A DNA stretch of 62,412 nt, counting the filler, from Collodictyon triciliatum (lineage: Eukaryota): NCBI GenBank assembly GCA_043381765.1. It is 24 parts of 24 records of this genome, joined end to end, with 100 filler letters (N's around TTAATTAATTAA, not from the genome) between each part and the next. Parts side by side here need not be neighbours in the genome. Positions count along the whole stretch, not along the records: positions 49,370 to 51,896 come from JBHJMP010008720.1; 23 more parts are not named here. One strand, 5' to 3'. The position numbers were made by a program, and so were the translations under genes. This document shows, in pieces, positions 1 through 62,412 of this stretch; positions within the stretch are counted from its first letter, which is position 1; every line of letters starts with the position of its first letter. The notes under the pieces were generated by a model. That model made no database searches. It saw nothing but the letters and a program-made list of their open reading frames with translations, and was not told where the DNA came from.

Positions 1-111
1 GAGAAAATAATGACGGTTCTTTTTTATCCTTTCTTTTACCCTTTTTCAACATTTTTTTTTTTTTTTTTTGGTATTTACTCTATGTATCTTCTCATTATTA
101 TTTTTTTATAG

Positions 112-630
112 CGAGAAGTCCAAACGAGTTCGAATCGTAGATGATGACTCAGATGGGAGCACGCCATCAGAATCTGAAATGCACGAGGTGGAAAACACAA
201 TATCTTCATATATGGATTCGATTGATACGGTCCTTGGTACGAGCAGGCGAGACCGAAATGCGGCATCTGTGATGCATGCCGACACGTATGCATATGATGC
301 GGATATCGTAAGGATTTTAGATTGGACATGCTTCACTATGTTCATGTGCTTGGGTCATTCGGCTATTATTTCAGACTATGTTTGGCGTATATTCATTTTA
401 TATTATTTTATGGGCTCTATGGGGAGCGAATGTATGTACTGTTTCTCAATCACACCCTACTGCAGAATAGTTTGATGATGTTATTTCTTTCACCAAATAT
501 ATAGGCACCTGGAGATTACGTGGCTGCATCTCTCTCTCCTACGCCCTCATTCCGGACGCCTGGTTATTTGCTAGTGACTGCAAAATCCCGTTCATCACGA
601 AGCGAGACAGGCGAGCAACAGGAACCGTAG
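112..630 (+). CDS. 3' exons of an unassigned spliced gene
   Basis: AG acceptor after a T-rich tract at about 111, open exon SKRVRIVDDDSD...DADI, GTAAGG donor at about 308, TAG acceptor at about 505, second exon ending TAG at about 630. No family recognised. Confidence 0.4.
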
Positions 631-950
631 TTGCCAAACGCAAAACCTTGTCCAATTCAATGCTTCTGACCTACACATGCTATCCACTCTTGCTTAATAA
701 CATATGTAACTAAAGGAATTCATTTCCCCGTGGATGCTGAATTAGTGATGGTGCCTGAGCATACGACGAAAACAAACATCCGAATATTGAGTAGTTGTAT
801 GTCAGCGGTTGAATGCTGTAAGTTCCTTGCGATGAGATACATTGCATTCACAATTTCAAAGACAAACAAACCTCGACGTGAATCAAAGATTTCAATACAG
901 CACAAGCGCATGCACCCACATTTTTCCTTTTCTCATCGGGCATACACCGA

Positions 951-1307
951 ACAAAGAACGCGAAATTATGAGAGTTGATGTTCGCTGATGCAACGGAGAA
1001 CGCGAAGTTATTAGAGTTGATGTTCGCTGATGCAACGGAGAACGCGAAGTTATGAGAGTTGATGTTCGCTGATGCAACGGAGAATGCGAAGTTATGAGAG
1101 TTGATGTTCGCCGATGCAACACAGAACGCGGAATTATGAAAGTTGATGTTCGCTGATGCAACACAGAATGCGAAGTTATGAGAGTTGATGTTCGCCGATG
1201 CAACACAGAACGCGGAATTATGAAAGTTGATGTTCGCTGATGCAACGGAGAACGCGAAGTTATTAGAGTTGATGTTCGCTGATGCAAGGGAGCGCGAAGT
1301 TATGAGA
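951..1307. repeat. 42-bp tandem minisatellite, 8 copies plus a partial
   Basis: Unit GAGTTGATGTTCGCTGATGCAACGGAGAACGCGAAGTTATGA starts at 972, 1014, 1056, 1098, 1140, 1182, 1224 and 1266. There are no spacers; copies 4 and 6 are identical variants. Confidence 0.97.
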
Positions 1308-1324
1308 CACAACCACACAGCCAC

Positions 1325-1331
1325 TATATAA
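1325..1331 (+). promoter_or_regulatory. Candidate TATA box (TATATAA)
   Basis: Lies between the 42-bp array and the ATG at 1412. Confidence 0.35.
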
Positions 1332-1411
1332 GGACATACCAAGAATTGAGAGTCACTAGGAGAGCCATCACATCAAACACGATACAACCGAAATCCAATC
1401 AAGCCGGAGCG

Positions 1412-2053
1412 ATGGGCACCATCTTTTCATACCAGAGCAATCCCACATTCAAGCCAGACCCCCCAGGAGATACGAAGGGAGAGTCTGAGCTGCAAGAATT
1501 TAGTTTGTCCCACGCATTAGCACCAAGGCAACAAGGAAAAGTCCTCTACCTCTCACCAAGTGTGTACGAAGATTTCGAAAAGTTTGATGACAAGGTTGAG
1601 TACTACACTTTTCTTTCTGGCAGCAGCTCCCTAGGAAGCGTTGGGGTTGGTCACGCACAGATTTGCTTCCGTCCGGTTGGGGATTCAGCCCGCAGCGCAA
1701 AAGTTCATTTGGTCGTCGTTGGAGATTACTGGATTCCTTTAGTAGAGAAAACCGAGTGGAAGCCAGGCAGCAGAAATATTACCTTGTCCATGGAAAAATG
1801 GAACAAGGAAAGTGTTCTCAACTTACTTGCACAATTCAGCTCTGAGTTTGGAACGTATACTCTTCTTCACAACTGCATGACCTTCTCGTTTGGTACCGTG
1901 AAGAAGATGAGGGAAAACCAGGCAAATTACAGGCTGGAGGGAGTCTCAACGGTAAAAGAGTTTAAGGACATAGCCAAAAAAAGAGGCTTTTATGTTGAGA
2001 TTACAGAAAACCAACCCACCGCAAAGCGTATCGAGGAGTTGACGCAAAAATAA
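1412..2053 (+). CDS. Intronless permuted NlpC/P60 papain-fold protein (LRAT/PPPDE-like), probably N-myristoylated
   Basis: First ATG gives MGTIFS (MGxxxS). His motifs GHAQICF and VHLVV precede YTLLHNCMTF, resembling the Y-x-L-x(2,3)-N-C-x-x-F catalytic Cys motif of LRAT/PPPDE families. Confidence 0.6.
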   Translation: MGTIFSYQSNPTFKPDPPGDTKGESELQEFSLSHALAPRQQGKVLYLSPSVYEDFEKFDDKVEYYTFLSGSSSLGSVGVGHAQICFRPVGDSARSAKVHLVVVGDYWIPLVEKTEWKPGSRNITLSMEKWNKESVLNLLAQFSSEFGTYTLLHNCMTFSFGTVKKMRENQANYRLEGVSTVKEFKDIAKKRGFYVEITENQPTAKRIEELTQK

Positions 2054-2539
2054 GGTTGGATACAGATTCTTGCTCCTCTCTTTATTAGATTTTTTTATGC
2101 TGACTTCAAACTGCTTCCAGAAAAAAATTCCATCAGATTCGTAATGCATTTTTCATGCCTTATGCACAACTTTATCAGTATAATTCGATATGTATCTTAT
2201 TTTTTTATTTTTATTTTTTTACTTTTTATGAAGGGGCGCCGAAGCCTGCTCCCACCCTAACAATCACTGCAGCAACAATAGCACAAGGTATTATCGTGCA
2301 ATCGTAATCAACAATACCTACCATAGCTGGGATACGAGCTCCTCAAGCGAATGGAAAGAATAAAAAGATATCTTAAACGAAACTGAATACGTTTTTTTTT
2401 TGTTTGTAATACATGATATAGACTATAGAACTTTGGGGTGAAATAAATTCCTTTCAGAAGGGCAGATGCCACAAACATGTCATAGAAAAACAATGAATAT
2501 TTCATGAAAAACAAACAAAAAAAAAAAAAAAAAAAAAAA

Positions 2540-2639
2540 NNNNNNNNNNNNNNNNNNNNNNNNNNNNNNNNNNNNNNNNNNNNTTAATTAATTAANNNNN
2601 NNNNNNNNNNNNNNNNNNNNNNNNNNNNNNNNNNNNNNN
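2540..2639. other. Artificial contig linker N44-TTAATTAATTAA-N44 (first of 23, recurring about every 2.63 kb up to 59790-59889)
   Basis: Identical 100-nt block with a stop-in-all-six-frames 12-mer. It separates unrelated contigs of near-equal, roughly decreasing length. Confidence 0.98.
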
Positions 2640-3380
2640 GTCAGAACCCTAGTTGCGGCGTTGTCGTGTAGCTTCTTGATAAGTGTGGTGAACTTTGAGC
2701 AGAATCCTCGCTTTTTTAGGATGATTTCTAGGGCTTCATGGTTCACATGGTCATATGCTTTCTCAAGGTCGTAGAATATCATGATGCGTGGGTCTTTGGA
2801 GACTTGACATTCCATGTATTCCTTGTTAACGAGCCATATGTTTGTGTCGATGTTCCTGCCACGCATGAATCCTATTTGCCCCTTTGATATGAGCCTATCG
2901 GCGATATCGGAGATTCGATTTCTTAGGATTGTGGCAAATATCTTGTAGTCGTTGTTGAGCAGCGATATCGGGCGCCAGTCTCTGAGGCCAGTTGCATCCT
3001 CTTTCTTTGGGATTAGACGCACCATTGCTTCTGTAAAGCCATCCGGGATGTTATCTGCATCTGCAATCAGGCTATTTAGGAGTCCCAGGAGGGATGTCTT
3101 GATGATTTGGAAGAAGGTGGCGTACGCTTCACTAGGTAGACGGTCAGGTCCTGGTGCTTTGCGCTTTGGCATGGACTTGATAGCGCTACACAATTCGCTG
3201 TCATCAATGTCTTTGACCGTGGATTCTGCCTCCCTTTCGTTCGCCACAGAGCAGTTGTTTGTTACCAGCCCGAGGGTTGCACGGTCAAAGTCTCGTTTCT
3301 TCCACACATCGGTGTAGAAGTTTTGGATGTTGGTTTTGCCAATCTCTTCAGGTGGCAGCGGTTCATTCCCATCCGGGTAC
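2640..3380 (-). mobile_element. L1/Tx1-like LINE reverse transcriptase fragment (5'-truncated, runs off contig)
   Basis: KAPGPDRLP, LIPKK, WRPISLLNNDYKI, QIGFMRGR and DLEKAYDHVNH are RT motifs of non-LTR retrotransposons. Confidence 0.95.
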
Positions 3381-3539
3381 GAAGTTCGAGGTACAGAATA
3401 ATATCGAACCCAATCCGCGTATTGAATATAATGATAGTTAAAAGAACAAGGAATGCTAGTTCCAAAGTTTGTGTGGTTGATTAAGATAAAAATTAGATTT
3501 AGGTGCATATTAACTTTTTTTTTTTTAGGGTTGATGAAA

Positions 3540-4870
3540 ATTTCTCCTTGTGCCAGGTCTATCAGATGTACAGCAGGCTGTTTACGGAGCGTCTCTTTGT
3601 AAATTTATTTTTCTGTGGCGGTTTGTCAGCATTTTCTTCCTTATTATCTTTTCCTCAATAGAACTTCAATCCAAATTTATCATTTCGGTGTCTATGAGAC
3701 TGTCCTGAGATTGACTCTTAACTAATTGGCGGTACCGATCCACTAGAACCCAAGTGGCACCGAAGACCTGTAAAACCTCAAATAAGACTGTGCTCCTTAA
3801 AATAACAAATTGCCTTCAAAACATCTACATCGCACTCTATTAAATCTATTTCTCTGAATAAAAAGAAAAGAAAAGAAAGAGAAAAAGAAAGAGAAAAAGA
3901 AAGAGAAAGAGAAAGAGAAAAAGAAAGAGAAAAGAAAAAGAGAGGGAAAGAAAAAGAAATTAAAGAAGCTGCTGATTCAAATGTTCCTACCACAATAGAT
4001 ATACAGCACACTGTTATCCCTACGCTGCCACCGGATGAATCGTTGTTCATGTACGCGAGGATGATAGACTAATATCACATACCCTTGACATTAGAATCTC
4101 CTCAAACGCTCCGTTCTAGTCACAAACATGACAAAAAAGTGTGTCGAATATTTTCACCTGTATCATTTTCACGGATGTTATTGCCATCGATGTTGTGTTA
4201 CTTCTGAAAGTGGACATGGGCCTGGTGACAGCAGTCCCACGAATAATTAGCGACCTCATTTACATTCTTCACAAAAACAAAAACAAACAAAAACAAACAA
4301 AAACAAGTCAAACAGCACTTTTCCCTAATTTCCTCTATATGCATAGCAATCATACAAAATGATGTTAAAGTTAAACGATATTAATAATCCCAGTAGTGTG
4401 GGAATGCCCCGCCGTACCAGATATACGACACCAGAAGAAACTTGCCGCACACAAGCGTAAATGCGACAACAAGGCGATCGAAAACATCGTAGATGTACAC
4501 AGATACCACACAAATCGACAGAGACAGCAGAAGCACATAGCCGCGATACCAGTAATACTGCGGCTTGATATCATCCAGGAGGAACTTGGTGACTTTGTAT
4601 GCTGCAAACTTGGACCGATTCTCGGCCGACTCCCTACACCAGGAGGCCACCGTTATGGTTGTGGTACCCACAAATCCATTGTAGAATGCCTCGACTCGCA
4701 TATCACATCTTATCAGCATGTAAAGAACCTGTGTTTTCTGAGGAAGGCGACAGTATATAGAGGATATCCGATGATGTACACAAGAAGAATTATCCAGCCG
4801 ATGATTGCTGCAATCAGATGCAGACCTAATGCAGCAAGATGTCGTGATAGTAAGTGACACACATAAAAAA
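3540..4870 (-). CDS. Spliced gene fragment encoding a multi-pass membrane C-terminal domain
   Basis: Hydrophobic exons LIAAIIGWIILLVYIIGYPLY and KFLLDDIKPQYYWYRGYVLLLSL with GT-AG boundaries. Family unresolved. Confidence 0.4.
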
Positions 4871-5069
4871 AAAGCCAACGAAATAGTGTGTGTATGTGTG
4901 AGTCTGCTAGAGAAAGAGAGCGAAACAGCAGTGGTATATCTCATAGCTTTTTCTATACTCAGACTTTCGAAATCCTTTTCCTTGTCTTGCTTTTCTCTTA
5001 TCAATGAGGTGTTTCTTTTTTTTTTCTCCTTTTCACTCTTCTCTCATACTGCCCAAGTGAGAGTGTGAA

Positions 5070-5098
5070 AATGTGAGTGTGTGTGAGTGTGTGTGAGT

Positions 5099-5177
<79 letters not shown>
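5070..5177. repeat. (GT)n microsatellite at contig end; representative of the many simple repeats ending contigs and filling introns (e.g. 7720-7815, 15866-15958, 18233-18348, 23523-23627, 41871-42048)
   Basis: Directly visible simple repeats. Confidence 0.97.
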
Positions 5178-5479
5178 NNNNNNNNNNNNNNNNNNNNNNN
5201 NNNNNNNNNNNNNNNNNNNNNTTAATTAATTAANNNNNNNNNNNNNNNNNNNNNNNNNNNNNNNNNNNNNNNNNNNNTTCCCCCTCCCACCCATTGACTG
5301 GTCTATAAAGTTATTTTTTTTTTTTTATTTTTGGTTTTTTGTTTTTTTTTTTGGTGGGGGGGGGGGGGGGGGGGGGTAGTGGCTTCTATGCAATTTTGTC
5401 CTTATTCAATTGAAATATTTTTTGAAAAAAGGTGCTTAACAGTATCATCAGTGGAATCAAGGGTATTTTTGTAAATATG

Positions 5480-7250
5480 AGAGTTAAAAAAAAACGCCCA
5501 TTTAAATGAATCCTATTACCGTAACATTAGCACGCTCAACTTCTGGTGACGAAATCATACACACCCATTTCCACGCATCTCTAGTTAGAACTATTTCTCC
5601 AGCTACAGATATATTCAATGTTTGTCGAATATCCGAATAGATCTGATCACCACAAAGTAAGAACTCCCAATTTCCCTGCACACCTAAATTAGACAGTAGT
5701 TAAGTACTTAAAGTTGCAGAATATCAATAAAAATGTAGGAAATATATCGAAATGCATAGGAATGACAGAGTAACCTTTATAGTATTGCATGCTAGATTGT
5801 ATATAAGGCAGAAGTAGTAAAGAGGAGCGATGGATACTTCTCCTTGGTCGTAATATGTAAGAATACAAACCCCCACAATAAACTCCAAATGCTGATCCAG
5901 TGGCCAGCGCGCAATGCAGTTTGAGCTCTGCTCGAACTTGTGTTGAGGAAGTGTTTTGCTTTTCATTTTTCGAAGTCAACTGAGAGGAGGAGTGTGAACT
6001 TGGTGTCGTTATATTGATATGGTGTGTCTGATGCATTTGGAGGCACTTTAACGCGCATTTGGTGGCCCGAAGTGAGGCTACTGACATTCCCTCGTGGATG
6101 TAATGGTACTCTAGAGGTACCGAACGAGAGTCTGGAATTTTGACATCAGCTAAGTTCTTCAACCGCTTTCGAGAAAGAGGTGGTGGCCTACTTGATACTG
6201 ACACTGCAGGAGGAGGAACATTTGATACCCGCCACATAGCCATAATTGCATCGCCGGCAATTTTTATAACTGAAAAATGAAAAGGTTTTTTTTGAAAAAA
6301 AAAGCCACAAACTATCAGAATTACATCTACGATTTGTGGATATTGTATTGAGATCGATAGAAAGAGAATTTATGAAGGGCATTAATGATTATTTTGTTGT
6401 GCTTGGTACATAATTGAAGGAAAAAGGTATATTTGTATTTGTGACCAAATATGTGTGATGTGTTGGAAATGGATAGAGAAATAAAATTTTAAAAAAAAAC
6501 CATCTCCGCCATGTTCGTCTATGACGTCGATGATTCCTCCAAAGTATGAGTTCAAATGCCTATCGAGAGAGACAGACCAAGTAAAAGAGAAAAGACGTAA
6601 CTAATGAGTGAACTTTGAGAAATTAAATGAACTGTATGGCTCGTTCATAGTAAGGAGGAATATCATAATAAGAATTGCAGTCTCATTATGAGGACACTTT
6701 CGCAAGATGATTTCATTTGTATACGTTAGAAGTATTTACCATTAATTTACATATAATATCATAAGCTTCAATATTCTATTGCGATTTGCTATATAAAGAG
6801 TGGAAGGAGGATTGAAAGCAAAGTGGGAAAAGCCTAATATATTTCCAATTCATATTATTTCAATTTTAACTAATAAAACTGAATATTTTGTTTCTCATAA
6901 AAATGTAGTTAAATACTTTGTGAGTTGCTCTATCCCAGCTGGTCCTTGTTTTCCAAGAATCTCACTCAACTTAGTGAACCCGCTTATATCGGCAAATAAG
7001 AGGGCTAAGATGTAGATGGGTGGATAGATGGATATAATGAATTTAGTATAGCAAAATCTCCCAATTTGTGAAAGGTGATGTGAAAAATGAATCACCGAAC
7101 ACTGGAATATGGCCATGCATGTATTGATAAATCAAAGATTTTTTAGTATATATTCGATTCGAAGATTGACAGAACGAATATAAGGTACAAACCAACAGAA
7201 AACTCTTCAGCCTCAGGACAATCACGGGGTGGCCCATTAGCAGCACGGTC
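5480..7250 (-). CDS. Class III adenylyl cyclase, soluble ADCY10/sAC-like, N-terminal exons
   Basis: Spliced reading ALLFADISGFTKLSEIL..GIEQLTK|HLNSYFGGIIDVIDEHGGD|VIKIAGDAIMAMW..LKLHCALATG; GT-AG junctions keep the frame. Confidence 0.88.
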
Positions 7251-8069
7251 AGATAAATATCGAGGTAGAAAACTTACTGTAGCCTCATCAATCAAAGAAG
7301 AATCATCCACAAAAGACCCATGATGATTTGCCTGGCCACTTTACATATAGTATCGTAGTTTGGAGATAATAAAAAGTCAAGATAACGTGTCCCATAAAAA
7401 AAAAAGGATATAGTAGCAAATCTCTATGTGTATTGATATATGACACCATGATGAGAGAGAGGCTAAACTGGGTGAGTTATAATAATAATATTATCCGCAT
7501 CGAGAGAGAAAACGTACGACTCCATAGTAGCTTGTCCTCTAATTAAGGTTGTTCGGGTGGGAGTAAAGCACCAAGGAACTTAACTTAGTTCAGTTGACAA
7601 GGGGGAAAATGTGTATTCCCAAAGACAGATGTCCCTGGGAATGCCTGTTATTCACCATTTATCCTTTGGCTTTTTTTACTTTACACTTTACACTTTACAC
7701 TTTACGCTTTTCACTTTTGTTTTTTGTTTTTTTGTTTTTTTGTTTTTTTGTTTTTTTGTTTTTTTGTTTTTTTGTTTTTTTGTTTTTTTGTTTTTTTGTT
7801 TTTTTGTTTTTTTGTNNNNNNNNNNNNNNNNNNNNNNNNNNNNNNNNNNNNNNNNNNNNTTAATTAATTAANNNNNNNNNNNNNNNNNNNNNNNNNNNNN
7901 NNNNNNNNNNNNNNNAAGAAAAAAAGAAAAAAAAGAAAAAAAGAAAAAAAGAAAAAAAGAAAAAAAGAAAAAAAGAAAAAAAGAAAAAAAGAAAAAAAGA
8001 AAAAAAGAAAAAAAGAAAAAAAGAAAAAAAAGAAAAAAGAAAAAAGAAAAAAAGAAAAAAGAGAGCCAT

Positions 8070-10196
8070 CTATCGCTTAATCTGCTCGACTCGAATGTTC
8101 TCTGTGATGAAAAGGATGCGGTTGCCATTTCTTCGGTAGCTCCAGAAGAATCGAAAAGCAAACACGCTGACAGCTATGAGCGAAGTGGACAGCGTGATGC
8201 GTGGAGACATAAAATCGGATCCGAATATCACGATGCTCTTGTCTTGCGAGAAGACGGCACCAATGTTTAGTTTGCAGAGGATGGAAACGACAAGCGACCA
8301 AACACACCCGACAATCGCAAAGTTTGACGCTTTCCTGGCTTTGATGTTGAACGTATCAATCATGATGCACCATATCAGCGTATATGCACAAAATACCCAC
8401 GAAATAGCGCGATAGTCCCATCCGCACAAAACACCGGAAGATATAACAACTTTAAAAATCAGAAACATGACATACCAGTAGTCAAACGAACGTACCATGT
8501 GTCGAAGCATGGTGATGTTGGACGTGGTTATCATCTGTATTGTCATGAAAACGATGCCCAATAGCGTGACCACTATGGAAACATACCTAAACTCAACCCC
8601 AAAGTCGACCCCGATGGCGGGAATGAACGCCAGAATCGGTGAGAATGTGCCGACAACGAATCCCAGGAAATGATAGGCCCTGGACTTTAGCACCATGGTG
8701 GCTACGGGATACTTTTTCGTAATCACTCGGTGAAACAGTGTGTTCCGCGTATCATACTCGATGATTTTGCTCTCCATGATTCCAAACACCAGATACTTCT
8801 CGGCATCTGCAGCATCCAGAATCTCTTGCTCTATCACAATCGCACTCTTTTTTCTGCTTTCTTGTCGCTCTGCAATATCCGATTCTTTTTGTTTCGCCGT
8901 CGGATGTGATTTTTGGGCTTCTCCGTATGCCTGTTTCGACAATCGTCCGAATGGCAGGATGATGGATTTTTTGCTGGTATTGATGCTGTTGCTGCTACCG
9001 GTCTCGTTATTTTGCAACCTGGATACTTCATACTTGGTGTCGCGTCTTTTCTTGCGCATGTATTCTGCATCGATCTCATAAAAATGAGACAAAAACGCGA
9101 TGGTTGTTGGCCTCTTGCGTACAACGTGGGCATAAAATATGCGGAGTAGATAAACAATAATTGTGGTCAGGTTGTCGAGAGCCTGAAGCCTCACGTCCAT
9201 TATCTCAATCCCACTGCCCTCGTGGGACATCTTTTCGGTTTGAAAATCGACCAAGCGAAGCAGCATTATAAAGTACAATGGCGAATACGCCAAGATGCCC
9301 ATAAATAGAGTGGCGTTCATTTGTTTCAGATGCTTTGCAGCGTGGGCATCATATAGAACAAGGAGAAGCACCAGACTCCACGACGAATGTATTGTCGCCA
9401 AAAGATTTGATACCGAGAAGCCGTAAAGGAGAATCAGGCAGATGTGGAAAGAGACCACGTTATATACAGTGAACCAAAAGTTGAAGGATTTTGCAAGCTC
9501 CCTGACGATTCCCACGCGAATAAACAATGCATGGTGCAGGAAAAAGTTGATTGTGCACACAATCTGAAGAGGTACGTAGGTTTCTGATGGGATAAGTTGG
9601 TTCCCGAGGCAGATACACAAACAGTTTAGTGAGCAAACACACCAAATCATCGAAACCAACACAGACACGCTAGCGTGCTTGTATACAGTAGACAGCACCT
9701 TGAAAACCCTCTTATTCCGTACCAGCAGCGACAGAACCGTGTTTCGCCTCTCTATCAGCTTCGTCCTTTTTTTCAGAACCAGCTTGACGATGGAGGAGTT
9801 TTGCTTCGCTGCGCCGATGTCCTGGTGTTGTGGGACAATGTCTTCACTTTCGGCCATTATGGCGGCCTCACTAGACTGTACATCACGCTCCATATTCTGT
9901 GATGCAGTGGCGCTACTGTGCGCAATGTGAGCCTCATCAATCGCGTCGATGCCGTTCTGCGATGTCATGTCTTGCTGGTTGTCTGGGAGTCTGCTTCTTG
10001 CCGCAGCAGCATCCAAGGAATCGCGCTTTGAAGGTGTCCGGTTCAGGGATGAATGAGCGGCGTCCTGTGTTTCGGGGATGTCCTCACAGATGGGAATATG
10101 CAAGGAGTGCGAAGCGGCAGGGCGGGCGGTTTGGTTCTCTGCGGCGTTGCGCTCCGGTTTTTCCAGGTCGATGTCTTCGATCAGCTCCAGCTTCAT
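8070..10196 (-). CDS. Intronless 708-aa polytopic membrane protein with two related TM bundles
   Basis: Uninterrupted ORF with a disordered N-terminus. Two hydrophobic halves share a motif (IVRELAKSFNFWF vs MLRHMVRSFDYWY). Confidence 0.8.
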   Translation of the reverse strand: MKLELIEDIDLEKPERNAAENQTARPAASHSLHIPICEDIPETQDAAHSSLNRTPSKRDSLDAAAARSRLPDNQQDMTSQNGIDAIDEAHIAHSSATASQNMERDVQSSEAAIMAESEDIVPQHQDIGAAKQNSSIVKLVLKKRTKLIERRNTVLSLLVRNKRVFKVLSTVYKHASVSVLVSMIWCVCSLNCLCICLGNQLIPSETYVPLQIVCTINFFLHHALFIRVGIVRELAKSFNFWFTVYNVVSFHICLILLYGFSVSNLLATIHSSWSLVLLLVLYDAHAAKHLKQMNATLFMGILAYSPLYFIMLLRLVDFQTEKMSHEGSGIEIMDVRLQALDNLTTIIVYLLRIFYAHVVRKRPTTIAFLSHFYEIDAEYMRKKRRDTKYEVSRLQNNETGSSNSINTSKKSIILPFGRLSKQAYGEAQKSHPTAKQKESDIAERQESRKKSAIVIEQEILDAADAEKYLVFGIMESKIIEYDTRNTLFHRVITKKYPVATMVLKSRAYHFLGFVVGTFSPILAFIPAIGVDFGVEFRYVSIVVTLLGIVFMTIQMITTSNITMLRHMVRSFDYWYVMFLIFKVVISSGVLCGWDYRAISWVFCAYTLIWCIMIDTFNIKARKASNFAIVGCVWSLVVSILCKLNIGAVFSQDKSIVIFGSDFMSPRITLSTSLIAVSVFAFRFFWSYRRNGNRILFITENIRVEQIKR

Positions 10197-11287
10197 TTCT
10201 TTGCAGCCTTTTCACTTCGAGGTGTTTGACAAGCTGTATTTTTTTTTATTTCTCTTTCTTGTAGGATGGGGTGTTAAAGTCTTATCAAAATGCAGTTTGG
10301 TTTGTGCGTACAGGCAGACATGGAAAGAAGAGGCCTTTCCTGCTATCACTTTTTTATTTTTGTTTATTTTTGTTTATTTTTGTTTATTTTTGTTTATTTT
10401 TGTTTATTTTTGTTTATTTTTGTTTATTTTTGTTTATTTTTGTTTATTTTTNNNNNNNNNNNNNNNNNNNNNNNNNNNNNNNNNNNNNNNNNNNNTTAAT
10501 TAATTAANNNNNNNNNNNNNNNNNNNNNNNNNNNNNNNNNNNNNNNNNNNNAATCAAAAATCAAAAATCAAAAATCAAAAATCAAAAATCAAAAATCAAA
10601 AATCAAAAATCAAAAATCAAAAATCAAAAATCAAAAATCAGAAATCAAAAATCAAAAATCAGAAATCAAAAATCAAAAATCAAAAAATCAGAAAAATCAG
10701 AAAAATCAGAAAAATCAGAAAAATCAGAAATAAAAAGTAAAAAACTTATAGCCACATACCAGTTACTTTCGCCATCTATAATGAAAAAGAGAAAGTCAGT
10801 TGTATGAAACATAAGTACAAGCTCAAGTAGTCCACCAAGCACGAGTTAAATCGAAAATGACGTCTCCACCGGTCCACCATTATTAACACAAATTAATTAT
10901 AGTATTCCGAATTGGAGGAGCATATAAGCCAAGACCATCCTGGTGGGAGGTGCCGCGTAAGATAGCAACACCGATTTTTTTAATTGATTATGTTCAGTAT
11001 TCAACTGATCATTTTTGTAAAATGAACCTTACTGTTGGTAATATAGAGCATTTTTACAAATAATAATTTCGATGGTATTTTATGGAATGACTTTAGAGCA
11101 TATAATTCACGATTGTTAAATACAAGTTTACACTGAAAAATATCACACATTCCGACATAGTATTGTCCAGTATGCCTTGCAATTAATGGGTCGTCTCCAA
11201 CTAGATTTCGCACTCTTTTGAGTCATCTGCAAGAGAGGCATGCAGAAGTTTGTATATAATTCATAGATACCGCATATTCAAGAGAAG

Positions 11288-11366
<79 letters not shown>

Positions 11367-13409
11367 AGAGAGAAAAGAGACAAAAGAAAACAAGAAAACA
11401 AAATAAAATTCACCCTACATTCACTCCTCAGCAGTCAGACCCTGAAAGCACGCTCTTCAGTGAATTAATTCGGGGTCAGATGGGATTGCCCTCCACTTCT
11501 CCCCCTTTGGGATTTTTTATGGGAAAGCCTTTCATTTTGTCTAAACTAGAAGAGGCCACAGAAAAGTATTTTTGCTCTTTTGGCGCTTATCATGCTTTCT
11601 TCTCTTGTTCTGTATACCAGTAGTTCTCTCTTCTCATGCAATATAGGATTTATTTTTCGATCAATACTGAAGAATATTCGATTGGAATTCAGGAAAGAAT
11701 CCAAAGCAGCTGTAAAAGATACCAAGGAGGATGCAAATGCTTCTCTAGATAAGGTTTCGAAAAGAGGCCTTTTTATGCAGGAGCTTATCCTATCAACAAT
11801 GATTGAGGGATTGAGTATTGAGTAGCATTCATTCTTTTGTCACAACTTAAAGATACCCGACAAAGCAAATTCTCGTTAAATTAGGGCACTTTTGGTAGCA
11901 AAAAAAAAAGTTTGCCTGAAAAGTTGATGAAAGATACGGAATAAAGCTCGCGTTGAAAACTATAAACACACACATGAAAAGAAGCTTTCTGTCTAATACC
12001 TGCTGAAATTGTTTAAAGTTTCCCTTTTTTTTTTCTTGCTTTTCTTTTATCATGTCAAATATGATGACACATAGTGTGGGTAGGTGGCTCGTGAAGAAAA
12101 TATCGAATTAGCCCCATCAAGTAGAAAAAAAACGGTTAATGACGATATAACAGGCATACATTATTACATTCTCTTTTGCTGATTCCCGAAGTCGTGCAGA
12201 AGCTATGGTAACGAAAAATCATCAGAACTTTGATTTTAAACAGTATATCCTTCCATCACAGTTGCGCAGACGAGTCAAATAATAATTATAATGATAAGCT
12301 AGTGGGTGATGAAGCCAACATATCTTTGGAGATGAGTGATTGTTGGTTGGTAAAGGCAAGCTTCTGGAGAGGAAACCTACTACATCTCACCCATCTTATG
12401 GCTATTTGTCTGGCGTTTGGTGTGGGGAATATTATTTTTAGTCTCGATTTAGATGTCATGGCATAGATCTGCCGACTTTTAAAGTGTGTATAGCGCAACA
12501 AAATTATCAGAAATTGGAGGCCGTTGATTTTATAGGGACAAAGCTGTAGCGAGTAATAATCTCCCAGAGATAGGATGAAAAACGCAGCACCATTCAAGCT
12601 TTGAAGCGTCACATACAAAAGAACGAAAAGATAAGTAGACCAATAAATTCTGATATGAACGCCATGTCAAGACTCATAAGAGAATGATAATCTTTTTGGC
12701 CGTGCTAGGCAAGCTCGTTTACATAGCATGGACTGAATCCCTTCAGCAGTAGCCTTAAAATGCCATGAAAAAGGCAATTTGCTGTCCCATTTCTCTAAAA
12801 TTTTCGATTCCTTTGTTCCTTTTTTTCTCCTGCTCATCGTACCTCGCTAATATAGAAAAAATATATTTTTATGAGTTCTGTTTTTTTCTTTTCCCTAGTT
12901 ACGAATGTGATTTAAGAATAAAAATTTGTTGCGTTATCCTTTAATTAATAATAATAAATAGTTAAGCTGAACGATGAAACAAAAAAGAAAAAAGAAAAAA
13001 AAAGAAAAAAAAGAAAAAGAACAAGAAAAAGAACAAGAAAAAGAACAAGAAAAAGAACAAGAAAAAGAACAAGAAAAAGAACAAGAANNNNNNNNNNNNN
13101 NNNNNNNNNNNNNNNNNNNNNNNNNNNNNNNTTAATTAATTAANNNNNNNNNNNNNNNNNNNNNNNNNNNNNNNNNNNNNNNNNNNNGAATCAGTTTAAA
13201 CCTCTTAAAGAGGAGTTCCATTCTCTGTCGGCAGAAGGGACCCATCATTTTAACTGCTTGCTTAATGTTTTTTTCATTCCAGGTGATCGGTCTCTTTCTA
13301 CTCAGAAAAGGAGTCTTCAGCACCGCCCAGAAAATCTTTTGCCATGGCCCGTCTGGGCATGCAAAGAGGTCATTAGCCCATTTATTCCATGCACTATCCG
13401 AATATGTTA

Positions 13410-15723
13410 AAAGTGCGATTGAGAACGAACTATTCAAAGACGAAGACTGCTTTGTCCGCCTTCGAGGCAAGCAATGGCCGGTTCTCTCTTTCGCAAACCA
13501 TAGTAATATGTGCAATCGACTACGGGATGTAATGGAAGTCCGAAAGTGCTACGAGAAGGACGTGACTCTAATGGTGGAAAACCCTGCTCTCGGGCTCAGA
13601 GTAGCCTTCCCAAGAAAAGAAAACGCAGCTGCCTTCATTAAGGAGGGGTCGTTTAAGCTCCTCAATCACCAATACACTCCCATGCCAGCCAAAAACTGTC
13701 ACAAAGGTTGCGCACCTGTCTAACATACCGCTGGGTGTCAGCTGGACTGACACTTTCGAAGCCTGCAGCGAACACCTCACCCAATCAAAGTCAACTGGAC
13801 AAAGCCTGGAGGAATATGCATGAATGATGCACTCGTTACGTATGACAAAGAACAGGAAAAAATGGGGAAAATACCTCCCTTTGTCGTCATTCATGGCACA
13901 CGCCGTCGCGTGGAGATACGCGCCCTCAAAGAGTCTGACATCCCATCAACTCTCCCCAACAAGGGAGGGAATGACACACAAGGTCAAACCACAAACCACA
14001 AAAAAATAACAGCTACTGCCAATCCGATGCCCACCAATCAAGCGGCCCAACAAACAAAACGCCACCACTTGCTTCTCGGGATTCAATGCAACAATACCCA
14101 ACTATAGCGCTGAAGACTGGCCAACCGTGCAAGAATCGTCTAAGCAAAACAAGCCCAGAGCCCATAAACAAGGCCAAAAGCAAGGCGTTCCGTCCTCTAA
14201 TGCCAGAGGGAGAAATCGCGACAAGACACCCATGGATGAAGTGCTCGAAGTCTCAATCAATACAAAGGTCCAGGAGCGGCCCCAAAATCAGGAAACGGAT
14301 ATCGAAATGATGGACGAAACACCAGGCGATTTGTGCGAAAGTACTTCTTCAAGTTCGCCGATGAACACGGAGGAAGCAATATCAATCGTGGAATGGCTTC
14401 GAGGAAGTGGAGGAAAAACATCGCCAGTCTTCAAGATTTCCAACCACTCCAAGTCGATGATATCAAACAAAAGTCACCTTCAAATCATGGAGAGGATGCC
14501 GAGGAAAGGGAAATCCAAGCCAACTCAGTAACAGAATCGGGAATAGCATTATATCACCCAGTAAACCACACCCACCAGCCACCTTAGAGGTCATGACTCC
14601 TGGGACCACTCAAGAGACTCCTTCAGCAAACACTGCGCAATCCATAACAAACGACATCCCAGACTCTGGATTGAAAGAAGAACAGTCCACCCAACATGTC
14701 GTCATCATAGAAGGTTCAACTGAAGAAGACAGCGAGCACCTTGATGCTTTGGGTACGTCAAATGACTCTTCAAGTACTATTCAATGGAACATTCTGATTG
14801 CGGAAGTAGTCTTGAATACCAAGAAAGAAAAATCTTTCTCAAAGAAAAAAGAATCGTGTCTGAAGCTAAGAAGCCTGCTACTCAAAGCCATTATCGGTGC
14901 ACCACAAAAGAATAACACTGCACAAGAAAAGCCAACATCCCCACCATCCTGCACAAAATTGAAAGGAAGAATAAAAAAAAACACTGCACAAGAAGCCTCG
15001 CCCGATGAAAAGAGAGCGAATCAGTCAAGCACACCACTAAAGAAAAAACCCCAGAAAACAAAAAAAATGGAGGTAAAAGTGTTCCTGTCTATCACTTGGA
15101 TAAAGGGGAAATGCAACCGAGTGTTACTGATGACCAACAAAGTACATCACCAACACACCAGCTATGAAGGGGAGCGATGCCAAAAGCCATTACAAAGGGA
15201 TAAAAGCTCGTGGGATTCTGATAAATGACATTCTAGACAAAAGAAAATACCTTGGCATCATCTTCGGTCCACAATCGGATAAGAAATGGACGAGCCTGGT
15301 TGAGGACATCAAGTCGAAAATATCAGTGTGGAGCAACTTTCATCTCTCCGATGTGGGGAAAGTAAGGTTGTGGAACCAAGTGATACTGTCGACCCTTATC
15401 TACAACATGAAAGGCACTTTGCTGAATCTCCAGCGACTGAAGGAGCTGGAAGACATCTGCCGCAACTTCATCACTACGAATAATCAAAAATATAAAATCA
15501 AGACGCTCTCTAAGCCACCTACAGAGGGAGGACTGGGACTCATAACGCCTGGCATTGCATGGACATCGCTCACGATGAGATGGTGGACAGATATGCTTAC
15601 CCATCCGAAAGGATTTTGGCAGCGTGGAATGTGGCATCTCATCCATCGCATATGCCCGAACTTCAAGGCACAGCTCTGTGAGAGCAGAATCCCATCACCA
15701 CCACCAAACACGCCCGAGCCGCT
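13410..15723 (+). mobile_element. Degenerate, internally deleted L1/Tx1-like LINE (ORF1 joined to post-RT part of ORF2)
   Basis: 13668-15188 is colinear with the copy at 54624-56070, then jumps to KYLGIIFG...LSKPPTEGGLGL. Frameshifts and stops in ORF1. Confidence 0.88.
14929..14980 (+). mobile_element. 52-bp LINE 3' end with A-tail nested in ORF1, flanked by a 14-bp target-site duplication
   Basis: ACACTGCACAAGAA at 14915-14928 and 14981-14994. The insert matches the reverse complement of about 31650-31703 and is absent from the sister copy at about 55830-55870. Confidence 0.85.
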
Positions 15724-16008
15724 NNNNNNNNNNNNNNNNNNNNNNNNNNNNNNNNNNNNNNNNNNNNTTAATTAATTAANNNNNNNNNNNNNNNNNNNNN
15801 NNNNNNNNNNNNNNNNNNNNNNNTTTTTCAGAACACAAGGAATACGGGGAAGAAAGAGAAACAGCAAACAAACAAACAAACAAACAAACAAACAAACAAA
15901 CAAACAAACAAACAAACAAACAAACAAACAAACAAACAAACAAACAAACAAACAAACAACCACACAACCACACAACCACACGCACAGCCAAGAGCGAAGG
16001 AAAGAAGG

Positions 16009-17717
16009 ATGAACGCGCCGCAGACACCCGAGGCCGCAATGCAGGCGTGGTTCCGGGAGACGGAGGGGCCGGAGGCAGGGGCCGGGGGCGGAGCGCAGCA
16101 GGGGCGGGATCGGCCGGCGACCGGGACGCAGCTGCTGGTGTCTGGCGTGTCGACGCTGGGCAAGAGCTTTGCGGCGGGGTACGGGCTGCGCGTGCTGCTG
16201 AAGCTGATCCCGCTGGCGCTGCGGCACGCGCGGGGGGCGGCGGGGCGGCGCGTGTCGCTGACGCTGGCGCAGCGGGCCGGGGCGATCCTGGGCGGGGCGG
16301 CGCAGGTGCGCTTCGGGCTCTTCTGCGGGGCGTACATTGCGCTCTACAAGACGCTGCTGCAGGCGACGCGGCACTGGGCGGCCCGCCCGACGCACTACCT
16401 GCCGGTGGACGCACAAAAGGACGCCCTGGACGCGCAGAGGGACGCCCTGGACGCACAAAAGGACGCGGCCTACGCCCCGTTCCTGCGGCGCACGCCGTCG
16501 CTGCTGAGCCTGCCGACGCGGGCGCTGGAGCCGTACGAGCCGGGGCTGAGCCGGGTCGGGCACAAGCGCGACAACATCGTCTACTCGGAGTGGGCGACGG
16601 TGCGGGGCCTGCTGTTCGGCGGCGCGGCGGGCGTGGCGCTGGTGGCGGCGCCTGCGCAGTCGCGCGTGTCCATTGCGCTGTTCTTTGCCGTGCGCGCCTT
16701 GGAGGTTGCCGCCCGCTACGCCGCCCGCGTGGGGATTGTCCCGGGCGTCTCCAACGCGGACGTCTTTGTGATGATGGCGGCGTCGGCGCAGGTGCACTTG
16801 CGGTTGCGGTTGCAGGGCCCGACCGCCCGCCTCCTTTCCTTTCGGCGTCATCGCCGCCACATCTTGCAAAGCATGGCGCATCCATCTCTCCGACTGGCCG
16901 CACTAACCCCTCCCTCGCGCAGGTGCTGTGGGCGTGGATCTTCCAGCGGTCGGCGCTGGACCCCGGGTATGCGCGCTTCCTGGACATGCACGGCGGGCAG
17001 GCGGACGCGGTGATCCGGGCGGTGGAGTCGGCCACGCGCGGGACGGCGCTGCGCAGCGACCTGCATCGGCAGCTGGAGGCGCTGGTGGGCGCGCACGGGC
17101 GCGTGGTGGACCTTGCCCATCCGCACGTGACGTGCCATGCGCTGCACCCGGCCCACGACTCGTGCGTGCGCGGCCACGCGGCGTTCTGGGCGCAGGCGCT
17201 GCGGCGGGCCGTCCCCGTCTACCTGCCCGTCTATCTCGCGCCCCTCCTGGTCTTCCACTACCGCGCCCTGGCCAGAGACCCCGCCGCCTCCCTGGCCCGC
17301 GCGCTCCTGGGCGTCGGCCGCTCCGCGCTCTTCCTCTCCTGCTACTGCACCTTCGCCTGGGCCAGCCTCTGCCTCTCCCGCAGGGTCCTGCGCGTCCGGT
17401 CCAGCCTCATCGGCGTCCTCGCTGGGCTCGCGGCCGCCTGCGCCCTCTGGATCGAAAAGAAGAGCCGCCGCATCGAGCTGGCCATGTACGTCACCATGCA
17501 CGCCCTCGAGACCTTCCATCGCTGCTGCGTCCAGTGGCGGGTCTACACCCCGCTGCCCCACGGCGAAGTCCTCCTCTTCTCCCTCTCCTCCGCCGTCATC
17601 CTGCAGGCCTATCTGCGCCACCCGGAGCTCCTCAGCCCCACATACCGCTCCGTCCTCAACCGCGTCGTCGGCCAGATCGGCACAGACACCCCCATCCACG
17701 ATGCTCGCCACGAGTGA
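16009..17717 (+). CDS. TMEM135: TMEM135-family membrane protein, 2 exons (16009-16791, 16923-17717)
   Basis: FGLFCGAY, VGRSALFLSCYC, IEKKSRRIELAMYV and HGEVLLFSLS motifs. Intron GTGCAC...CACTAAC...GCAG joins the two ORF-track frames. Confidence 0.85.
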
Positions 17718-17921
17718 CCCCCTTTACCTCAGCTGCCAGGCTCCGTGAAGGCCTGCACATGGTGCTCCCATCGCATGTCATCTTATCTTATGTCCCCTCT
17801 CTTTTCTTATCTCTTTTCTTTTCTTTTCTTCTCTTTTCTTCTCATTTCTTGCCATAACGTATTGCGTCGTGTCGTGAGTAAAGTCAACTGACTCGGGTGG
17901 CGAGGTGAAATTACGTTGTTC

Positions 17922-17981
<60 letters not shown>

Positions 17982-18230
17982 TATGTGTGTGCACGTTCTC
18001 TGTTATTCGCACGTCCCTATAGTGCGGTGGGCCTCTGTCCTTTTGTACAGCTTCGACTGGTACCTTTTACTATCGACAAAGAAGATGGAGAAAGCAAATG
18101 GCGAAAAGTTGGACAACAATGAAGCGATGTTGGAGATTAATGCGAGCATAAAACAGAGGAGAAAGGAGGAGGAAAATAAAAAGAAACGTCTGTGTGAGGA
18201 TGCGAACTCTAGTAATTTTTCCATCTTCAA

Positions 18231-18321
<91 letters not shown>

Positions 18322-18459
18322 CATTATTATTATTATCATTATTATTATTGCCATTACTANNNNNNNNNNNNNNNNNNNNNNNNNNNNNNNNNNNNNNNNN
18401 NNNTTAATTAATTAANNNNNNNNNNNNNNNNNNNNNNNNNNNNNNNNNNNNNNNNNNNN

Positions 18460-18678
18460 AGCACCCCCATCGAAGACATGAACAACGCCGAGCTCCTGGC
18501 CTACCTGGCTAGTAAGAATGCTAACGAAGACGTCATCGGGGTCTTTAGAAGAAATAAGATCACCGGCGCGGAGATTGTTCTGCTTGATAAGGAAGACCTC
18601 TCAGCAGAACCCTTTAAGCTCCCAGCATTCCAGGCGCGCTTCGTTTTGAAACTCATCGAGGGGGCCAAGCGCACCTAA
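18460..18678 (+). CDS. SAM-domain C-terminal fragment
   Basis: ELLAYL...FRRNKITGAEIVLLDKEDL..PFKL matches the SAM pattern F..N.I.G..L..L...DL. The frame is open to the contig edge. Confidence 0.7.
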   Translation, partial: STPIEDMNNAELLAYLASKNANEDVIGVFRRNKITGAEIVLLDKEDLSAEPFKLPAFQARFVLKLIEGAKRT

Positions 18679-19580
18679 CAACCGCCCCACCCCCTCGTTC
18701 ACTTCATGGGTTTTGTAGTATTCGCTTGACCCTTTGTTGATTTCTGTCCCAATCCCCACACATCCCTATCGCAACCGCAACTGAATAAAGGAAATAACAA
18801 AATATTCTCTGCTCCGCTCTTTCGTCTTCTTGAGAAAAAGAAAAAAGTAACCGTTTGCTGGTTTTGTTGATTGCTTGCATCGCAGGAAAAAAGCTGATTC
18901 TTCCGCAAACCTGTGGTGCGTGTAACTGAAATCCGTTTTCACGGAACGGGAAGTCGTTACATTGGTGTCATTTATACAAAAGTGGATAATAAATTGACAA
19001 GATCATATTTAATTATGATAGATATTGATATCAATTATGTTACTATATTTTAATATAGATATCAATAACTACCAACTTTATGATTATTTTACTTATGGTG
19101 CACCGTCACTGAATGTTTCAATTACAAATGCGACACAGATTCACCTTTGCACCCCGAATATGCTGCAGTTCTTGAAAAAAAAGTGGCTTCTCTTGTGCGC
19201 TAGGAAAATAGTATAGATAGCAGGCGACATATATATTATCGCTATAATTGCCAAGTTGACAGATTGCCTATATTGGCCTTAATCTGGTGTATTTTTGGGT
19301 AATTTTCTTTGAATAGCTCGAAAATCGTAACAGGAATCCTCCATCCAAATTTGGAATTGACCACATGAACTTTTCGTCCAATTTGTTCATATTCACTGAA
19401 TTGAAAGTTTTGGCGATTTACTTCTTTTGTCATAGTTCACAGAATTGCGAATTCAATGAATATATCCAAAATATTCACTAATTCATTTCTGGAATATAAA
19501 TATTTATTATTAAATATCATTACATGTATGATTAATTCAAATTTATGATAAAATATAAATATATATAAAATTACAGAACG

Positions 19581-19831
19581 ACAAGAGAGGTGTGGGAATG
19601 TGTCGTGCGATATCTCCCACAGCACATCCAACCCCTGCTACACACGCAGCCAATCAACCAGTTGGGACGCCCGCCTGATCAACTCGCTATCACTGATTTC
19701 TTTCCAGTGCTAGCCTCTCCACGGTAGTGTCTTCTCCTGCTCGCGTTTGCTCTCTCCCATGGGCTCCCATCCCGCCCCTTTGTATGGCATAACCTCGCTG
19801 CACTTTGAATCGAATAAGGGGAATAAAAAAA
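19581..19831 (+). mobile_element. Dispersed repeat, probable 3' end of a non-LTR retroelement (ORF end, UTR, A-tail)
   Basis: About 170 bp closely matching the reverse complement of 46470-46641. Both copies read ECVVRYLPQHIQPLL..QPINQLGRPPDQLAITDF..SPR*; this copy ends GAATAAAAAAA. Confidence 0.7.
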
Positions 19832-19989
19832 CCTTGTTTTTCAATCCATATTTTATCAAATCCGAACCCTGTATTAATACTTTAAAATAGATTTTGCTGA
19901 ATACCCCTTCATCACACATCAGAGTACTTTGATGAACAGTATTTTTCGTGTTTTTTTCCAGCGCTAATATGTTGGGGCAAATAAGGTTC

Positions 19990-20890
19990 CTAATACCCAG
20001 CCGTCTGGCTTATCAACGACCGCGGTGGAAGCGAGAGTTTCTTCGGGATTGCTTTGCACAACCCTTTTTGATGACGGACCATGAGATTGATTTATGGGCA
20101 CGTAATACGCATTATCGAAAAAATGGTACCCTTGTAAGTGAAAATGGTATATTTCAGATATCAGAAGTATCCTTGGGATAAGTACAGTTTCACCTTTTGC
20201 GCATCCTATCAGGATTTCTTGCCTTCGTAAATCAGCACTCTCACACTTTATATCACAATCAGATTTCGTTATAAAGCCCCAGGGACTCCAAAATGCGCAG
20301 CAAGAATACTGGAAACCTTCCTTTTGATTGCGTTTAATGGGATAGAAATCGAGGAGGGTGCAAAATAGCCAAAAACACCTCGAGAAATACCATAGAATGC
20401 TAATCGTTAATATCAGAATCAAAGAGATTTATAAATAGTCAAATTATTTGGTACTTTATCTCGTATCTTATATTGATGTAGAGAACTACCCGAATACCTA
20501 ATTCAAGTATGATTTCTTTAGCCATCCAAAGGGTTTCAGTAGCTTTTATTTTATCTGATATTATGATATACTGTATTCATAGGAGTATCCATTGAGATAG
20601 AAAACACAAACCCCTTAATCAAAAGGTAATAGCTTACTTGTATGCTCTATTATCTTCACATCCTCAGCCCCAGCAAGTTGGTACGCAACATCTTCACTTG
20701 AGCAAAATAACAAAACAAAATAAATTGTCACTATTTTTTTTGTATTTTTCATTCAGGGTTTATGATATTCTACAAAATACGAATTATTCAGATACACATC
20801 TAATTCATTAGGTGCAATATCATTCGGCAATACAGTAAGAGTACGTTTAAAGTCGCCAGAAAATAGAACCTTTACCATCCAATTATGACC
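19990..20890 (-). pseudogene. Decayed Helitron-type PIF1 helicase
   Basis: In-order remnants VLFSGDFKRTL (cf. GDFRQ), NQKEG (cf. NxxxGLCNG), KGETVLIPRI and PINQSHGPS (cf. TINKSQGQS), with stops and frameshifts. Confidence 0.75.
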
Positions 20891-21719
20891 AATTCCGTCG
20901 GACTGTAAAACAAAAAACAAAACAAACAAACAAACAAAAAACCCGCCCTTCCCTTAAATCGCATAAAAGGAAGACAAAACCTCCAATTATATCNNNNNNN
21001 NNNNNNNNNNNNNNNNNNNNNNNNNNNNNNNNNNNNNTTAATTAATTAANNNNNNNNNNNNNNNNNNNNNNNNNNNNNNNNNNNNNNNNNNNNATTGTAT
21101 TATATTGTATTATATTGTATTATATTGTATTATATTGTATTATATTGTATTATATTGTATTATATTGTATTATATTGTATTATATTGTATTATTTTGTAT
21201 TATTTTGTATTATTTTGTATTATTTTGTATTATATGTTGAGAGCTTGATTTTGCTCCTATTGCATATCTTGTTTAAATTTAATGAAGTTGATGTAGGAAT
21301 AATTTGTGGATACCTGGCTCCCTTTTCCTCCCTGATATGAGGGTCCACCTGCTGTTCTTCGAGACTAAGCTAGGTTTACCTGGTGGTGTAATTAGCGAAT
21401 TATTTCTTTTTATTTTTATTAGTTTTAAAAAAACACATGAAACTAAGACATACGTAATTTGTTGATGGTTTCCAGACAACATAATAAATTAAAAAAAAAG
21501 ACTTACTTTTGAATTCCGAGGATTTTGAAAGGTCCTGTTTTCCCTGTTTTTGTGTATGTTTTTTAGTCAGGTATTAGAGAAAACAGTTGATTAAACGCCG
21601 AGTATGAAAATTATCAATTGAACTAAATTTCCTGAATTTAGTCATATCCATATGGCATTTCAAATACTCTGAATCGAATAAAGGAAAAAAAAGCATTTCA
21701 ATTATTCCTCAGGGATTAA

Positions 21720-23207
21720 TCAAATAATTGAGGATGTTAACTTCATTACCTTTTGTGATTTGTCTAGAAAATGGTGAAAGGGATGAAAAATGTTAAACAT
21801 TATGTCCCGTTTTTGTAATTTCACACTCAAATAGTATCCACCTGATGAAGAGTGCCTATATTCCAGTACATTTGTTATCTCTTTAAGATAAAAGCGATGC
21901 ATGCTGGAACGCGCCTTGTGTATATAGTTTGATCCCTTGAAGTAAACATTCTGTTCGCTGACCCAAAGTTGATTTCTATTTTGGATATGCGCACATCTTT
22001 TTCTCTTTATATCTGCAGAACAAAATTCTGAGTATTTTTTCTCACCGGAAGTTTCTTTATCAAACGAACTTGAGATGGAAAGCTTGTGGATATGTCGTTT
22101 CGGTATCCAAAGAATTGTGTTTGTGTAGAGTCTGTAAACTGAAAAGTTCCCCTTGCATAATGTTTTTACATCTTTATCAACGACTCGCCGATTTGAGACC
22201 ATCTTTTTATCATAATATCCATGTTTATATGAATCATTCGAGTTGTAATCATCTAATGAATAAACATTAAAGACGACTATGGTATTATCCATCCATTTGA
22301 TGGCCCATCTTATTGGGTCGAACGTCACTTTTCGAAGACCGACTTTGAATATCTCTTGAATTCTCCAGTTTTGGTGACTTTTTGAGTAAATGCTAACAAT
22401 CATGTGGCTGTTGAATTGACCCAAAGGCATGTAAGATACCACAGCTATTACGTTATCAGATACAGTCGTAAAGCGCCCAAAATCATCCCCTTGTAATTTT
22501 CTATCCGCTATCAAGGGATACGGGGTGAAATATTTTGAATTCTTAGATTTAGTGAACACAATTAACTGTGGATGAACATATATTGAACATATATTTCTAT
22601 GATTGTTAATCAGAGGCATTCCAAGGACAAAATTTTTCATTATTGGGTCAACTGCAAGTGTTCCAAATGCGTGGTGGGGAGCGTATAAAATTTTATATTT
22701 GAATGTTGTTATAATTGCATAAATGGAGTTCTTTTTTTTTATTTGGAAAACAAACAAATTTTCTCTTTCAGATGAATGAATTGACTCTTCAAATGATATA
22801 AACAGTCTATTCTGAGAAAAACTGCTATGGATACCGAACGGGTAGAGTCTAATCATATTAATATATGCTTCATCTTTTACTATTAGAGGTGTGTCACTTC
22901 CAGCTATAAATTCGTATAGTTTAATACGAGTTGTGTTGTTTACTTTGTCAGGGACCACACCTAATAGCATCTCATTCTTATTCTTGAAATTTTTGCTCAA
23001 CAAAAATAAAAATTGGTCAGGAAAATCATATATTTTGAAAACATTTTTTTGTTTCGCGACTTCCGGATTGGTAAGTTGACCAAAGTTCAAGAATCCTCCT
23101 CGTTGGGGATAAGCGTAATGATCCCATATTAACAAATCGCTCAAATTTGTGCAGGATTGTAGACAGTAATAACCATTGGATTGTAAGTCGCACACTCTAG
23201 AACAACC
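21720..23207 (-). CDS. Large terminal exon (about 495 aa) of an unknown beta-rich protein, possibly a degenerate FG-GAP-like propeller
   Basis: Long ORF after a TTTGTAG acceptor. Segments FGTLAV..FVLGMP and GDDFGRFTTVSDNVIAV resemble FG-GAP blades. Confidence 0.45.
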   Translation of the reverse strand, partial: GCSRVCDLQSNGYYCLQSCTNLSDLLIWDHYAYPQRGGFLNFGQLTNPEVAKQKNVFKIYDFPDQFLFLLSKNFKNKNEMLLGVVPDKVNNTTRIKLYEFIAGSDTPLIVKDEAYINMIRLYPFGIHSSFSQNRLFISFEESIHSSERENLFVFQIKKKNSIYAIITTFKYKILYAPHHAFGTLAVDPIMKNFVLGMPLINNHRNICSIYVHPQLIVFTKSKNSKYFTPYPLIADRKLQGDDFGRFTTVSDNVIAVVSYMPLGQFNSHMIVSIYSKSHQNWRIQEIFKVGLRKVTFDPIRWAIKWMDNTIVVFNVYSLDDYNSNDSYKHGYYDKKMVSNRRVVDKDVKTLCKGNFSVYRLYTNTILWIPKRHIHKLSISSSFDKETSGEKKYSEFCSADIKRKRCAHIQNRNQLWVSEQNVYFKGSNYIHKARSSMHRFYLKEITNVLEYRHSSSGGYYLSVKLQKRDIMFNIFHPFHHFLDKSQKVMKLTSSII

Positions 23208-23727
23208 TACAAAAGATTAAGCTGAAAATTAAAAAAAAATCAATTCTATAAGATCTAATACATGTAATTTTCCATTTATATTACAATTATTACACACTTC
23301 TTTCGTTTTTATTCCGTTTTTGTCCTTCTTTATTTTCCTTTTGTTAAACTTTTTTATTGATTCAAAGTGCAACCAAGTAAAGATGTACAAGGGTAACGAT
23401 GCTGGGCAACAACCTCTTGGCTCATAGTATGTTCACATTATTATATTTTTTATTTGCTTTCCATGTTTTCTAGTTTCTTCTCTGTTTTCTTGATACTTTG
23501 CTTTGCAGTTTACAAGTGGTGATGTATGTATGTATGTATGTATGTATGTATGTATGTATGTATGTATGTATGTATGTATGTATGTATGTATGTATGTATG
23601 TATGTATGTATGTATGTATGTATGTATNNNNNNNNNNNNNNNNNNNNNNNNNNNNNNNNNNNNNNNNNNNNTTAATTAATTAANNNNNNNNNNNNNNNNN
23701 NNNNNNNNNNNNNNNNNNNNNNNNNNN

Positions 23728-24075
23728 ATTCTTGTTCTATTCTTGTTCTATTCTTGTTCTATTCTTGTTCTATTCTTGTTCTATTCTTGTTCTATTCTTG
23801 TTCTATTCTTGTTCTATTCTTGTTCTATTCTTGTTCTGTTCTTTTTCTGTTCTTTTTCTGTTCTTTTTCTGTTCTTTTTCTGTTCTTTTTCTGTTCTTTT
23901 TCTGTTCTTTTTCTGCTCTTTTTCTGTTCTTTTTCTGTTCTTTTTCTGTTCTTTTTCTGTTCTTTTTCTGTTCTTTTTCTGTTCTTTTTCTGTTCTTTTT
24001 CTGTTCTTTTTCTGTTCTTTTTCTTGGTTCTTTCTTGGTTCTTTCTTGGTTCTTTCTTGGTTCTTTCTTGGTTCT
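23728..24075. repeat. Compound 11-bp-period array (ATTCTTGTTCT to TTCTTTTTCTG to TTCTTGGTTCT)
   Basis: Directly visible; intronic to the BRCA2-like gene. Confidence 0.95.
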
Positions 24076-24154
24076 CGTTTCGCTTTTTTCTTATGGATTC
24101 AAGCTCAACACAGAGAATTATAAATGTGGTCGACTATTCAACTTTTGCAATCAG

Positions 24155-25787
24155 GTGATTGTGCTAAGGACATACCCAGCACAATATATGGAGACAATAC
24201 CTGATGGAAGCAAGATAATTAGAAATGCTGCTGGTGAGGAACAAGCCGCGAACCTCTTTGAGGTCTGATTATTTTCTTTTGACTCAATTGTCTATTTTGT
24301 CTGTCTATTCGCTTAACGCGTTTACATTTGATTGATTTTGATTGATTATGTGTTTGTCAAACTATGCACAATATATAAACAGAGAGAAGTACCGCCAACT
24401 GCCTTTGTCTGCTCACATAATTTTTTCTCTTTTTCTCTTCATTATTACTATTATTTTTCACCCCCGAAGAATCGAAAGCGTGAGGCGATTGCCCGAATGC
24501 AGACAGAGCTCCTTCAGAAGCGGAAAAGAAACCGTATAAACATATCAACCACTACTCACATAATCAATCAGTAACCCATCCACGTGCACATACATTATTA
24601 TATATTACTGTGCTTCTTTTTCTTTACTTTACTTTACTTTACTTTACTTTACTTTACTTTACTTTACTTCACTTTACTTTACTTTACTTTACTTAACTTT
24701 ACTTAACTTTACTTAACTTTACTTTACTTTACTTTTCTTTTCTTTACTTTACTTTACTTTTCTTTTCTTTACTTTAATTTTATTTTATTTTATTTTATTT
24801 TATTTTATTTTATTTTATTTTAAATTATTTTATTTTATTTTATTTTAAATTATTTTATTTTATTTTATTTTATTTTATTTTAAATTATTTTATTTTATTT
24901 TATTTTATTTTATTTTATTTTATTTTATTTTATTTTATTTTATTTTATTTTATTTTATTTTATTTTATTTTATTTTATTTTATTTTGCTCTTCCCTCCCA
25001 GTCATCTTTTATCTATTTTGTATGCAAACCGACTCACACAGACAAATACACGTATACGCAAAACATGCAGCAAACGCCAAACACCACCTGTACGACCAGT
25101 TACTCTATAGCGAAGATGGCGACGCATCCGCACACTCGCTCACACACGAAGACCTGAGCGAGTTTCATTGCTACAGAGAGAAGAAGCTCGCTGAGCAAAG
25201 AGCCGCCATCGATGAGCTTGTCGAGGTATGATTACATCACTCTACATCACTCTACATCACTCTACATCACTCTACATCACTCTACATCACTCCTATCTTA
25301 CTGCCAGAGCGACCCCAATCTCAAGCGAAAAATGACGCCGTTTTCCCAAATTCGTGTGGCTGATGCACTTGGCGAAAGTGGAGATCACCAAAGGACAGCA
25401 TTGATCACGATCTGGAGACTCGGTGATGAAAGCGCAGATATCTTTACAGAAGGCAAGCGATACTTGGTTTGTGTGCTGCTCCTTTGTCCCTTCCGACGAG
25501 TCACTCGCTGGTCAATTATACATTCTTTTTTCTTTCTTTCTTTTTTTCTTCTTTTTTTTATTTTCCTGCTGCATACGCTGATTAGTTTGTGAGCCTCGGC
25601 ATGGGAAAAGGGCGCTCCGGCGAGGGCCACGAACAAACGCTGCGACTGACGCTCACCGGGATGAACTGGAAGGAAATACCGCAGGAAATGGCGTCGCCGC
25701 TTTTCACTCCGCGTGTCCACACCCCGTTTTCAGCCCTGAGCGAGCTTCGCGAGTTTGACGAGTTTGACACGGCCGGAATCGTCATTG
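24155..25787 (+). CDS. BRCA2: BRCA2 DNA-binding region (tower, OB2, start of OB3), internal exons
   Basis: VLRTYPAQYME..G..IIRN..EE, ITIWR...FTEGKRY and FTPR..FS....EFDTAGIVI follow the order of BRCA2 C-terminal motifs (RxYP, SIWRP..LTEGKRY, YQPR..EVDLIG). Confidence 0.85.
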
Positions 25788-25864
25788 GTGCCCCACTTGC
25801 TTTATTTTTATTTTTATTTTTATTTTTATTTTTATTTTTATTTTTATTTTTATTTTTATTTTTA

Positions 25865-25895
<31 letters not shown>

Positions 25896-26154
25896 TAATT
25901 TTATCTTATTTTTGTGTTCTGTGATTGATAAGTTTATTGAACACTCGGGGAACAATGCCGCGATTTGAACTGACAATCCGAGTGATTTGCCTGTCTATTT
26001 TCATTTCATTCTAATTTTGGTAATATTTTGTCCATATTTCTATTTGTACATCTAACGTTTTCGTATTGCATGTATTATTTTAATTTCTTTTTTCTCTCTT
26101 TTTTCTCTCTCTCTCTCTCTTTTTTTCTCTCTTTTTTTTTCTCTCTTTTTTTTT

Positions 26155-26259
<105 letters not shown>

Positions 26260-26359
26260 NNNNNNNNNNNNNNNNNNNNNNNNNNNNNNNNNNNNNNNNN
26301 NNNTTAATTAATTAANNNNNNNNNNNNNNNNNNNNNNNNNNNNNNNNNNNNNNNNNNNN

Positions 26360-26435
<76 letters not shown>

Positions 26436-26591
26436 AAAAACGCTTGTGCTTCTTGGAAACTTTTTCTTTTTTAAAAAGTTTATTATTGTCGATCTTAGAA
26501 GGGACTTTTATTATTGGATTGGAGAAAACTCTACTTGAATGTATGTCTTCTCATAGGTAAAAGCAATTTTTTTTTTATTTTTTTTTTTTTG

Positions 26592-28598
26592 TCACAGGCA
26601 GTCGAATAATTCATAGGCGAGTGATATGAATAGGCGGGACGCATCTCCAAGAGGAAGAAATCCGTCGGGCAGTTTGCACGAGGCACCGATGGCGACTGTG
26701 AGACTCTTATGAATCTTGTATAAAAGTTCCAAGGTCTCCTTATCAGTCTCCTCCTAGTAGCAATCATACTTTCATAAGGACGATGTCAAGGGTCCATTGA
26801 TATTGCATACTCATAAAATGTTTGGAGAGTCATTTGAGTACCTCGTCATGTATCCCAGCCAAAATTAGCTTGCCCTCATAAACTTTGTCTAGTATAGCGA
26901 TGCTAGGCCCCAAAAAAGAATTCATGTTGAGAGCTGGGTCTATGAACAAATATTTTCGATGTTAATAATCAAATTACTAAATCGAAACCAAAAAAAATAA
27001 ATAAAAATAGTGTCTTCAATGAAATGTTGATTTTTTTTTTGATAATATTTGACATTCGACAGAGACATGCCACATTTCTGGATTTAACATACGCCAAAAA
27101 TCAAATACTCACCACGGGAAATTTGTGTCATGAAGTCATATATCCGTAGACGCAGCACTTCATCTGCAGTCAAGTAGGCCACCTTGGATAGGGAGTCTGC
27201 AGCCACCCGCCGAATTTCCCAAGGAGCAAAAATACAGTATTTCTCAATTTGTCGAATTATATCAGTGAACAGAGAGTTTTCTGTGCCATCCTATGCAATA
27301 AAAAAAAGCGTGACATACTATCAATGATGGCACTTCATCATCACAGTCGATAGTCATCTCTATATTATCTCATATCATAAAAGATTCTTACATGATTTTT
27401 CAATCAATACCAAATGCCTAATTTTATTTAGCGCGAGCATGAGCCAGGAAAAGGACTTACCCCCAGCGAGGCAGCAAGAAGCTGTCCATCTTCTCCAACA
27501 AACCATATTAAAGAGCGACATATATCAGGAATGCTCGAGCCGGCGATGGAGGCCGTTGAAAGAATACGGAGAACCGACTACAGAATACAAATTAATAGAG
27601 GCCTCATTTATCCAATAAGGAAAGTATGACCTAAGCCAAAGTACTTAATATATGATAGATAGTTCACCTTAAACACCAAAACTGCACTTGTCTTGCTTGA
27701 TTGGATACAGTCCCTAGGTGAAACGAAAATAATTTTCAACTCTTGACCCGAATCCAACCAACCAGAAAAGCGATGGTTTCGTAATTGTTGAATTAAAAGT
27801 ATCTTTCACACCTAAAGATATCGAAAATGATTCCTGGAGAAACATTTTCGGGTTGGTTACAGCACCAATCTGTGGTAAGGCCCATAACAAAGTTGACAAT
27901 ACCCGGTGTGCTCTTGAGTTTCCTTCTCAGGGTTTGGAGAAAACCTAATTGTAATAAAAAAGAAGGAAATATTGAACACAAGATATTTTAAAGATGAAAG
28001 AATAAGACCCAATATTACTGGTCATTTGTGTCTTTGACCAATATTTTGATTCCGCAGAAAGCTTGGTTGAGAGGGTGTGGAGTTTCTCTGGGTTAGTAAT
28101 CCACACTGTTGCTTGAAGCGCCTAAATAGTTGCGTTTCTCAATCGAAACCCTTGCATGTGTCTGATAATATGAATTCTAGATTGTACTAGCATCATCCAA
28201 ACATCGGACAGACATAGAGATTCGACGAGCTAGATGTGATTACTACCTCGCTCTAACAAAATAGCGATACACTTGGGAATAAAACACAAACCTGTGCTCG
28301 CACGTATGGGCATGGGCAACTTGTTAATCCATCCACGATGCTGACCACCGGTCTCAATGCCCCTGTCGATATGTCTCCTGCAAAGTTCATATATATATAC
28401 ACGTTTCACTTCCTAACAAAGTGCAGTAAGTATGGGCAAATGCAAAGATTTATAGACTAACCAATAAGGCTTAGTTTTGTGGAACAGATTTCTGCCAGGC
28501 GACAAAGATGGCGACATCCTGCGTGCTGTAGTGGCTTACTATCCGATTCCAATAATCCTTTGAGTTTCTCAACGGCCAAATCTAGGGGTGTTTTCCCC
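26592..28598 (-). CDS. TSET/TPLATE complex large subunit TSAUCER (plant TASH3-like), 3' exons
   Basis: CIFAPWEIRRVAADSLSKVA...LRLRIYDFM and terminal FLPLGDAS resemble, from memory, TASH3 motifs WEVRI.A.QAL...RLQIYEFL and YLPLGP.S. Helical solenoid character; TGA at 26592-26594. Confidence 0.6.
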
Positions 28599-29197
28599 TG
28601 ATTTGAAAAGAAACGAAAGGGTTTTAAATAAAATTAGAGCATTGCTATTGAATCACTGGGGAAATCATAATTAAAGATGTGAAATGGTACATTCAATATT
28701 AGTGTATATGTTAAAATAAAAATGAAAGAAAAATAAAAAATAGAAAGAAAAATAAAAATAAAAATAAAAATAAAAATAAAATAAAAATAAAAATAAAATA
28801 AAAATGAAAGAAAAATAAAAAATAGAAAGAAAAATAAAAATAAAAATGAAAGAGAAATGAGAAATGAGAAAAGAGAAAAGAGAAAAGAGAANNNNNNNNN
28901 NNNNNNNNNNNNNNNNNNNNNNNNNNNNNNNNNNNTTAATTAATTAANNNNNNNNNNNNNNNNNNNNNNNNNNNNNNNNNNNNNNNNNNNNAAAAAAAAA
29001 CAAAAAAACAAAAAAAAACAAAAAAACAAAAAAAACCAAAAAAAAACCAAAAAAAACCAAAAAAAACCAAAAAAAAGTGAGTGACATGATATTGACAAAA
29101 TCTTATGTGAGTGCATGCCTTATTGCCAGTCAACTCATGAACCACATATTACAGTTGTACAGTATTTGCAGAGGCTTAAATACTCTTCTTTCTAGTC

Positions 29198-29287
29198 ATG
29201 CCTATTGTACCTATTGGAGGACACGATGTTGCCTTTCCCTATGAGCCATACGGTGTCCAAAAAGCGTACATGGACAAGGTAACAAGT

Positions 29288-29328
<41 letters not shown>

Positions 29329-31473
29329 CTTTTTTTTTTTGCTTTTTTTTTTATTAATTGTTTCTGCTTTTTTTTTTTTTTAGTTTTTTTTCTCCTCCCT
29401 TTTTGACTGGCAGTCTCTGAAATAAATGGTCTCAGCATTTATAAATTGTGAAGCTACTTCCTTGATAGTAACTAGGGTATTACCCCTTCCGGGAATATCA
29501 AGTCTTGTTTAGTGATAATTACTCCTCCACTCCTTTATTCAACTCAAGAGGAGACGAAGGATGATGTTTTGACTAAACTCATCTTTTAAATTGCATGTAG
29601 GTTTTGCGAGCTTTGCAGTCGTCTACTTCAGCACTTTTGGTTGGGAAGTCCACATTCACAATTGCAATTAATTTGTCTTCATTTTGCAATAGTTTTTTGT
29701 ATTTTGATTTTCATGTGCCAAAACAATTTTTCAGCGTGTCTGGTACATTTTGACCCGTCTATGTTTTTTTAAAAATGTCTATTATGAGACAGACAAATCA
29801 TTTGTATTTTATCATTATTTTATAAAATTCTCTGAAAGGAAGAATGAAAAAAAATCTATTTATAAAAGAATATGAAGTGACGTGCCAATGCAACAAAAAT
29901 ATTACGGCAAACTAACCCTTAATCTATAATCGATATCGTGCTATCTCGTGCTTAAAATTAAAAGGAGTCTCCAACTGGTGAGAAATATTAGTATGGATTT
30001 TTTTGCACTTGTATTAAAACACCATAAGTTTTTCCCTCCCTGACACATTTCTTATTCTAATACTCAAATAGGGACTGGAAAAACTCTTTCCTTGCTTTGC
30101 TCTACTCTTACGTGGCAGAAAAAATTTAAAGAAGTTCACGCAAGAGGGGAACCCGTTAGTCCTCAGACCCCAACGCCAAAGGAGTCCCAAAAGAAGAAAA
30201 GAAAATATCTAGAAGTCGTTTACAGTGAGCTTAGATCGTGAATTCTTTACATAACTTCCCCAACCTAAATCGTTTTTCTTGTAATTTTCATTTAGTCTAG
30301 ATTTTTTACAATGGATATGTATATTTTCATCATAATTATTTCCTCTCTCTGATATATGAACCTGTACAAAGACACTCAGAACCAGGGTGAATCATCAGGT
30401 TAGTTTCAACATAAAACAAGTTCGATACTCTATGGTGCTCATTTTTTATTTGGAAGATGACTGTTGAAATCGGATGGACTCCAAACTTGGATTAGTCACC
30501 CTTATACTAAATACCCACCAAACGCCATTTTATGTTTTCGAAAACAAATCGAAGGAATGGACCAAGAGAGCGGAAGCAGTACTGAAAGTCGCAATCCTGT
30601 GCCAAAAATCATATATACCACACGCACACATAGCCAGATTGCACAAGTGGTACGAATGCTATTTGTCCCTTATACATACCACTGAATCGCCGTTGAACAG
30701 GAAATATAATATCATTTCTTTTATATCAAAGGTTAAGGAGCTGCGAAACTCGCCGTACCGTCCACGCATGTCGGTTTTGGGAAGCCGAGAGCATACGTGT
30801 AACCACAGACAAGGTAATCTGAATCGATTTTTTTTTTTTAAAGAATATGGTATGACAAACCATAATTTGTCGAATACATTTCTTTCGCAGAATATTAAGG
30901 GACACTTTCTTACACAAATCACTCTATCTAATCAGAATTTAGTCGTTGTATTTATTTATTTTTATATGTTTTCAAAGTTAAGAAAAGCAGTAATAAGAAT
31001 GAAGAATGCAAAGCTCTTCTATCAGAAAATAGTTGCCATCTATTCAGGAATGTAGAAAATCTAATTAATGTAAGAATATGATTTTATATCACAACATCGA
31101 ACTTCAATACAAAAAATTGGGTTTCTATGACTCGGATTTATCGAACCACCATGTGTAAACTCTGATTATTATCTCGATTCCACACAACCATGATGGAATA
31201 ATTTTCCAATCTTTTTTCAAGGAAATGCAGCCCGGGAGGATATGGGATATAGAGGAACTCGTCCAGTTGGGCAAGGAAATGCGAGGTACGTTGCTACTTT
31301 CAATAACCAGATGAAATCACACAGCTTGCATTTTTCTTTATTGCTGAGTCACATGTGTTCGCTGCTGATAAAGAAACATTCCTTCATATAAGCGTGTCCA
31401 TTTTTTGCCTCCAAGGGAATAGCAGAAAGAAGTGATATAATTTTCTGTCCTTACAATTATATACTCGACCCAA
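29198..31473 (+). CDS. Rad3/XPD-family Fe-S helicase, FANCJ(BRIP1)/RTEL1 type, 5' exons
   Basis: FPYEPY..Q, ALL|ESPT|GTGKTLSLLC, PKIIYTTRTHSQI, LGSREHTC, WDIEELV, ACPFF and DIIFCPYNYILDP. Confidence 0.93.
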
Positions 31474-31475
31474 GT

Positions 31476-31522
<47 letters not shown>

Positions 31523-31649
31523 NNNNNNNNNNNNNNNNNNNNNNNNNNNNNNNNNNNNNNNNNNNNTTAATTAATTAANNNNNNNNNNNNNNNNNNNNNN
31601 NNNNNNNNNNNNNNNNNNNNNNAAACAGTCAATACAAAATTTTCGACTA

Positions 31650-31822
31650 TTTTTTTTTATTCTTCCATTCCATTTTGTGCAGGACGGTGGGGATGTTGGC
31701 TTTGGTTTGCTAGCCATCGTTTGCATGGGCGCTACTTGGTTGCCGGGTGGCATAGAAGTAATCGGTATTCAGGAATTGCATCCTGTGGTTTGGCCTGTAG
31801 CCTGGGTCTTGTGCTTGCATAA
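31650..31822 (-). mobile_element. 5'-truncated LINE 3' end with A-tail
   Basis: Matches 44282-44403 and the insert at 14929-14980; ends GAATAAAAAAAAA on the minus strand. Confidence 0.8.
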
Positions 31823-34405
31823 GAAAGACCAGGACAAAATTTTCAACTATTTAAATATCTTGATTATTTCTCAGGATGAACTCAAAAAAAACATTTTTAA
31901 TAGCACTTCATGAACTTTCAGAAAGGGCCCATCTGTCATTCCATTTCATCGTACAAGGAACTCTGGAGCTCTCATTTTTTTGTTGATAAACAACTCATAC
32001 AGTAAGTTGACCAAGCCAAATCATAGCATCGAAATTTATTTATTTCAAGGCTTCAAGTTCCATTAATCTAATTTTCTATTATAATAAAGAAACCCATAAT
32101 TAAAACTACGAGGGGATTACAAAGAATAGTGTAATTTTGGGCCAGATTGACCAAAATTCTGATAGTAAAAAAGTATGATTCTTGTCTAATCTTACCTTCT
32201 AATTCCCATCATAATTGAAAAGCACGAAAAATTCTAAGTTTGTATCACAGAAAATTTGTATCACAGAGAATTCGTCACATTTGATATTCAACGATAGAAA
32301 AACCAAATACGCACATTTTAAGTACATGTATGTATAAAGCCTAATTTTTAGAAGATCATCAATCAAACTTCATTCTTAATTTAGGTCATGTTTTGATAAA
32401 TAGTTCAATCTGACATATTCATGGACTAGCTGGAAAATCGCATTATTTTATTCAATATACCATATTAAGAATTAATTATTCATCTTCAATCGGAGATTGT
32501 TCAAACTAAAGTCATGGACAAAACTCAGATACAGTTGCAAAATGAGAGGGACAAAAGACAAAATCCGTGGGAAAGGGAACTGTTTCGATCTACTACTTGG
32601 AGGAGGGGGGAGGGGTGGTGGATCGGCGGCTCCTAGTTTTCCCGATGGTCTGAAGTAAAGGTCTAAGAACGTACGGTGGGGGTGTTGGGTTGTGTTGTGT
32701 GTGGAAGTAAGTATGTCTTTGTCCAGTCATTCACGACCAAAAAATAAATAAAATAATAATATTCGTTGTAAATTTTTGTAATCAAAAGTCATGTATCCTT
32801 TTTTGCGGTAAGGAGGCTTAATCTTATTCGAAAACATTGCCTATTTAACATATAAAATACAGCATGCATTAAGTCGAATAGTTTATAATTAAAAATATTT
32901 CAGTTGTAAAACTATTACTAATAATGATAGTACAAAATCTATAAAATTAAGAATTATCATCGGAGTCTGGCCATGCTAGTTATTTCATTATTCAGTTGAT
33001 AGATTTAATATAGTATGAAAACATGGAATCAATATTTTAATGTTTATAATATAATTGCCTCAGCTATATATTTTCTAATGAAGTTAAATCAAGATGAATG
33101 GTCTGCCTACAGAATCGTCATGCTACGTCGTTTATTTTTTAATAATCGTTTTATGTATCGCCTTGTGAATACTAAATCTACAAAAAATCTTTAAATTACT
33201 TATCTACTAGAGAAGCTTAGTTATCTGCAGATTCTTTGTATCCGTATTTTAAATTCCGTTTTAATTAAATCAATAGATACACTTTTGCATCAAATGTGAA
33301 TTTTTTTTTAAAAAAACCAACTAACCAAAATATAAACCATTCTAATATCCAAATCGAAAAACACATACCATATATCCGCTAAAAACCAGTTTGCCGCTAA
33401 TTGATACACCACCCCTCCCCCTTGACCGTCCTGCAATCATTTGTCCACAACTTCACGCCCATACCCCTCACCTTACTAGACCTTGTTCGTTTCTCCAAGT
33501 GAAATGATTTGTAGGTTAATCGCTCAAAAAATAAACCTATTTGATAATGAATCGTTGTTAAATCATCTAAATTAGTTTAATTTTCTCTCTTGGTTATTTA
33601 GATGTCGATTTATCAAATCCAACAAACCCACCCCTCCCCCTTCCAATTCCAAATCAATCAGAGGTAATGAAAAGGTATTTGTTATATGTATTATTACGTT
33701 CCCCCCGACTAACCAAGGATATGGTAGACGGTTCACGCCCTTTTATTTTTTTTCGATTATTATCATTCACGTATATTCATAAAATCCTTTTTTATGCATA
33801 AATTATATTTTCGTATATTTGTGTTGGTTTCTTAATGATTTATCTATTTAATCCACCACATATAGTATGAATTCTATGATTGTTTCATATTATGAAGTCT
33901 GATAGTGTTCAGTTTATTATGTTTGGTCAAAATATGGCAGAGTAAAAGTATTAAATACGATTACAATTTAATTTCTTTATCTATTATTCATCAATTTTCA
34001 ACTACAAACATTATCTCTGTATTGATGCACACGTAAAATACATCAATGACTAAATTCTCAATTATAAATTACCTTTGAAACGATTGTGCTTGTAAATTTA
34101 TTAACATTCAGACCTTTGTTGCCTTTCTCATAGTAATAATTATATTTTGTATCNNNNNNNNNNNNNNNNNNNNNNNNNNNNNNNNNNNNNNNNNNNNTTA
34201 ATTAATTAANNNNNNNNNNNNNNNNNNNNNNNNNNNNNNNNNNNNNNNNNNNNTTCATTTTTAAGGTTTTATTCTGTTTTCATGGAGTGTCCTTGTGGGA
34301 AAAAAGCGGAGGTCTGCTTGAAAAAAACCCAGAGAATCTCTCCATCTAAAATGATTATAGTTAACAAACATATATTAATATGCATTTATTACACTACTTA
34401 CCTTG

Positions 34406-36784
34406 TTAAGCTGTGGCTTTCTGTCTCCACTCAGCTGCTTTCTCGGTGTCCATCTCAACACCCCATCCATTCTCATAGCATTCAGCAACAATAGAGGAAA
34501 ATATTGGATGAGATTTTTCATTCAATGAAGACAAAACACGAACAACAAAAGAATCACCGCCTCTGGCTTTGTCAAGTAGGTGCTTCTTTGATTTCTCTGA
34601 ATTGCAGCATAAGCCATGAAGAATAATTAATTCCTCTTCCGTCAATGATTGAGAAATAAAATCATCAAAGTTCTTCTGAATTATTGGAAGACAATCCATA
34701 TCTCCGAGTTCACATGCTTTAATGTAATATCGAAATGCTTGAAGGCAGTCTTTTTCCACTCCTTCTCCCTGTAAATATCGGTTTCCGAGCCCTCCTACAG
34801 CATTAGGGTGGTTTTGTTCTGCGGCCTTTTTATACCAGTTTATGCACGCTTGATAATCTTTGATTGTATTGATGCCATTTCTTGCGCAGAATCCCATGAC
34901 GAATTGAGCGTTTGCGTATCCCATTTCACCATATTTCTTGATTTTTTCATATGCATGTATGTTGCTTTCCTTTGCAGCACTACCATACATTTCAATAGCT
35001 TTCTCGGTGTCCTTCTCAACACCCCATCCATTCTCATAGCATTCAGCAAGAATAGAAACAGCTCGTGAATATTTGTGTTTTTCACCAATTTTTCTTCCAT
35101 ATGTCTCGTACTCCAGAATATCTTCCTTCATTTCAGCAAATTCTTTCAAAACATTGAATGCCTCCTTTGAGCCTTGTTGTGCAAGTTGCTTCAATCCATC
35201 AAAGTTTTTATATGCTTTTAGAGCGATAATTCTCCATTCAATTACTTTCTCGGTGTCTTTATCAACACCCCATCCGTTTTCATAGCACTCAGCCATCATT
35301 TGAGCCTGGAACTTGGTGAACTTACCCTGCACACAATAGGCAGCAAAGTCCGCATCAAAGGAAGCAGCACCGATAGAAAGTAGAAGGAATTTGTTGAATT
35401 TACTCAATCCCATGACGTTTCTGATTTGGATGCTTCCACCTTGCAGCTTTCTTGGGCCGATAATCTGGACTGTCTTTGCATCTTGGATTCTGTTGGCGTC
35501 AATCGTGTTCATCGCATCACTTGTTCTGTTGAATACTGCGATGACTTCATCTGGCTTTTCTTTCTTGACGAGGTATTTTCCTTGGGTGTAGGTCACTTCT
35601 GACTTTTGCACACTGTGTGTTTGGTTTCCTGTGGCTACATCCCAAATACGTATTGTATTATCACTACTTCCTGAAGCCAGCCAATTTTCACCATTCGGCC
35701 CTTGAATACTGCAAACGCTGTTGATATAATTTGTATGGCCTTTTAATGTTTTGATTTGGTTTCCTGTGGATACATCCCAAATACGTATTATATAATCACA
35801 ACTTCCAGAAGCCAACCAACTTTCACCATTTGGTCCTTGGATAGAGCAAACACTCATGACAATATGTGTATGACCTTTTAATGTTTTGATTTGGTTTCCT
35901 GTGGCTACATCCCAAATACGTATTGTATTATCATTACTTCCAGAAGCCAACCACTTTTCACCATTCGGTCCTTGAATACTGCAAACACTTTGGACCCAAT
36001 CTGTATGTCCACGTAATGTTCTGATTTGATTTCCTGTAACTTTATCCCAAATACGTATTGTTTTATCATAACTTCCTGATGCCAGCCAATTTTCACCATT
36101 CGGTCCTTGAATGCTGCAGACACTAGTGACAGCCCATGTATGACCTTCTAGTTTTTTGATTTGGCTTCCTGTGGCTACATCCCAAATACGTATTGTTGTA
36201 TCCCAACTTCCAGAGGCCAACCAATTTTCACCATTCGGTCCTTGAATACTACAAACAATGTTGATAGAATCTGTATGTCCTTCTAATGTTTTCATTTGAT
36301 TTCCTGTGGCTACATCCCAAATACGTATTGTATTATCTCGACTTCCAGAAGCCAGCCAGTGTTCACCATTCGGTCCTTGAATATTGCAAACACTCCAGAC
36401 AAAGCCTGTATGACCTTCTAATATTTTGATTTGGTTTCCTGTGGTTGCATCCCAAATACGTATTGTCTTATCATCACTTCCAGAAGCCAGCCAATTTTCA
36501 CCATTCGGTCCTTGAATACTACAAACACTTCTAACTTCATGTGTATGCCCTTCTAATTTATCATTCAGAATTCCGAATTTTACATTATTCATATTCGCAT
36601 TATCAAAAACACAATCACCAAGCATCGAATTCGTGAAATCAACATCATCCAAGTTGGCACCAGTGAAGTTTGCACCATCAAGGATTGAGTTACTGAGATT
36701 TGCATGTGGAATTTTGATGTTTGATAAATCCATTCCACCGAACGAAACATTCATGAAATTCAAAAGTGTGATTGCATCAGATGC
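34406..36784 (-). CDS. Pentapeptide-repeat + 7 WD40 + Sel1-repeat protein; probable C-terminal half of a NACHT-WD (NWD/NLR-like) protein, 5' end off contig
   Basis: ASDAITLLN..F.GMDLSNIKIPHANLS..LDGANFTGANL pentapeptides, seven 45-aa WD repeats, and Sel1 motifs AECYENGWGVEKD and WYKKAAEQNHPNA. Confidence 0.9.
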   Translation of the reverse strand, partial: ASDAITLLNFMNVSFGGMDLSNIKIPHANLSNSILDGANFTGANLDDVDFTNSMLGDCVFDNANMNNVKFGILNDKLEGHTHEVRSVCSIQGPNGENWLASGSDDKTIRIWDATTGNQIKILEGHTGFVWSVCNIQGPNGEHWLASGSRDNTIRIWDVATGNQMKTLEGHTDSINIVCSIQGPNGENWLASGSWDTTIRIWDVATGSQIKKLEGHTWAVTSVCSIQGPNGENWLASGSYDKTIRIWDKVTGNQIRTLRGHTDWVQSVCSIQGPNGEKWLASGSNDNTIRIWDVATGNQIKTLKGHTHIVMSVCSIQGPNGESWLASGSCDYIIRIWDVSTGNQIKTLKGHTNYINSVCSIQGPNGENWLASGSSDNTIRIWDVATGNQTHSVQKSEVTYTQGKYLVKKEKPDEVIAVFNRTSDAMNTIDANRIQDAKTVQIIGPRKLQGGSIQIRNVMGLSKFNKFLLLSIGAASFDADFAAYCVQGKFTKFQAQMMAECYENGWGVDKDTEKVIEWRIIALKAYKNFDGLKQLAQQGSKEAFNVLKEFAEMKEDILEYETYGRKIGEKHKYSRAVSILAECYENGWGVEKDTEKAIEMYGSAAKESNIHAYEKIKKYGEMGYANAQFVMGFCARNGINTIKDYQACINWYKKAAEQNHPNAVGGLGNRYLQGEGVEKDCLQAFRYYIKACELGDMDCLPIIQKNFDDFISQSLTEEELIILHGLCCNSEKSKKHLLDKARGGDSFVVRVLSSLNEKSHPIFSSIVAECYENGWGVEMDTEKAAEWRQKATA

Positions 36785-36888
36785 NNNNNNNNNNNNNNNN
36801 NNNNNNNNNNNNNNNNNNNNNNNNNNNNTTAATTAATTAANNNNNNNNNNNNNNNNNNNNNNNNNNNNNNNNNNNNNNNNNNNNCTTA

Positions 36889-39414
36889 CAGGATTAGTTT
36901 CCCCGAGCCACTCGCGATAAGTTTTTTCTTTCATCGTTTGTTCACTGACACCAAATATAGGTAAAGTATCTCGATTCGCATGATACAATCTCCCGTCGCT
37001 CTTCAGATTCAGAACCATACTGGTGATACTTCCAAGAACTTGCTGCAGGTGAACACGGGCTTTGATTGTTTCGCCAAATGAAATGGAATTTTCAATGGCA
37101 ATTCCAGCCTGATAAAAAGAACAGGTTCTCAGCACATGATTTTAAAAGTGGATTCCTTTCTGAGGGATGGCGATATTATGCATAATCACCTGTGCACTGA
37201 ATGCTTGCAGGAGCTCCTCATCCACAGCATCAAACATGGCACCAGATAGCTACGAAGGTGTTATTCTTTAAAACGACACACATAAAAATTAAAATGAAAC
37301 TAAATGCAAATGAAGTTCAGAAGGAGGAACAGTATTCTAACCTTATTTATCATTTGTGTCACACCAACAATTTTTTGCTGCATGGGATTGATAATTGGCA
37401 TGCACAAGATGCTTTTTGTTCTGTAACCTGGTAGTTTTGAATTAAAAAATTAAAAAGAAATATAGCTGTGATAGCCCCACATACAGGAAGAAGAAAAACG
37501 CCGAGTGTAAGGTAATATGATGGCGACCTGTTCTTTTGTCTATGTCTCTATTGAAACGTGGGTCATCATAGGCATCGGGAATGTTCAGTGTGACTCCAGA
37601 GGTGGCAACATATCCTGCTATTCCTAGGTTCATAGGAAAGCGAATTTCTGCAGCACCTTCGGCCACTTGCGACCATAACTCTTTCCTTTCCTTTTGTATA
37701 CATTCATTCGGGGTATCGTTATAATCAGTAATGCTTGTCATCATTGAAAGTCATACGCGTATGTAAAGCCAACAAACAACTTTCTGAATAATAGTATTCC
37801 TGCCTGGTCTAAAAGAAACAAAGTACACCGGTCCGCATTTAGTAATTCTTTTGCTTTTTGCATGATGACTTTGCACAAAGCCTAGCATATCAGAATGGTT
37901 TAAACCAAGGAGTAAAATACTAGAAACCAACGCAATTTCAAAAGACAGATAAAATTGAATAGAAACTTAATTTAGCAGTATTTGAAGAAAAAGGAAAACC
38001 TTTAAGTTCAGCTCTGACGACATCTGACGAGACAAGTCTAGCATTACAGAAATTCGATGCTGTGTTGTCACGGATGCTTTGTATAATTTTGCATTTCTTA
38101 TGTGAACACCTAGTTAAATTTTTAGATGAGTGAGAATATATGCGTCTTTTGTGGTGACAAAGAAAGGGTGATGGAGGAAGCTACGCAGTACCGGTTTGTG
38201 AGGCGATTGTTTGAAGAAACGCTTCGTCTTGCGGAATAAAAGGCTAGATAGACCAAATAAAAATAATGATCAGTGGATGGAAACAATTTACCCTTTCGAG
38301 GAGTGAATACTGTTACATGAAATCAAATATTGATTCTGGAGGAAACCAACCGCTGCACCCCCTTGCATATCCTCATCATTCTTATTAACTGCCTTCAAAA
38401 CACCGACAATCTGGTCATTTACGCATGCATATAAGGTATTTCAATATTCTCGTGCAATAAGGGTCATTTGCGTGTTATCATTCTTTGTAAGTTGCTTTTT
38501 ATTTTTATCTTATCTTTTTGTTTTAACATACATATGTATTGAAAAAAGTGATAGACACCTTTGATGTGATTGGGTCTTTCACTGGTACACAAAGGATACT
38601 CGAAGCACCAGAATCAGAGCCATCAATATCAGGGACGTATCGTTCGTCCTGCAAAATATATCAAACCCCTTACCAAACGGAAGCGATGCTTTTTCGTTTT
38701 GGAATGAAATTATAAAGAATTTACGGATGATGTCTCTTGAATATTGCATGTTTTCCCAGTGAGAGCTGTTATACCAGCAATACCCTGTTCATCAAAGGAT
38801 AATTATTCTCATAGAATCAAAAACATCAGGAATATGAAGATGGCATCGCTTTAAGGTTAATGAGGTGTGTATTTTTTAGACTACTATATGTTTGTCATAT
38901 TTTTATTTCTTAATGTAATTATTAATTTTGATTAATATCTATTCAAAGTTACTTGGCCAACAGGTATTCGAATCTCATCAGCCAATTCAGGGCTAATGGT
39001 GACCAACTCTTTTCCATTTTCATCGAGTTCATAAAAGTATGCACTTCAAGATAAATAGAAAACATATTAATAAACACCATGCTTCAATAGAAGGTGAGAG
39101 TAACAAATTTAAAATGATTAATTGATAAATAAAACACCCTCTTACTTTTTGGCATTCAGATAGGTGCATATATTTGATACAATTCTCTTTCTAGCAGAAT
39201 CGGTATTGAGCTCTGATGAAACCGCCATTGATTTGTTTGTCACTTGTAAGAGTCGGTTGAGTTTCTATGTTAAGTGTGGGAATGAGTATGCGAGGGCGCT
39301 CTTTAGAAATAAATCGACATATGTTCGACTAGAGAAAGCTGAGTAAGTGCTGGCAAGTACCTTAAAATGAGCGGCAAAGTCTGCAATAATAGTCCGTCTA
39401 ATTTCAGCAGATAA
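36889..39414 (-). CDS. Tandem GAF domains followed by a PAS-like segment (PDE or CyaB-like cyclase type), internal exons
   Basis: ADRCTLFLLDQ|ERKELWSQ..EIRFPMNLGIAGYVA..LNIPDAYDDPRFNRDIDKRT, SILCMP, DEELLQAFSAQ|AGIAIENS. An earlier GAF has GITALTG and SILCVP. Confidence 0.88.
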
Positions 39415-40162
39415 NNNNNNNNNNNNNNNNNNNNNNNNNNNNNNNNNNNNNNNNNNNNTTAATTAATTAANNNNNNNNNNNNNNNNNNNNNNNNNNNNNN
39501 NNNNNNNNNNNNNNAAAGAGAGAGAAAATAAAAGAGAGAGAAAATAAAAGAGAGAGAAAATAAAAGAGAGAGAAAATAAAAGAGAGAGAAAATAAAAGAG
39601 AGAGAAAATAAAAGAGAGAGAAAATAAAAGAGAGAGAAAATAAAAGAGAAAATAAAAGAGAGAGAAAATAAAAGAGAGAGAAAATAAAAGAGAGAGAAAA
39701 TAAAAGAGAGAGAAAAAATAAAAGAGAGAGAGAAAATAAAAGAGAGAGAGAGAAAATAAAAGAGAGAGAGAGAAAATAAAAGAGAGAGAGAGAAAATAAA
39801 AGAGAGAGAGAAAATAAAAGAGAGAGAGAAAATAAAAGAGAGAGAGAAAATAAAGAGGAAGGAAAGGATGCGATGGTAATCCAAAGGGATCCATGAGAAT
39901 TTGCACCAAACTGTTCCTATTCGGTCTTTGGCCATTCAAACCCATTTCCGGTCTGCGGCGGTCGCACCGCCCACGCGACACGCAGAAACCACACAACTGT
40001 GAAATGCAACAATTACTTCGACAATTCATGCCACGCTTCCAACAAAATGCAACTGCACACATCTCCATTGTGCGAAGAAATAAACAATAATACTAATAAA
40101 TAATAGTAATAATAATAATAGGTCAAGAAAGGCCGACTAGCACACATCATTTATCACTCAGT

Positions 40163-41730
40163 TCATCGCGGGTTGGCATCCCCAGGCCGGGCGTAAGGAC
40201 TCGACCGATGGTGTTCTCGATCTCGGTGCAGCCTGTGGGAGTCAGAACCACTGCTGCTTTGATGATGGGTATGATGCTGTGGGGAGGGCAAAGGGGCTGC
40301 CACCAACTGCTTCGAGACAGATATGAGCTGTAAAGAAATCAGAGCAATCGAATTAGTCTTCTAAAGCGACCCACTCAGTATGAGGTATCCATTATCATAA
40401 CTACATCCATGTCTGCTGCTGCTGCTGCTGTGAATGTCATCCACGTTACCCGCTTAAACACGATTCTTTATGACGCAGAGACAAAACCGAAACCCCCTTT
40501 ATATTTTGATTAAATATAGTCCCGTACCATTTCTTTAGACACCGGGTTGTTAATCATTTCGATTGTTTTTTGAAGCACTGATCGATCATTTGGCTTATCC
40601 TTGTCATTGCGGAAGCGAACAAACTTCCAGCTTCCTTGTTGGTTCCTGCAGACGCGGTCTGGGATCCATTGACATTCGATAATGACCACTCTTCCCGGCT
40701 GTAAGCGGGGAAGTATGGCTTCCTTGTCGTCTTCATCCAAAAGAATCCAGTCAGACGGCGATAAACCACCATGTTTTCCAATCCAAACCTGATAGCAATC
40801 CCCCTCAACCCTACACAAAATTGTACATGATGCAACCAAAACACTATCTTGTAAAATACAATCCTTATAGTAGGTCAAAAAGAAAAAAAGCATATTTCTC
40901 TGAAAACTAGTGAAACAATTATGTCTCGCATCCCATCTTTGATTTTGGAATAAAGTCTCATGGATAAATCATACAGAGAGTCTGATGTGATAGCAAAATC
41001 AATGGTATTTTGTTCATCTGGTTTCCACTTCAACCTACAGAGAAGGAAAATAATTCATGCGCGAAATATGTGAGTTCCTATTGCGGAGTTGTCCAAAACT
41101 TGAGTATTGAATAGGTGGTTATTTACTCGAGTGAATGCAATGAGTAATGTATGCGGGAATAACAAACAGTTTTTGACATGTTCCAACTTCATAAGGGTAG
41201 TTCACAGGTGTGAAAATTAAGCCATCATTCCCGTGACGAAGAATGCCTTTATCAATCACTTCGTTGAGAAGGTGATCAACATATTTGACTTTCTTGAAAT
41301 CCTTCATGGATACTCTGCAGTAGGATTCAAATTCATTAGAATCACTGAGGGAAAAAGAGAAAAGAAAAAAGGGGGACAATCATGTCCCCTTATCAAAGAA
41401 TTAAAATCCTTGCAAGTAATGACTTTTATTCTTGTCTCGAGAGATTAATAATTCCGTATGCTTTATATTTATATTAAAAATGACTCGAAATCATCCCCTG
41501 GACGAAGACATCTCTTTGCCGGCTTGTTAATATCATTATCCAAATGTCCTAGTCTTCTGTTCAGATTCAACTGCATGATACTTTCTCCCTAAAGGAATAC
41601 TTTAATTTAATAGATAGGTATTTGAAAATGAAGCAAGATGTTAAATTTCATACTATGAAGTAAGCATTGTATCATTGAACATCTCACTCTAAGGCTGAGA
41701 ATGTCAAAAAGTAGCAGGCGAGTGACAATC
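40163..41730 (-). CDS. RNGTT: mRNA capping enzyme guanylyltransferase domain, 3' exons
   Basis: LLLFDIL (motif IIIa), DGLIFTP (IV), LKWKP..NTIDF (V) and WKFVRFRNDKDKPN (VI). Confidence 0.93.
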
Positions 41731-42539
41731 TAGAAAACAACCATGCAAATTGAAGCGATACTTTCCATAAATGTCTTTTGGCATAAAAGCAGGTAAAAGA
41801 TGTTTGATTTTGGTGCTGTGGGATTTCATATCTGGAAAATCATATTCATTTTCCTTCCTTTTTTTTTTTGAACAATAACAACAATAACAACAACAATAAC
41901 AACAACAATAACAACAACAATAACAACAACAATAACAACAACAATAACAACAACAACAACAACAACAACAATAACAACAACAATAACAACAACAATAACA
42001 ACAACAATAACAACAACAATAACAACAACAATAACAACAACAATAACANNNNNNNNNNNNNNNNNNNNNNNNNNNNNNNNNNNNNNNNNNNNTTAATTAA
42101 TTAANNNNNNNNNNNNNNNNNNNNNNNNNNNNNNNNNNNNNNNNNNNNTTTTTATTGTTTTTATTGTTTTTATTGTTTTTATTGTTTTTATTGTTTTTAT
42201 TGTTTTTATTGTTTTTATTGTTTTCATTGTTTTTGTTTTTGTTTTTTGTTTTTTGTCTTTGTTTTTGTTTTTGTCTTTGTTTCTTTATTTTCTTTTTCAT
42301 TTATTTCTTTATTTTCTTTGTTTATCTTTTTTTATTTTCATACCTTCTATTTCTCATTTAACGTGACCGTGAAGAGTAACAGCAGACGTGAGTAAAAAGG
42401 AGGAAAACAATATTTTTAAAGTATTCATTATGTGCTACATAAATACAAACAAATAATTTCTTTCACAAGGAATGAAATAAATAAAGCACCATTGCGAATA
42501 CACTCAGCAAATCGCAACACATTATACTTTGAATGCAGG

Positions 42540-44021
42540 GCCGTCGTTTTGCTGGGCTGGCGAAGAATGTGAACCAAAACGGAGCGATGTTGGTGACAAC
42601 GAATGGGTATTCGCACATATCTTGATGATTTATTCGTTGATATGTCAAAATATATTCAATCAAAATTGCCTCTTTTTTTTTATATTTTTTTTTTAAAAAA
42701 AGAAAACTATGTAACTCGATTATTTGTTGAGGTTGAAATCTTGCTGGTCTACTCTACTAATGATGTCTAATCAGTATTGGATAGCGAAGTTAGTGTTCTA
42801 TTGTATAATTTTTTATATATGATTAAGGAATGACTACACCCACGTTGAAGCCTCTTCAGCATTGTATTCAATCCATTTACCTTACCATTGCGATACTGCC
42901 GATGAGGAAATCATAAAAAGCATCCATCTAAAGCTATCATCTATCTTGACCACAAAGTACAACATGGTATAGAAGTTTCTTTAAAAAAGAAGAGTCACTT
43001 TATTCGATAACATCATTTTTATTATTTTTCTATTCATATGTTACTATGATGGGACAATTAGTTTACAAACAGCTGAGTATTTAACAACCTCTTTTTTTAA
43101 AAAAAAATAGGTTGAGCCTCTGTGGAGGAATTATGTTATGAAGCCTGAGTTTACAATCGATGAAGCCACTTCCTTTTTGTTTGAGGACTATGTGAGTCCT
43201 CTCAGATTATATGGGACTCACAGCCTACTTTTGGAAAAAACAGCTTTCTTCCGGAGATTATCCAACGGAAAATTTTTGTGTAGACCTCCTGCTGATATGG
43301 AAAAGGAATATGTTGCATGTTTGTTGATAATAGTTTGAAAAGGAAAAACCTCATCATCTGTGAATATGGACATTTTTCACTCCTTGTTTTCTTCTCAGAC
43401 GTATTTGTTCATTTAAATTATTTGTGTATATGTGTTTGAAATTGATCATAATTATATCTTTTACGGCAGCTAATAATGTTATCTTTGTGAGTAGTACAAA
43501 AACTTCGAAAGAAAGGCACCCAGTTTCAAACATTCATGCTAAGACTCTGTAAAAGACTTGTCGAAACCAAGCCATCTGTTTATTCTAATAACCTTGCCGT
43601 TACTGGATACCTTGAGACCCATCAAAAAGTAAGTCATTCAAGTATTCAATATGACTGCCGAATAGAATCTAAGTATTATCTGCATTATTATTGAAATATC
43701 CCCTTGCAAAGAAAAAGATTAAATCTGAAGAGCTTGTCTGGACTATGACTGAAAATGACCCATTTACTTATATCCTTTTGGTATGAAATTCTTTCTGTTT
43801 TTCTTTAAAAAAGAGAAAACTGTGTGGGTGCTATGAAATGTCTCACATAATTGCGAAAATATCAGCCACACCTAAATACTATTTATCACAGTCTTATGCC
43901 AATGGGGACTGGTCACATTCTCCCCCAAACAACCTTGTTTATGATCATATACTTTCTCCTCTGGACATGAATCCGGGGCCCCATGACTCACGTGAGCTGT
44001 GTCTTGACCTTGGCCTTATAT
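42540..44021 (+). CDS. Possible RNase II/RNB exoribonuclease (organellar Dss1/RNR1-like) N-terminal exons
   Basis: Spliced exons LWRNY..FTIDEATSFLF...LYGTHSLL..TAFF and ILSPL...RELCLDLG resemble the pre-catalytic region; no catalytic motif is on the contig. Confidence 0.4.
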
Positions 44022-44229
44022 CGTAGGAAATTGCTTTCTCCCTTTTCTTTTACATTTGACAGCGATTTTGGTGTTATTTATAAAATAGAAAACGAAGTAC
44101 ATATGGAAAATCTACTGTCGATATAATTGGAGAACCCACATTCAATTAAAGGGTTGTTACTCATGTATAATCAGTCATATCAGGGCATTCTCCTTTTTGT
44201 CTTTTTGTCGAACTTATATTCTCCTTTCC

Positions 44230-44678
44230 TCTTTTGTTAGCTATTTTATTGCTCTTGATTTATCCGGGTTGGGAATGGTTAGGCTTTGGTTCGCTAGCCA
44301 CCGTTTGCACGGACGCTACTTGGTGGCCGGGTGGCGGAGAAGTAGTTGGTAATCAGGAATTGCATCCTGCGCTTTGGCCTGTAGCCGGGTCTTGTGCTTG
44401 CATGAGAGATACAAGGCGAGGTTTAATATCTTTCTCAGATTCTTTCCACATGTCTCTTCTCACAGGGCTGAGTAGTAGAGAACGTGCAGGTGGCGAAGAA
44501 AGCTATTGAGGAAAGTGAATTTTATGGTGTCATCCAGCCTGTTATCAGGAATGGGTGGCTCGTTGTTGAGTCTTGCTTTGCGTGAGTATATGCGCGCTAT
44601 CCACATAGTCCATAGCAAATGGCCTCGCGTCACTGCCCAGAATGTTTTTGCATCTGGACGCAGCTGTTGCAGAGGCCC
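44230..44678 (-). mobile_element. LINE ORF2 C-terminus and 3' UTR
   Basis: Reads FWAVTRGHLLWTMWIAR (cf. LW.IW..RN of L1/Tx1 ORF2 ends); distal part shared with 31700-31822. Confidence 0.8.
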
Positions 44679-44839
44679 NNNNNNNNNNNNNNNNNNNNNN
44701 NNNNNNNNNNNNNNNNNNNNNNTTAATTAATTAANNNNNNNNNNNNNNNNNNNNNNNNNNNNNNNNNNNNNNNNNNNNGTAGGGCTAGTTTGTGCGGGGG
44801 TGGGGGGGGTGGGGGGGGGGGGAGGGGGGGGGGAGGGAA

Positions 44840-44873
<34 letters not shown>

Positions 44874-44958
44874 GAAAGAACAACACCATCAAATTAGGGT
44901 TATAGAAAATAATATATTAAACTGGCCAATATCCTGCTGTTTATGAAACCGCGCGTAC

Positions 44959-45828
44959 CTGGTCTTTTTGCATCATGACAGATTTCTTCAACTTCTTCAT
45001 AGCAAAAATCTCTTTGGTATCTTTTTTCCTGACCACTTTAACCTGTAGGATTGAATCCAACTCAATAAAATAGTTATATAAATTAGAGGAGAAAAAGACA
45101 CTACCGAGTAGCTTTTTATTTAAAAAATTATCAAAATACAAGAGTAGAAACCTCTCCATATGCTCCTCGACCAATTAAACGTACTGACTCAAAATCATCT
45201 TTGCTAAGGCGGATTCTTCTGGACCGCGTGTAAGCCCGTTCCTTACGATAGTGCTCTTCGCGCATCGCCTGTGCTTGTTGTTTTGTGAGTCCACTTTTAG
45301 TTATTTTGGCCTCAAGCGCAGATACTCTGTAATGTGAGTTGTCTCGGTCAGTTTTTTCTCTTCAAAAACATTTGCTAACAATGAACATTTTACATCGACA
45401 AAGATAATTGAGAAATAAAAACATTATGTTTCTAAATATATGATTTTTTAAAAAAGGAACCATGATATGTATGCATATTTTCATAAAATAATAATAATAA
45501 TAATAATAATCATAATAATAATCATAATAATAATCATAATAATAATCATAATAATAATCATAATAATAATAGCAAAATGTAAATATACGAACATGAGGAA
45601 GCTTAACAAGAGAAAGGTGGTGCCAACAGGTGAAGAGGGAAAAATATATAAAATAGGACGAGCAAAACATAAACAAATCATGATAAATGGCAACCTTTCT
45701 CTGCGCTCCCGTTCTCGCCAGTCGAGGTTTTGGTAAAAGATTTCGATGTGCTGCTTCATAGTTTCAAACTTGATCTTGACCGCTTCAGAGGGCGGATCGC
45801 TGTCGTCTGTAAACGAGCTCTCAGACAT
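44959..45828 (-). CDS. STK38: NDR/LATS-family AGC kinase, 5' exons
   Basis: KQHIEIFYQNL..RERRER, KERAYTRSRRIRLSKDDFESVRLIGRGAYGE|VKVVRKKDTKEIFAMKKLKKS..QKDQ. Confidence 0.92.
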
Positions 45829-46469
45829 CTCACACGTGTACTTGTCTTACTTCAATGTTGGGATCTGTGTTTCAACATAAAAAGAAAAAAAAATTACAAA
45901 TGAGGGAAAAACTTTGGAAGGTTAAAAAAAGAACACGCAACTTAAAAACGAGTAAAAAAAAAAAAAAAAAAGTTACAGCTCACACAGGATGAACAGGAAA
46001 GATCGAGACTAAGTCCGAATCAGATGTGTCATACCAAGAAAGTTCTTTGAAAACTGCTGCTTACTCCAGGCCAAACCCTTTCCAAAAAAAAAGAATATGA
46101 GGGAGAGTTGTTCAGGCAAACAAGTATTTTCTCAGCCCAGCGAATCCTTCAATTAACCCCACAACTAGTCCTTTTCCTTTTGGTGAGCTTCCGGCGCTAA
46201 AGAGCGGGCTTCTTGCCCATATATCCCATACTTCATCGCCCAAGCGCCACCCTTTGGTTTTGTTGTCTGGATCATGGTGCCAATTATGGGGTTGGAATCG
46301 CTTGATTAAACCTCACTGTAATTAAACTGGAATATATAGTTTGGTAGATGTATTTCATAAGTAAACGGGGCTGTGAATAAGTTGATAATACATATCGTCT
46401 ATTGTGCTCGTATATAATTACAAAAGTCTGAGGTTTACAATGGGGCTAGAAAGGTGCGCATAGCAGACA

Positions 46470-46642
46470 GCAAACGCGAGTAGGAGAAGACACTACCGCG
46501 GAGAGGGTAGCACTGGAGAGAAGTCAGTGATAGCGAGTTGGTCAGGTGGGCGTCCCAACTGGTTGATTGGCTGCGTGGGTAGCAGGGGTTGGATATGCTG
46601 TGGGAGATATCGCACGACACATTCACACATCTCTCTTTGCTA
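46470..46642 (-). mobile_element. Second copy of the retroelement 3'-end repeat seen at 19581-19831
   Basis: Near-identical reverse-complement match with the same reading frame and TAG stop. Confidence 0.7.
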
Positions 46643-47376
46643 NNNNNNNNNNNNNNNNNNNNNNNNNNNNNNNNNNNNNNNNNNNNTTAATTAATTAANN
46701 NNNNNNNNNNNNNNNNNNNNNNNNNNNNNNNNNNNNNNNNNNTTTTTTTTTTTTTTTTTTTATTTTTTAAAAAAAAAAAAAATTTTTTTTTTTCTTTTCT
46801 TAATTTTTTTTTTATTTTAACTCATTATTTCATCATTCCTCATAAAAAAAAAAAAAAAAAGAAGTATGAATGAGATCGGTGCTTTTCATGCAAAGAATTT
46901 CGAGATCGCCTACCCCAGAGGCGGTATATAGTGCGAATACATTCAGTAGTCGAAAGCCTAAGAGTTTTCTCAGGTAGGACTTTCTAATTGAGCGAGCATA
47001 TGCCATCTTTAATTCACCAAGCTTTAAATACGCAGACATCAATATATAATTGATACTCATGTGAGATATCGTACTGAATGGTGCACATAAAAAGAAGTGC
47101 CTATTACTTGTGACTTGCTTCGGTCTTCTGACGTTCAAATTTTGTCAAAAAAAAGGCCGTATAATTCCACACCAACCCAAGGACTGATGTAACTGTTGCT
47201 ATTATGAATGAGTCCCTAGAAAAGAATAATCAGGCAAGTGTGCAAGTAATTAGAATAGGTTGAGTAAAGTGTCTCAATGAGCGAATAAAAATTAAATAAG
47301 CAACCATGTTGACACATAAATAATTAAATAAATGATTGAATGTCAAAATATCAATTAAAGAAAATTTCATCTACAG

Positions 47377-47768
47377 GATTGAATCTTCTCCTCTTGCTGC
47401 AATATAATACGAAAAGATAGCAGACAAAACGATAAACAAGAAAACAACAAGCCAGCTAATAAATATGTTCCGATGCCTCTTTGGTATTTCATAATCCAGA
47501 TTTTCCTAGTAAAAAACATATTATTTTAAATATTTATGAGTAAAATTTCAGATTATTATCATTATGTAAAAGTTTTGTCCTTAAATGATGGTCTTGGGCT
47601 CACTGGTATAGTAGGATTGTAGAGGTATTCATGCAAATCGTTTTGTTCCCTTCTATCCTTTTGAACGAACCATATCCTTGACGAAAATATGAAAATTTAG
47701 ATAGATGATTTCCTGGTGTTCATTAAATTGAAAAATTATTAATCAATATTACTAGAGCGAGTCGTTCA

Positions 47769-47866
<98 letters not shown>

Positions 47867-48910
47867 CATTTTAGTAAAATATAAAATGAAAAATATTTCT
47901 AGATATTAGGTCCTTACGAGAAGATAAACCAAATAATAAAGATGACTAATGTAGTTCCCACCCATGCTCTGTAAATATCTGGGCTATATGAACCCAGAGT
48001 CATGAACTGTAAAATAAGATGAAGTTAATATCAGGTATATTGCTGGTATGATACCAATCTATCTTAAATGACCTCAAGAGTAGAAAATTGTGATCGATCG
48101 TCGTTTCTTAAATGATAACCGAAGCTTATCATGGCTATGATACACATTTTTCTGGATTAGAATCATTTCATTATCGCACAATTAAAAAAAAAAAACATAT
48201 GCGAAGCAATGTTTTAATTGGATTGTAGACTTACAAATAAGACACATCAACAAGTTTAGTATGATGGTGTAAAGCACGAAATTGAAATGGCTTTTGTATC
48301 CAAGGTTTTCCTGTCCGGATATACTGTTTCCCAGAAAGAGTAAATAATTTACTTTTATTCAACTCAACGAGGTGATGAGACATATATATACTGACTCAAT
48401 TTCCCACAAGATAAGATAGTTAAAATAACAATCATAATCATAATAAAATTCAAATAATGCAGCTGGATTAAATATGAATTTTTTTTTTAAAAAATACTGA
48501 CTCTTTCATAAACCATCCAAGAACTCTCGACATAATAGAAGAATTTTCTCTGGCCTCGAGTCTATCCCACAATAGATAGTTTCAAAAAAAATAACGAGAG
48601 GTTGAATTATGGGCGATTGGGAATAGTTACTTCATTGGATCCATTTACTGGTTCAATGTCTCATTTTATTTTATTTAAGCTTCGAGATTGTAATACTTAC
48701 AAGGACGATTTGTCCTGTTCAAAAGGATAAACAACGCCCTCATTCGCACTTGCATCTCTTTATGAATTTGTGAAGGCATTGATTATTTGAATAGAATGTA
48801 CATATTAGTAAGACGCATAAAATAATAATTAAAAATAAGAATGATAAATGCAACATACATATCAATGTCGCTCATGACTGTAATATTTTTCTTCTTCAAG
48901 TAACTGTAGA
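47377..48910 (-). CDS. Many-exon multi-pass membrane protein, possibly TMC-like
   Basis: Short GT-AG exons: LGYKSHFNFVLYTIILNLLM, WVGTTLVIFIIWFIF and NIFISWLVVFLFIVLSAIFSYYI. Confidence 0.4.
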
Positions 48911-49827
48911 AATGAATTCTAAGAAGGAAGAAAAACATATGAGATATTGCTGATGTAAGCATTTGTAAAGTTTATTGGGTTATGTTCATAACAAAACATC
49001 AAAAAACTGGGGGTTTCTCAGCGGAATTAACACCCTATAGCTTTGGCGCAATCTTTTATTTTATTTCTTGTAGCGATTTCAACTTCCTTACGCCATTGAG
49101 ACTTAAATAATCGAACTGAGTAATATGAATAAAACCATGATAACAAACCACAATTAACCATATAATAAATCCAATAAAAAACCAATAAAAAACCAATAAA
49201 AAACCAATAAAAAACCAATAAAAAACCAATAAAAAACCAATAAAAAACCAATAAAAAACCAATAAAAAANNNNNNNNNNNNNNNNNNNNNNNNNNNNNNN
49301 NNNNNNNNNNNNNTTAATTAATTAANNNNNNNNNNNNNNNNNNNNNNNNNNNNNNNNNNNNNNNNNNNNTTTGTTTTTTTGTTTTTTTGTTTTTTTGTTT
49401 TTTTGTTTTTTTGTTTTTTTGTTTTTTTGTTTTTTTGTTTTTTGTTGGTTATTTACCATATTTTTATCAGAACTGTACCAGATCACCAGATCACTTAGTT
49501 CGATCAAAGTGCTGGGTGATGTTGTGGCGCGGCAGTGCTATCCGTTTTGGACAGAAAAAAGACCTATTGAAGCAACTTTGAATAGAAACTCTTTTTCTGG
49601 AATCAATCGTGAGCGTTCGCAGTAATCCTGTAAGTGGTATGCGTTCTCATGTAGGTCACAAGCACTCCTACTTGGAGATATCTGAAATAGCGATGGAACA
49701 AGGTTGTCACGCTTCAATCCTGTTGTTGAGTCGGTAACTCAGCGGGTTTATTCGTATACCAGAAGCAGTAACCACCCTTCCATTGGCAAACTTGGTTCGC
49801 TAGTATCCACGGTCCCACCACTTTTTT

Positions 49828-50118
49828 CTATAAAGATTGCGTAGTGGTGAAGGCTGCCAGGAAAGACTCAGCAGCATGTTTTTTTGTTTTTTTTAGAGGA
49901 AGGTGTATGTTTTCTTTTTGAAGGATTAAAAATACTTTATCGAGTATATTTTTAGCGTTGTTAAAGTCCCTCGTCAAGGATACAGTTTGTTTGCTTTCTG
50001 AGCGATTGAATTCTTTAGATGAGACATCTATGTACAGTTTTTTGAATTTACTTTCAGTGACATGTATTCCAGTTCTTTTTCGCAGTTGCAACACATCTTG
50101 GAGTTCTTAACTCTACAC
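49828..50118 (-). pseudogene. Fanzor/TnpB-like RNA-guided nuclease C-terminal remnant (RuvC-II, Zn finger, RuvC-III)
   Basis: Across frameshifts: E-L-R-T/S-K-M-C-C-N-C, V-H-R-C-L-I, RSESKQTVSLT-R-D-F-N-N-A-K-N-I-L. Confidence 0.72.
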
Positions 50119-50119
50119 C

Positions 50120-51896
50120 AGCTGTTTCGCTCTTCGATCCCTTGGGCAGAATAACAACTCACTCGAACGCACAAGAATCGAGTACACAACTCGACCAAGG
50201 CCCCTCGGCCACACCCTTCCGCCAATCAAAGAGAGCCCAGGAGCAGAACCTGTACGGAGCCGGCTGCTACGTCCACCTTCGAGGTAAGCACAAACTGCCC
50301 CAGAACCACGAAGCCCGCAACCAAGCGAAGAAAGAACTCGCCCAAGTCCTTAAACAACTCAAGTGCTACGAGGAGAACGTGATCATGCAACTGTACAGTC
50401 AACCCCAAGAATACACAGTAGCCTTCCCGCACCAAGAAAAAGCCGCAGAGTTTGTCAAGGCAAGACATTTTAAACTACTTAACTGCTCTTTCCGCCCATA
50501 CCAAGAGAGGCCACCTCTCCACTCCGCTATCATCGGAGATATTCCCCCCAGGCTTCACCAAGGCAGACATTGAAGAGGCCTGCAAAGTATTATTTTCGCC
50601 TACCATAGTTTACTACGAATCTGTGGACGATATCTGGACCAATGACGCGCTAGTCAAGTTCCCGGTATCAGAACTGTCCAAAGTGCCAGAAAAGAAAATA
50701 AACTTGCAAGGATTCCTCGTCCCCTTCATACTCCTCCCCGAACGGAAGGAGAAGCCCAAACACGATACCAAACATGACAAGCACCAGGGTAAATACCACG
50801 GTAAACCCAACCGCAAACCCTCGCAACCCACGCAGTCCAGGGGCGAAAGACGGCCCAACCCTCCGGGCACCATCACCCGAAGCCATGGAAGACGAGGACG
50901 ATGAACCGCCTCAGCCCATTACCGCCACCCAACCAAGAAGCTCCTCGCAAGGAACTCCCACAGAAAGTAAATGAAACTTTGGGAATGCGCATCATCCTGA
51001 AATCAACCGCACAAACAGAACAAGGCTCGGCTTCTTCTTCTGGAAGAACCCCTGAGAGGAAGACGACTACACCAAATACACCAACAGCAAACCTGAGCTC
51101 CAAACCCCAATCTAAACCACCGAGAGTAGAAAGGCCTTCATCAGAGCCTCAATCCAAGTCGACTAGATAACCAAACATAACCAACTTCATGCTCCATAGG
51201 AGCCCTGGCGTGACTCCAGCAAAGCGCGTGCAGAAATCGAATAGCCCTAAAGAAGCAAACTCCAGCAACGACTCGCTCTATCTCTCACCTGCGTCCCAAG
51301 AGACAGGGACTGAACCAGGAACACCCCAGAGCAGCGTCAGCTTCACACCGAAATTCCCAAGATTCGAGGGCGCCCCTAACAAAACAAACTACCAGCATGC
51401 TACAACTCTCATGCGTACTGCTCGCACAAACCCTAGCCCAAAAAGAGCGAGCACAGAGCTGACAGCCTCGCCGGAAAACACACAACTTCCCACCGCAGAG
51501 GCCGTAGCGTCACCCGCACAACACACAAGGAAACTATCAGCGCCAAAATTGCGAAAGATGCATGCTGAGATACCAAGAATAACTTCCGAAACAAATACAA
51601 CAACCATAGCCACAGAAACACCCACAACCGCCACGACCGAGTCAACACAGATATCCGCAAACACAACTGAACGCAACGAGAGCGATGCTGCTCTCACGGA
51701 GGGTCCTCCCTTCACCCATTAATAACAGACCATGCGTTTCGGCGTTCTGTCATGGAACGCTAGGGGGATTAACGACCCCCACAGGCGGAAAGAGGTTTAC
51801 AAGACAGCTCTTTTCACCCACGCGGATATCATCTGTCTTCAAGAGACGTGGCAGAGCCCTGAGACCCAATCTACTGACTTCGGGTGGAAGGGCCCT
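50120..51896 (+). mobile_element. L1/Tx1-like LINE, second family: frameshifted ORF1 (to 51722) and start of the ORF2 APE endonuclease (51732)
   Basis: ORF1 is homologous to 13440-13930 (C.V.LRGK, KCYE, VAFP, FKLLN, IP.G, NDALV). ORF2 begins MRFGVLSWNARGIN..DIICLQET. Confidence 0.9.
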
Positions 51897-52116
51897 NNNN
51901 NNNNNNNNNNNNNNNNNNNNNNNNNNNNNNNNNNNNNNNNTTAATTAATTAANNNNNNNNNNNNNNNNNNNNNNNNNNNNNNNNNNNNNNNNNNNNCTTC
52001 TTTTTCTTCTTTTTCTTCTTTTTCTTCTTTTTCTTCTTTTTCTTCTTTTTCTTCTTTTTCTTCTTTTCTTCTTCTTTTCTTCTTCTTTTTTTTAACTTTG
52101 TTCATTTGCTCCATCA

Positions 52117-52994
52117 GAACTGAGCAACTTTCTCGTGAGCAAAGACTCAGAATTATGGGGGTACTGGAGGAGTCTAGAAAACAATCTTGGGAAAGATTAA
52201 CTCGGGTATGGCACGCCATATTTTAAATTACAATGTAAAGGTTTACAGAGTAGCTTTGGGCTATTCTATTCGAATAAATACAAAGTAATGACTTTTAAGT
52301 TACAGGAAAAACAAATGCTGTATTGAAGATCAATAAAAAAAAAATTTTAGTGTTTTTAATTCTATTTTTTTATTAAAAAAAAACCTCGATGAATAAACAA
52401 ACTGGCAAACATAGTCTCGTCGTGAAAAGCTTACCATGTTTATGAGTGAATCGTCCCAGAGAGCCAAACTTAGAGATCAATTAATGAGGTAAATTTTTAA
52501 TGTATGATTCTGCCTGCTTTCTCTGTTAAAAAGAATGATTATCTAACAAGCAAAGATATCCTGCTCCTGCCTATCATTTATTCTAAGTTGCTATTTTCTC
52601 GCGCAAAACCAACAAGGTCGCGCATGGAAGAAGAGGCCTTGCTTACGGTGGAATCAGAAACACGACGACAAAATGCTGCAACTGATTTAGAACAGGATAA
52701 TATTCGGGTAAAAATATACGCCAATAATATAGTATATGGTGAAACCATGGGCCATTTCTTTGGTCTCTAGTAAAGGAACCATTTTAATCATTCTCCTCTT
52801 ATAGTTTTTCGATGGAATTCAGCAACAATTGGAATCGTCTCATTTAGAGAAGGAAAAAACAGATGAAAGGCTGTTTGCGATCTGGCGTTCAGAAGATGCT
52901 GAAAGAAGAGCCAGAATGGAGGTTCGTTTTGCGTGCTCATTTTTTATCGTCGAAAATATTTGTTTATTTATTAAATTGTTTATTTATTAAATTG

Positions 52995-53061
<67 letters not shown>

Positions 53062-54391
53062 NTATTATTATTATTATTATTATTATAACCGCATTACTGG
53101 TGAATTTGGAGCTATGATTTTGAAATAAAAATTATAGTTAGCCGTTTTGGTTCCTCAGTAGTTTACCTGACTTTTACATTATTTTACATTTTGTATCTAG
53201 CTTTAACGCGTAAATTATTTCACTAGCTTTTAAGAGACAAGCAAGAAAAGAAGAAACAGCTGGATGAAAATTTGTCTATCCAGCGCCAAATAAACGATCA
53301 AAAATTAATCGATGATGCTAGTAGAGACATAAAGCTGATAGAGGTTTAAAATACCTCCAATAGTGCGATATATGCACAAATCAAATAATTGACATCACAT
53401 GTATTATGCGCATCCTTTATTGATGCAAATCACAGTGATTTTCCACCTTTATTGGATTCAAAGATGCAAATTGTTATGATGAATGTAATTATATTTCTTC
53501 GAATGGCAGCTTCCTTCCTTTACCTTATCCTAATTTCTTTGTGCTATAACCATTGTATGACCTAGATGGCAAGTCGTAGACGGCAACGTCAATACGCGGA
53601 AGACGAAGTCAATCGCCTGGCGGCAGATTTAGATAACATTAAAGTACTTCTTATAATTTACCAAATGTTGTCTGGTGCTGTTCCTCTTTTTTTTTTATTT
53701 GAAATTATTGCTGGCAATTCTTATCGTCAGTAGGCATCATTATTTTATTGTTTTAAACGTCATTGTATGTATATAAGAAACTTGAAGCTCTCAGAGAGAT
53801 GGAGGACACTCAGAGGAGAAAGACTCTGTTGGGGCAAGAAACGATGTGGAGAGAGGAAAGAGGTTAGAAACATCCCAACCGACTTTTTTTTTTAACATGG
53901 CTACGACGGGTTTCAAACTCTACCAGCTGCACCATAAATTCATAATGTAATTAGAAACTATTTGTTTTTTCGATATGAAAAAGACATGGAACGCTTGACT
54001 GCATTTGAAACCGAAAAAGAAAAGCATCACCAATTCAATGAACTTAGAAATCGCCGAATTGAAGGTTTGTTGTTTATATTTAACTTGACTACATTTATGC
54101 TCTCTTATCTTAAGTGGCGGAGTAGTCGGTTTCTATTGATTTTTGTTCTTTATTTTTTTTAAATGATTGAGATAATCTGACTTGCGAGTGTTTAGTATTT
54201 CTATTTTTTTATTTTCCCATGGTTATTATCATGTAAAAACTTGTAATGTATGTCAAATTATTAGTAACTTTAAATCATAGAAATGGAACGTGGCTTTAGA
54301 AGGCAACAATTTGAAAATGAGCTTTTGGCTCAGAGGAAGAAGCATGCAATATTGACCATGCAAGAAGAGCGAGAGATGCAGAAGGCATTGA
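52117..54391 (+). CDS. Long E/R/K/Q-rich coiled-coil protein, about 10 short exons
   Basis: GT-AG exons such as MEEEALLTVESETRRQ, LLRDKQEKKKQLDENL and EMERGFRRQQFENELL. Family not assigned. Confidence 0.65.
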
Positions 54392-54443
54392 TGGTGGCGG
54401 GGATATTTCTATATATAATGAAATTTTTATCATAATTGTTTGC

Positions 54444-54523
<80 letters not shown>

Positions 54524-54623
54524 NNNNNNNNNNNNNNNNNNNNNNNNNNNNNNNNNNNNNNNNNNNNTTAATTAATTAANNNNNNNNNNNNNNNNNNNNN
54601 NNNNNNNNNNNNNNNNNNNNNNN

Positions 54624-57164
54624 ACCAATACACTCCCATGCCAGCCAAAACTGTCACAAAGGTTGCGCACCTGTCTAACATACCGCTGGGTGTCAGCTGG
54701 ACTGACATTTTCGAAGCCTGCAGCGAATACTTCACCCCAATCAATGTCAACTGGACAAAGCCTGGAGGAATATGCATGAATGATGCACTCGTTACATATG
54801 ACAAAGAACAGGAAAAATTGGAGAAAATGCCTACCTTTGTCGTCATTCATGGCAGACGCTGTCGCGTGGAGATACGCGCCCTCAAAGAGCCTGACATCCC
54901 ATCAACTATCCCCAACAAATAAGGGAATGACAAAAAAGGTCAAACCACAAAAAATCACCACCAATCAAGCGGCCACCAACAAACAAAACACCGCCACTCG
55001 CTTCTCAGGCTTCCACACAAAAGTAGCCGACTTTTGCGCTAAAGACTGGCCAACCGTGCAGGAATCGTCTGTGTAAAACAAGTCCAGAGCCCACAAACAA
55101 GGCCAAAGGCAACACGCGTCGTCCTCTAATGCCAGAGGGAGAAATCGCGACAAGACATCGCGGATGAAGTGCTCGAAGCCTCAATCAAGACAAAGGTTCA
55201 GGACGGCCCCAAAATCAAGAAATGGATAGCGAAATAATGGACGAAACACCAGGCGATTTTCCCGAAAGCGCTTCATCAAGTTCACCATTGAACACAGAGG
55301 AAGCAGTATCAATAGTGGAATGGCTTCAAAGTGGAGGAGAATTCGATAGCCTCAAAGATTCCAACCTCCTCAAGCCGATAATATCTCACCAAGCTCACCT
55401 TCAAATCATGGAGAGGATGCCGAGGAAAGGGAAGCCTAAGCCAACTCGGTAACAGAATCGGGAAACAGCATAATGGCACCCAGAAAACCACACCCGCCTA
55501 CCTCCTTAGAGGGCATGACTCCTGGAACCACCCAAGAGACTCTTTCTTCAGCAAGAACTGCGGAATCCATAAGAAGCGACGTCCCACACTCGGGATTGGA
55601 AGAACAACAGTCCATCCAACCTGTCGTCATCATAGAAGGTTCTGCTGAAGAAGAAAGTGAGCACCTTGAAGTCTCGGGGTCGACAAATTACTCCTCAAGT
55701 ACCGTTTATGGGAGCATACCTACTGTCGAAACTCTTGCGACTTTCCAGCGGGAAACACTTTCCAACGCAAAAAAAAAAAGAACCATAGACGAATATAAAA
55801 CACTGGTTACTCATCCTGCAATCACTGGCTCACCAAAAAAAAAAAAAATCGAAACAGGCGAAGATAAAGCATCGCCTGAGGAAAAGAGAATGAATCAGTC
55901 AAGTACAACATCGAATATAGCGAGCCAGAGAGCAAGCCAGAATGAAAGCGGAAACATGGGTTGCCCTGCCTACCGCGTGGATGAGGGGGAAAAATTGGAA
56001 CCGAGGACACTGATGACCAACAGAGTGCATCTCCCAACGCACCAGCTACAAAGAGGGTGCAGCCAAAAGCCCAAGACCATCCGACAAATCCTGACCGAGC
56101 CGCGAGCAATCATAACACCGGCCAAATGAAGGACAACTCGAGTAAACCATCCCACTCCGAGCAACCCAGCTCCAGCGGAGAGGGCCAACCACCGGAGGCT
56201 ACGGCCTCCAAAAGCCAATAGACTTTATATGCGTTTTAACGTTCTGTCGTGGAACGTTACGGGGATTAACGACCCCCAAAAAAGAAAAGAGGCCCTAAAC
56301 ACTGCTCTTTTCTCTCATGCAGATATCATCTGCCTCCAAGAAACATGGCTCAGCCCTGATAATCTAACCAATGATGAAATATGGAAACGTCCATAAATGT
56401 GCTCCTGTGGCGATAATCAACAGAGACATACAGGTGTAGAAATTTTATGCAAGAAATGGATAGCCAAACTCAATCCTCGCTTCAGAGAGATAATTCCTGG
56501 CCGTTGGATAAGTCTCGATATCAGAATCGATGGAGCTGACACTCGCATAATGACGACATACATGTCGCTCCAAACAGCAGGTTCAAATACAAGAATACAC
56601 GAGTATGAGCTTATCTCTAAGGAGATGGAGTCTGCGAAACGTATCATCATATGTGGAGACTTCAACGCTCTTCTTGATGCCAGCACCTAGTGGCCTGGGT
56701 CTTCGACATGCAATGACAAACCTTTCGTCGACTGGACAACCAGGCACAAGCTGCAAGACTTCTGGAAGACGCTCAATCCTCACTCTCTAGGAGCAACGTG
56801 CAGAAGACACACAAAAAGCGGCTTCACGGAGCAGAATCGATCGCCTCTTCTGCTCAAGGGACTTGCATGCGTGGTTCAAGAAACTCAAAACAGTCTATTA
56901 TGCGCTTTCCGACCACAGTGCTATCCTGGCTAACATCGATTCAGCCGGTGGCTGTGAATGGCAGGCGAGGTATACAGACTGGAGGGCATACAATGACTCC
57001 AAGTCGATAGAAGACATACAAAACAAGCTCAGGGCTTACTTCAACACCCCGGGTGATGCGCCCATCGAGGCGGAATGGCCTGTACTCAAAAAGCAGCTTT
57101 CTATTCTTCTTATCCAAAAGTCGAGCTGGTTTAAAAATAAGGATGGAGAGGAGCGGAAGAAGCT
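54624..57164 (+). mobile_element. L1/Tx1-like LINE: degenerate ORF1 plus APE endonuclease (ATG 56229)
   Basis: SWNVTGIN, DIICLQET, GDFNA, RIDR and SDH motifs, with in-frame stops and frameshifts. Colinear with 13668-15188. Confidence 0.93.
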
Positions 57165-57940
57165 NNNNNNNNNNNNNNNNNNNNNNNNNNNNNNNNNNNN
57201 NNNNNNNNTTAATTAATTAANNNNNNNNNNNNNNNNNNNNNNNNNNNNNNNNNNNNNNNNNNNNTTTTTTTGTTTTTTTGTTTTTTTTGTTTTTTTTGTT
57301 TTTTTGTTTTTTTGTTTTTTTTGTTTTATGAGAATCGAACAAGGGAAAAATCTGTGTGTCTTATGGCATTCGTGGACGCGTTGGACAAAGAGGACAGCAG
57401 GCGCCAACCAGACTCAGCCAGAGGGAGTTTGAGAGAGCGCACTGGGGCTGCGTCTTTGGTGTAGTTCAGACAAGGAAAGACCTCCTCTGAAAGTGACACA
57501 CACATACACCCATGACAGAGCAGGGTTGAATACGTCTGCCTCCCTCCCCTATGCACAGACATTACGATATGGATGTCCTTTCTTAAACTCAAAGTATGTG
57601 TCGCTTAGGTAAATGGCCACAGAGCCGACTTTGGCCGAGAGTGCGAGACCCGGCGGGACAAAGAGTATGACAAACAGTTTGGTAAGTTTTGGTATACAAC
57701 ACGAACCACCATGACCCTGCTCGGGTCCAAGAGCAATCATACACGCCCGAGTGAAAGTATCGCACGGAGTGGTAAGGTTATCTGGGGAATCATACGGGGC
57801 CTGCCTCTGTCAGCTCTGCAAAGTGTTTTATGTCCTTACATACGCAACCCTCTTACTCAGATGAATGGAACCTGTTGTAGAAATGTGTAGTCATCATATT
57901 CTCTACCTCATGGTTATTTCTTTCTTCGCTTCCCTTCAAG

Positions 57941-59631
57941 ATCGAGGAGGGGCCCCCTGAAAGCTTTATATATCAGTCATCCCTCCAGTCCAGTTTGGAG
58001 ACTGCCTGGGGAACTAGCTTCAACCACATCAATCCTGCCTTGCACAATCACTTTGTGGTAGTCGGAGGCAACGTGGTTTGTTTTATATTTTTCTATAATA
58101 TAGCTCTTTCAATATATTTTGAAACTAGTATGCTATACTTGATCCCAGACATAAGTGTTTGTGTGTAAAAGGCCGAGGTTTTTCAGTGTATTGGTAACGA
58201 CTTGCGCAGAATTCGCCTTTATCGTTCGCTATCAGTAAGTTTTTTTTTCCTTCATAATTATTCGCCACTATACGCTCTACGAAGGTGTATATTTTTGCGT
58301 GGCGTGATTGTCCAAATGATTATGTGATATCTGCTGGTCTAAATATCTCATCATATCATTAATCGAAACAAAAGACAGATGAAGACCTGTATGCTGCTTG
58401 TTGGCTCTATGACCATGTTTCAAAAGCCAACTACATAGCATTTGCCGGAAATGCCAGAGTGATCCGCGTCGTTAACTTTGATATCATCGGGTCAGACTGG
58501 AATCCTGACAATCCAAATCACTGTAAGGTATGGAGATCCGATTCCTAATAATACGATTTTCGAAGAAAAATATAATGATTTTTTTCATATTTATGGGCTG
58601 GCATATTTATCAGAAAAGGCTCAATAATGAACTGGTGTTTGTAATATCTTTTTAATCAACCCATACTAAAATACAAACATGAAAAATGCTCATAAAAACG
58701 TTTTATGTAAGGATTTGTACGGCCATATGGATAGTATAAATGATCTTAAGACCCACCCCTTCAACTTTGATGTTTTCTTGTCGGTTAGTGGAGATAACTC
58801 TGTAAGGATATGGAACTTGAGATGTAATAATTGTTTGGTGGTTATGGCCGGCCTCGAAGGCCACAAAGCCCGAGTAATGGCTGGGGTACTTTGCTAAATT
58901 TAAAAATGCATTTGAACTATCTGAATTTAAAATATTGACAATCATCGATGTATTTCCTCTTTATTAGATTCAAATATTGTCGAACGTCATTGATGAGGTA
59001 TTATTTAGGATTGGCATCAAAGTGGCGAGAAAATCGTCAGCGGAAGCCACGACCGTCATGTGAAAATTTGGAATTTAAGCCCGGAAATGATATCTGCACT
59101 CACCACCCAGAATGGTCATTATTTTTCTGATAAACTAGTGAATATCTTGAAAGTCTAATTCATGTTTGTGTTTAAAAATATTTAATCGAAAGAAAACGAT
59201 GAAATAATCAATATTCACAATCTTACTCGATTCTAGGTGAACCCTTTGCCCAAAGGCGTCCTATATATCATGGTTTAGTTGAATTTACTACGAACCGTAT
59301 ACACTCACAAAGCGTTGATGACGTACTCTTCGTGGGCGACTTTGTATTTAGCAAAGGTCCTGGTCTGTACCCGGCGCTTTGGGAACCTCTTTCCCCCGAG
59401 ATTGGAGTTAGTTGTCTCCTCTTTGCTTTCATCACGACCTTTTTGAAATCGCCATTTCATCTTTGAAAAGAAAAAACGCATGTGATCTTAATTTTCAAAT
59501 TTCCAGATTATTTTCTCATCCAATATATATTTCCAAGACAACAAATGTATTTCAGAGGTACTGTATTCGGGTGCAAGGAGAATACTGGTTTAAGTTGGGA
59601 TACGATTGGAAAAGGACAACCATATCATTTG
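57941..59631 (+). CDS. EED: Polycomb PRC2 WD40 subunit EED/ESC/FIE, internal exons
   Basis: FVVVGGN, DEDLYAACW, AFAGNARVIRV, GHMDSINDLKTHP..LSVSGDNSVRIWN..AGLEGH, IHSQSVDDVLFVGDFVFSK and YWFK. Confidence 0.88.
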
Positions 59632-59891
59632 GTGTGATGGCAGAAAAAAATCGAAATTTTGATGAAAAGAATGCTTTTTTTTGTTTTTTGTTTTTGTTTT
59701 TGTTTTTTTGTTTTTGTTTTTTTGTTTTTGTTTTTTTGTTTTTGTTTTTTTGTTTTTGTTTTTTTGTTTTTGTTTTTTTGTTTTTGTTTNNNNNNNNNNN
59801 NNNNNNNNNNNNNNNNNNNNNNNNNNNNNNNNNTTAATTAATTAANNNNNNNNNNNNNNNNNNNNNNNNNNNNNNNNNNNNNNNNNNNNAA

Positions 59892-62411
59892 TCTCAGTCT
59901 CAGTCTCAGTCTCAGTCTCAGTCTCAGTCTCAGTCTCGGTCTCAATCCCCATATCAATCCCCATATCAATCCCCATATCAATCCCCATATCAATCCCCAT
60001 ATCAATCCCCATATCAATCCCAATATCAATCCCAATATCAATCCCAATATCAATCCCAATATCAATCCCAATATCAATCCCAATCTCAATTCCAATATCA
60101 ATCGCAATCGCAATCTCAATCTCAGTCTCAGTCTCAGTCTCAGTCTCAGTCTCAGTCTCAGTCTCAGTCTCAGTCTCAGTCCCAATCTCATTCTCAATCC
60201 CAGTCTCAATCCCAGTCTCAATCCCAATCTCACTCAATGTCTTCATCTTTTACCCAGGGAAAATCTCCATCCTTTTCAGATCATATGTCTCCTAGTTACT
60301 CGATTAATAAGACGCCTTTGGTTCTGGATATATTTCCATCTTATATCGGTGTTGGAGGCGGATATAATATTATGCTAAATATATCAAATGTAGACACTCC
60401 GTCTGATGTGAGAATTTTTTATGGCCCGTATTCTTGTCTATCAGATTCAATTTCCTCCGATTTGTCATATTCGTGTATTTCGAGCGAGTGTTCGCCTGGT
60501 CAATATCCTGTTATAGTTTCTTTGAATGGTAATTTTTTTGAGCAAATGCTTCATATTACTTGTGTTGCACCTGTCATAACATCAATATCTCCGTCACTTT
60601 TTCCTGTTGCATCGCCAATTAAAAATGACATGCTGCTTTTTATTAACGGAAAATATTTGTATGCTCGAAACCCAAGTTTTGTTCTGATATTTATCGGCCA
60701 GCAGATATGTTCTAATGTGACGATTGTTTCAAGTTATTCTGTCATTTGTGAGGTCGGGTTTGGAGTTGGTTCGAATTATCCTTTGAAAGTAATTATTCGT
60801 GACATTGAATCCGCTTATGAAGAGGGAAAACTATATTTGAGTAGATTCAAACCGTCAGTAGCAAATATTTTTCCTGACGTTGGTGGATATCAAGGAGGCT
60901 ACAATGTTTCCGTTTTTGGCCATTCTTTTGGAACATACGAAATGGGTGGCGATTTTTCTATCTATTTGGCTGGGAATTACATTTCAAGACAAAATGTTCT
61001 GCATCGTTCAAATGGTTTGATAATATTTCTTGTTCCTGAAATTATAGCAACTCTCGATAAATCCATTTTAATCAATGTCTCTGGACAAGTAGTAGAGTTG
61101 AAAGATGTATGGACATTTACTCCTGAGTTACACCGCATTTCACCCCTTTCTGGTTCATATGGCGGCGGTAGTGTTGTCTCTTTATTTGGCTCCGGGTTCA
61201 CAAACACCACCACGGCCTTCATAAACAATGAGGCTTGTCTGATGACAATATTCATGAACTCAAATAATCTTAAGTGCCTATCTCCACCGGGTCGAGGAGA
61301 GTTCCTCAGTGTTTACGTGATTACAGATGGCGTGCAATCGACCGAAAAGTTCATTTGGAAGTATGATGAGCCATCTATCACTGACGTTTTCCCGAAATCT
61401 GGACCAACGAAAGGAGGAACACTTTTGACAATAACTGGTACAAATCTGAGCTCATCTCGCAACGATCTTTCTTCTGTTAATCTCGGTAATGCAGGCTGCC
61501 AAATTGTATTCCAGAACGAAAGTATGATAATCGCACGCTCTCCTGCAGGTGTTGGAGATGGACATTATCTTAATGTTAAAATCAACGAAATGAGCTCCAA
61601 CAGCCTAATATGGTCTTATAACCGCCCAGAAATCACAGCCGAAGCAAATCCGTCTGCATCAGTACTCACAGGCATGGAAGTTATCACCATTACCGGCAAA
61701 AATTTTGCACCTTACCAATTTGACCAATCTGTCAGTATTGGGGGACTTGATTGCACTCCAACAGTGTGGATCAGTGATGAAATCATCTTGTGCTATTCCC
61801 CTCCAAGACCCAATGCCGATAAAGAGCTATCAGTTGTGGTGACAGTTGGTGGTCAGAGAAGTAATGACAATGCCTATTCAAGATTTGAATACTATTCTCT
61901 TGGAGTAACTGATATCACGCCAATTAGTGGCAGTAATTTTGGAGGCTTCAATGTTTCAATAACTACGCAACATCACTTTGGTACTTCCCTAGATGTGATA
62001 CTTTCCGATATCAGCAACCAAAAAGTTTTTCTGAAAGGAGAAAACGTTCATCCATCTGAGAACGTATATATCGTAACTGTCCCAAATTTGAATGGATTTG
62101 AAGTTGGAGAAGGGAGAATGGAAATATATTTGAGTGGAATAGATACTATATCGATTCCATTTTACTTTTTTGAATCTATCACACTCGAATCTATCAGTCC
62201 AATTAGAGGTCATCACAAGAATCAACAATCTGTTACTATCGTTGGAAGAGGATTCTCACCATTGCTAGCACTAGATATGCGATTGTTTTATGCTCCAAGC
62301 AAAGAACCATCCTGGTTTACAATGGTCAATTCTACACACTTGTTCAGCGTCACGCCTGCAAGTCACGTCCCCGGAAATTACGAGATTAAACTCGAGTTGA
62401 AAGGGTTCGGT
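59892..62411 (+). CDS. IPT/TIG-repeat cell-surface protein (about 8 domains) with an N-proximal Ser/Gln repeat tract; open at both ends
   Basis: Manual translation found no stop across the contig. Repeats include [34 protein letters not shown] and [26 protein letters not shown]. It is absent from the ORF track, presumably because it has no stop. Confidence 0.9.
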
Positions 62412-62412
62412 T

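What the first reader, a model, noticed from the sequence alone, without database searches (positions are those of the whole stretch)
35620..36560. HET-E-like WD40 array: near-identical scaffold with hypervariable top-face positions
Seen: seven 135-bp repeats, nearly invariant (CSIQGPNGENWLASGS.D.TIRIWD..TGNQ) even at DNA level, but differing after GHT (HE-V-R, GF-V-W, DS-I-N, WA-V-T, DW-V-Q, HI-V-M, NY-I-N) and in SGSxDx (DDK, RDN, WDT, YDK, NDN, CDY, SDN). Known: fungal HNWD/NWD NLRs such as Podospora het-e diversify at equivalent positions by concerted evolution and repeat shuffling. Inference: a diversifying innate-immune or allorecognition receptor family in this protist.
Basis: partly seen in the sequence, partly recalled or inferred. 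Interest (0 to 1): 0.72.

Follow-up and report, generated by a model that had tools for sequence, protein, structure and literature searches.

The report
Hypervariable WD40 sensor array, protist gene
A gene fragment from an unidentified freshwater microbial eukaryote encodes a seven-bladed WD40 propeller whose blades share one scaffold but differ at the ligand-facing residues, as in fungal and bacterial NLR-type immune receptors; the receptor's NTPase half is not on the contig.

Summary
Seven in-frame 135-bp (45-aa) WD40 units lie on the minus strand at 35606-36550. The scaffold is conserved. Variation is concentrated at unit positions 4, 5, 7 (d-a loop and start of strand a) and 26, 28 (b-c turn). 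These are the positions reported to be under diversifying selection in Podospora HET-E/D.

Diversity at the first and second bases of these codons is 0.61, against 0.22 at four-fold synonymous scaffold sites (p=0.002). A close relative, P0392, differs at 15 of 15 such positions but at only 10 of 84 scaffold positions.

Contigs from four public runs share the scaffold and diverge at these codons, which indicates a multi-copy family.

The window is a chain of unlinked ~2.5-kb contigs, and the gene is cut at its 5' end (36784), so no NACHT can be seen. What remains is a linker, pentapeptide repeats, the WD40 propeller and a Sel1 tail. The linker-pentapeptide-WD40 part is collinear with bacterial NACHT-pentapeptide-WD40 proteins, all of which carry a Walker A motif about 400-450 aa upstream.

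It is best read as a new variant of a known kind: 45-aa units, a Sel1 tail and a eukaryotic host (spliced 56-nt intron). NLR membership is inferred, at odds of about 0.5.

The parts
34254..36784 (.). The whole contig that carries the finding (2531 bp). On both sides lie N44-TTAATTAATTAA-N44 linkers to unrelated contigs.
   Evidence: Map of N runs. Sequence.
34409..36784 (-). 5'-truncated open reading frame of 792 codons (P0001) with no internal stop. The order is linker/pentapeptide, WD40, unique linker, Sel1.
   Evidence: Pfam gives WD40 at 2.7e-68 (7 stretches) and Sel1 at 1.7e-31.
36551..36784 (-). aa 1-78: a short pre-pentapeptide linker motif (ASDAITLLN...) followed by pentapeptide repeats. 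This is the connector seen between NACHT and WD40 in bacterial relatives.
   Evidence: BLASTP to P0007 residues 547 onward, E 3e-79. hhalign of close relative P0392 against alignment A1, probability 99.9. PF00805 is in the precomputed lists of P0392 and P0266.
36416..36550 (-). WD40 unit 1. Variable codons 4-7 at 36530-36541 and 26-28 at 36467-36475.
36281..36415 (-). WD40 unit 2. Variable codons at 36395-36406 and 36332-36340.
   Evidence: Run contigs differ at 36398, 36402, 36403 and 36406.
36146..36280 (-). WD40 unit 3. Variable codons at 36260-36271 and 36197-36205.
   Evidence: Run contigs differ at 36198.
36011..36145 (-). WD40 unit 4. Variable codons at 36125-36136 and 36062-36070.
   Evidence: Run contigs differ at 36133, 36134 and 36136.
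35876..36010 (-). WD40 unit 5, the unit closest to the consensus. Variable codons at 35990-36001 and 35927-35935.
   Evidence: Several contig joints break at 35988-35991.
35741..35875 (-). WD40 unit 6. Variable codons at 35855-35866 and 35792-35800.
   Evidence: Joints at 35867/35868.
35606..35740 (-). WD40 unit 7, which closes the propeller. Its last five residues depart from the consensus. Variable codons at 35720-35731 and 35657-35665.
35318..35605 (-). Unique linker of about 95 aa (aa 394 to about 489) between propeller and Sel1 array. It has no family match and the structure model is poor.
   Evidence: no family listed for it. (hits cover only the Sel1 part). (pLDDT below 50).
34409..35317 (-). 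Sel1-like alpha-helical repeat array (aa about 490-792). It contains three copies of a 59-nt segment (34437-34495, 34998-35056, 35244-35302); the first two are 97% identical.
   Evidence: Pfam Sel1. The repeat finder family D2. All-helical model.
34406..34408 (-). TAA stop codon.
34346..34401 (-). 56-nt GTAAGT...TTTTAG intron, starting 4 nt after the stop codon (3' UTR). It is removed in contigs of runs X1, X2 and X9.
   Evidence: Joint 34345->34402 in 3, 2 and 1 contigs, and in none in X3. Sequence.

Best explanation
This is the C-terminal, ligand-binding half of one member of a multi-copy, fast-diversifying protein family of a freshwater microbial eukaryote.

Shown:
- Seven 45-residue WD40 units fold into one seven-bladed propeller.
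- The units descend from one unit and are kept similar at the DNA level.
- The residues on the top (ligand-binding) face differ from blade to blade and from paralogue to paralogue. These are positions 4, 5 and 7 in the d-a loop and start of strand a, and positions 26 and 28 around the invariant Asp of the b-c turn. Each gene copy therefore presents a different binding surface.

Inferred:
- Unit duplication, exchange between units and copies, and selection for new top-face residues generate a repertoire of binding specificities, as in Podospora HNWD genes.
- The propeller is attached through a pentapeptide beta-helix connector to an upstream STAND (NACHT-type) NTPase. Ligand binding would then release oligomerisation and an N-terminal effector, which is the NLR mechanism.
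- The C-terminal Sel1 solenoid is an extra docking or second sensing surface.
For: Repeat array and variable columns.

Seven-bladed propeller: the AlphaFold2 model has pLDDT above 90 over residues 80-390. Strands fall at unit positions 6-13, 19-25, 30-34 and 40-44, which puts positions 4, 5, 7, 26 and 28 in the d-a loop, the start of strand a and the b-c turn. Foldseek's best matches are a prokaryotic WD40 domain (5yzv, TM 0.89), designed 7-blade propellers, the 'highly repetitive propeller' 2ymu, and WDR5.

Same sites as HET-D/E: Paoletti 2007 reports codons 7/9 and 25/27, flanking conserved codons 8 and 26, in the d-a loop and b-c turn on top of the propeller (passages read).

Faster than neutral:
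- Scaffold pS is 0.245 and pN 0.048. At the five variable codons pN is 0.61.
- Diversity at the first and second bases of variable codons is 0.61 (n=10 sites), against 0.22 at four-fold sites of invariant scaffold codons (n=12). Mann-Whitney p=0.002.

Identity by descent rather than codon bias: the same codon is used within a column in 84% of pairs, against 46% between columns that encode the same residue.

Independent comparison with P0392 (88% identical over aa 1-125): 15 of 15 variable positions differ against 10 of 84 scaffold positions, Fisher p=1.5e-11. The pentapeptide part is 72/78 identical.

Family in nature:
- 361, 333, 86 and 112 contigs of runs X1, X2, X3 and X9 lie on the contig at 90% identity or more.
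- 115, 121, 21 and 40 of them fit two places.
- All 8 listed base differences inside the array fall in variable-codon stretches.
- Joints break at those codons and, once the letters between the two sides are counted, fall in 135-nt register.

Link to STAND proteins:
- The linker, pentapeptide and WD40 parts are collinear with NACHT-pentapeptide-WD40 proteins.
- All 15 hits whose listed Pfam set includes PF00805 have a Walker A motif about 400-450 aa upstream of the pentapeptide region.
- P0383, which shares the connector motif at 46% identity, has a Pfam NACHT match above the curated cut-off.
Against: No NTPase domain is seen. The contig ends at the connector.

The 215 aa upstream of the connector in P0392 give no Pfam match. 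In hhalign they align to the bacterial NACHT proteins only from residue 196.

P0295 carries the same connector 42 aa from its annotated start and again internally, and has no Walker A. The connector-propeller module can therefore exist without a P-loop in the same predicted protein.

None of the 120 listed hits covers more than 54% of the query. No Pfam list shown holds WD40. The full architecture therefore has no listed precedent to argue from.

The selection tests rest on seven non-independent units and five codons. Unit identity (mean 75%) is below the 85% criterion for 'high internal conservation'.

Short-read assemblies of such arrays can be wrong (abstract passage of PMC12222747).

No function was tested.
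Confidence: 0.55

Rival explanations
1. The family has no NTPase. It is a free-standing pentapeptide-WD40-Sel1 adaptor or scaffold family (for example substrate receptors or docking proteins) that diversifies its binding face without NLR-type switching.
For: P0392's 215 upstream residues lack any recognisable NACHT or winged-helix signature. P0266 is annotated as starting 11 aa before the connector. P0295 has connector-propeller modules and no Walker A. A C-terminal Sel1 solenoid is typical of adaptor proteins, and the Sel1 hits carry many unrelated partner domains (kinase, caspase, TIR, GTPase).
Against: P0392 and P0266 come from contigs of 1851 and 512 nt, so their starts are not reliable. 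Relatives carry Walker A 400-450 aa upstream, beyond what P0392 covers. Sixteen of 17 relatives outside the family with a pentapeptide-to-propeller architecture have a Walker A upstream.
Confidence: 0.25
2. The array arose by recent tandem amplification followed by neutral drift at unconstrained loop positions, with no diversifying selection and no repertoire function.
For: WD40 top-face loop residues are the least constrained by the fold. There are only seven units and five codons. The within-codon dN/dS at the variable codons is about 1.
Against: Variable-codon first and second bases are 2.7 times more diverse than four-fold synonymous scaffold sites. 15 of 15 variable positions differ from P0392 while the neighbouring pentapeptide part is 92% identical. 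Eight of the 35 residues at the five variable positions are W, Y or F, as expected of binding hot spots.
Confidence: 0.1
3. The number and order of the units in this contig are an assembly artefact: a chimera of reads from several paralogues. The unit-level pattern would be real, but this particular gene would not.
For: The contig is one of many ~2.5-kb pieces. Hundreds of related short contigs exist in public runs, and many fit two places. Illumina assemblies fail on HNWD arrays (PMC12222747 abstract passage).
Against: Units differ at 13-24% of bases, enough for unique overlaps. The frame is open across all seven units and both flanks. Seven units give a closed propeller at high confidence.
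Confidence: 0.15
4. The contig is bacterial, from a symbiont or contaminant, and the gene is an ordinary bacterial NACHT-pentapeptide-WD40 gene.
For: The best-aligned relatives of the N-terminal half are bacterial: Mycoavidus, Glomeribacter and cyanobacteria. The frame has no introns over 2.4 kb.
Against: A canonical GT-AG 56-nt intron directly after the stop codon is spliced out in contigs of X1, X2 and the metatranscriptome X9, but in no contig of X3, which is guessed to be DNA. No close relative was found in 185,579 prokaryotic species genomes. Identity to bacterial proteins is only 37%.
Confidence: 0.05

Closest known systems
Podospora anserina HNWD/NWD NLRs (HET-E, HET-D, HET-R)
   Same: The WD40 units are much more alike than in ordinary WD40 proteins and are kept alike at the DNA level. 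Two pairs of hypervariable residues flank the conserved Val (d-a loop and strand a) and the conserved Asp (b-c turn) on the top face. It is a multi-copy family whose members differ at those residues.
   Different: The unit is 45 aa rather than 42, with three extra residues in the a-b loop region (alignment with 42-aa-type units). Unit identity is 69-82%, against about 85% or more. A pentapeptide connector precedes the array and a Sel1 array follows it. HET and NACHT domains are not seen. The host is not shown to be a fungus. Allorecognition is untested.
Bacterial NACHT-pentapeptide-WD40 STAND proteins (e.g. Mycoavidus cysteinexigens 'NB-ARC domain protein' P0007, Glomeribacter P0078/P0091, cyanobacterial homologues)
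   Same: The pre-pentapeptide linker motif, the pentapeptide repeats and the internally conserved WD40 units are collinear (BLASTP 3e-79 at 37% identity; hhalign probability 99.9). Their own units also vary at the same positions (consensus of A1).
   Different: Those proteins have 6-13 matches to a GH..V.SV unit motif, of 42-aa type. They have an extra degenerate blade after the pentapeptide part and no Sel1 tail. Here the gene is eukaryotic (intron) and its NACHT is unseen.
NB-WD40 and NB-Sel1 NLR-like genes of non-fungal eukaryotes (Chondrus crispus NB-WD40; Klebsormidium NB plus Sel1-like repeats)
   Same: They show that WD40 and Sel1-like repeats both serve as repeat arms of NB-type proteins outside animals, land plants and fungi (passages of PMC7145615).
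   Different: In the passages read, hypervariable or internally conserved units are not described there, and WD40 and Sel1 are not combined in one protein.
Highly repetitive prokaryotic WD40 propellers with solved structures (5yzv Thermomonospora, 2ymu)
   Same: These are the best structural matches: TM 0.88-0.89 on the target, 40-41% identity for 5yzv.
   Different: The comparison concerns the fold only and says nothing about function or diversification.

Membership tests
WD40 beta-propeller (Pfam PF00400) | Repeated GH...WD units that fold into a closed propeller | tested here: met
   PF00400 at 2.7e-68 with 7 stretches. Seven four-stranded blades at pLDDT above 90. Foldseek matches to WD40 propellers at E 8e-30.
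Sel1-like repeat proteins (PF08238) | Sel1 helical hairpin repeats | tested here: met
   PF08238 at 1.7e-31, 107.9 bits against a cut-off of 30.7, 3 stretches. The model is helical but of low confidence.
Fungal HNWD/NWD NLRs (HET-E type) | NACHT NTPase upstream of the WD40 array | not testable with these tools
   The contig ends 78 aa before unit 1. No genome is held. Scans of metagenome, viral and prokaryotic collections found no relative.
Fungal HNWD/NWD NLRs (HET-E type) | N-terminal HET (or other effector) domain | not testable with these tools
   The 5' part of the gene is absent.
Fungal HNWD/NWD NLRs (HET-E type) | High internal conservation of the units (about 85% aa identity or more; criterion of Dyrka 2014) | tested here: inconclusive
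   Mean 75% (range 69-82%) over 45 aa. 85% when the six variable columns are removed. This is far above ordinary WD40 proteins but below the published threshold.
Fungal HNWD/NWD NLRs (HET-E type) | Hypervariable residue pairs flanking the conserved Val and Asp, on the top face | tested here: met
   Positions 5/7 flank V/I at position 6, and positions 26/28 flank D at position 27, with position 4 also variable. Strand positions are from the model. They correspond to codons 7/9 and 25/27 of Paoletti 2007.
Fungal HNWD/NWD NLRs (HET-E type) | Excess of non-synonymous change at those sites | tested here: met
   pN is 0.61 at the variable codons against scaffold pS of 0.245. Diversity is 0.61 against 0.22, p=0.002. 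The sample is small and no codon-model test was run.
Fungal HNWD/NWD NLRs (HET-E type) | Unit exchange and repeat-number polymorphism between alleles and paralogues | tested here: inconclusive
   Joints in run contigs connect different units in 135-nt register, with new variable codons between them: 36132->36542, 36520->35868, 35989->35884. These are short contigs from mixed samples, not alleles of known individuals.
Fungal HNWD/NWD NLRs (HET-E type) | 42-aa unit directly following the NOD, with no pentapeptide connector | tested here: not met
   The unit is 45 aa (135 nt) and a pentapeptide connector precedes it. That 42 aa is the length of the HET-E unit is recalled knowledge, not from a call.
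Bacterial-type NACHT-pentapeptide-WD40 STAND proteins | Collinear linker motif, pentapeptide repeats and WD40 units | tested here: met
Bacterial-type NACHT-pentapeptide-WD40 STAND proteins | Walker A / NACHT about 400-450 aa upstream of the pentapeptide part | not testable with these tools
   Present in 15 of 15 such relatives and in P0383. The window gene and its close relative P0392 (215 aa upstream) do not reach that far.

The most novel reading that the evidence does not exclude
A non-fungal microbial eukaryote carries a large repertoire of NLR-like receptors. It builds binding specificities by shuffling 45-aa WD40 units that bear hypervariable top-face codons. The receptor design would be derived from, or convergent with, bacterial NACHT-pentapeptide-WD40 proteins and extended by a second (Sel1) recognition arm. 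If the host is an organism whose cells fuse, this could be a HET-like allorecognition system outside fungi.
Probability: 0.3. Interest if true: 0.72.

Novelty: new variant of a known kind. Interest (0 to 1): 0.5.

Why it matters
Internally conserved repeat arrays with hypervariable ligand-facing residues are how fungal NLRs, and apparently many bacterial ones, generate recognition diversity without somatic recombination. The passages I read describe this for fungi.

My three literature searches listed no paper describing it in a protist. That is not proof that none exists.

A protist family with the same site-specific diversification, expressed in freshwater communities, would extend this strategy to another branch of eukaryotes. 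The connector it shares with bacterial NACHT proteins also gives a concrete case for asking whether such receptors moved between bacteria and eukaryotes.

In practice, the conserved scaffold offers primers and probes for pulling out the whole repertoire.

Tried and rejected
**Looking upstream in the window.** This is impossible. The DNA beyond 36784 is a linker and then an unrelated contig. Its GAF-like reading frames are not part of this gene.

**Whole genome.** None is held.

**Family searches.** A Pfam scan of 66 other open frames of the window found no NACHT or WD40.

**Protein searches.** The whole protein and the Sel1 half gave only generic WD40 hits (51% identity or less over about 40% of the query) and generic Sel1 hits (about 30%). 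There was no self-hit and no protein with both parts.

**Collection scans.** No relative was found with:
- the protein or the scaffold DNA pattern in JGI metagenome contigs
- the protein in viral contigs
- P0392 in prokaryotic genomes

**PADLOC and NCBIfam.** Only sub-threshold or uninformative matches.

**Structure of aa 392-792.** Mean pLDDT is 55, too poor to search with. The 95-aa linker domain stays uncharacterised.

**P0392 upstream region.**
- No Pfam match.
- hhalign of whole P0392 against the bacterial alignment starts only at residue 196.
- A MAFFT alignment suggests faint collinear similarity to the winged-helix region of the bacterial proteins, but this is not statistically supported.
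- A profile comparison of that upstream region alone was not run. Whether it is a diverged STAND helical arm therefore stays open.

**Lookups that could not be made.** Cluster-member names and the protein Atlas were unavailable. The organisms of P0266, P0295, P0383 and P0392 are therefore unknown.

**Alternative genetic code.** I considered reading TAA as a sense codon so that the frame continues across the intron. I rejected this because 792 codons contain no in-frame TAA, TAG or TGA.

**Run joints that skip the whole array** (35567->36619, side 24). These are too weakly supported to count.

**Run shares of 0.07-0.29.** I use these only after laying X1, X2, X3 and X9. The other runs are not evidence of habitat.
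Full report
**What the window is.** The 62-kb window is not one locus. It is a chain of about 24 contigs of roughly 2.5 kb each (one is shorter), in near-descending order of length. Each is separated from the next by N44-TTAATTAATTAA-N44.
- The finding lies on the contig 34254-36784.
- No whole genome is held.
- Other contigs carry eukaryotic features: an mRNA-capping enzyme domain, IPT/TIG repeats, a reverse transcriptase and a TMEM135-like frame.

**The observation.** Tandem Repeats Finder reports 35620-36557, period 135, 6.9 copies, 82% matches and no indels. The repeat finder gives an exact 135-nt spacing.
- The coding strand is the minus strand. One frame is open for 792 codons, from the contig end at 36784 to a TAA at 34406-34408.
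- In protein phase there are seven 45-residue units at aa 79-393, from 36550 down to 35606.
- Twenty-seven of 45 columns are invariant across the seven units.
- The columns with the most different residues are 5 and 26 (7 each), 7 (6), 4 (5), and 19 and 28 (4 each). Most other variation is in the last five residues, largely because unit 7 ends the domain.
- The 18-mer encoding T-I-R-I-W-D occurs seven times (with up to 3 mismatches allowed), only here. Chance expectation is 0.05.
- 'Near-identical' is too strong. Units are 76-87% identical in DNA. They are 69-82% identical in protein, or 85% without the six variable columns.

**DNA-level conservation and excess change at the variable codons.**
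- Synonymous codon choice is position-specific. For example, Ile is ATA in all seven units at position 30 and ATT in all seven at position 32.
- Over all invariant columns the same codon is used in 84% of within-column pairs, but only 46% of pairs between columns encoding the same residue. The likeness is therefore by descent or homogenisation, not by codon bias.
- Pooled Nei-Gojobori counts give pS 0.245 and pN 0.048 for the scaffold, which indicates purifying selection. They give pN 0.61 for the five variable codons.
- Nucleotide diversity at the first and second bases of the variable codons is 0.61 (10 sites). At four-fold sites of invariant scaffold codons it is 0.22 (12 sites). Mann-Whitney p=0.002.
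- This is what diversifying selection on top of homogenisation predicts. It rests, however, on seven related units, and no codon model was fitted.

**Structure.** An AlphaFold2 model of aa 1-405, made from the single sequence, has pLDDT above 90 across the WD40 part. It shows seven blades of four strands, at unit positions 6-13, 19-25, 30-34 and 40-44.
- This puts positions 4 and 5 in the d-a loop, position 7 in the first turn of strand a, and positions 26 and 28 on either side of the invariant Asp in the b-c turn. Together these form the top face.
- Foldseek's best matches are a prokaryotic WD40 domain (5yzv, TM 0.89, 40% identity), designed seven-blade propellers, the 'highly repetitive propeller' 2ymu, and WDR5.
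- Paoletti et al. 2007 (PMC1805685; passages read) found four codons under strong positive selection in the HET-D/E family. Codons 7 and 9 flank conserved codon 8 in the d-a loop. Codons 25 and 27 flank conserved codon 26 in the b-c turn. All lie on top of the propeller.
- The window's pairs 5/7 (around V/I at 6) and 26/28 (around D at 27) are the same sites. Three extra residues in the a-b loop region account for the shift in numbering and for the 45-aa unit (alignment with 42-aa-type units).
- Eight of the 35 residues at the five variable positions are W, Y or F.

**Relatives and the family.**
- Database searches with the whole protein and with the Sel1 half gave only generic WD40 and Sel1 proteins.
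- A search among short proteins found two close relatives:

| Relative | Length | Source | Identity to aa 1-125 |
|---|---|---|---|
| P0392 | 392 aa | Logan contig of 1851 nt | 88% |
| P0266 | 132 aa | contig of 512 nt | 79% |

- Against P0392, the pentapeptide part is 72/78 identical and the WD40 part 74/99.
- All 15 positions of the variable class differ, against 10 of 84 scaffold positions (Fisher p=1.5e-11). The classes were defined on the window's own units, so this is an independent test.
- Twenty of 22 listed public runs hold parts of the contig, with word shares of at most 0.29. I laid four of the 22 listed:

| Run | Kind | Contigs lying at 90% or more | Of these, fitting two places |
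|---|---|---|---|
| X1 | coded organism, guessed RNA | 361 | 115 |
| X2 | coded organism, guessed RNA | 333 | 121 |
| X3 | freshwater metagenome | 86 | 21 |
| X9 | freshwater metatranscriptome | 112 | 40 |

- All eight base differences listed inside the array fall in variable-codon stretches (36133, 36134, 36136, 36198, 36398, 36402, 36403, 36406). Those stretches make up 16% of the array. Only the 40 best-supported rows are shown, and 146 further rows are not.
- Contig joints inside the array break at or next to variable codons (35725, 35867/8, 35988-35991, 36132, 36342, 36542).
- Where the letters between the two sides are given, the joints fall in 135-nt register: 409-4=405; 652+22+1=675; 105+29+1=135. 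This is my arithmetic.
- Together this shows a pool of units with one scaffold and many variable-codon combinations. The contigs are short and come from mixed samples, so they show a family, not allelic polymorphism.

**Eukaryotic origin and expression.**
- Four bases after the stop codon, the minus strand reads GTAAGT...TTTTAG over 56 nt (34401 down to 34346).
- Contigs that skip exactly this stretch occur in X1 (3), X2 (2) and the metatranscriptome X9 (1). None occur in X3, which has depth over that bin.
- The gene or a close paralogue is therefore transcribed and spliced. The host is a eukaryote with short introns.

**Is it an NLR?** This is the part that cannot be shown.
- The first 78 residues are a short linker motif plus pentapeptide repeats.
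- They align from residue 1 with residues 547 onward of a Mycoavidus 'NB-ARC domain protein' and run on collinearly into its WD40 units (37% identity, E 3e-79).
- The same connector motif is found in Mycoavidus and Glomeribacter proteins, one metagenomic protein (P0037), P0295 and P0383.
- hhalign of P0392 against six such proteins gives probability 99.9, starting 20 residues before the pentapeptide part.
- All 15 hits whose displayed Pfam list holds PF00805 carry a Walker A motif about 400-450 residues upstream of the pentapeptide part. Twelve of these 15 also list PF05729 (NACHT), though the displayed lists are truncated.
- P0383 has a NACHT match above Pfam's cut-off.
- On the other side, P0295 has two connector-propeller modules and no Walker A.
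- The 215 residues upstream of the connector in P0392 have no Pfam match and no significant similarity to the bacterial proteins. They would not reach a P-loop at the usual distance in any case.
- I therefore put the NLR reading at about one in two.
- The nearest architecture is the bacterial NACHT-pentapeptide-WD40 type, not the fungal HNWD type. None of the hits that both list PF00805 and carry an organism name is fungal.

**The tail.**
- After the propeller comes about 95 aa with no match, then a Sel1-like helical array (PF08238, 1.7e-31; helical but low-confidence model).
- Three copies of a 59-nt segment lie in it, and two are 97% identical.
- Run contigs join these copies in other combinations, skipping 668 or going back 769 or 782. 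The Sel1 part seems to vary in unit number among family members too.
- None of the 120 listed hits, nor any Pfam list shown, combines WD40 with Sel1.
- NB-WD40 genes (Chondrus) and NB plus Sel1-like repeats (Klebsormidium) are each known from other eukaryotes (passages of PMC7145615).

**Comparison with the literature.**
- High internal conservation with hypervariable sites is established for fungal NLRs:

| Paper | What I read |
|---|---|
| PMC1805685 | passages |
| PMC4986451 | passages |
| PMC12222747 | passages |

- Dyrka 2014 sets the criterion at over 85% identity. This array falls short of it over the whole unit.
- PMC12222747 warns that Illumina assemblies mis-reconstruct such arrays. 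The unit order here therefore needs a long read.
- PMC7159879 (passages) lists pentapeptide, beta-propeller and TPR-type repeats as superstructure-forming modules in prokaryotic conflict systems.
- My searches listed no paper on such arrays in a protist.

**Verdict.**
- The analogy to HET-E holds at the level of mechanism: conserved scaffold, diversifying top-face codons, multi-copy family.
- Membership in the NLR/STAND class is inferred, not shown. An immune or allorecognition role is speculation.
- I rate it a new variant of a known kind and of moderate interest.

Noticed in passing
whole window; linkers e.g. 36785-36884: The window is a concatenation of about 24 contigs of roughly 2.5 kb (one is shorter), in near-descending order of length. 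They are joined by N44-TTAATTAATTAA-N44 spacers, so neighbouring 'genes' across spacers are not linked.
   Followed up: yes
34346-34401 (minus strand): A 56-nt GT-AG intron begins 4 nt after the TAA stop codon, so it lies in the 3' UTR. It is spliced out in contigs of X1, X2 and X9 but in none of X3, which is guessed to be DNA.
   Followed up: partly
34437-34495, 34998-35056, 35244-35302: Three copies of a 59-nt segment sit inside the Sel1 array (97% and 78% identical to the first copy), encoding the AECYENGWGV motif. Run contigs join them in other combinations, suggesting variation in Sel1 unit number in the family.
   Followed up: partly
15824-18359: One contig has 67% G+C, against 30-45% in the others. 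Its long frame has a weak TMEM135 cysteine-rich match (2.8e-10). It is a compositional outlier and possibly comes from another organism.
   Followed up: no
13190-15724, 50061-51719, 55440-56126; also 2642-3604: Several contigs carry related long frames (visibly similar peptide stretches) with no Pfam match. One contig carries a reverse-transcriptase domain (3.3e-16). This is probably a retroelement family dispersed in the assembly.
   Followed up: no
59892-62411 (+): An 840-aa open frame running off the window end has a long SQ/YQ dipeptide-type low-complexity start and at least four IPT/TIG domains (6.7e-55).
   Followed up: no
39515-39857: A 16-nt tandem repeat (AAAGAGAGAGAAAATA, 20 copies) sits directly at a contig end. 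At 41871-42000 there is an AAC-rich microsatellite.
   Followed up: no
P0383 (2645 aa, unnamed source): This relative of the connector motif combines a NACHT match with two connector-pentapeptide-propeller modules in tandem. P0295 also has two modules. The duplicated sensor modules are unusual.
   Followed up: partly

Follow-up and report, generated by a model that had tools for sequence, protein, structure and literature searches.

A probable dead Fanzor fragment spread over three reading frames beside a LINE in Collodictyon triciliatum

The window analyzed here, a stretch of 62,412 nucleotides of DNA from Collodictyon triciliatum, very probably contains, as read from its sequence, a dead C-terminal fragment of about 90-100 codons of a gene for a TnpB-superfamily RNA-guided nuclease. 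The host is a eukaryote, and the relic therefore counts as a Fanzor, by host. Parts that appear to be kept are the strand that precedes [TS]-[TS], the TNB/NUC region with its C4 zinc ribbon, a RuvC-III motif of the form R-D-x-N-x-A-x-N-I-L, and the tail with its stop codon. Fanzors are eukaryotic RNA-guided nucleases that attract attention because they could serve as compact genome editors and bear on the spread of TnpB into eukaryotes. Thousands of them, animal representatives included, have been catalogued (PMC10530073).

The window is a chain of contigs of about 2.5 kb that are joined by linkers (44 N, TTAATTAATTAA, 44 N). The contig holding the relic has such linkers on either side (49370-51896) and is its sole real context. 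One end of this contig, outside the relic, is a (CAAAAAA)n microsatellite (49370-49446, repeat unit on the minus strand). On the other side of the relic lies the 5' part of a decayed LINE (50156-51896, plus strand) that runs off the contig end. It was recognized from open frames and from the start of an AP endonuclease (Exo_endo_phos; 51726-51896, plus strand, Pfam E 2.8e-6), upstream of which broken ORF1-like frames extend from about 50160 and match no Pfam family. The LINE is represented by many diverged metagenome contigs, one of which matches only from 50156 rightwards, and these contigs place its left limit between about 50131 and 50156, where it adjoins the relic on the opposite strand. 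The preliminary description had the N-terminal part replaced by an oppositely oriented LINE from about 50120; the LINE and its orientation hold, whereas its start moves to about 50131-50156. A second LINE copy of 131 nt that is 78.6% alike occurs in the window (56229-56359); apart from this and the microsatellite, no further copies of the contig were found inside the window. The relic/LINE junction, at which depth dips between two repeat families, is spanned by one metagenome contig of 139 nt that matches 50051-50189 without a difference. The LINE AP-endonuclease start on the same contig, together with this independent bridging contig, assigns the relic to a eukaryotic host genome.

The motif strings of the preliminary description are all present on the minus strand and are spread over three frames between 50113 and 49942, as claimed. 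Frame A reads E-L-R-T (GAG TTA AGA ACT, 50113-50102) and frame B reads S-K-M-C-C-N-C (TCC AAG ATG TGT TGC AAC TGC, 50102-50082), base 50102 being common to the frame-A ACT and the frame-B TCC. Frame A returns with V-H-R-C-L-I (GTA CAT AGA TGT CTC ATC, 50035-50018), followed by TAA, and frame C reads R-S-E-S-K-Q-T-V-S-L-T-R-D-F-N-N-A-K-N-I-L. The latter string is located within a 92-codon open frame (50106-49831; stop codon 49830-49828), the length of which is unremarkable alone (P 0.074, local model).

Read from its N-terminal side, the putative relic starts with a frame-A stretch upstream of the zinc ribbon (50148-50102, ..P-K-G-S-K-S-E-T-A-G-V-E-L-R-T), which corresponds to the strand preceding [TS]-[TS]; its homology to other copies reaches about 50131 and is uncertain farther upstream. 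Within T|S-K, the reading passes from frame A to frame B through a 1-nt loss at 50103/50104, where copies carry an extra base. Consequently, the [TS]-[TS]-X-X before the first CxxC is present in the window only across this frameshift (R-T / S-K-M-C), and frame B alone reads N-S-K-M-C. The first zinc knuckle, [TS]-x-x-CxxC (50102-50082, frame B; translation and profile match), aligns as S-K-M-C-C-N-C to the TnpB profile columns S-K-T-C-S-E-C, and its C-C-N-C is intact, with Cys codons at 50093-50091 and 50084-50082. The linker between the knuckles (50081-50034) follows frame B for at least 50081-50058 according to the alignment traceback, and the switch to frame A is located somewhere in 50060-50041. 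The second zinc knuckle (50032-50009) is decayed: frame A gives H-R-C-L-I-stop, and frame C continues with K-E-F. Twelve to 17 residues, depending on the reading, separate the last Cys from R-D (codons 49971-49966), so that the RuvC-III Asp stands within 5-50 residues of the zinc ribbon. The RuvC-III motif R-D-F-N-N-A-K-N-I-L (49971-49942, frame C, HMM match) contains the catalytic-Asp position in R-D, and frame C with its stop (50106-49828) forms the C-terminal tail. A tandem duplication was considered as the cause of the long knuckle-to-knuckle spacing and dropped, its support being a 7-nt match seen by eye. The reading of frame-C N-R-S-E-S as a mutated CxxC, taken from tblastn alignments, was rejected, as other copies show C-L-I-C / K-E-C. 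Motif order and spacing fit [TS]-[TS]-X-X-[C4 zinc finger]-X(5,50)-RD, which belongs to the full superfamily signature D-X(125,275)-[TS]-[TS]-X-X-[C4 zinc finger]-X(5,50)-RD given in excerpts of Bao and Jurka 2013 (PMC3627910).

A TnpB profile was built from 49 proteins from IMG/VR loci that were picked by a degenerate motif scan. In a PDB search it matches ISDra2 TnpB at 3.9e-129, and mimivirus L79 is its only match there from a eukaryote or eukaryotic virus. The C-terminal HMM of this profile (74 columns) was searched against 3018 six-frame pieces of the window. The frame-C ORF ranks first (14.7 bits, E 0.0027), its match aligning to h-d-R-D-v-N-A-A-k-N-I-l with 14.2 bits, a part of the score that is not independent of selection, since R-D-x-N-A-A-x-N-I, the motif noticed in the window, had also served to collect the proteins of the profile. 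The frame-B ORF, colinear and directly upstream, ranks fourth (E 0.73), which gives two colinear profile matches within 200 nt.

The frameshift-aware check proposed in the preliminary description was carried out as a frameshift-tolerant profile alignment on the window, for which HMMER standard background values replaced a window-derived background. The locus is the best place in the window, with 26.9, 31.4 and 42.9 bits in three settings (the last two gapped), and the next best place reaches 21.9 bits. The locus score was reached by none of 38 simulated windows, with mean maxima of 20.4, 20.9 and 23.7 bits and highest values of 25.7, 25.7 and 28.3 bits. Another copy lacks the third Cys of the best path (50036-50034), so that part of this path is probably wrong. 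When the RD motif was excluded, the zinc-ribbon columns alone gave 25.3 and 27.3 bits, the top score of 624 real 200-nt blocks and one that none of 7176 simulated blocks reached. Extending the profile to 170 columns brought no gain (31.7 and 43.2 versus 31.4 and 42.9 bits). The RuvC-I Asp, which the signature places 125-275 residues ahead of [TS]-[TS], is absent from the window copy by truncation, the DNA upstream of about 50131-50156 being LINE sequence of the other strand, and no RuvC-I or RuvC-II region was found at the locus.

Diverged copies of the relic occur in short contigs from three freshwater-metagenome runs (X1, X2 and X3), in which the sequence beyond the matched parts is known as 30-letter loose ends. 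All five listed loose ends behind 50103, from the three runs, begin with one extra base and can be aligned to window positions 50104-50129. Across the frameshift of the window, these five copies read V-D-x-F-R-[T/I]-S-K on the minus strand in one frame, with R-T-S-K in X2 and X3 and R-I-S-K in X1. At the second knuckle, loose ends before 50037/50038 read Y-R-C-L-I-C-K, variants occur at 50032 (G>A), 50018 (G>T) and 50009 (A>C), and other copies have TGC (Cys) where the window has TTC (Phe) at 50010-50008. The second Cys pair was correctly described as decayed, but by the other copies, which read C-L-I-C and then K-E-C, its site is probably not V-H-R-C alone. Variant 50050 removes a frame-A stop in other copies, and only in frame B are the changes at 50064 and 50060 silent or conservative. 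Among the variants listed, 10 fall within the reading, and the predicted frame makes 5 of them synonymous, compared with 2 of 20 when the two alternative frames are taken together (Fisher p 0.026). This excess is to be taken as a hint, since the list covers 11 of some 200 variants, the eleventh being past the stop. At least five different contigs, mostly 80-95% alike, cover 50060 in a single run, and depth is sharply higher over 49788-50115 than in the left flank. As far as these sequences tell, the relic is one member of a family that comprises several diverged copies.

The window copy cannot be functional. It is broken by the 1-nt loss at 50103/50104, by at least one further frame change within 50060-50041, by a 2-nt loss with a stop near 50017-50015, and by the Cys-to-Phe change at 50010-50008. 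Upstream of about 50131-50156, the WED, REC, RuvC-I and RuvC-II regions appear to be gone, with the 5' end of the opposite-strand LINE in their place. Intact relatives would be expected, from what the family does, to be TnpB/Fanzor-like, with an RNA from the 3' end of the element guiding a DNA cut beside a transposon-adjacent motif.

Searches with single frames were blank. In Pfam and NCBIfam, the frame-C ORF matches no family at E ≤ 10 and the frame-B ORF no TnpB family, and in PDB, searched with phmmer up to E 10, neither ORF is matched by TnpB, Fanzor or Cas12 chains. Among 5.8 billion proteins there were 87 word-sharing candidates and none at E ≤ 10, and phmmer against 1.84 billion representatives returned none at E ≤ 0.001. 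Pattern matches for relatives of the 92-aa ORF numbered 17 in IMG/VR, 496 in JGI metagenome contigs and 286 in GTDB genomes, with none confirmed. The DNA pattern for R-D-x-N-N-A-K-N-I did not occur in IMG/VR, nor that for F-R-T-S-K-M-C-C-N-C in metagenome contigs. The preliminary description would have been abandoned for lack of both a profile match and related copies; a window-sized profile search gave the former and the metagenomes the latter, whereas Pfam, PDB and the 5.8-billion and 1.84-billion sets gave nothing.

In a protein language model, the neighbors of the relic ORF are Cas12/TnpB RuvC, NUC and TNB clusters. The nearest is a RuvC_1/NUC cluster (0.95; 182 of 256 features in common), the second and third are unnamed clusters of Mucoromycota (mostly) and Nucleocytoviricota, and the 30 nearest named clusters include 10 of RuvC_1/NUC and 9 of PF07282. 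The likeness to the Cas12 families RuvC_1 (PF18516), NUC (PF18510) and Cas12f1-like_TNB (PF07282), which are the nearest clusters at 0.95 to 0.90, is one of resemblance only; unlike Cas12, the relic is without CRISPR context and without a sequence-level Pfam match. The identification as a TnpB/Fanzor C-terminal remnant made in the preliminary description is thus supported by the profile statistics in a small search space, the frame-restoring copies, these neighbors and the dip in depth at the junction.

Among known systems, the best-scoring profile for the relic is that of IS200/IS605 TnpB, of which ISDra2 TnpB (PDB 8h1j and 8bf8) is an example and in which the C-terminal motifs come in the same order. 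In contrast to prokaryotic and phage TnpB, the relic has a LINE next to it in a repeat contig of a eukaryote, is broken and truncated, and has a longer spacer before RD; a close prokaryotic relative was not found in GTDB genomes. Fanzor1 proteins, such as SpuFz1 of Spizellomyces, are carried by Mariner, Helitron, Sola, MuDr and IS4-like elements. Excerpts of PMC3627910 present Fanzor1 as eukaryotic TnpB homologues sharing [TS]-[TS]-X-X-C4-X(5,50)-RD and Mucoromycota as rich in them. The likeness of the relic to Fanzor1 is one of signature, and the mostly Mucoromycota cluster is among its language-model neighbors. For placing the RuvC domain in a tree, the relic offers some 66 decayed codons.

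The Fanzor2 proteins of giant viruses and eukaryotes, which are IS607-type and include the mimivirus L79 TnpB-like protein (PDB 9b0l), have the same order as the relic: E-x-x-T-[ST]-[KQ]-x-C-x-x-C, a second CxxC and R-D-x-N-A-[AS]-K-N-I-L-x-K. The relic differs from this family in its knuckle-to-knuckle spacing (about 6 to 8 residues above the consensus of 13), in the distance from last Cys to RD (about 12 residues, versus 5 in the family) and in an N (R-D-F-N-N-A) where the family has A or S, and no TnpA or IS607 ends were seen on its contig. A giant-virus Fanzor2-like family was assembled from a seed, L030, for which PDB gave mimivirus L79 as the best match (E 1.7e-22). The HMM of this family puts the locus first in the window (9.9 bits, E 0.11; next 5.5 bits). 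In a tblastn search, relatives of the seed agree with the locus at 15 of 29 residues in the part from the second knuckle to the RD motif (S-S-K-E-F-N...K-N-I-L-D-K), which bears out the likeness to giant-virus Fanzors noted in the preliminary description. The margin over the rest of the window with the giant-virus profile is 0.6-4.5 bits by default and at most 5.4 bits with sharper entropy settings. With the sharp profile (--enone, no entropy weighting), the locus is absent from the six matches at E ≤ 5 and, in the frameshift alignment, outside the top five. Under a window-derived background it ranks only third or fourth with the giant-virus profile, behind sites in or near a contig of 67% GC.

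At the locus, the generic phage/bacterial TnpB profile outscores the giant-virus Fanzor2 profile (31-43 versus 22-26 bits), as would fit an origin that we consider improbable, namely TnpB DNA of bacterial, phage or giant-virus descent that was integrated once and decayed, the metagenome 'copies' being orthologous loci of related species or strains. Metagenome contigs cannot separate paralogues from mixed-species orthologues, and the literature allows that some Fanzors may be direct symbiont acquisitions (PMC10530073) and that the Hydra element is maybe viral (PMC3627910). Such a one-off integration is opposed by the lack of any close bacterial, viral or metagenomic relative in the databases searched, by the number of differing contigs over 50060 within a single run, by the repeat-like rise in depth, by the position of the relic in an unplaced 2.5-kb repeat contig between microsatellite and LINE, and by the 12-17 residues from last Cys to R-D versus 5 in the TnpB consensus. 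Chance, by which AT-rich non-coding DNA would spell CxxC, cysteines and R-D-x-N-x-A-x-N-I-L across frames in a window picked by a motif-scanning reader, accords with the blank large-database searches, with a giant-virus match that is at E 0.11 only and fails once sharpened, with the need for three frames, with the ordinary open-frame length and with a selection motif that is also the motif scored, yet it is hardly credible in view of colinear matches at E 0.0027 per window and at less than 1 in 7176 blocks, of simulated windows that in the gapped settings never come within 5 bits of the locus score, of copies that restore frame and cysteines where the family signature needs them, and of the RuvC/NUC/TNB neighbors.

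For the decayed TnpB-superfamily fragment, the 3' flank offers a lead. Past the stop, the tail (49830-49783, minus strand) runs to where the multi-copy family seems to end on the left, as judged from depth and from the start of a contig: depth in X1 is 0.69 in the bin 49706-49787 and 18.8 in the bin 49788-49869, and a diverged contig begins at 49782 with an unlike loose end, which puts the apparent repeat limit near 49782-49788. A 7-bp hairpin spans the stop codon. This tail may be an end of the element or a scaffold of the guide RNA, as a lead only. The predicted fold of 49990-49783, from a single sequence, has a z of -2.50 (2 of 200 shuffles as good), that of 49900-49783 a z of -1.53, and those of 49600-49900, in the 3' flank, z values of -1.17 and -0.57 for the two strands; no convincing RNA structure was found at the relic. 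Rfam gave no match on the contig at E ≤ 1 or on the whole window at gathering score, and no tRNAs were found. Inverted repeats in the contig amount to three weak pairs, none at plausible ends, and terminal repeats were not found.

It is possible, if rather doubtful, that the relic stems from a divergent Fanzor lineage not yet described, in a eukaryote with DNA in freshwater metagenome runs, which would be marked by an unusually long spacer between zinc ribbon and RuvC-III and by an R-D-x-N-N-A variant, and some metagenome copies of which would be intact and active RNA-guided nucleases. A dead tail fragment is ordinary in itself, and its value is that of a pointer. A motif reading across frames can be right where standard single-frame searches are all blank. 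Gene prediction would miss a family of this kind, so that new members of full length could come to light if the full assembly were searched in a frameshift-aware way. The protein catalogues searched lack the multi-copy TnpB-type family that this lineage has or once had, and the lineage may hold undescribed Fanzors.

The locus on the minus strand at about 49828-50148 is the genuine but dead remnant of the C-terminal part of a TnpB-superfamily nuclease gene. Its motifs are spread over three minus-strand reading frames: E-L-R-T (50113-50102) in frame A, S-K-M-C-C-N-C (50102-50082) in frame B, with base 50102 shared with the frame-A ACT codon, V-H-R-C-L-I followed by TAA (50035-50018) again in frame A, and R-S-E-S-K-Q-T-V-S-L-T-R-D-F-N-N-A-K-N-I-L within a 92-codon open frame of frame C (50106-49831). 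All strings quoted in the preliminary description were found, and its proposal of a TnpB/Fanzor C-terminal remnant over three frames is borne out by a TnpB profile, by copies with a restored frame and by language-model neighbours. The published signature, as excerpted from PMC3627910, reads [TS]-[TS]-X-X-[C4 zinc finger]-X(5,50)-RD. Of this the locus retains the C-terminal half, with the second zinc knuckle decayed; the RuvC-I Asp and all that precedes the zinc ribbon's lead-in are absent, and the window copy cannot function.

The window is a chain of 24 contigs, mostly of ~2.5-2.6 kb and roughly falling in length, with 23 linkers between them, each made up of 44 N, TTAATTAATTAA and 44 N (e.g. 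49270-49369 and 51897-51952). It is a pseudo-scaffold in which features of neighbouring contigs are not physically linked, and the genuine context of the relic is contig 49370-51896 only. Many contigs terminate in a (CAAAAAA)n/(TTTTTTG)n microsatellite (49370-49446, 7715-7815, 26360-26440, 59676-59785 and others), which is probably where the assembler broke. Elsewhere in the window, an uninterrupted 808-codon frame fills nearly a whole contig (34406-36832, minus; WD40 3.3e-68, Sel1 repeats 1.9e-31), and this intron-less frame may represent a gene of bacterial type or one resembling NACHT/WD40 genes. The contig at 15824-18359 has ~67% G+C against 30-40% elsewhere, and its long open frames overlap one another in multiple frames of each strand; a frame of 630 codons weakly matches the TMEM135 Cys-rich region (2.8e-10). 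Two further minus-strand frames (8070-10211, 713 codons; 21720-23216, 498 codons) match no Pfam family at E ≤ 0.001.

Two reference sets were assembled. IMG/VR was scanned with a degenerate DNA pattern of the TnpB motif R-D-x-N-A-A-x-N-I, giving at least 112 loci, and 50 full-length motif-bearing ORFs with two CxxC knuckles (the Cys pairs of the zinc ribbon) led to A1, an alignment of 49 TnpB. That A1 genuinely represents TnpB is shown by its match to ISDra2 TnpB at 3.9e-129. The second set started from an IMG/VR locus in a giant-virus bin (L030), whose best PDB match is the mimivirus TnpB-like protein L79 (E 1.7e-22), identified as a Fanzor2 in the excerpted text of PMC11832414. With the C-terminal half of L030 as query, 663 relatives at E ≤ 0.001 were obtained among 781 candidates, and the best 120 of the 663 form the giant-virus family set.

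Searches of large collections returned no relatives. Neither single-frame ORF matched TnpB, Fanzor or Cas12 in Pfam and NCBIfam at E 10 or, with phmmer, among all PDB chains; none of the 87 candidates for longer relatives that word seeding drew from 5.8 billion proteins reached E ≤ 10; phmmer against 1.84 billion cluster representatives gave no relative at E ≤ 0.001; and no related locus was confirmed in IMG/VR, JGI metagenome contigs or GTDB genomes. The preliminary description had let its case depend on a significant profile hit: taken literally, there is none in these large spaces, but profile matches are present in a window-sized space. The test was therefore made in the window alone, as a small search space.

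When the 169 references were compared to the window with tblastn, the best non-repeat matches fell at the locus, including S-S-K-E-F-N...K-N-I-L-D-K (15/29 identities, E about 0.1) and an alignment between a phage TnpB and the frame-B piece (9/25); the queries are mutually related, and of the 10936 weak HSPs the majority fall within simple repeats. The HMM of the giant-virus family (last 140 residues) placed the frame-C ORF first among 3018 six-frame pieces, weakly (9.9 bits, E 0.11; runner-up 5.5 bits), and did not find the locus in the window without entropy weighting. With the C-terminal A1 tail HMM (74 columns), the top rank went to the frame-C ORF (14.7 bits, E 0.0027); fourth came its immediate upstream neighbour, the frame-B ORF (E 0.73), and both ORFs fit consecutive parts of the profile.

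Both profiles were also aligned locally to the DNA with gaps, stops and 2- or 4-base steps permitted. Under a window-derived background, the giant-virus profile placed the locus third or fourth, behind places in or beside the 67% GC contig. Under the standard HMMER background it ranked first in every setting, with thin margins of 0.6-4.5 bits for the default profile and up to 5.4 bits with entropy targets up to 1.5; with the unweighted profile it was not first. The A1 tail profile scored the locus at 26.9 bits ungapped, 31.4 with moderate penalties and 42.9 with lenient ones, the second-best real place reaching 21.9 bits. Across 38 windows of 60 kb simulated with an order-3 Markov model and scored on both strands, mean maxima were 20.4, 20.9 and 23.7 (sd 1.6-2.0) and the highest scores 25.7, 25.7 and 28.3. 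Because the RD motif (RuvC-III) had drawn the eye in the preliminary description and had defined A1, the zinc-ribbon columns were scored separately: at 25.3 and 27.3 bits the locus was top among 624 real 200-nt blocks, a score reached by none of 7176 simulated blocks. Lengthening the profile by 100 columns upstream brought no gain, which agrees with a gene truncated at this point. For the 92-aa ORF, the nearest cluster by protein-language-model features in the Atlas is a RuvC_1/NUC fragment cluster (182/256 features in common) at 0.95, a first match that about one shuffled protein in 100 attains. The next clusters are unnamed, one mostly Mucoromycota and one mostly Nucleocytoviricota, and RuvC_1/NUC occurs in 10 and PF07282 in 9 of the 30 nearest named clusters.

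Diverged copies were found in three runs of one study labelled freshwater metagenome (X1, X2 and X3), which contain 6-15% of sampled words. At 80% likeness, 47, 13 and 8 of their contigs, respectively, aligned to the relic contig, ranging from identical to <90% alike and covering both the relic and the adjoining LINE. In five contigs from the three runs the alignment ends at 50103, and their loose ends begin with one extra base, after which they can be aligned by eye to 50104-50129; on the minus strand they read in one frame through V-D-x-F-R-[T/I]-S-K to the first knuckle. The frame change assumed in the preliminary description therefore reflects the loss of 1 nt in the window copy alone, and the restored string is the classic lead-in V-[DN]-x-x-x-T-S-[QK]-x-C of the reference consensus. 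Other copies read Y-R-C-L-I-C-K (loose ends before 50037/50038; variants 50032 G>A, 50018 G>T and 50009 A>C), with a Cys codon at the window's Phe, so the second knuckle is C-L-I-C and/or C-K-E-C. In the window copy it was destroyed by one substitution and by the deletion of 2 nt that created the TAA; the second Cys pair is thus decayed as proposed, but not placed at V-H-R-C. The best-scoring alignment path takes its third Cys from 50036-50034, which another copy lacks, and is probably wrong in this part. Within the reading, 5/10 variants are synonymous in the predicted frame versus 2/20 in the other frames (Fisher p 0.026), which is no more than a hint of past coding constraint because only 11 of about 200 variants were covered (10 within the reading, one beyond the stop).

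The depth of X1 contigs rises from 0.69 over 49706-49787 to 18.8 over 49788-49869, stays at 12-34 up to 50115, falls to 9.4 over 50116-50197 and rises again across the LINE, the picture of two abutting repeat families. G+C is 0.35 across the relic and climbs to 0.52-0.55 in the LINE, and a 139-nt contig identical to 50051-50189 spans the junction. Since relic-copy homology extends at least to about 50129 and a 93-nt LINE-only contig matches from 50156 rightwards, relic and LINE meet somewhere from about 50131 to 50156; the LINE is oppositely oriented, as described, but begins slightly to the right of the proposed 50120. On the plus strand it shows broken ORF1-like open frames from about 50160 and the start of an AP-endonuclease (51726-51896; Exo_endo_phos, E 2.8e-6), its 5' part facing the relic and its other end leaving the contig. 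A second AP-endonuclease start (56229-56359, plus) is 78.6% alike to 51732-51862, and a LINE piece at 2645-3604 (minus) carries a reverse-transcriptase fragment (RVT_1, 3.5e-16).

The locus differs from the references in a longer knuckle-to-knuckle spacing, a spacer of 12-17 residues before RD versus 5 in the consensus, and an N in place of the first A of R-D-x-N-A-A, a variant with no matches in IMG/VR. Located in a eukaryote, it is a Fanzor by host, a TnpB relic within a eukaryote; with Fanzor1, Fanzor2 and a directly acquired TnpB to consider, it matches the generic TnpB profile more closely than that of the giant-virus Fanzor2 family. The presence of several diverged copies favours a transposon family over one isolated insertion, although metagenome contigs cannot strictly split paralogues from mixed-species orthologues. 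Judging from the family, the protein of intact relatives would bind RNA transcribed at the 3' end of the element that encodes it, and guide-matching DNA would be cut beside a transposon-adjacent motif. At the end of the apparent element, 208 nt of the minus strand (49990-49783) fold with a z of -2.50, equalled by 2 of 200 shuffles, a weak lead to a candidate 3'-end RNA; shorter or more distal stretches of the 3' region showed no unusual folding, and Rfam gave no match. The 208-nt fold includes, at 49815-49852 (minus), a 7-bp hairpin, CACCACU ... AGUGGUG, with the relic stop codon and the other-copy variants 49840 and 49831 in its loop.

Fanzors are already known across eukaryotes: the excerpted account of PMC10530073 counts 3655 unique sequences, with as many as 122 copies in a genome and animals among the hosts. 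The pseudogene tail itself is of modest interest. As the collections searched contain no close relative, full-length members, if present, would be new.
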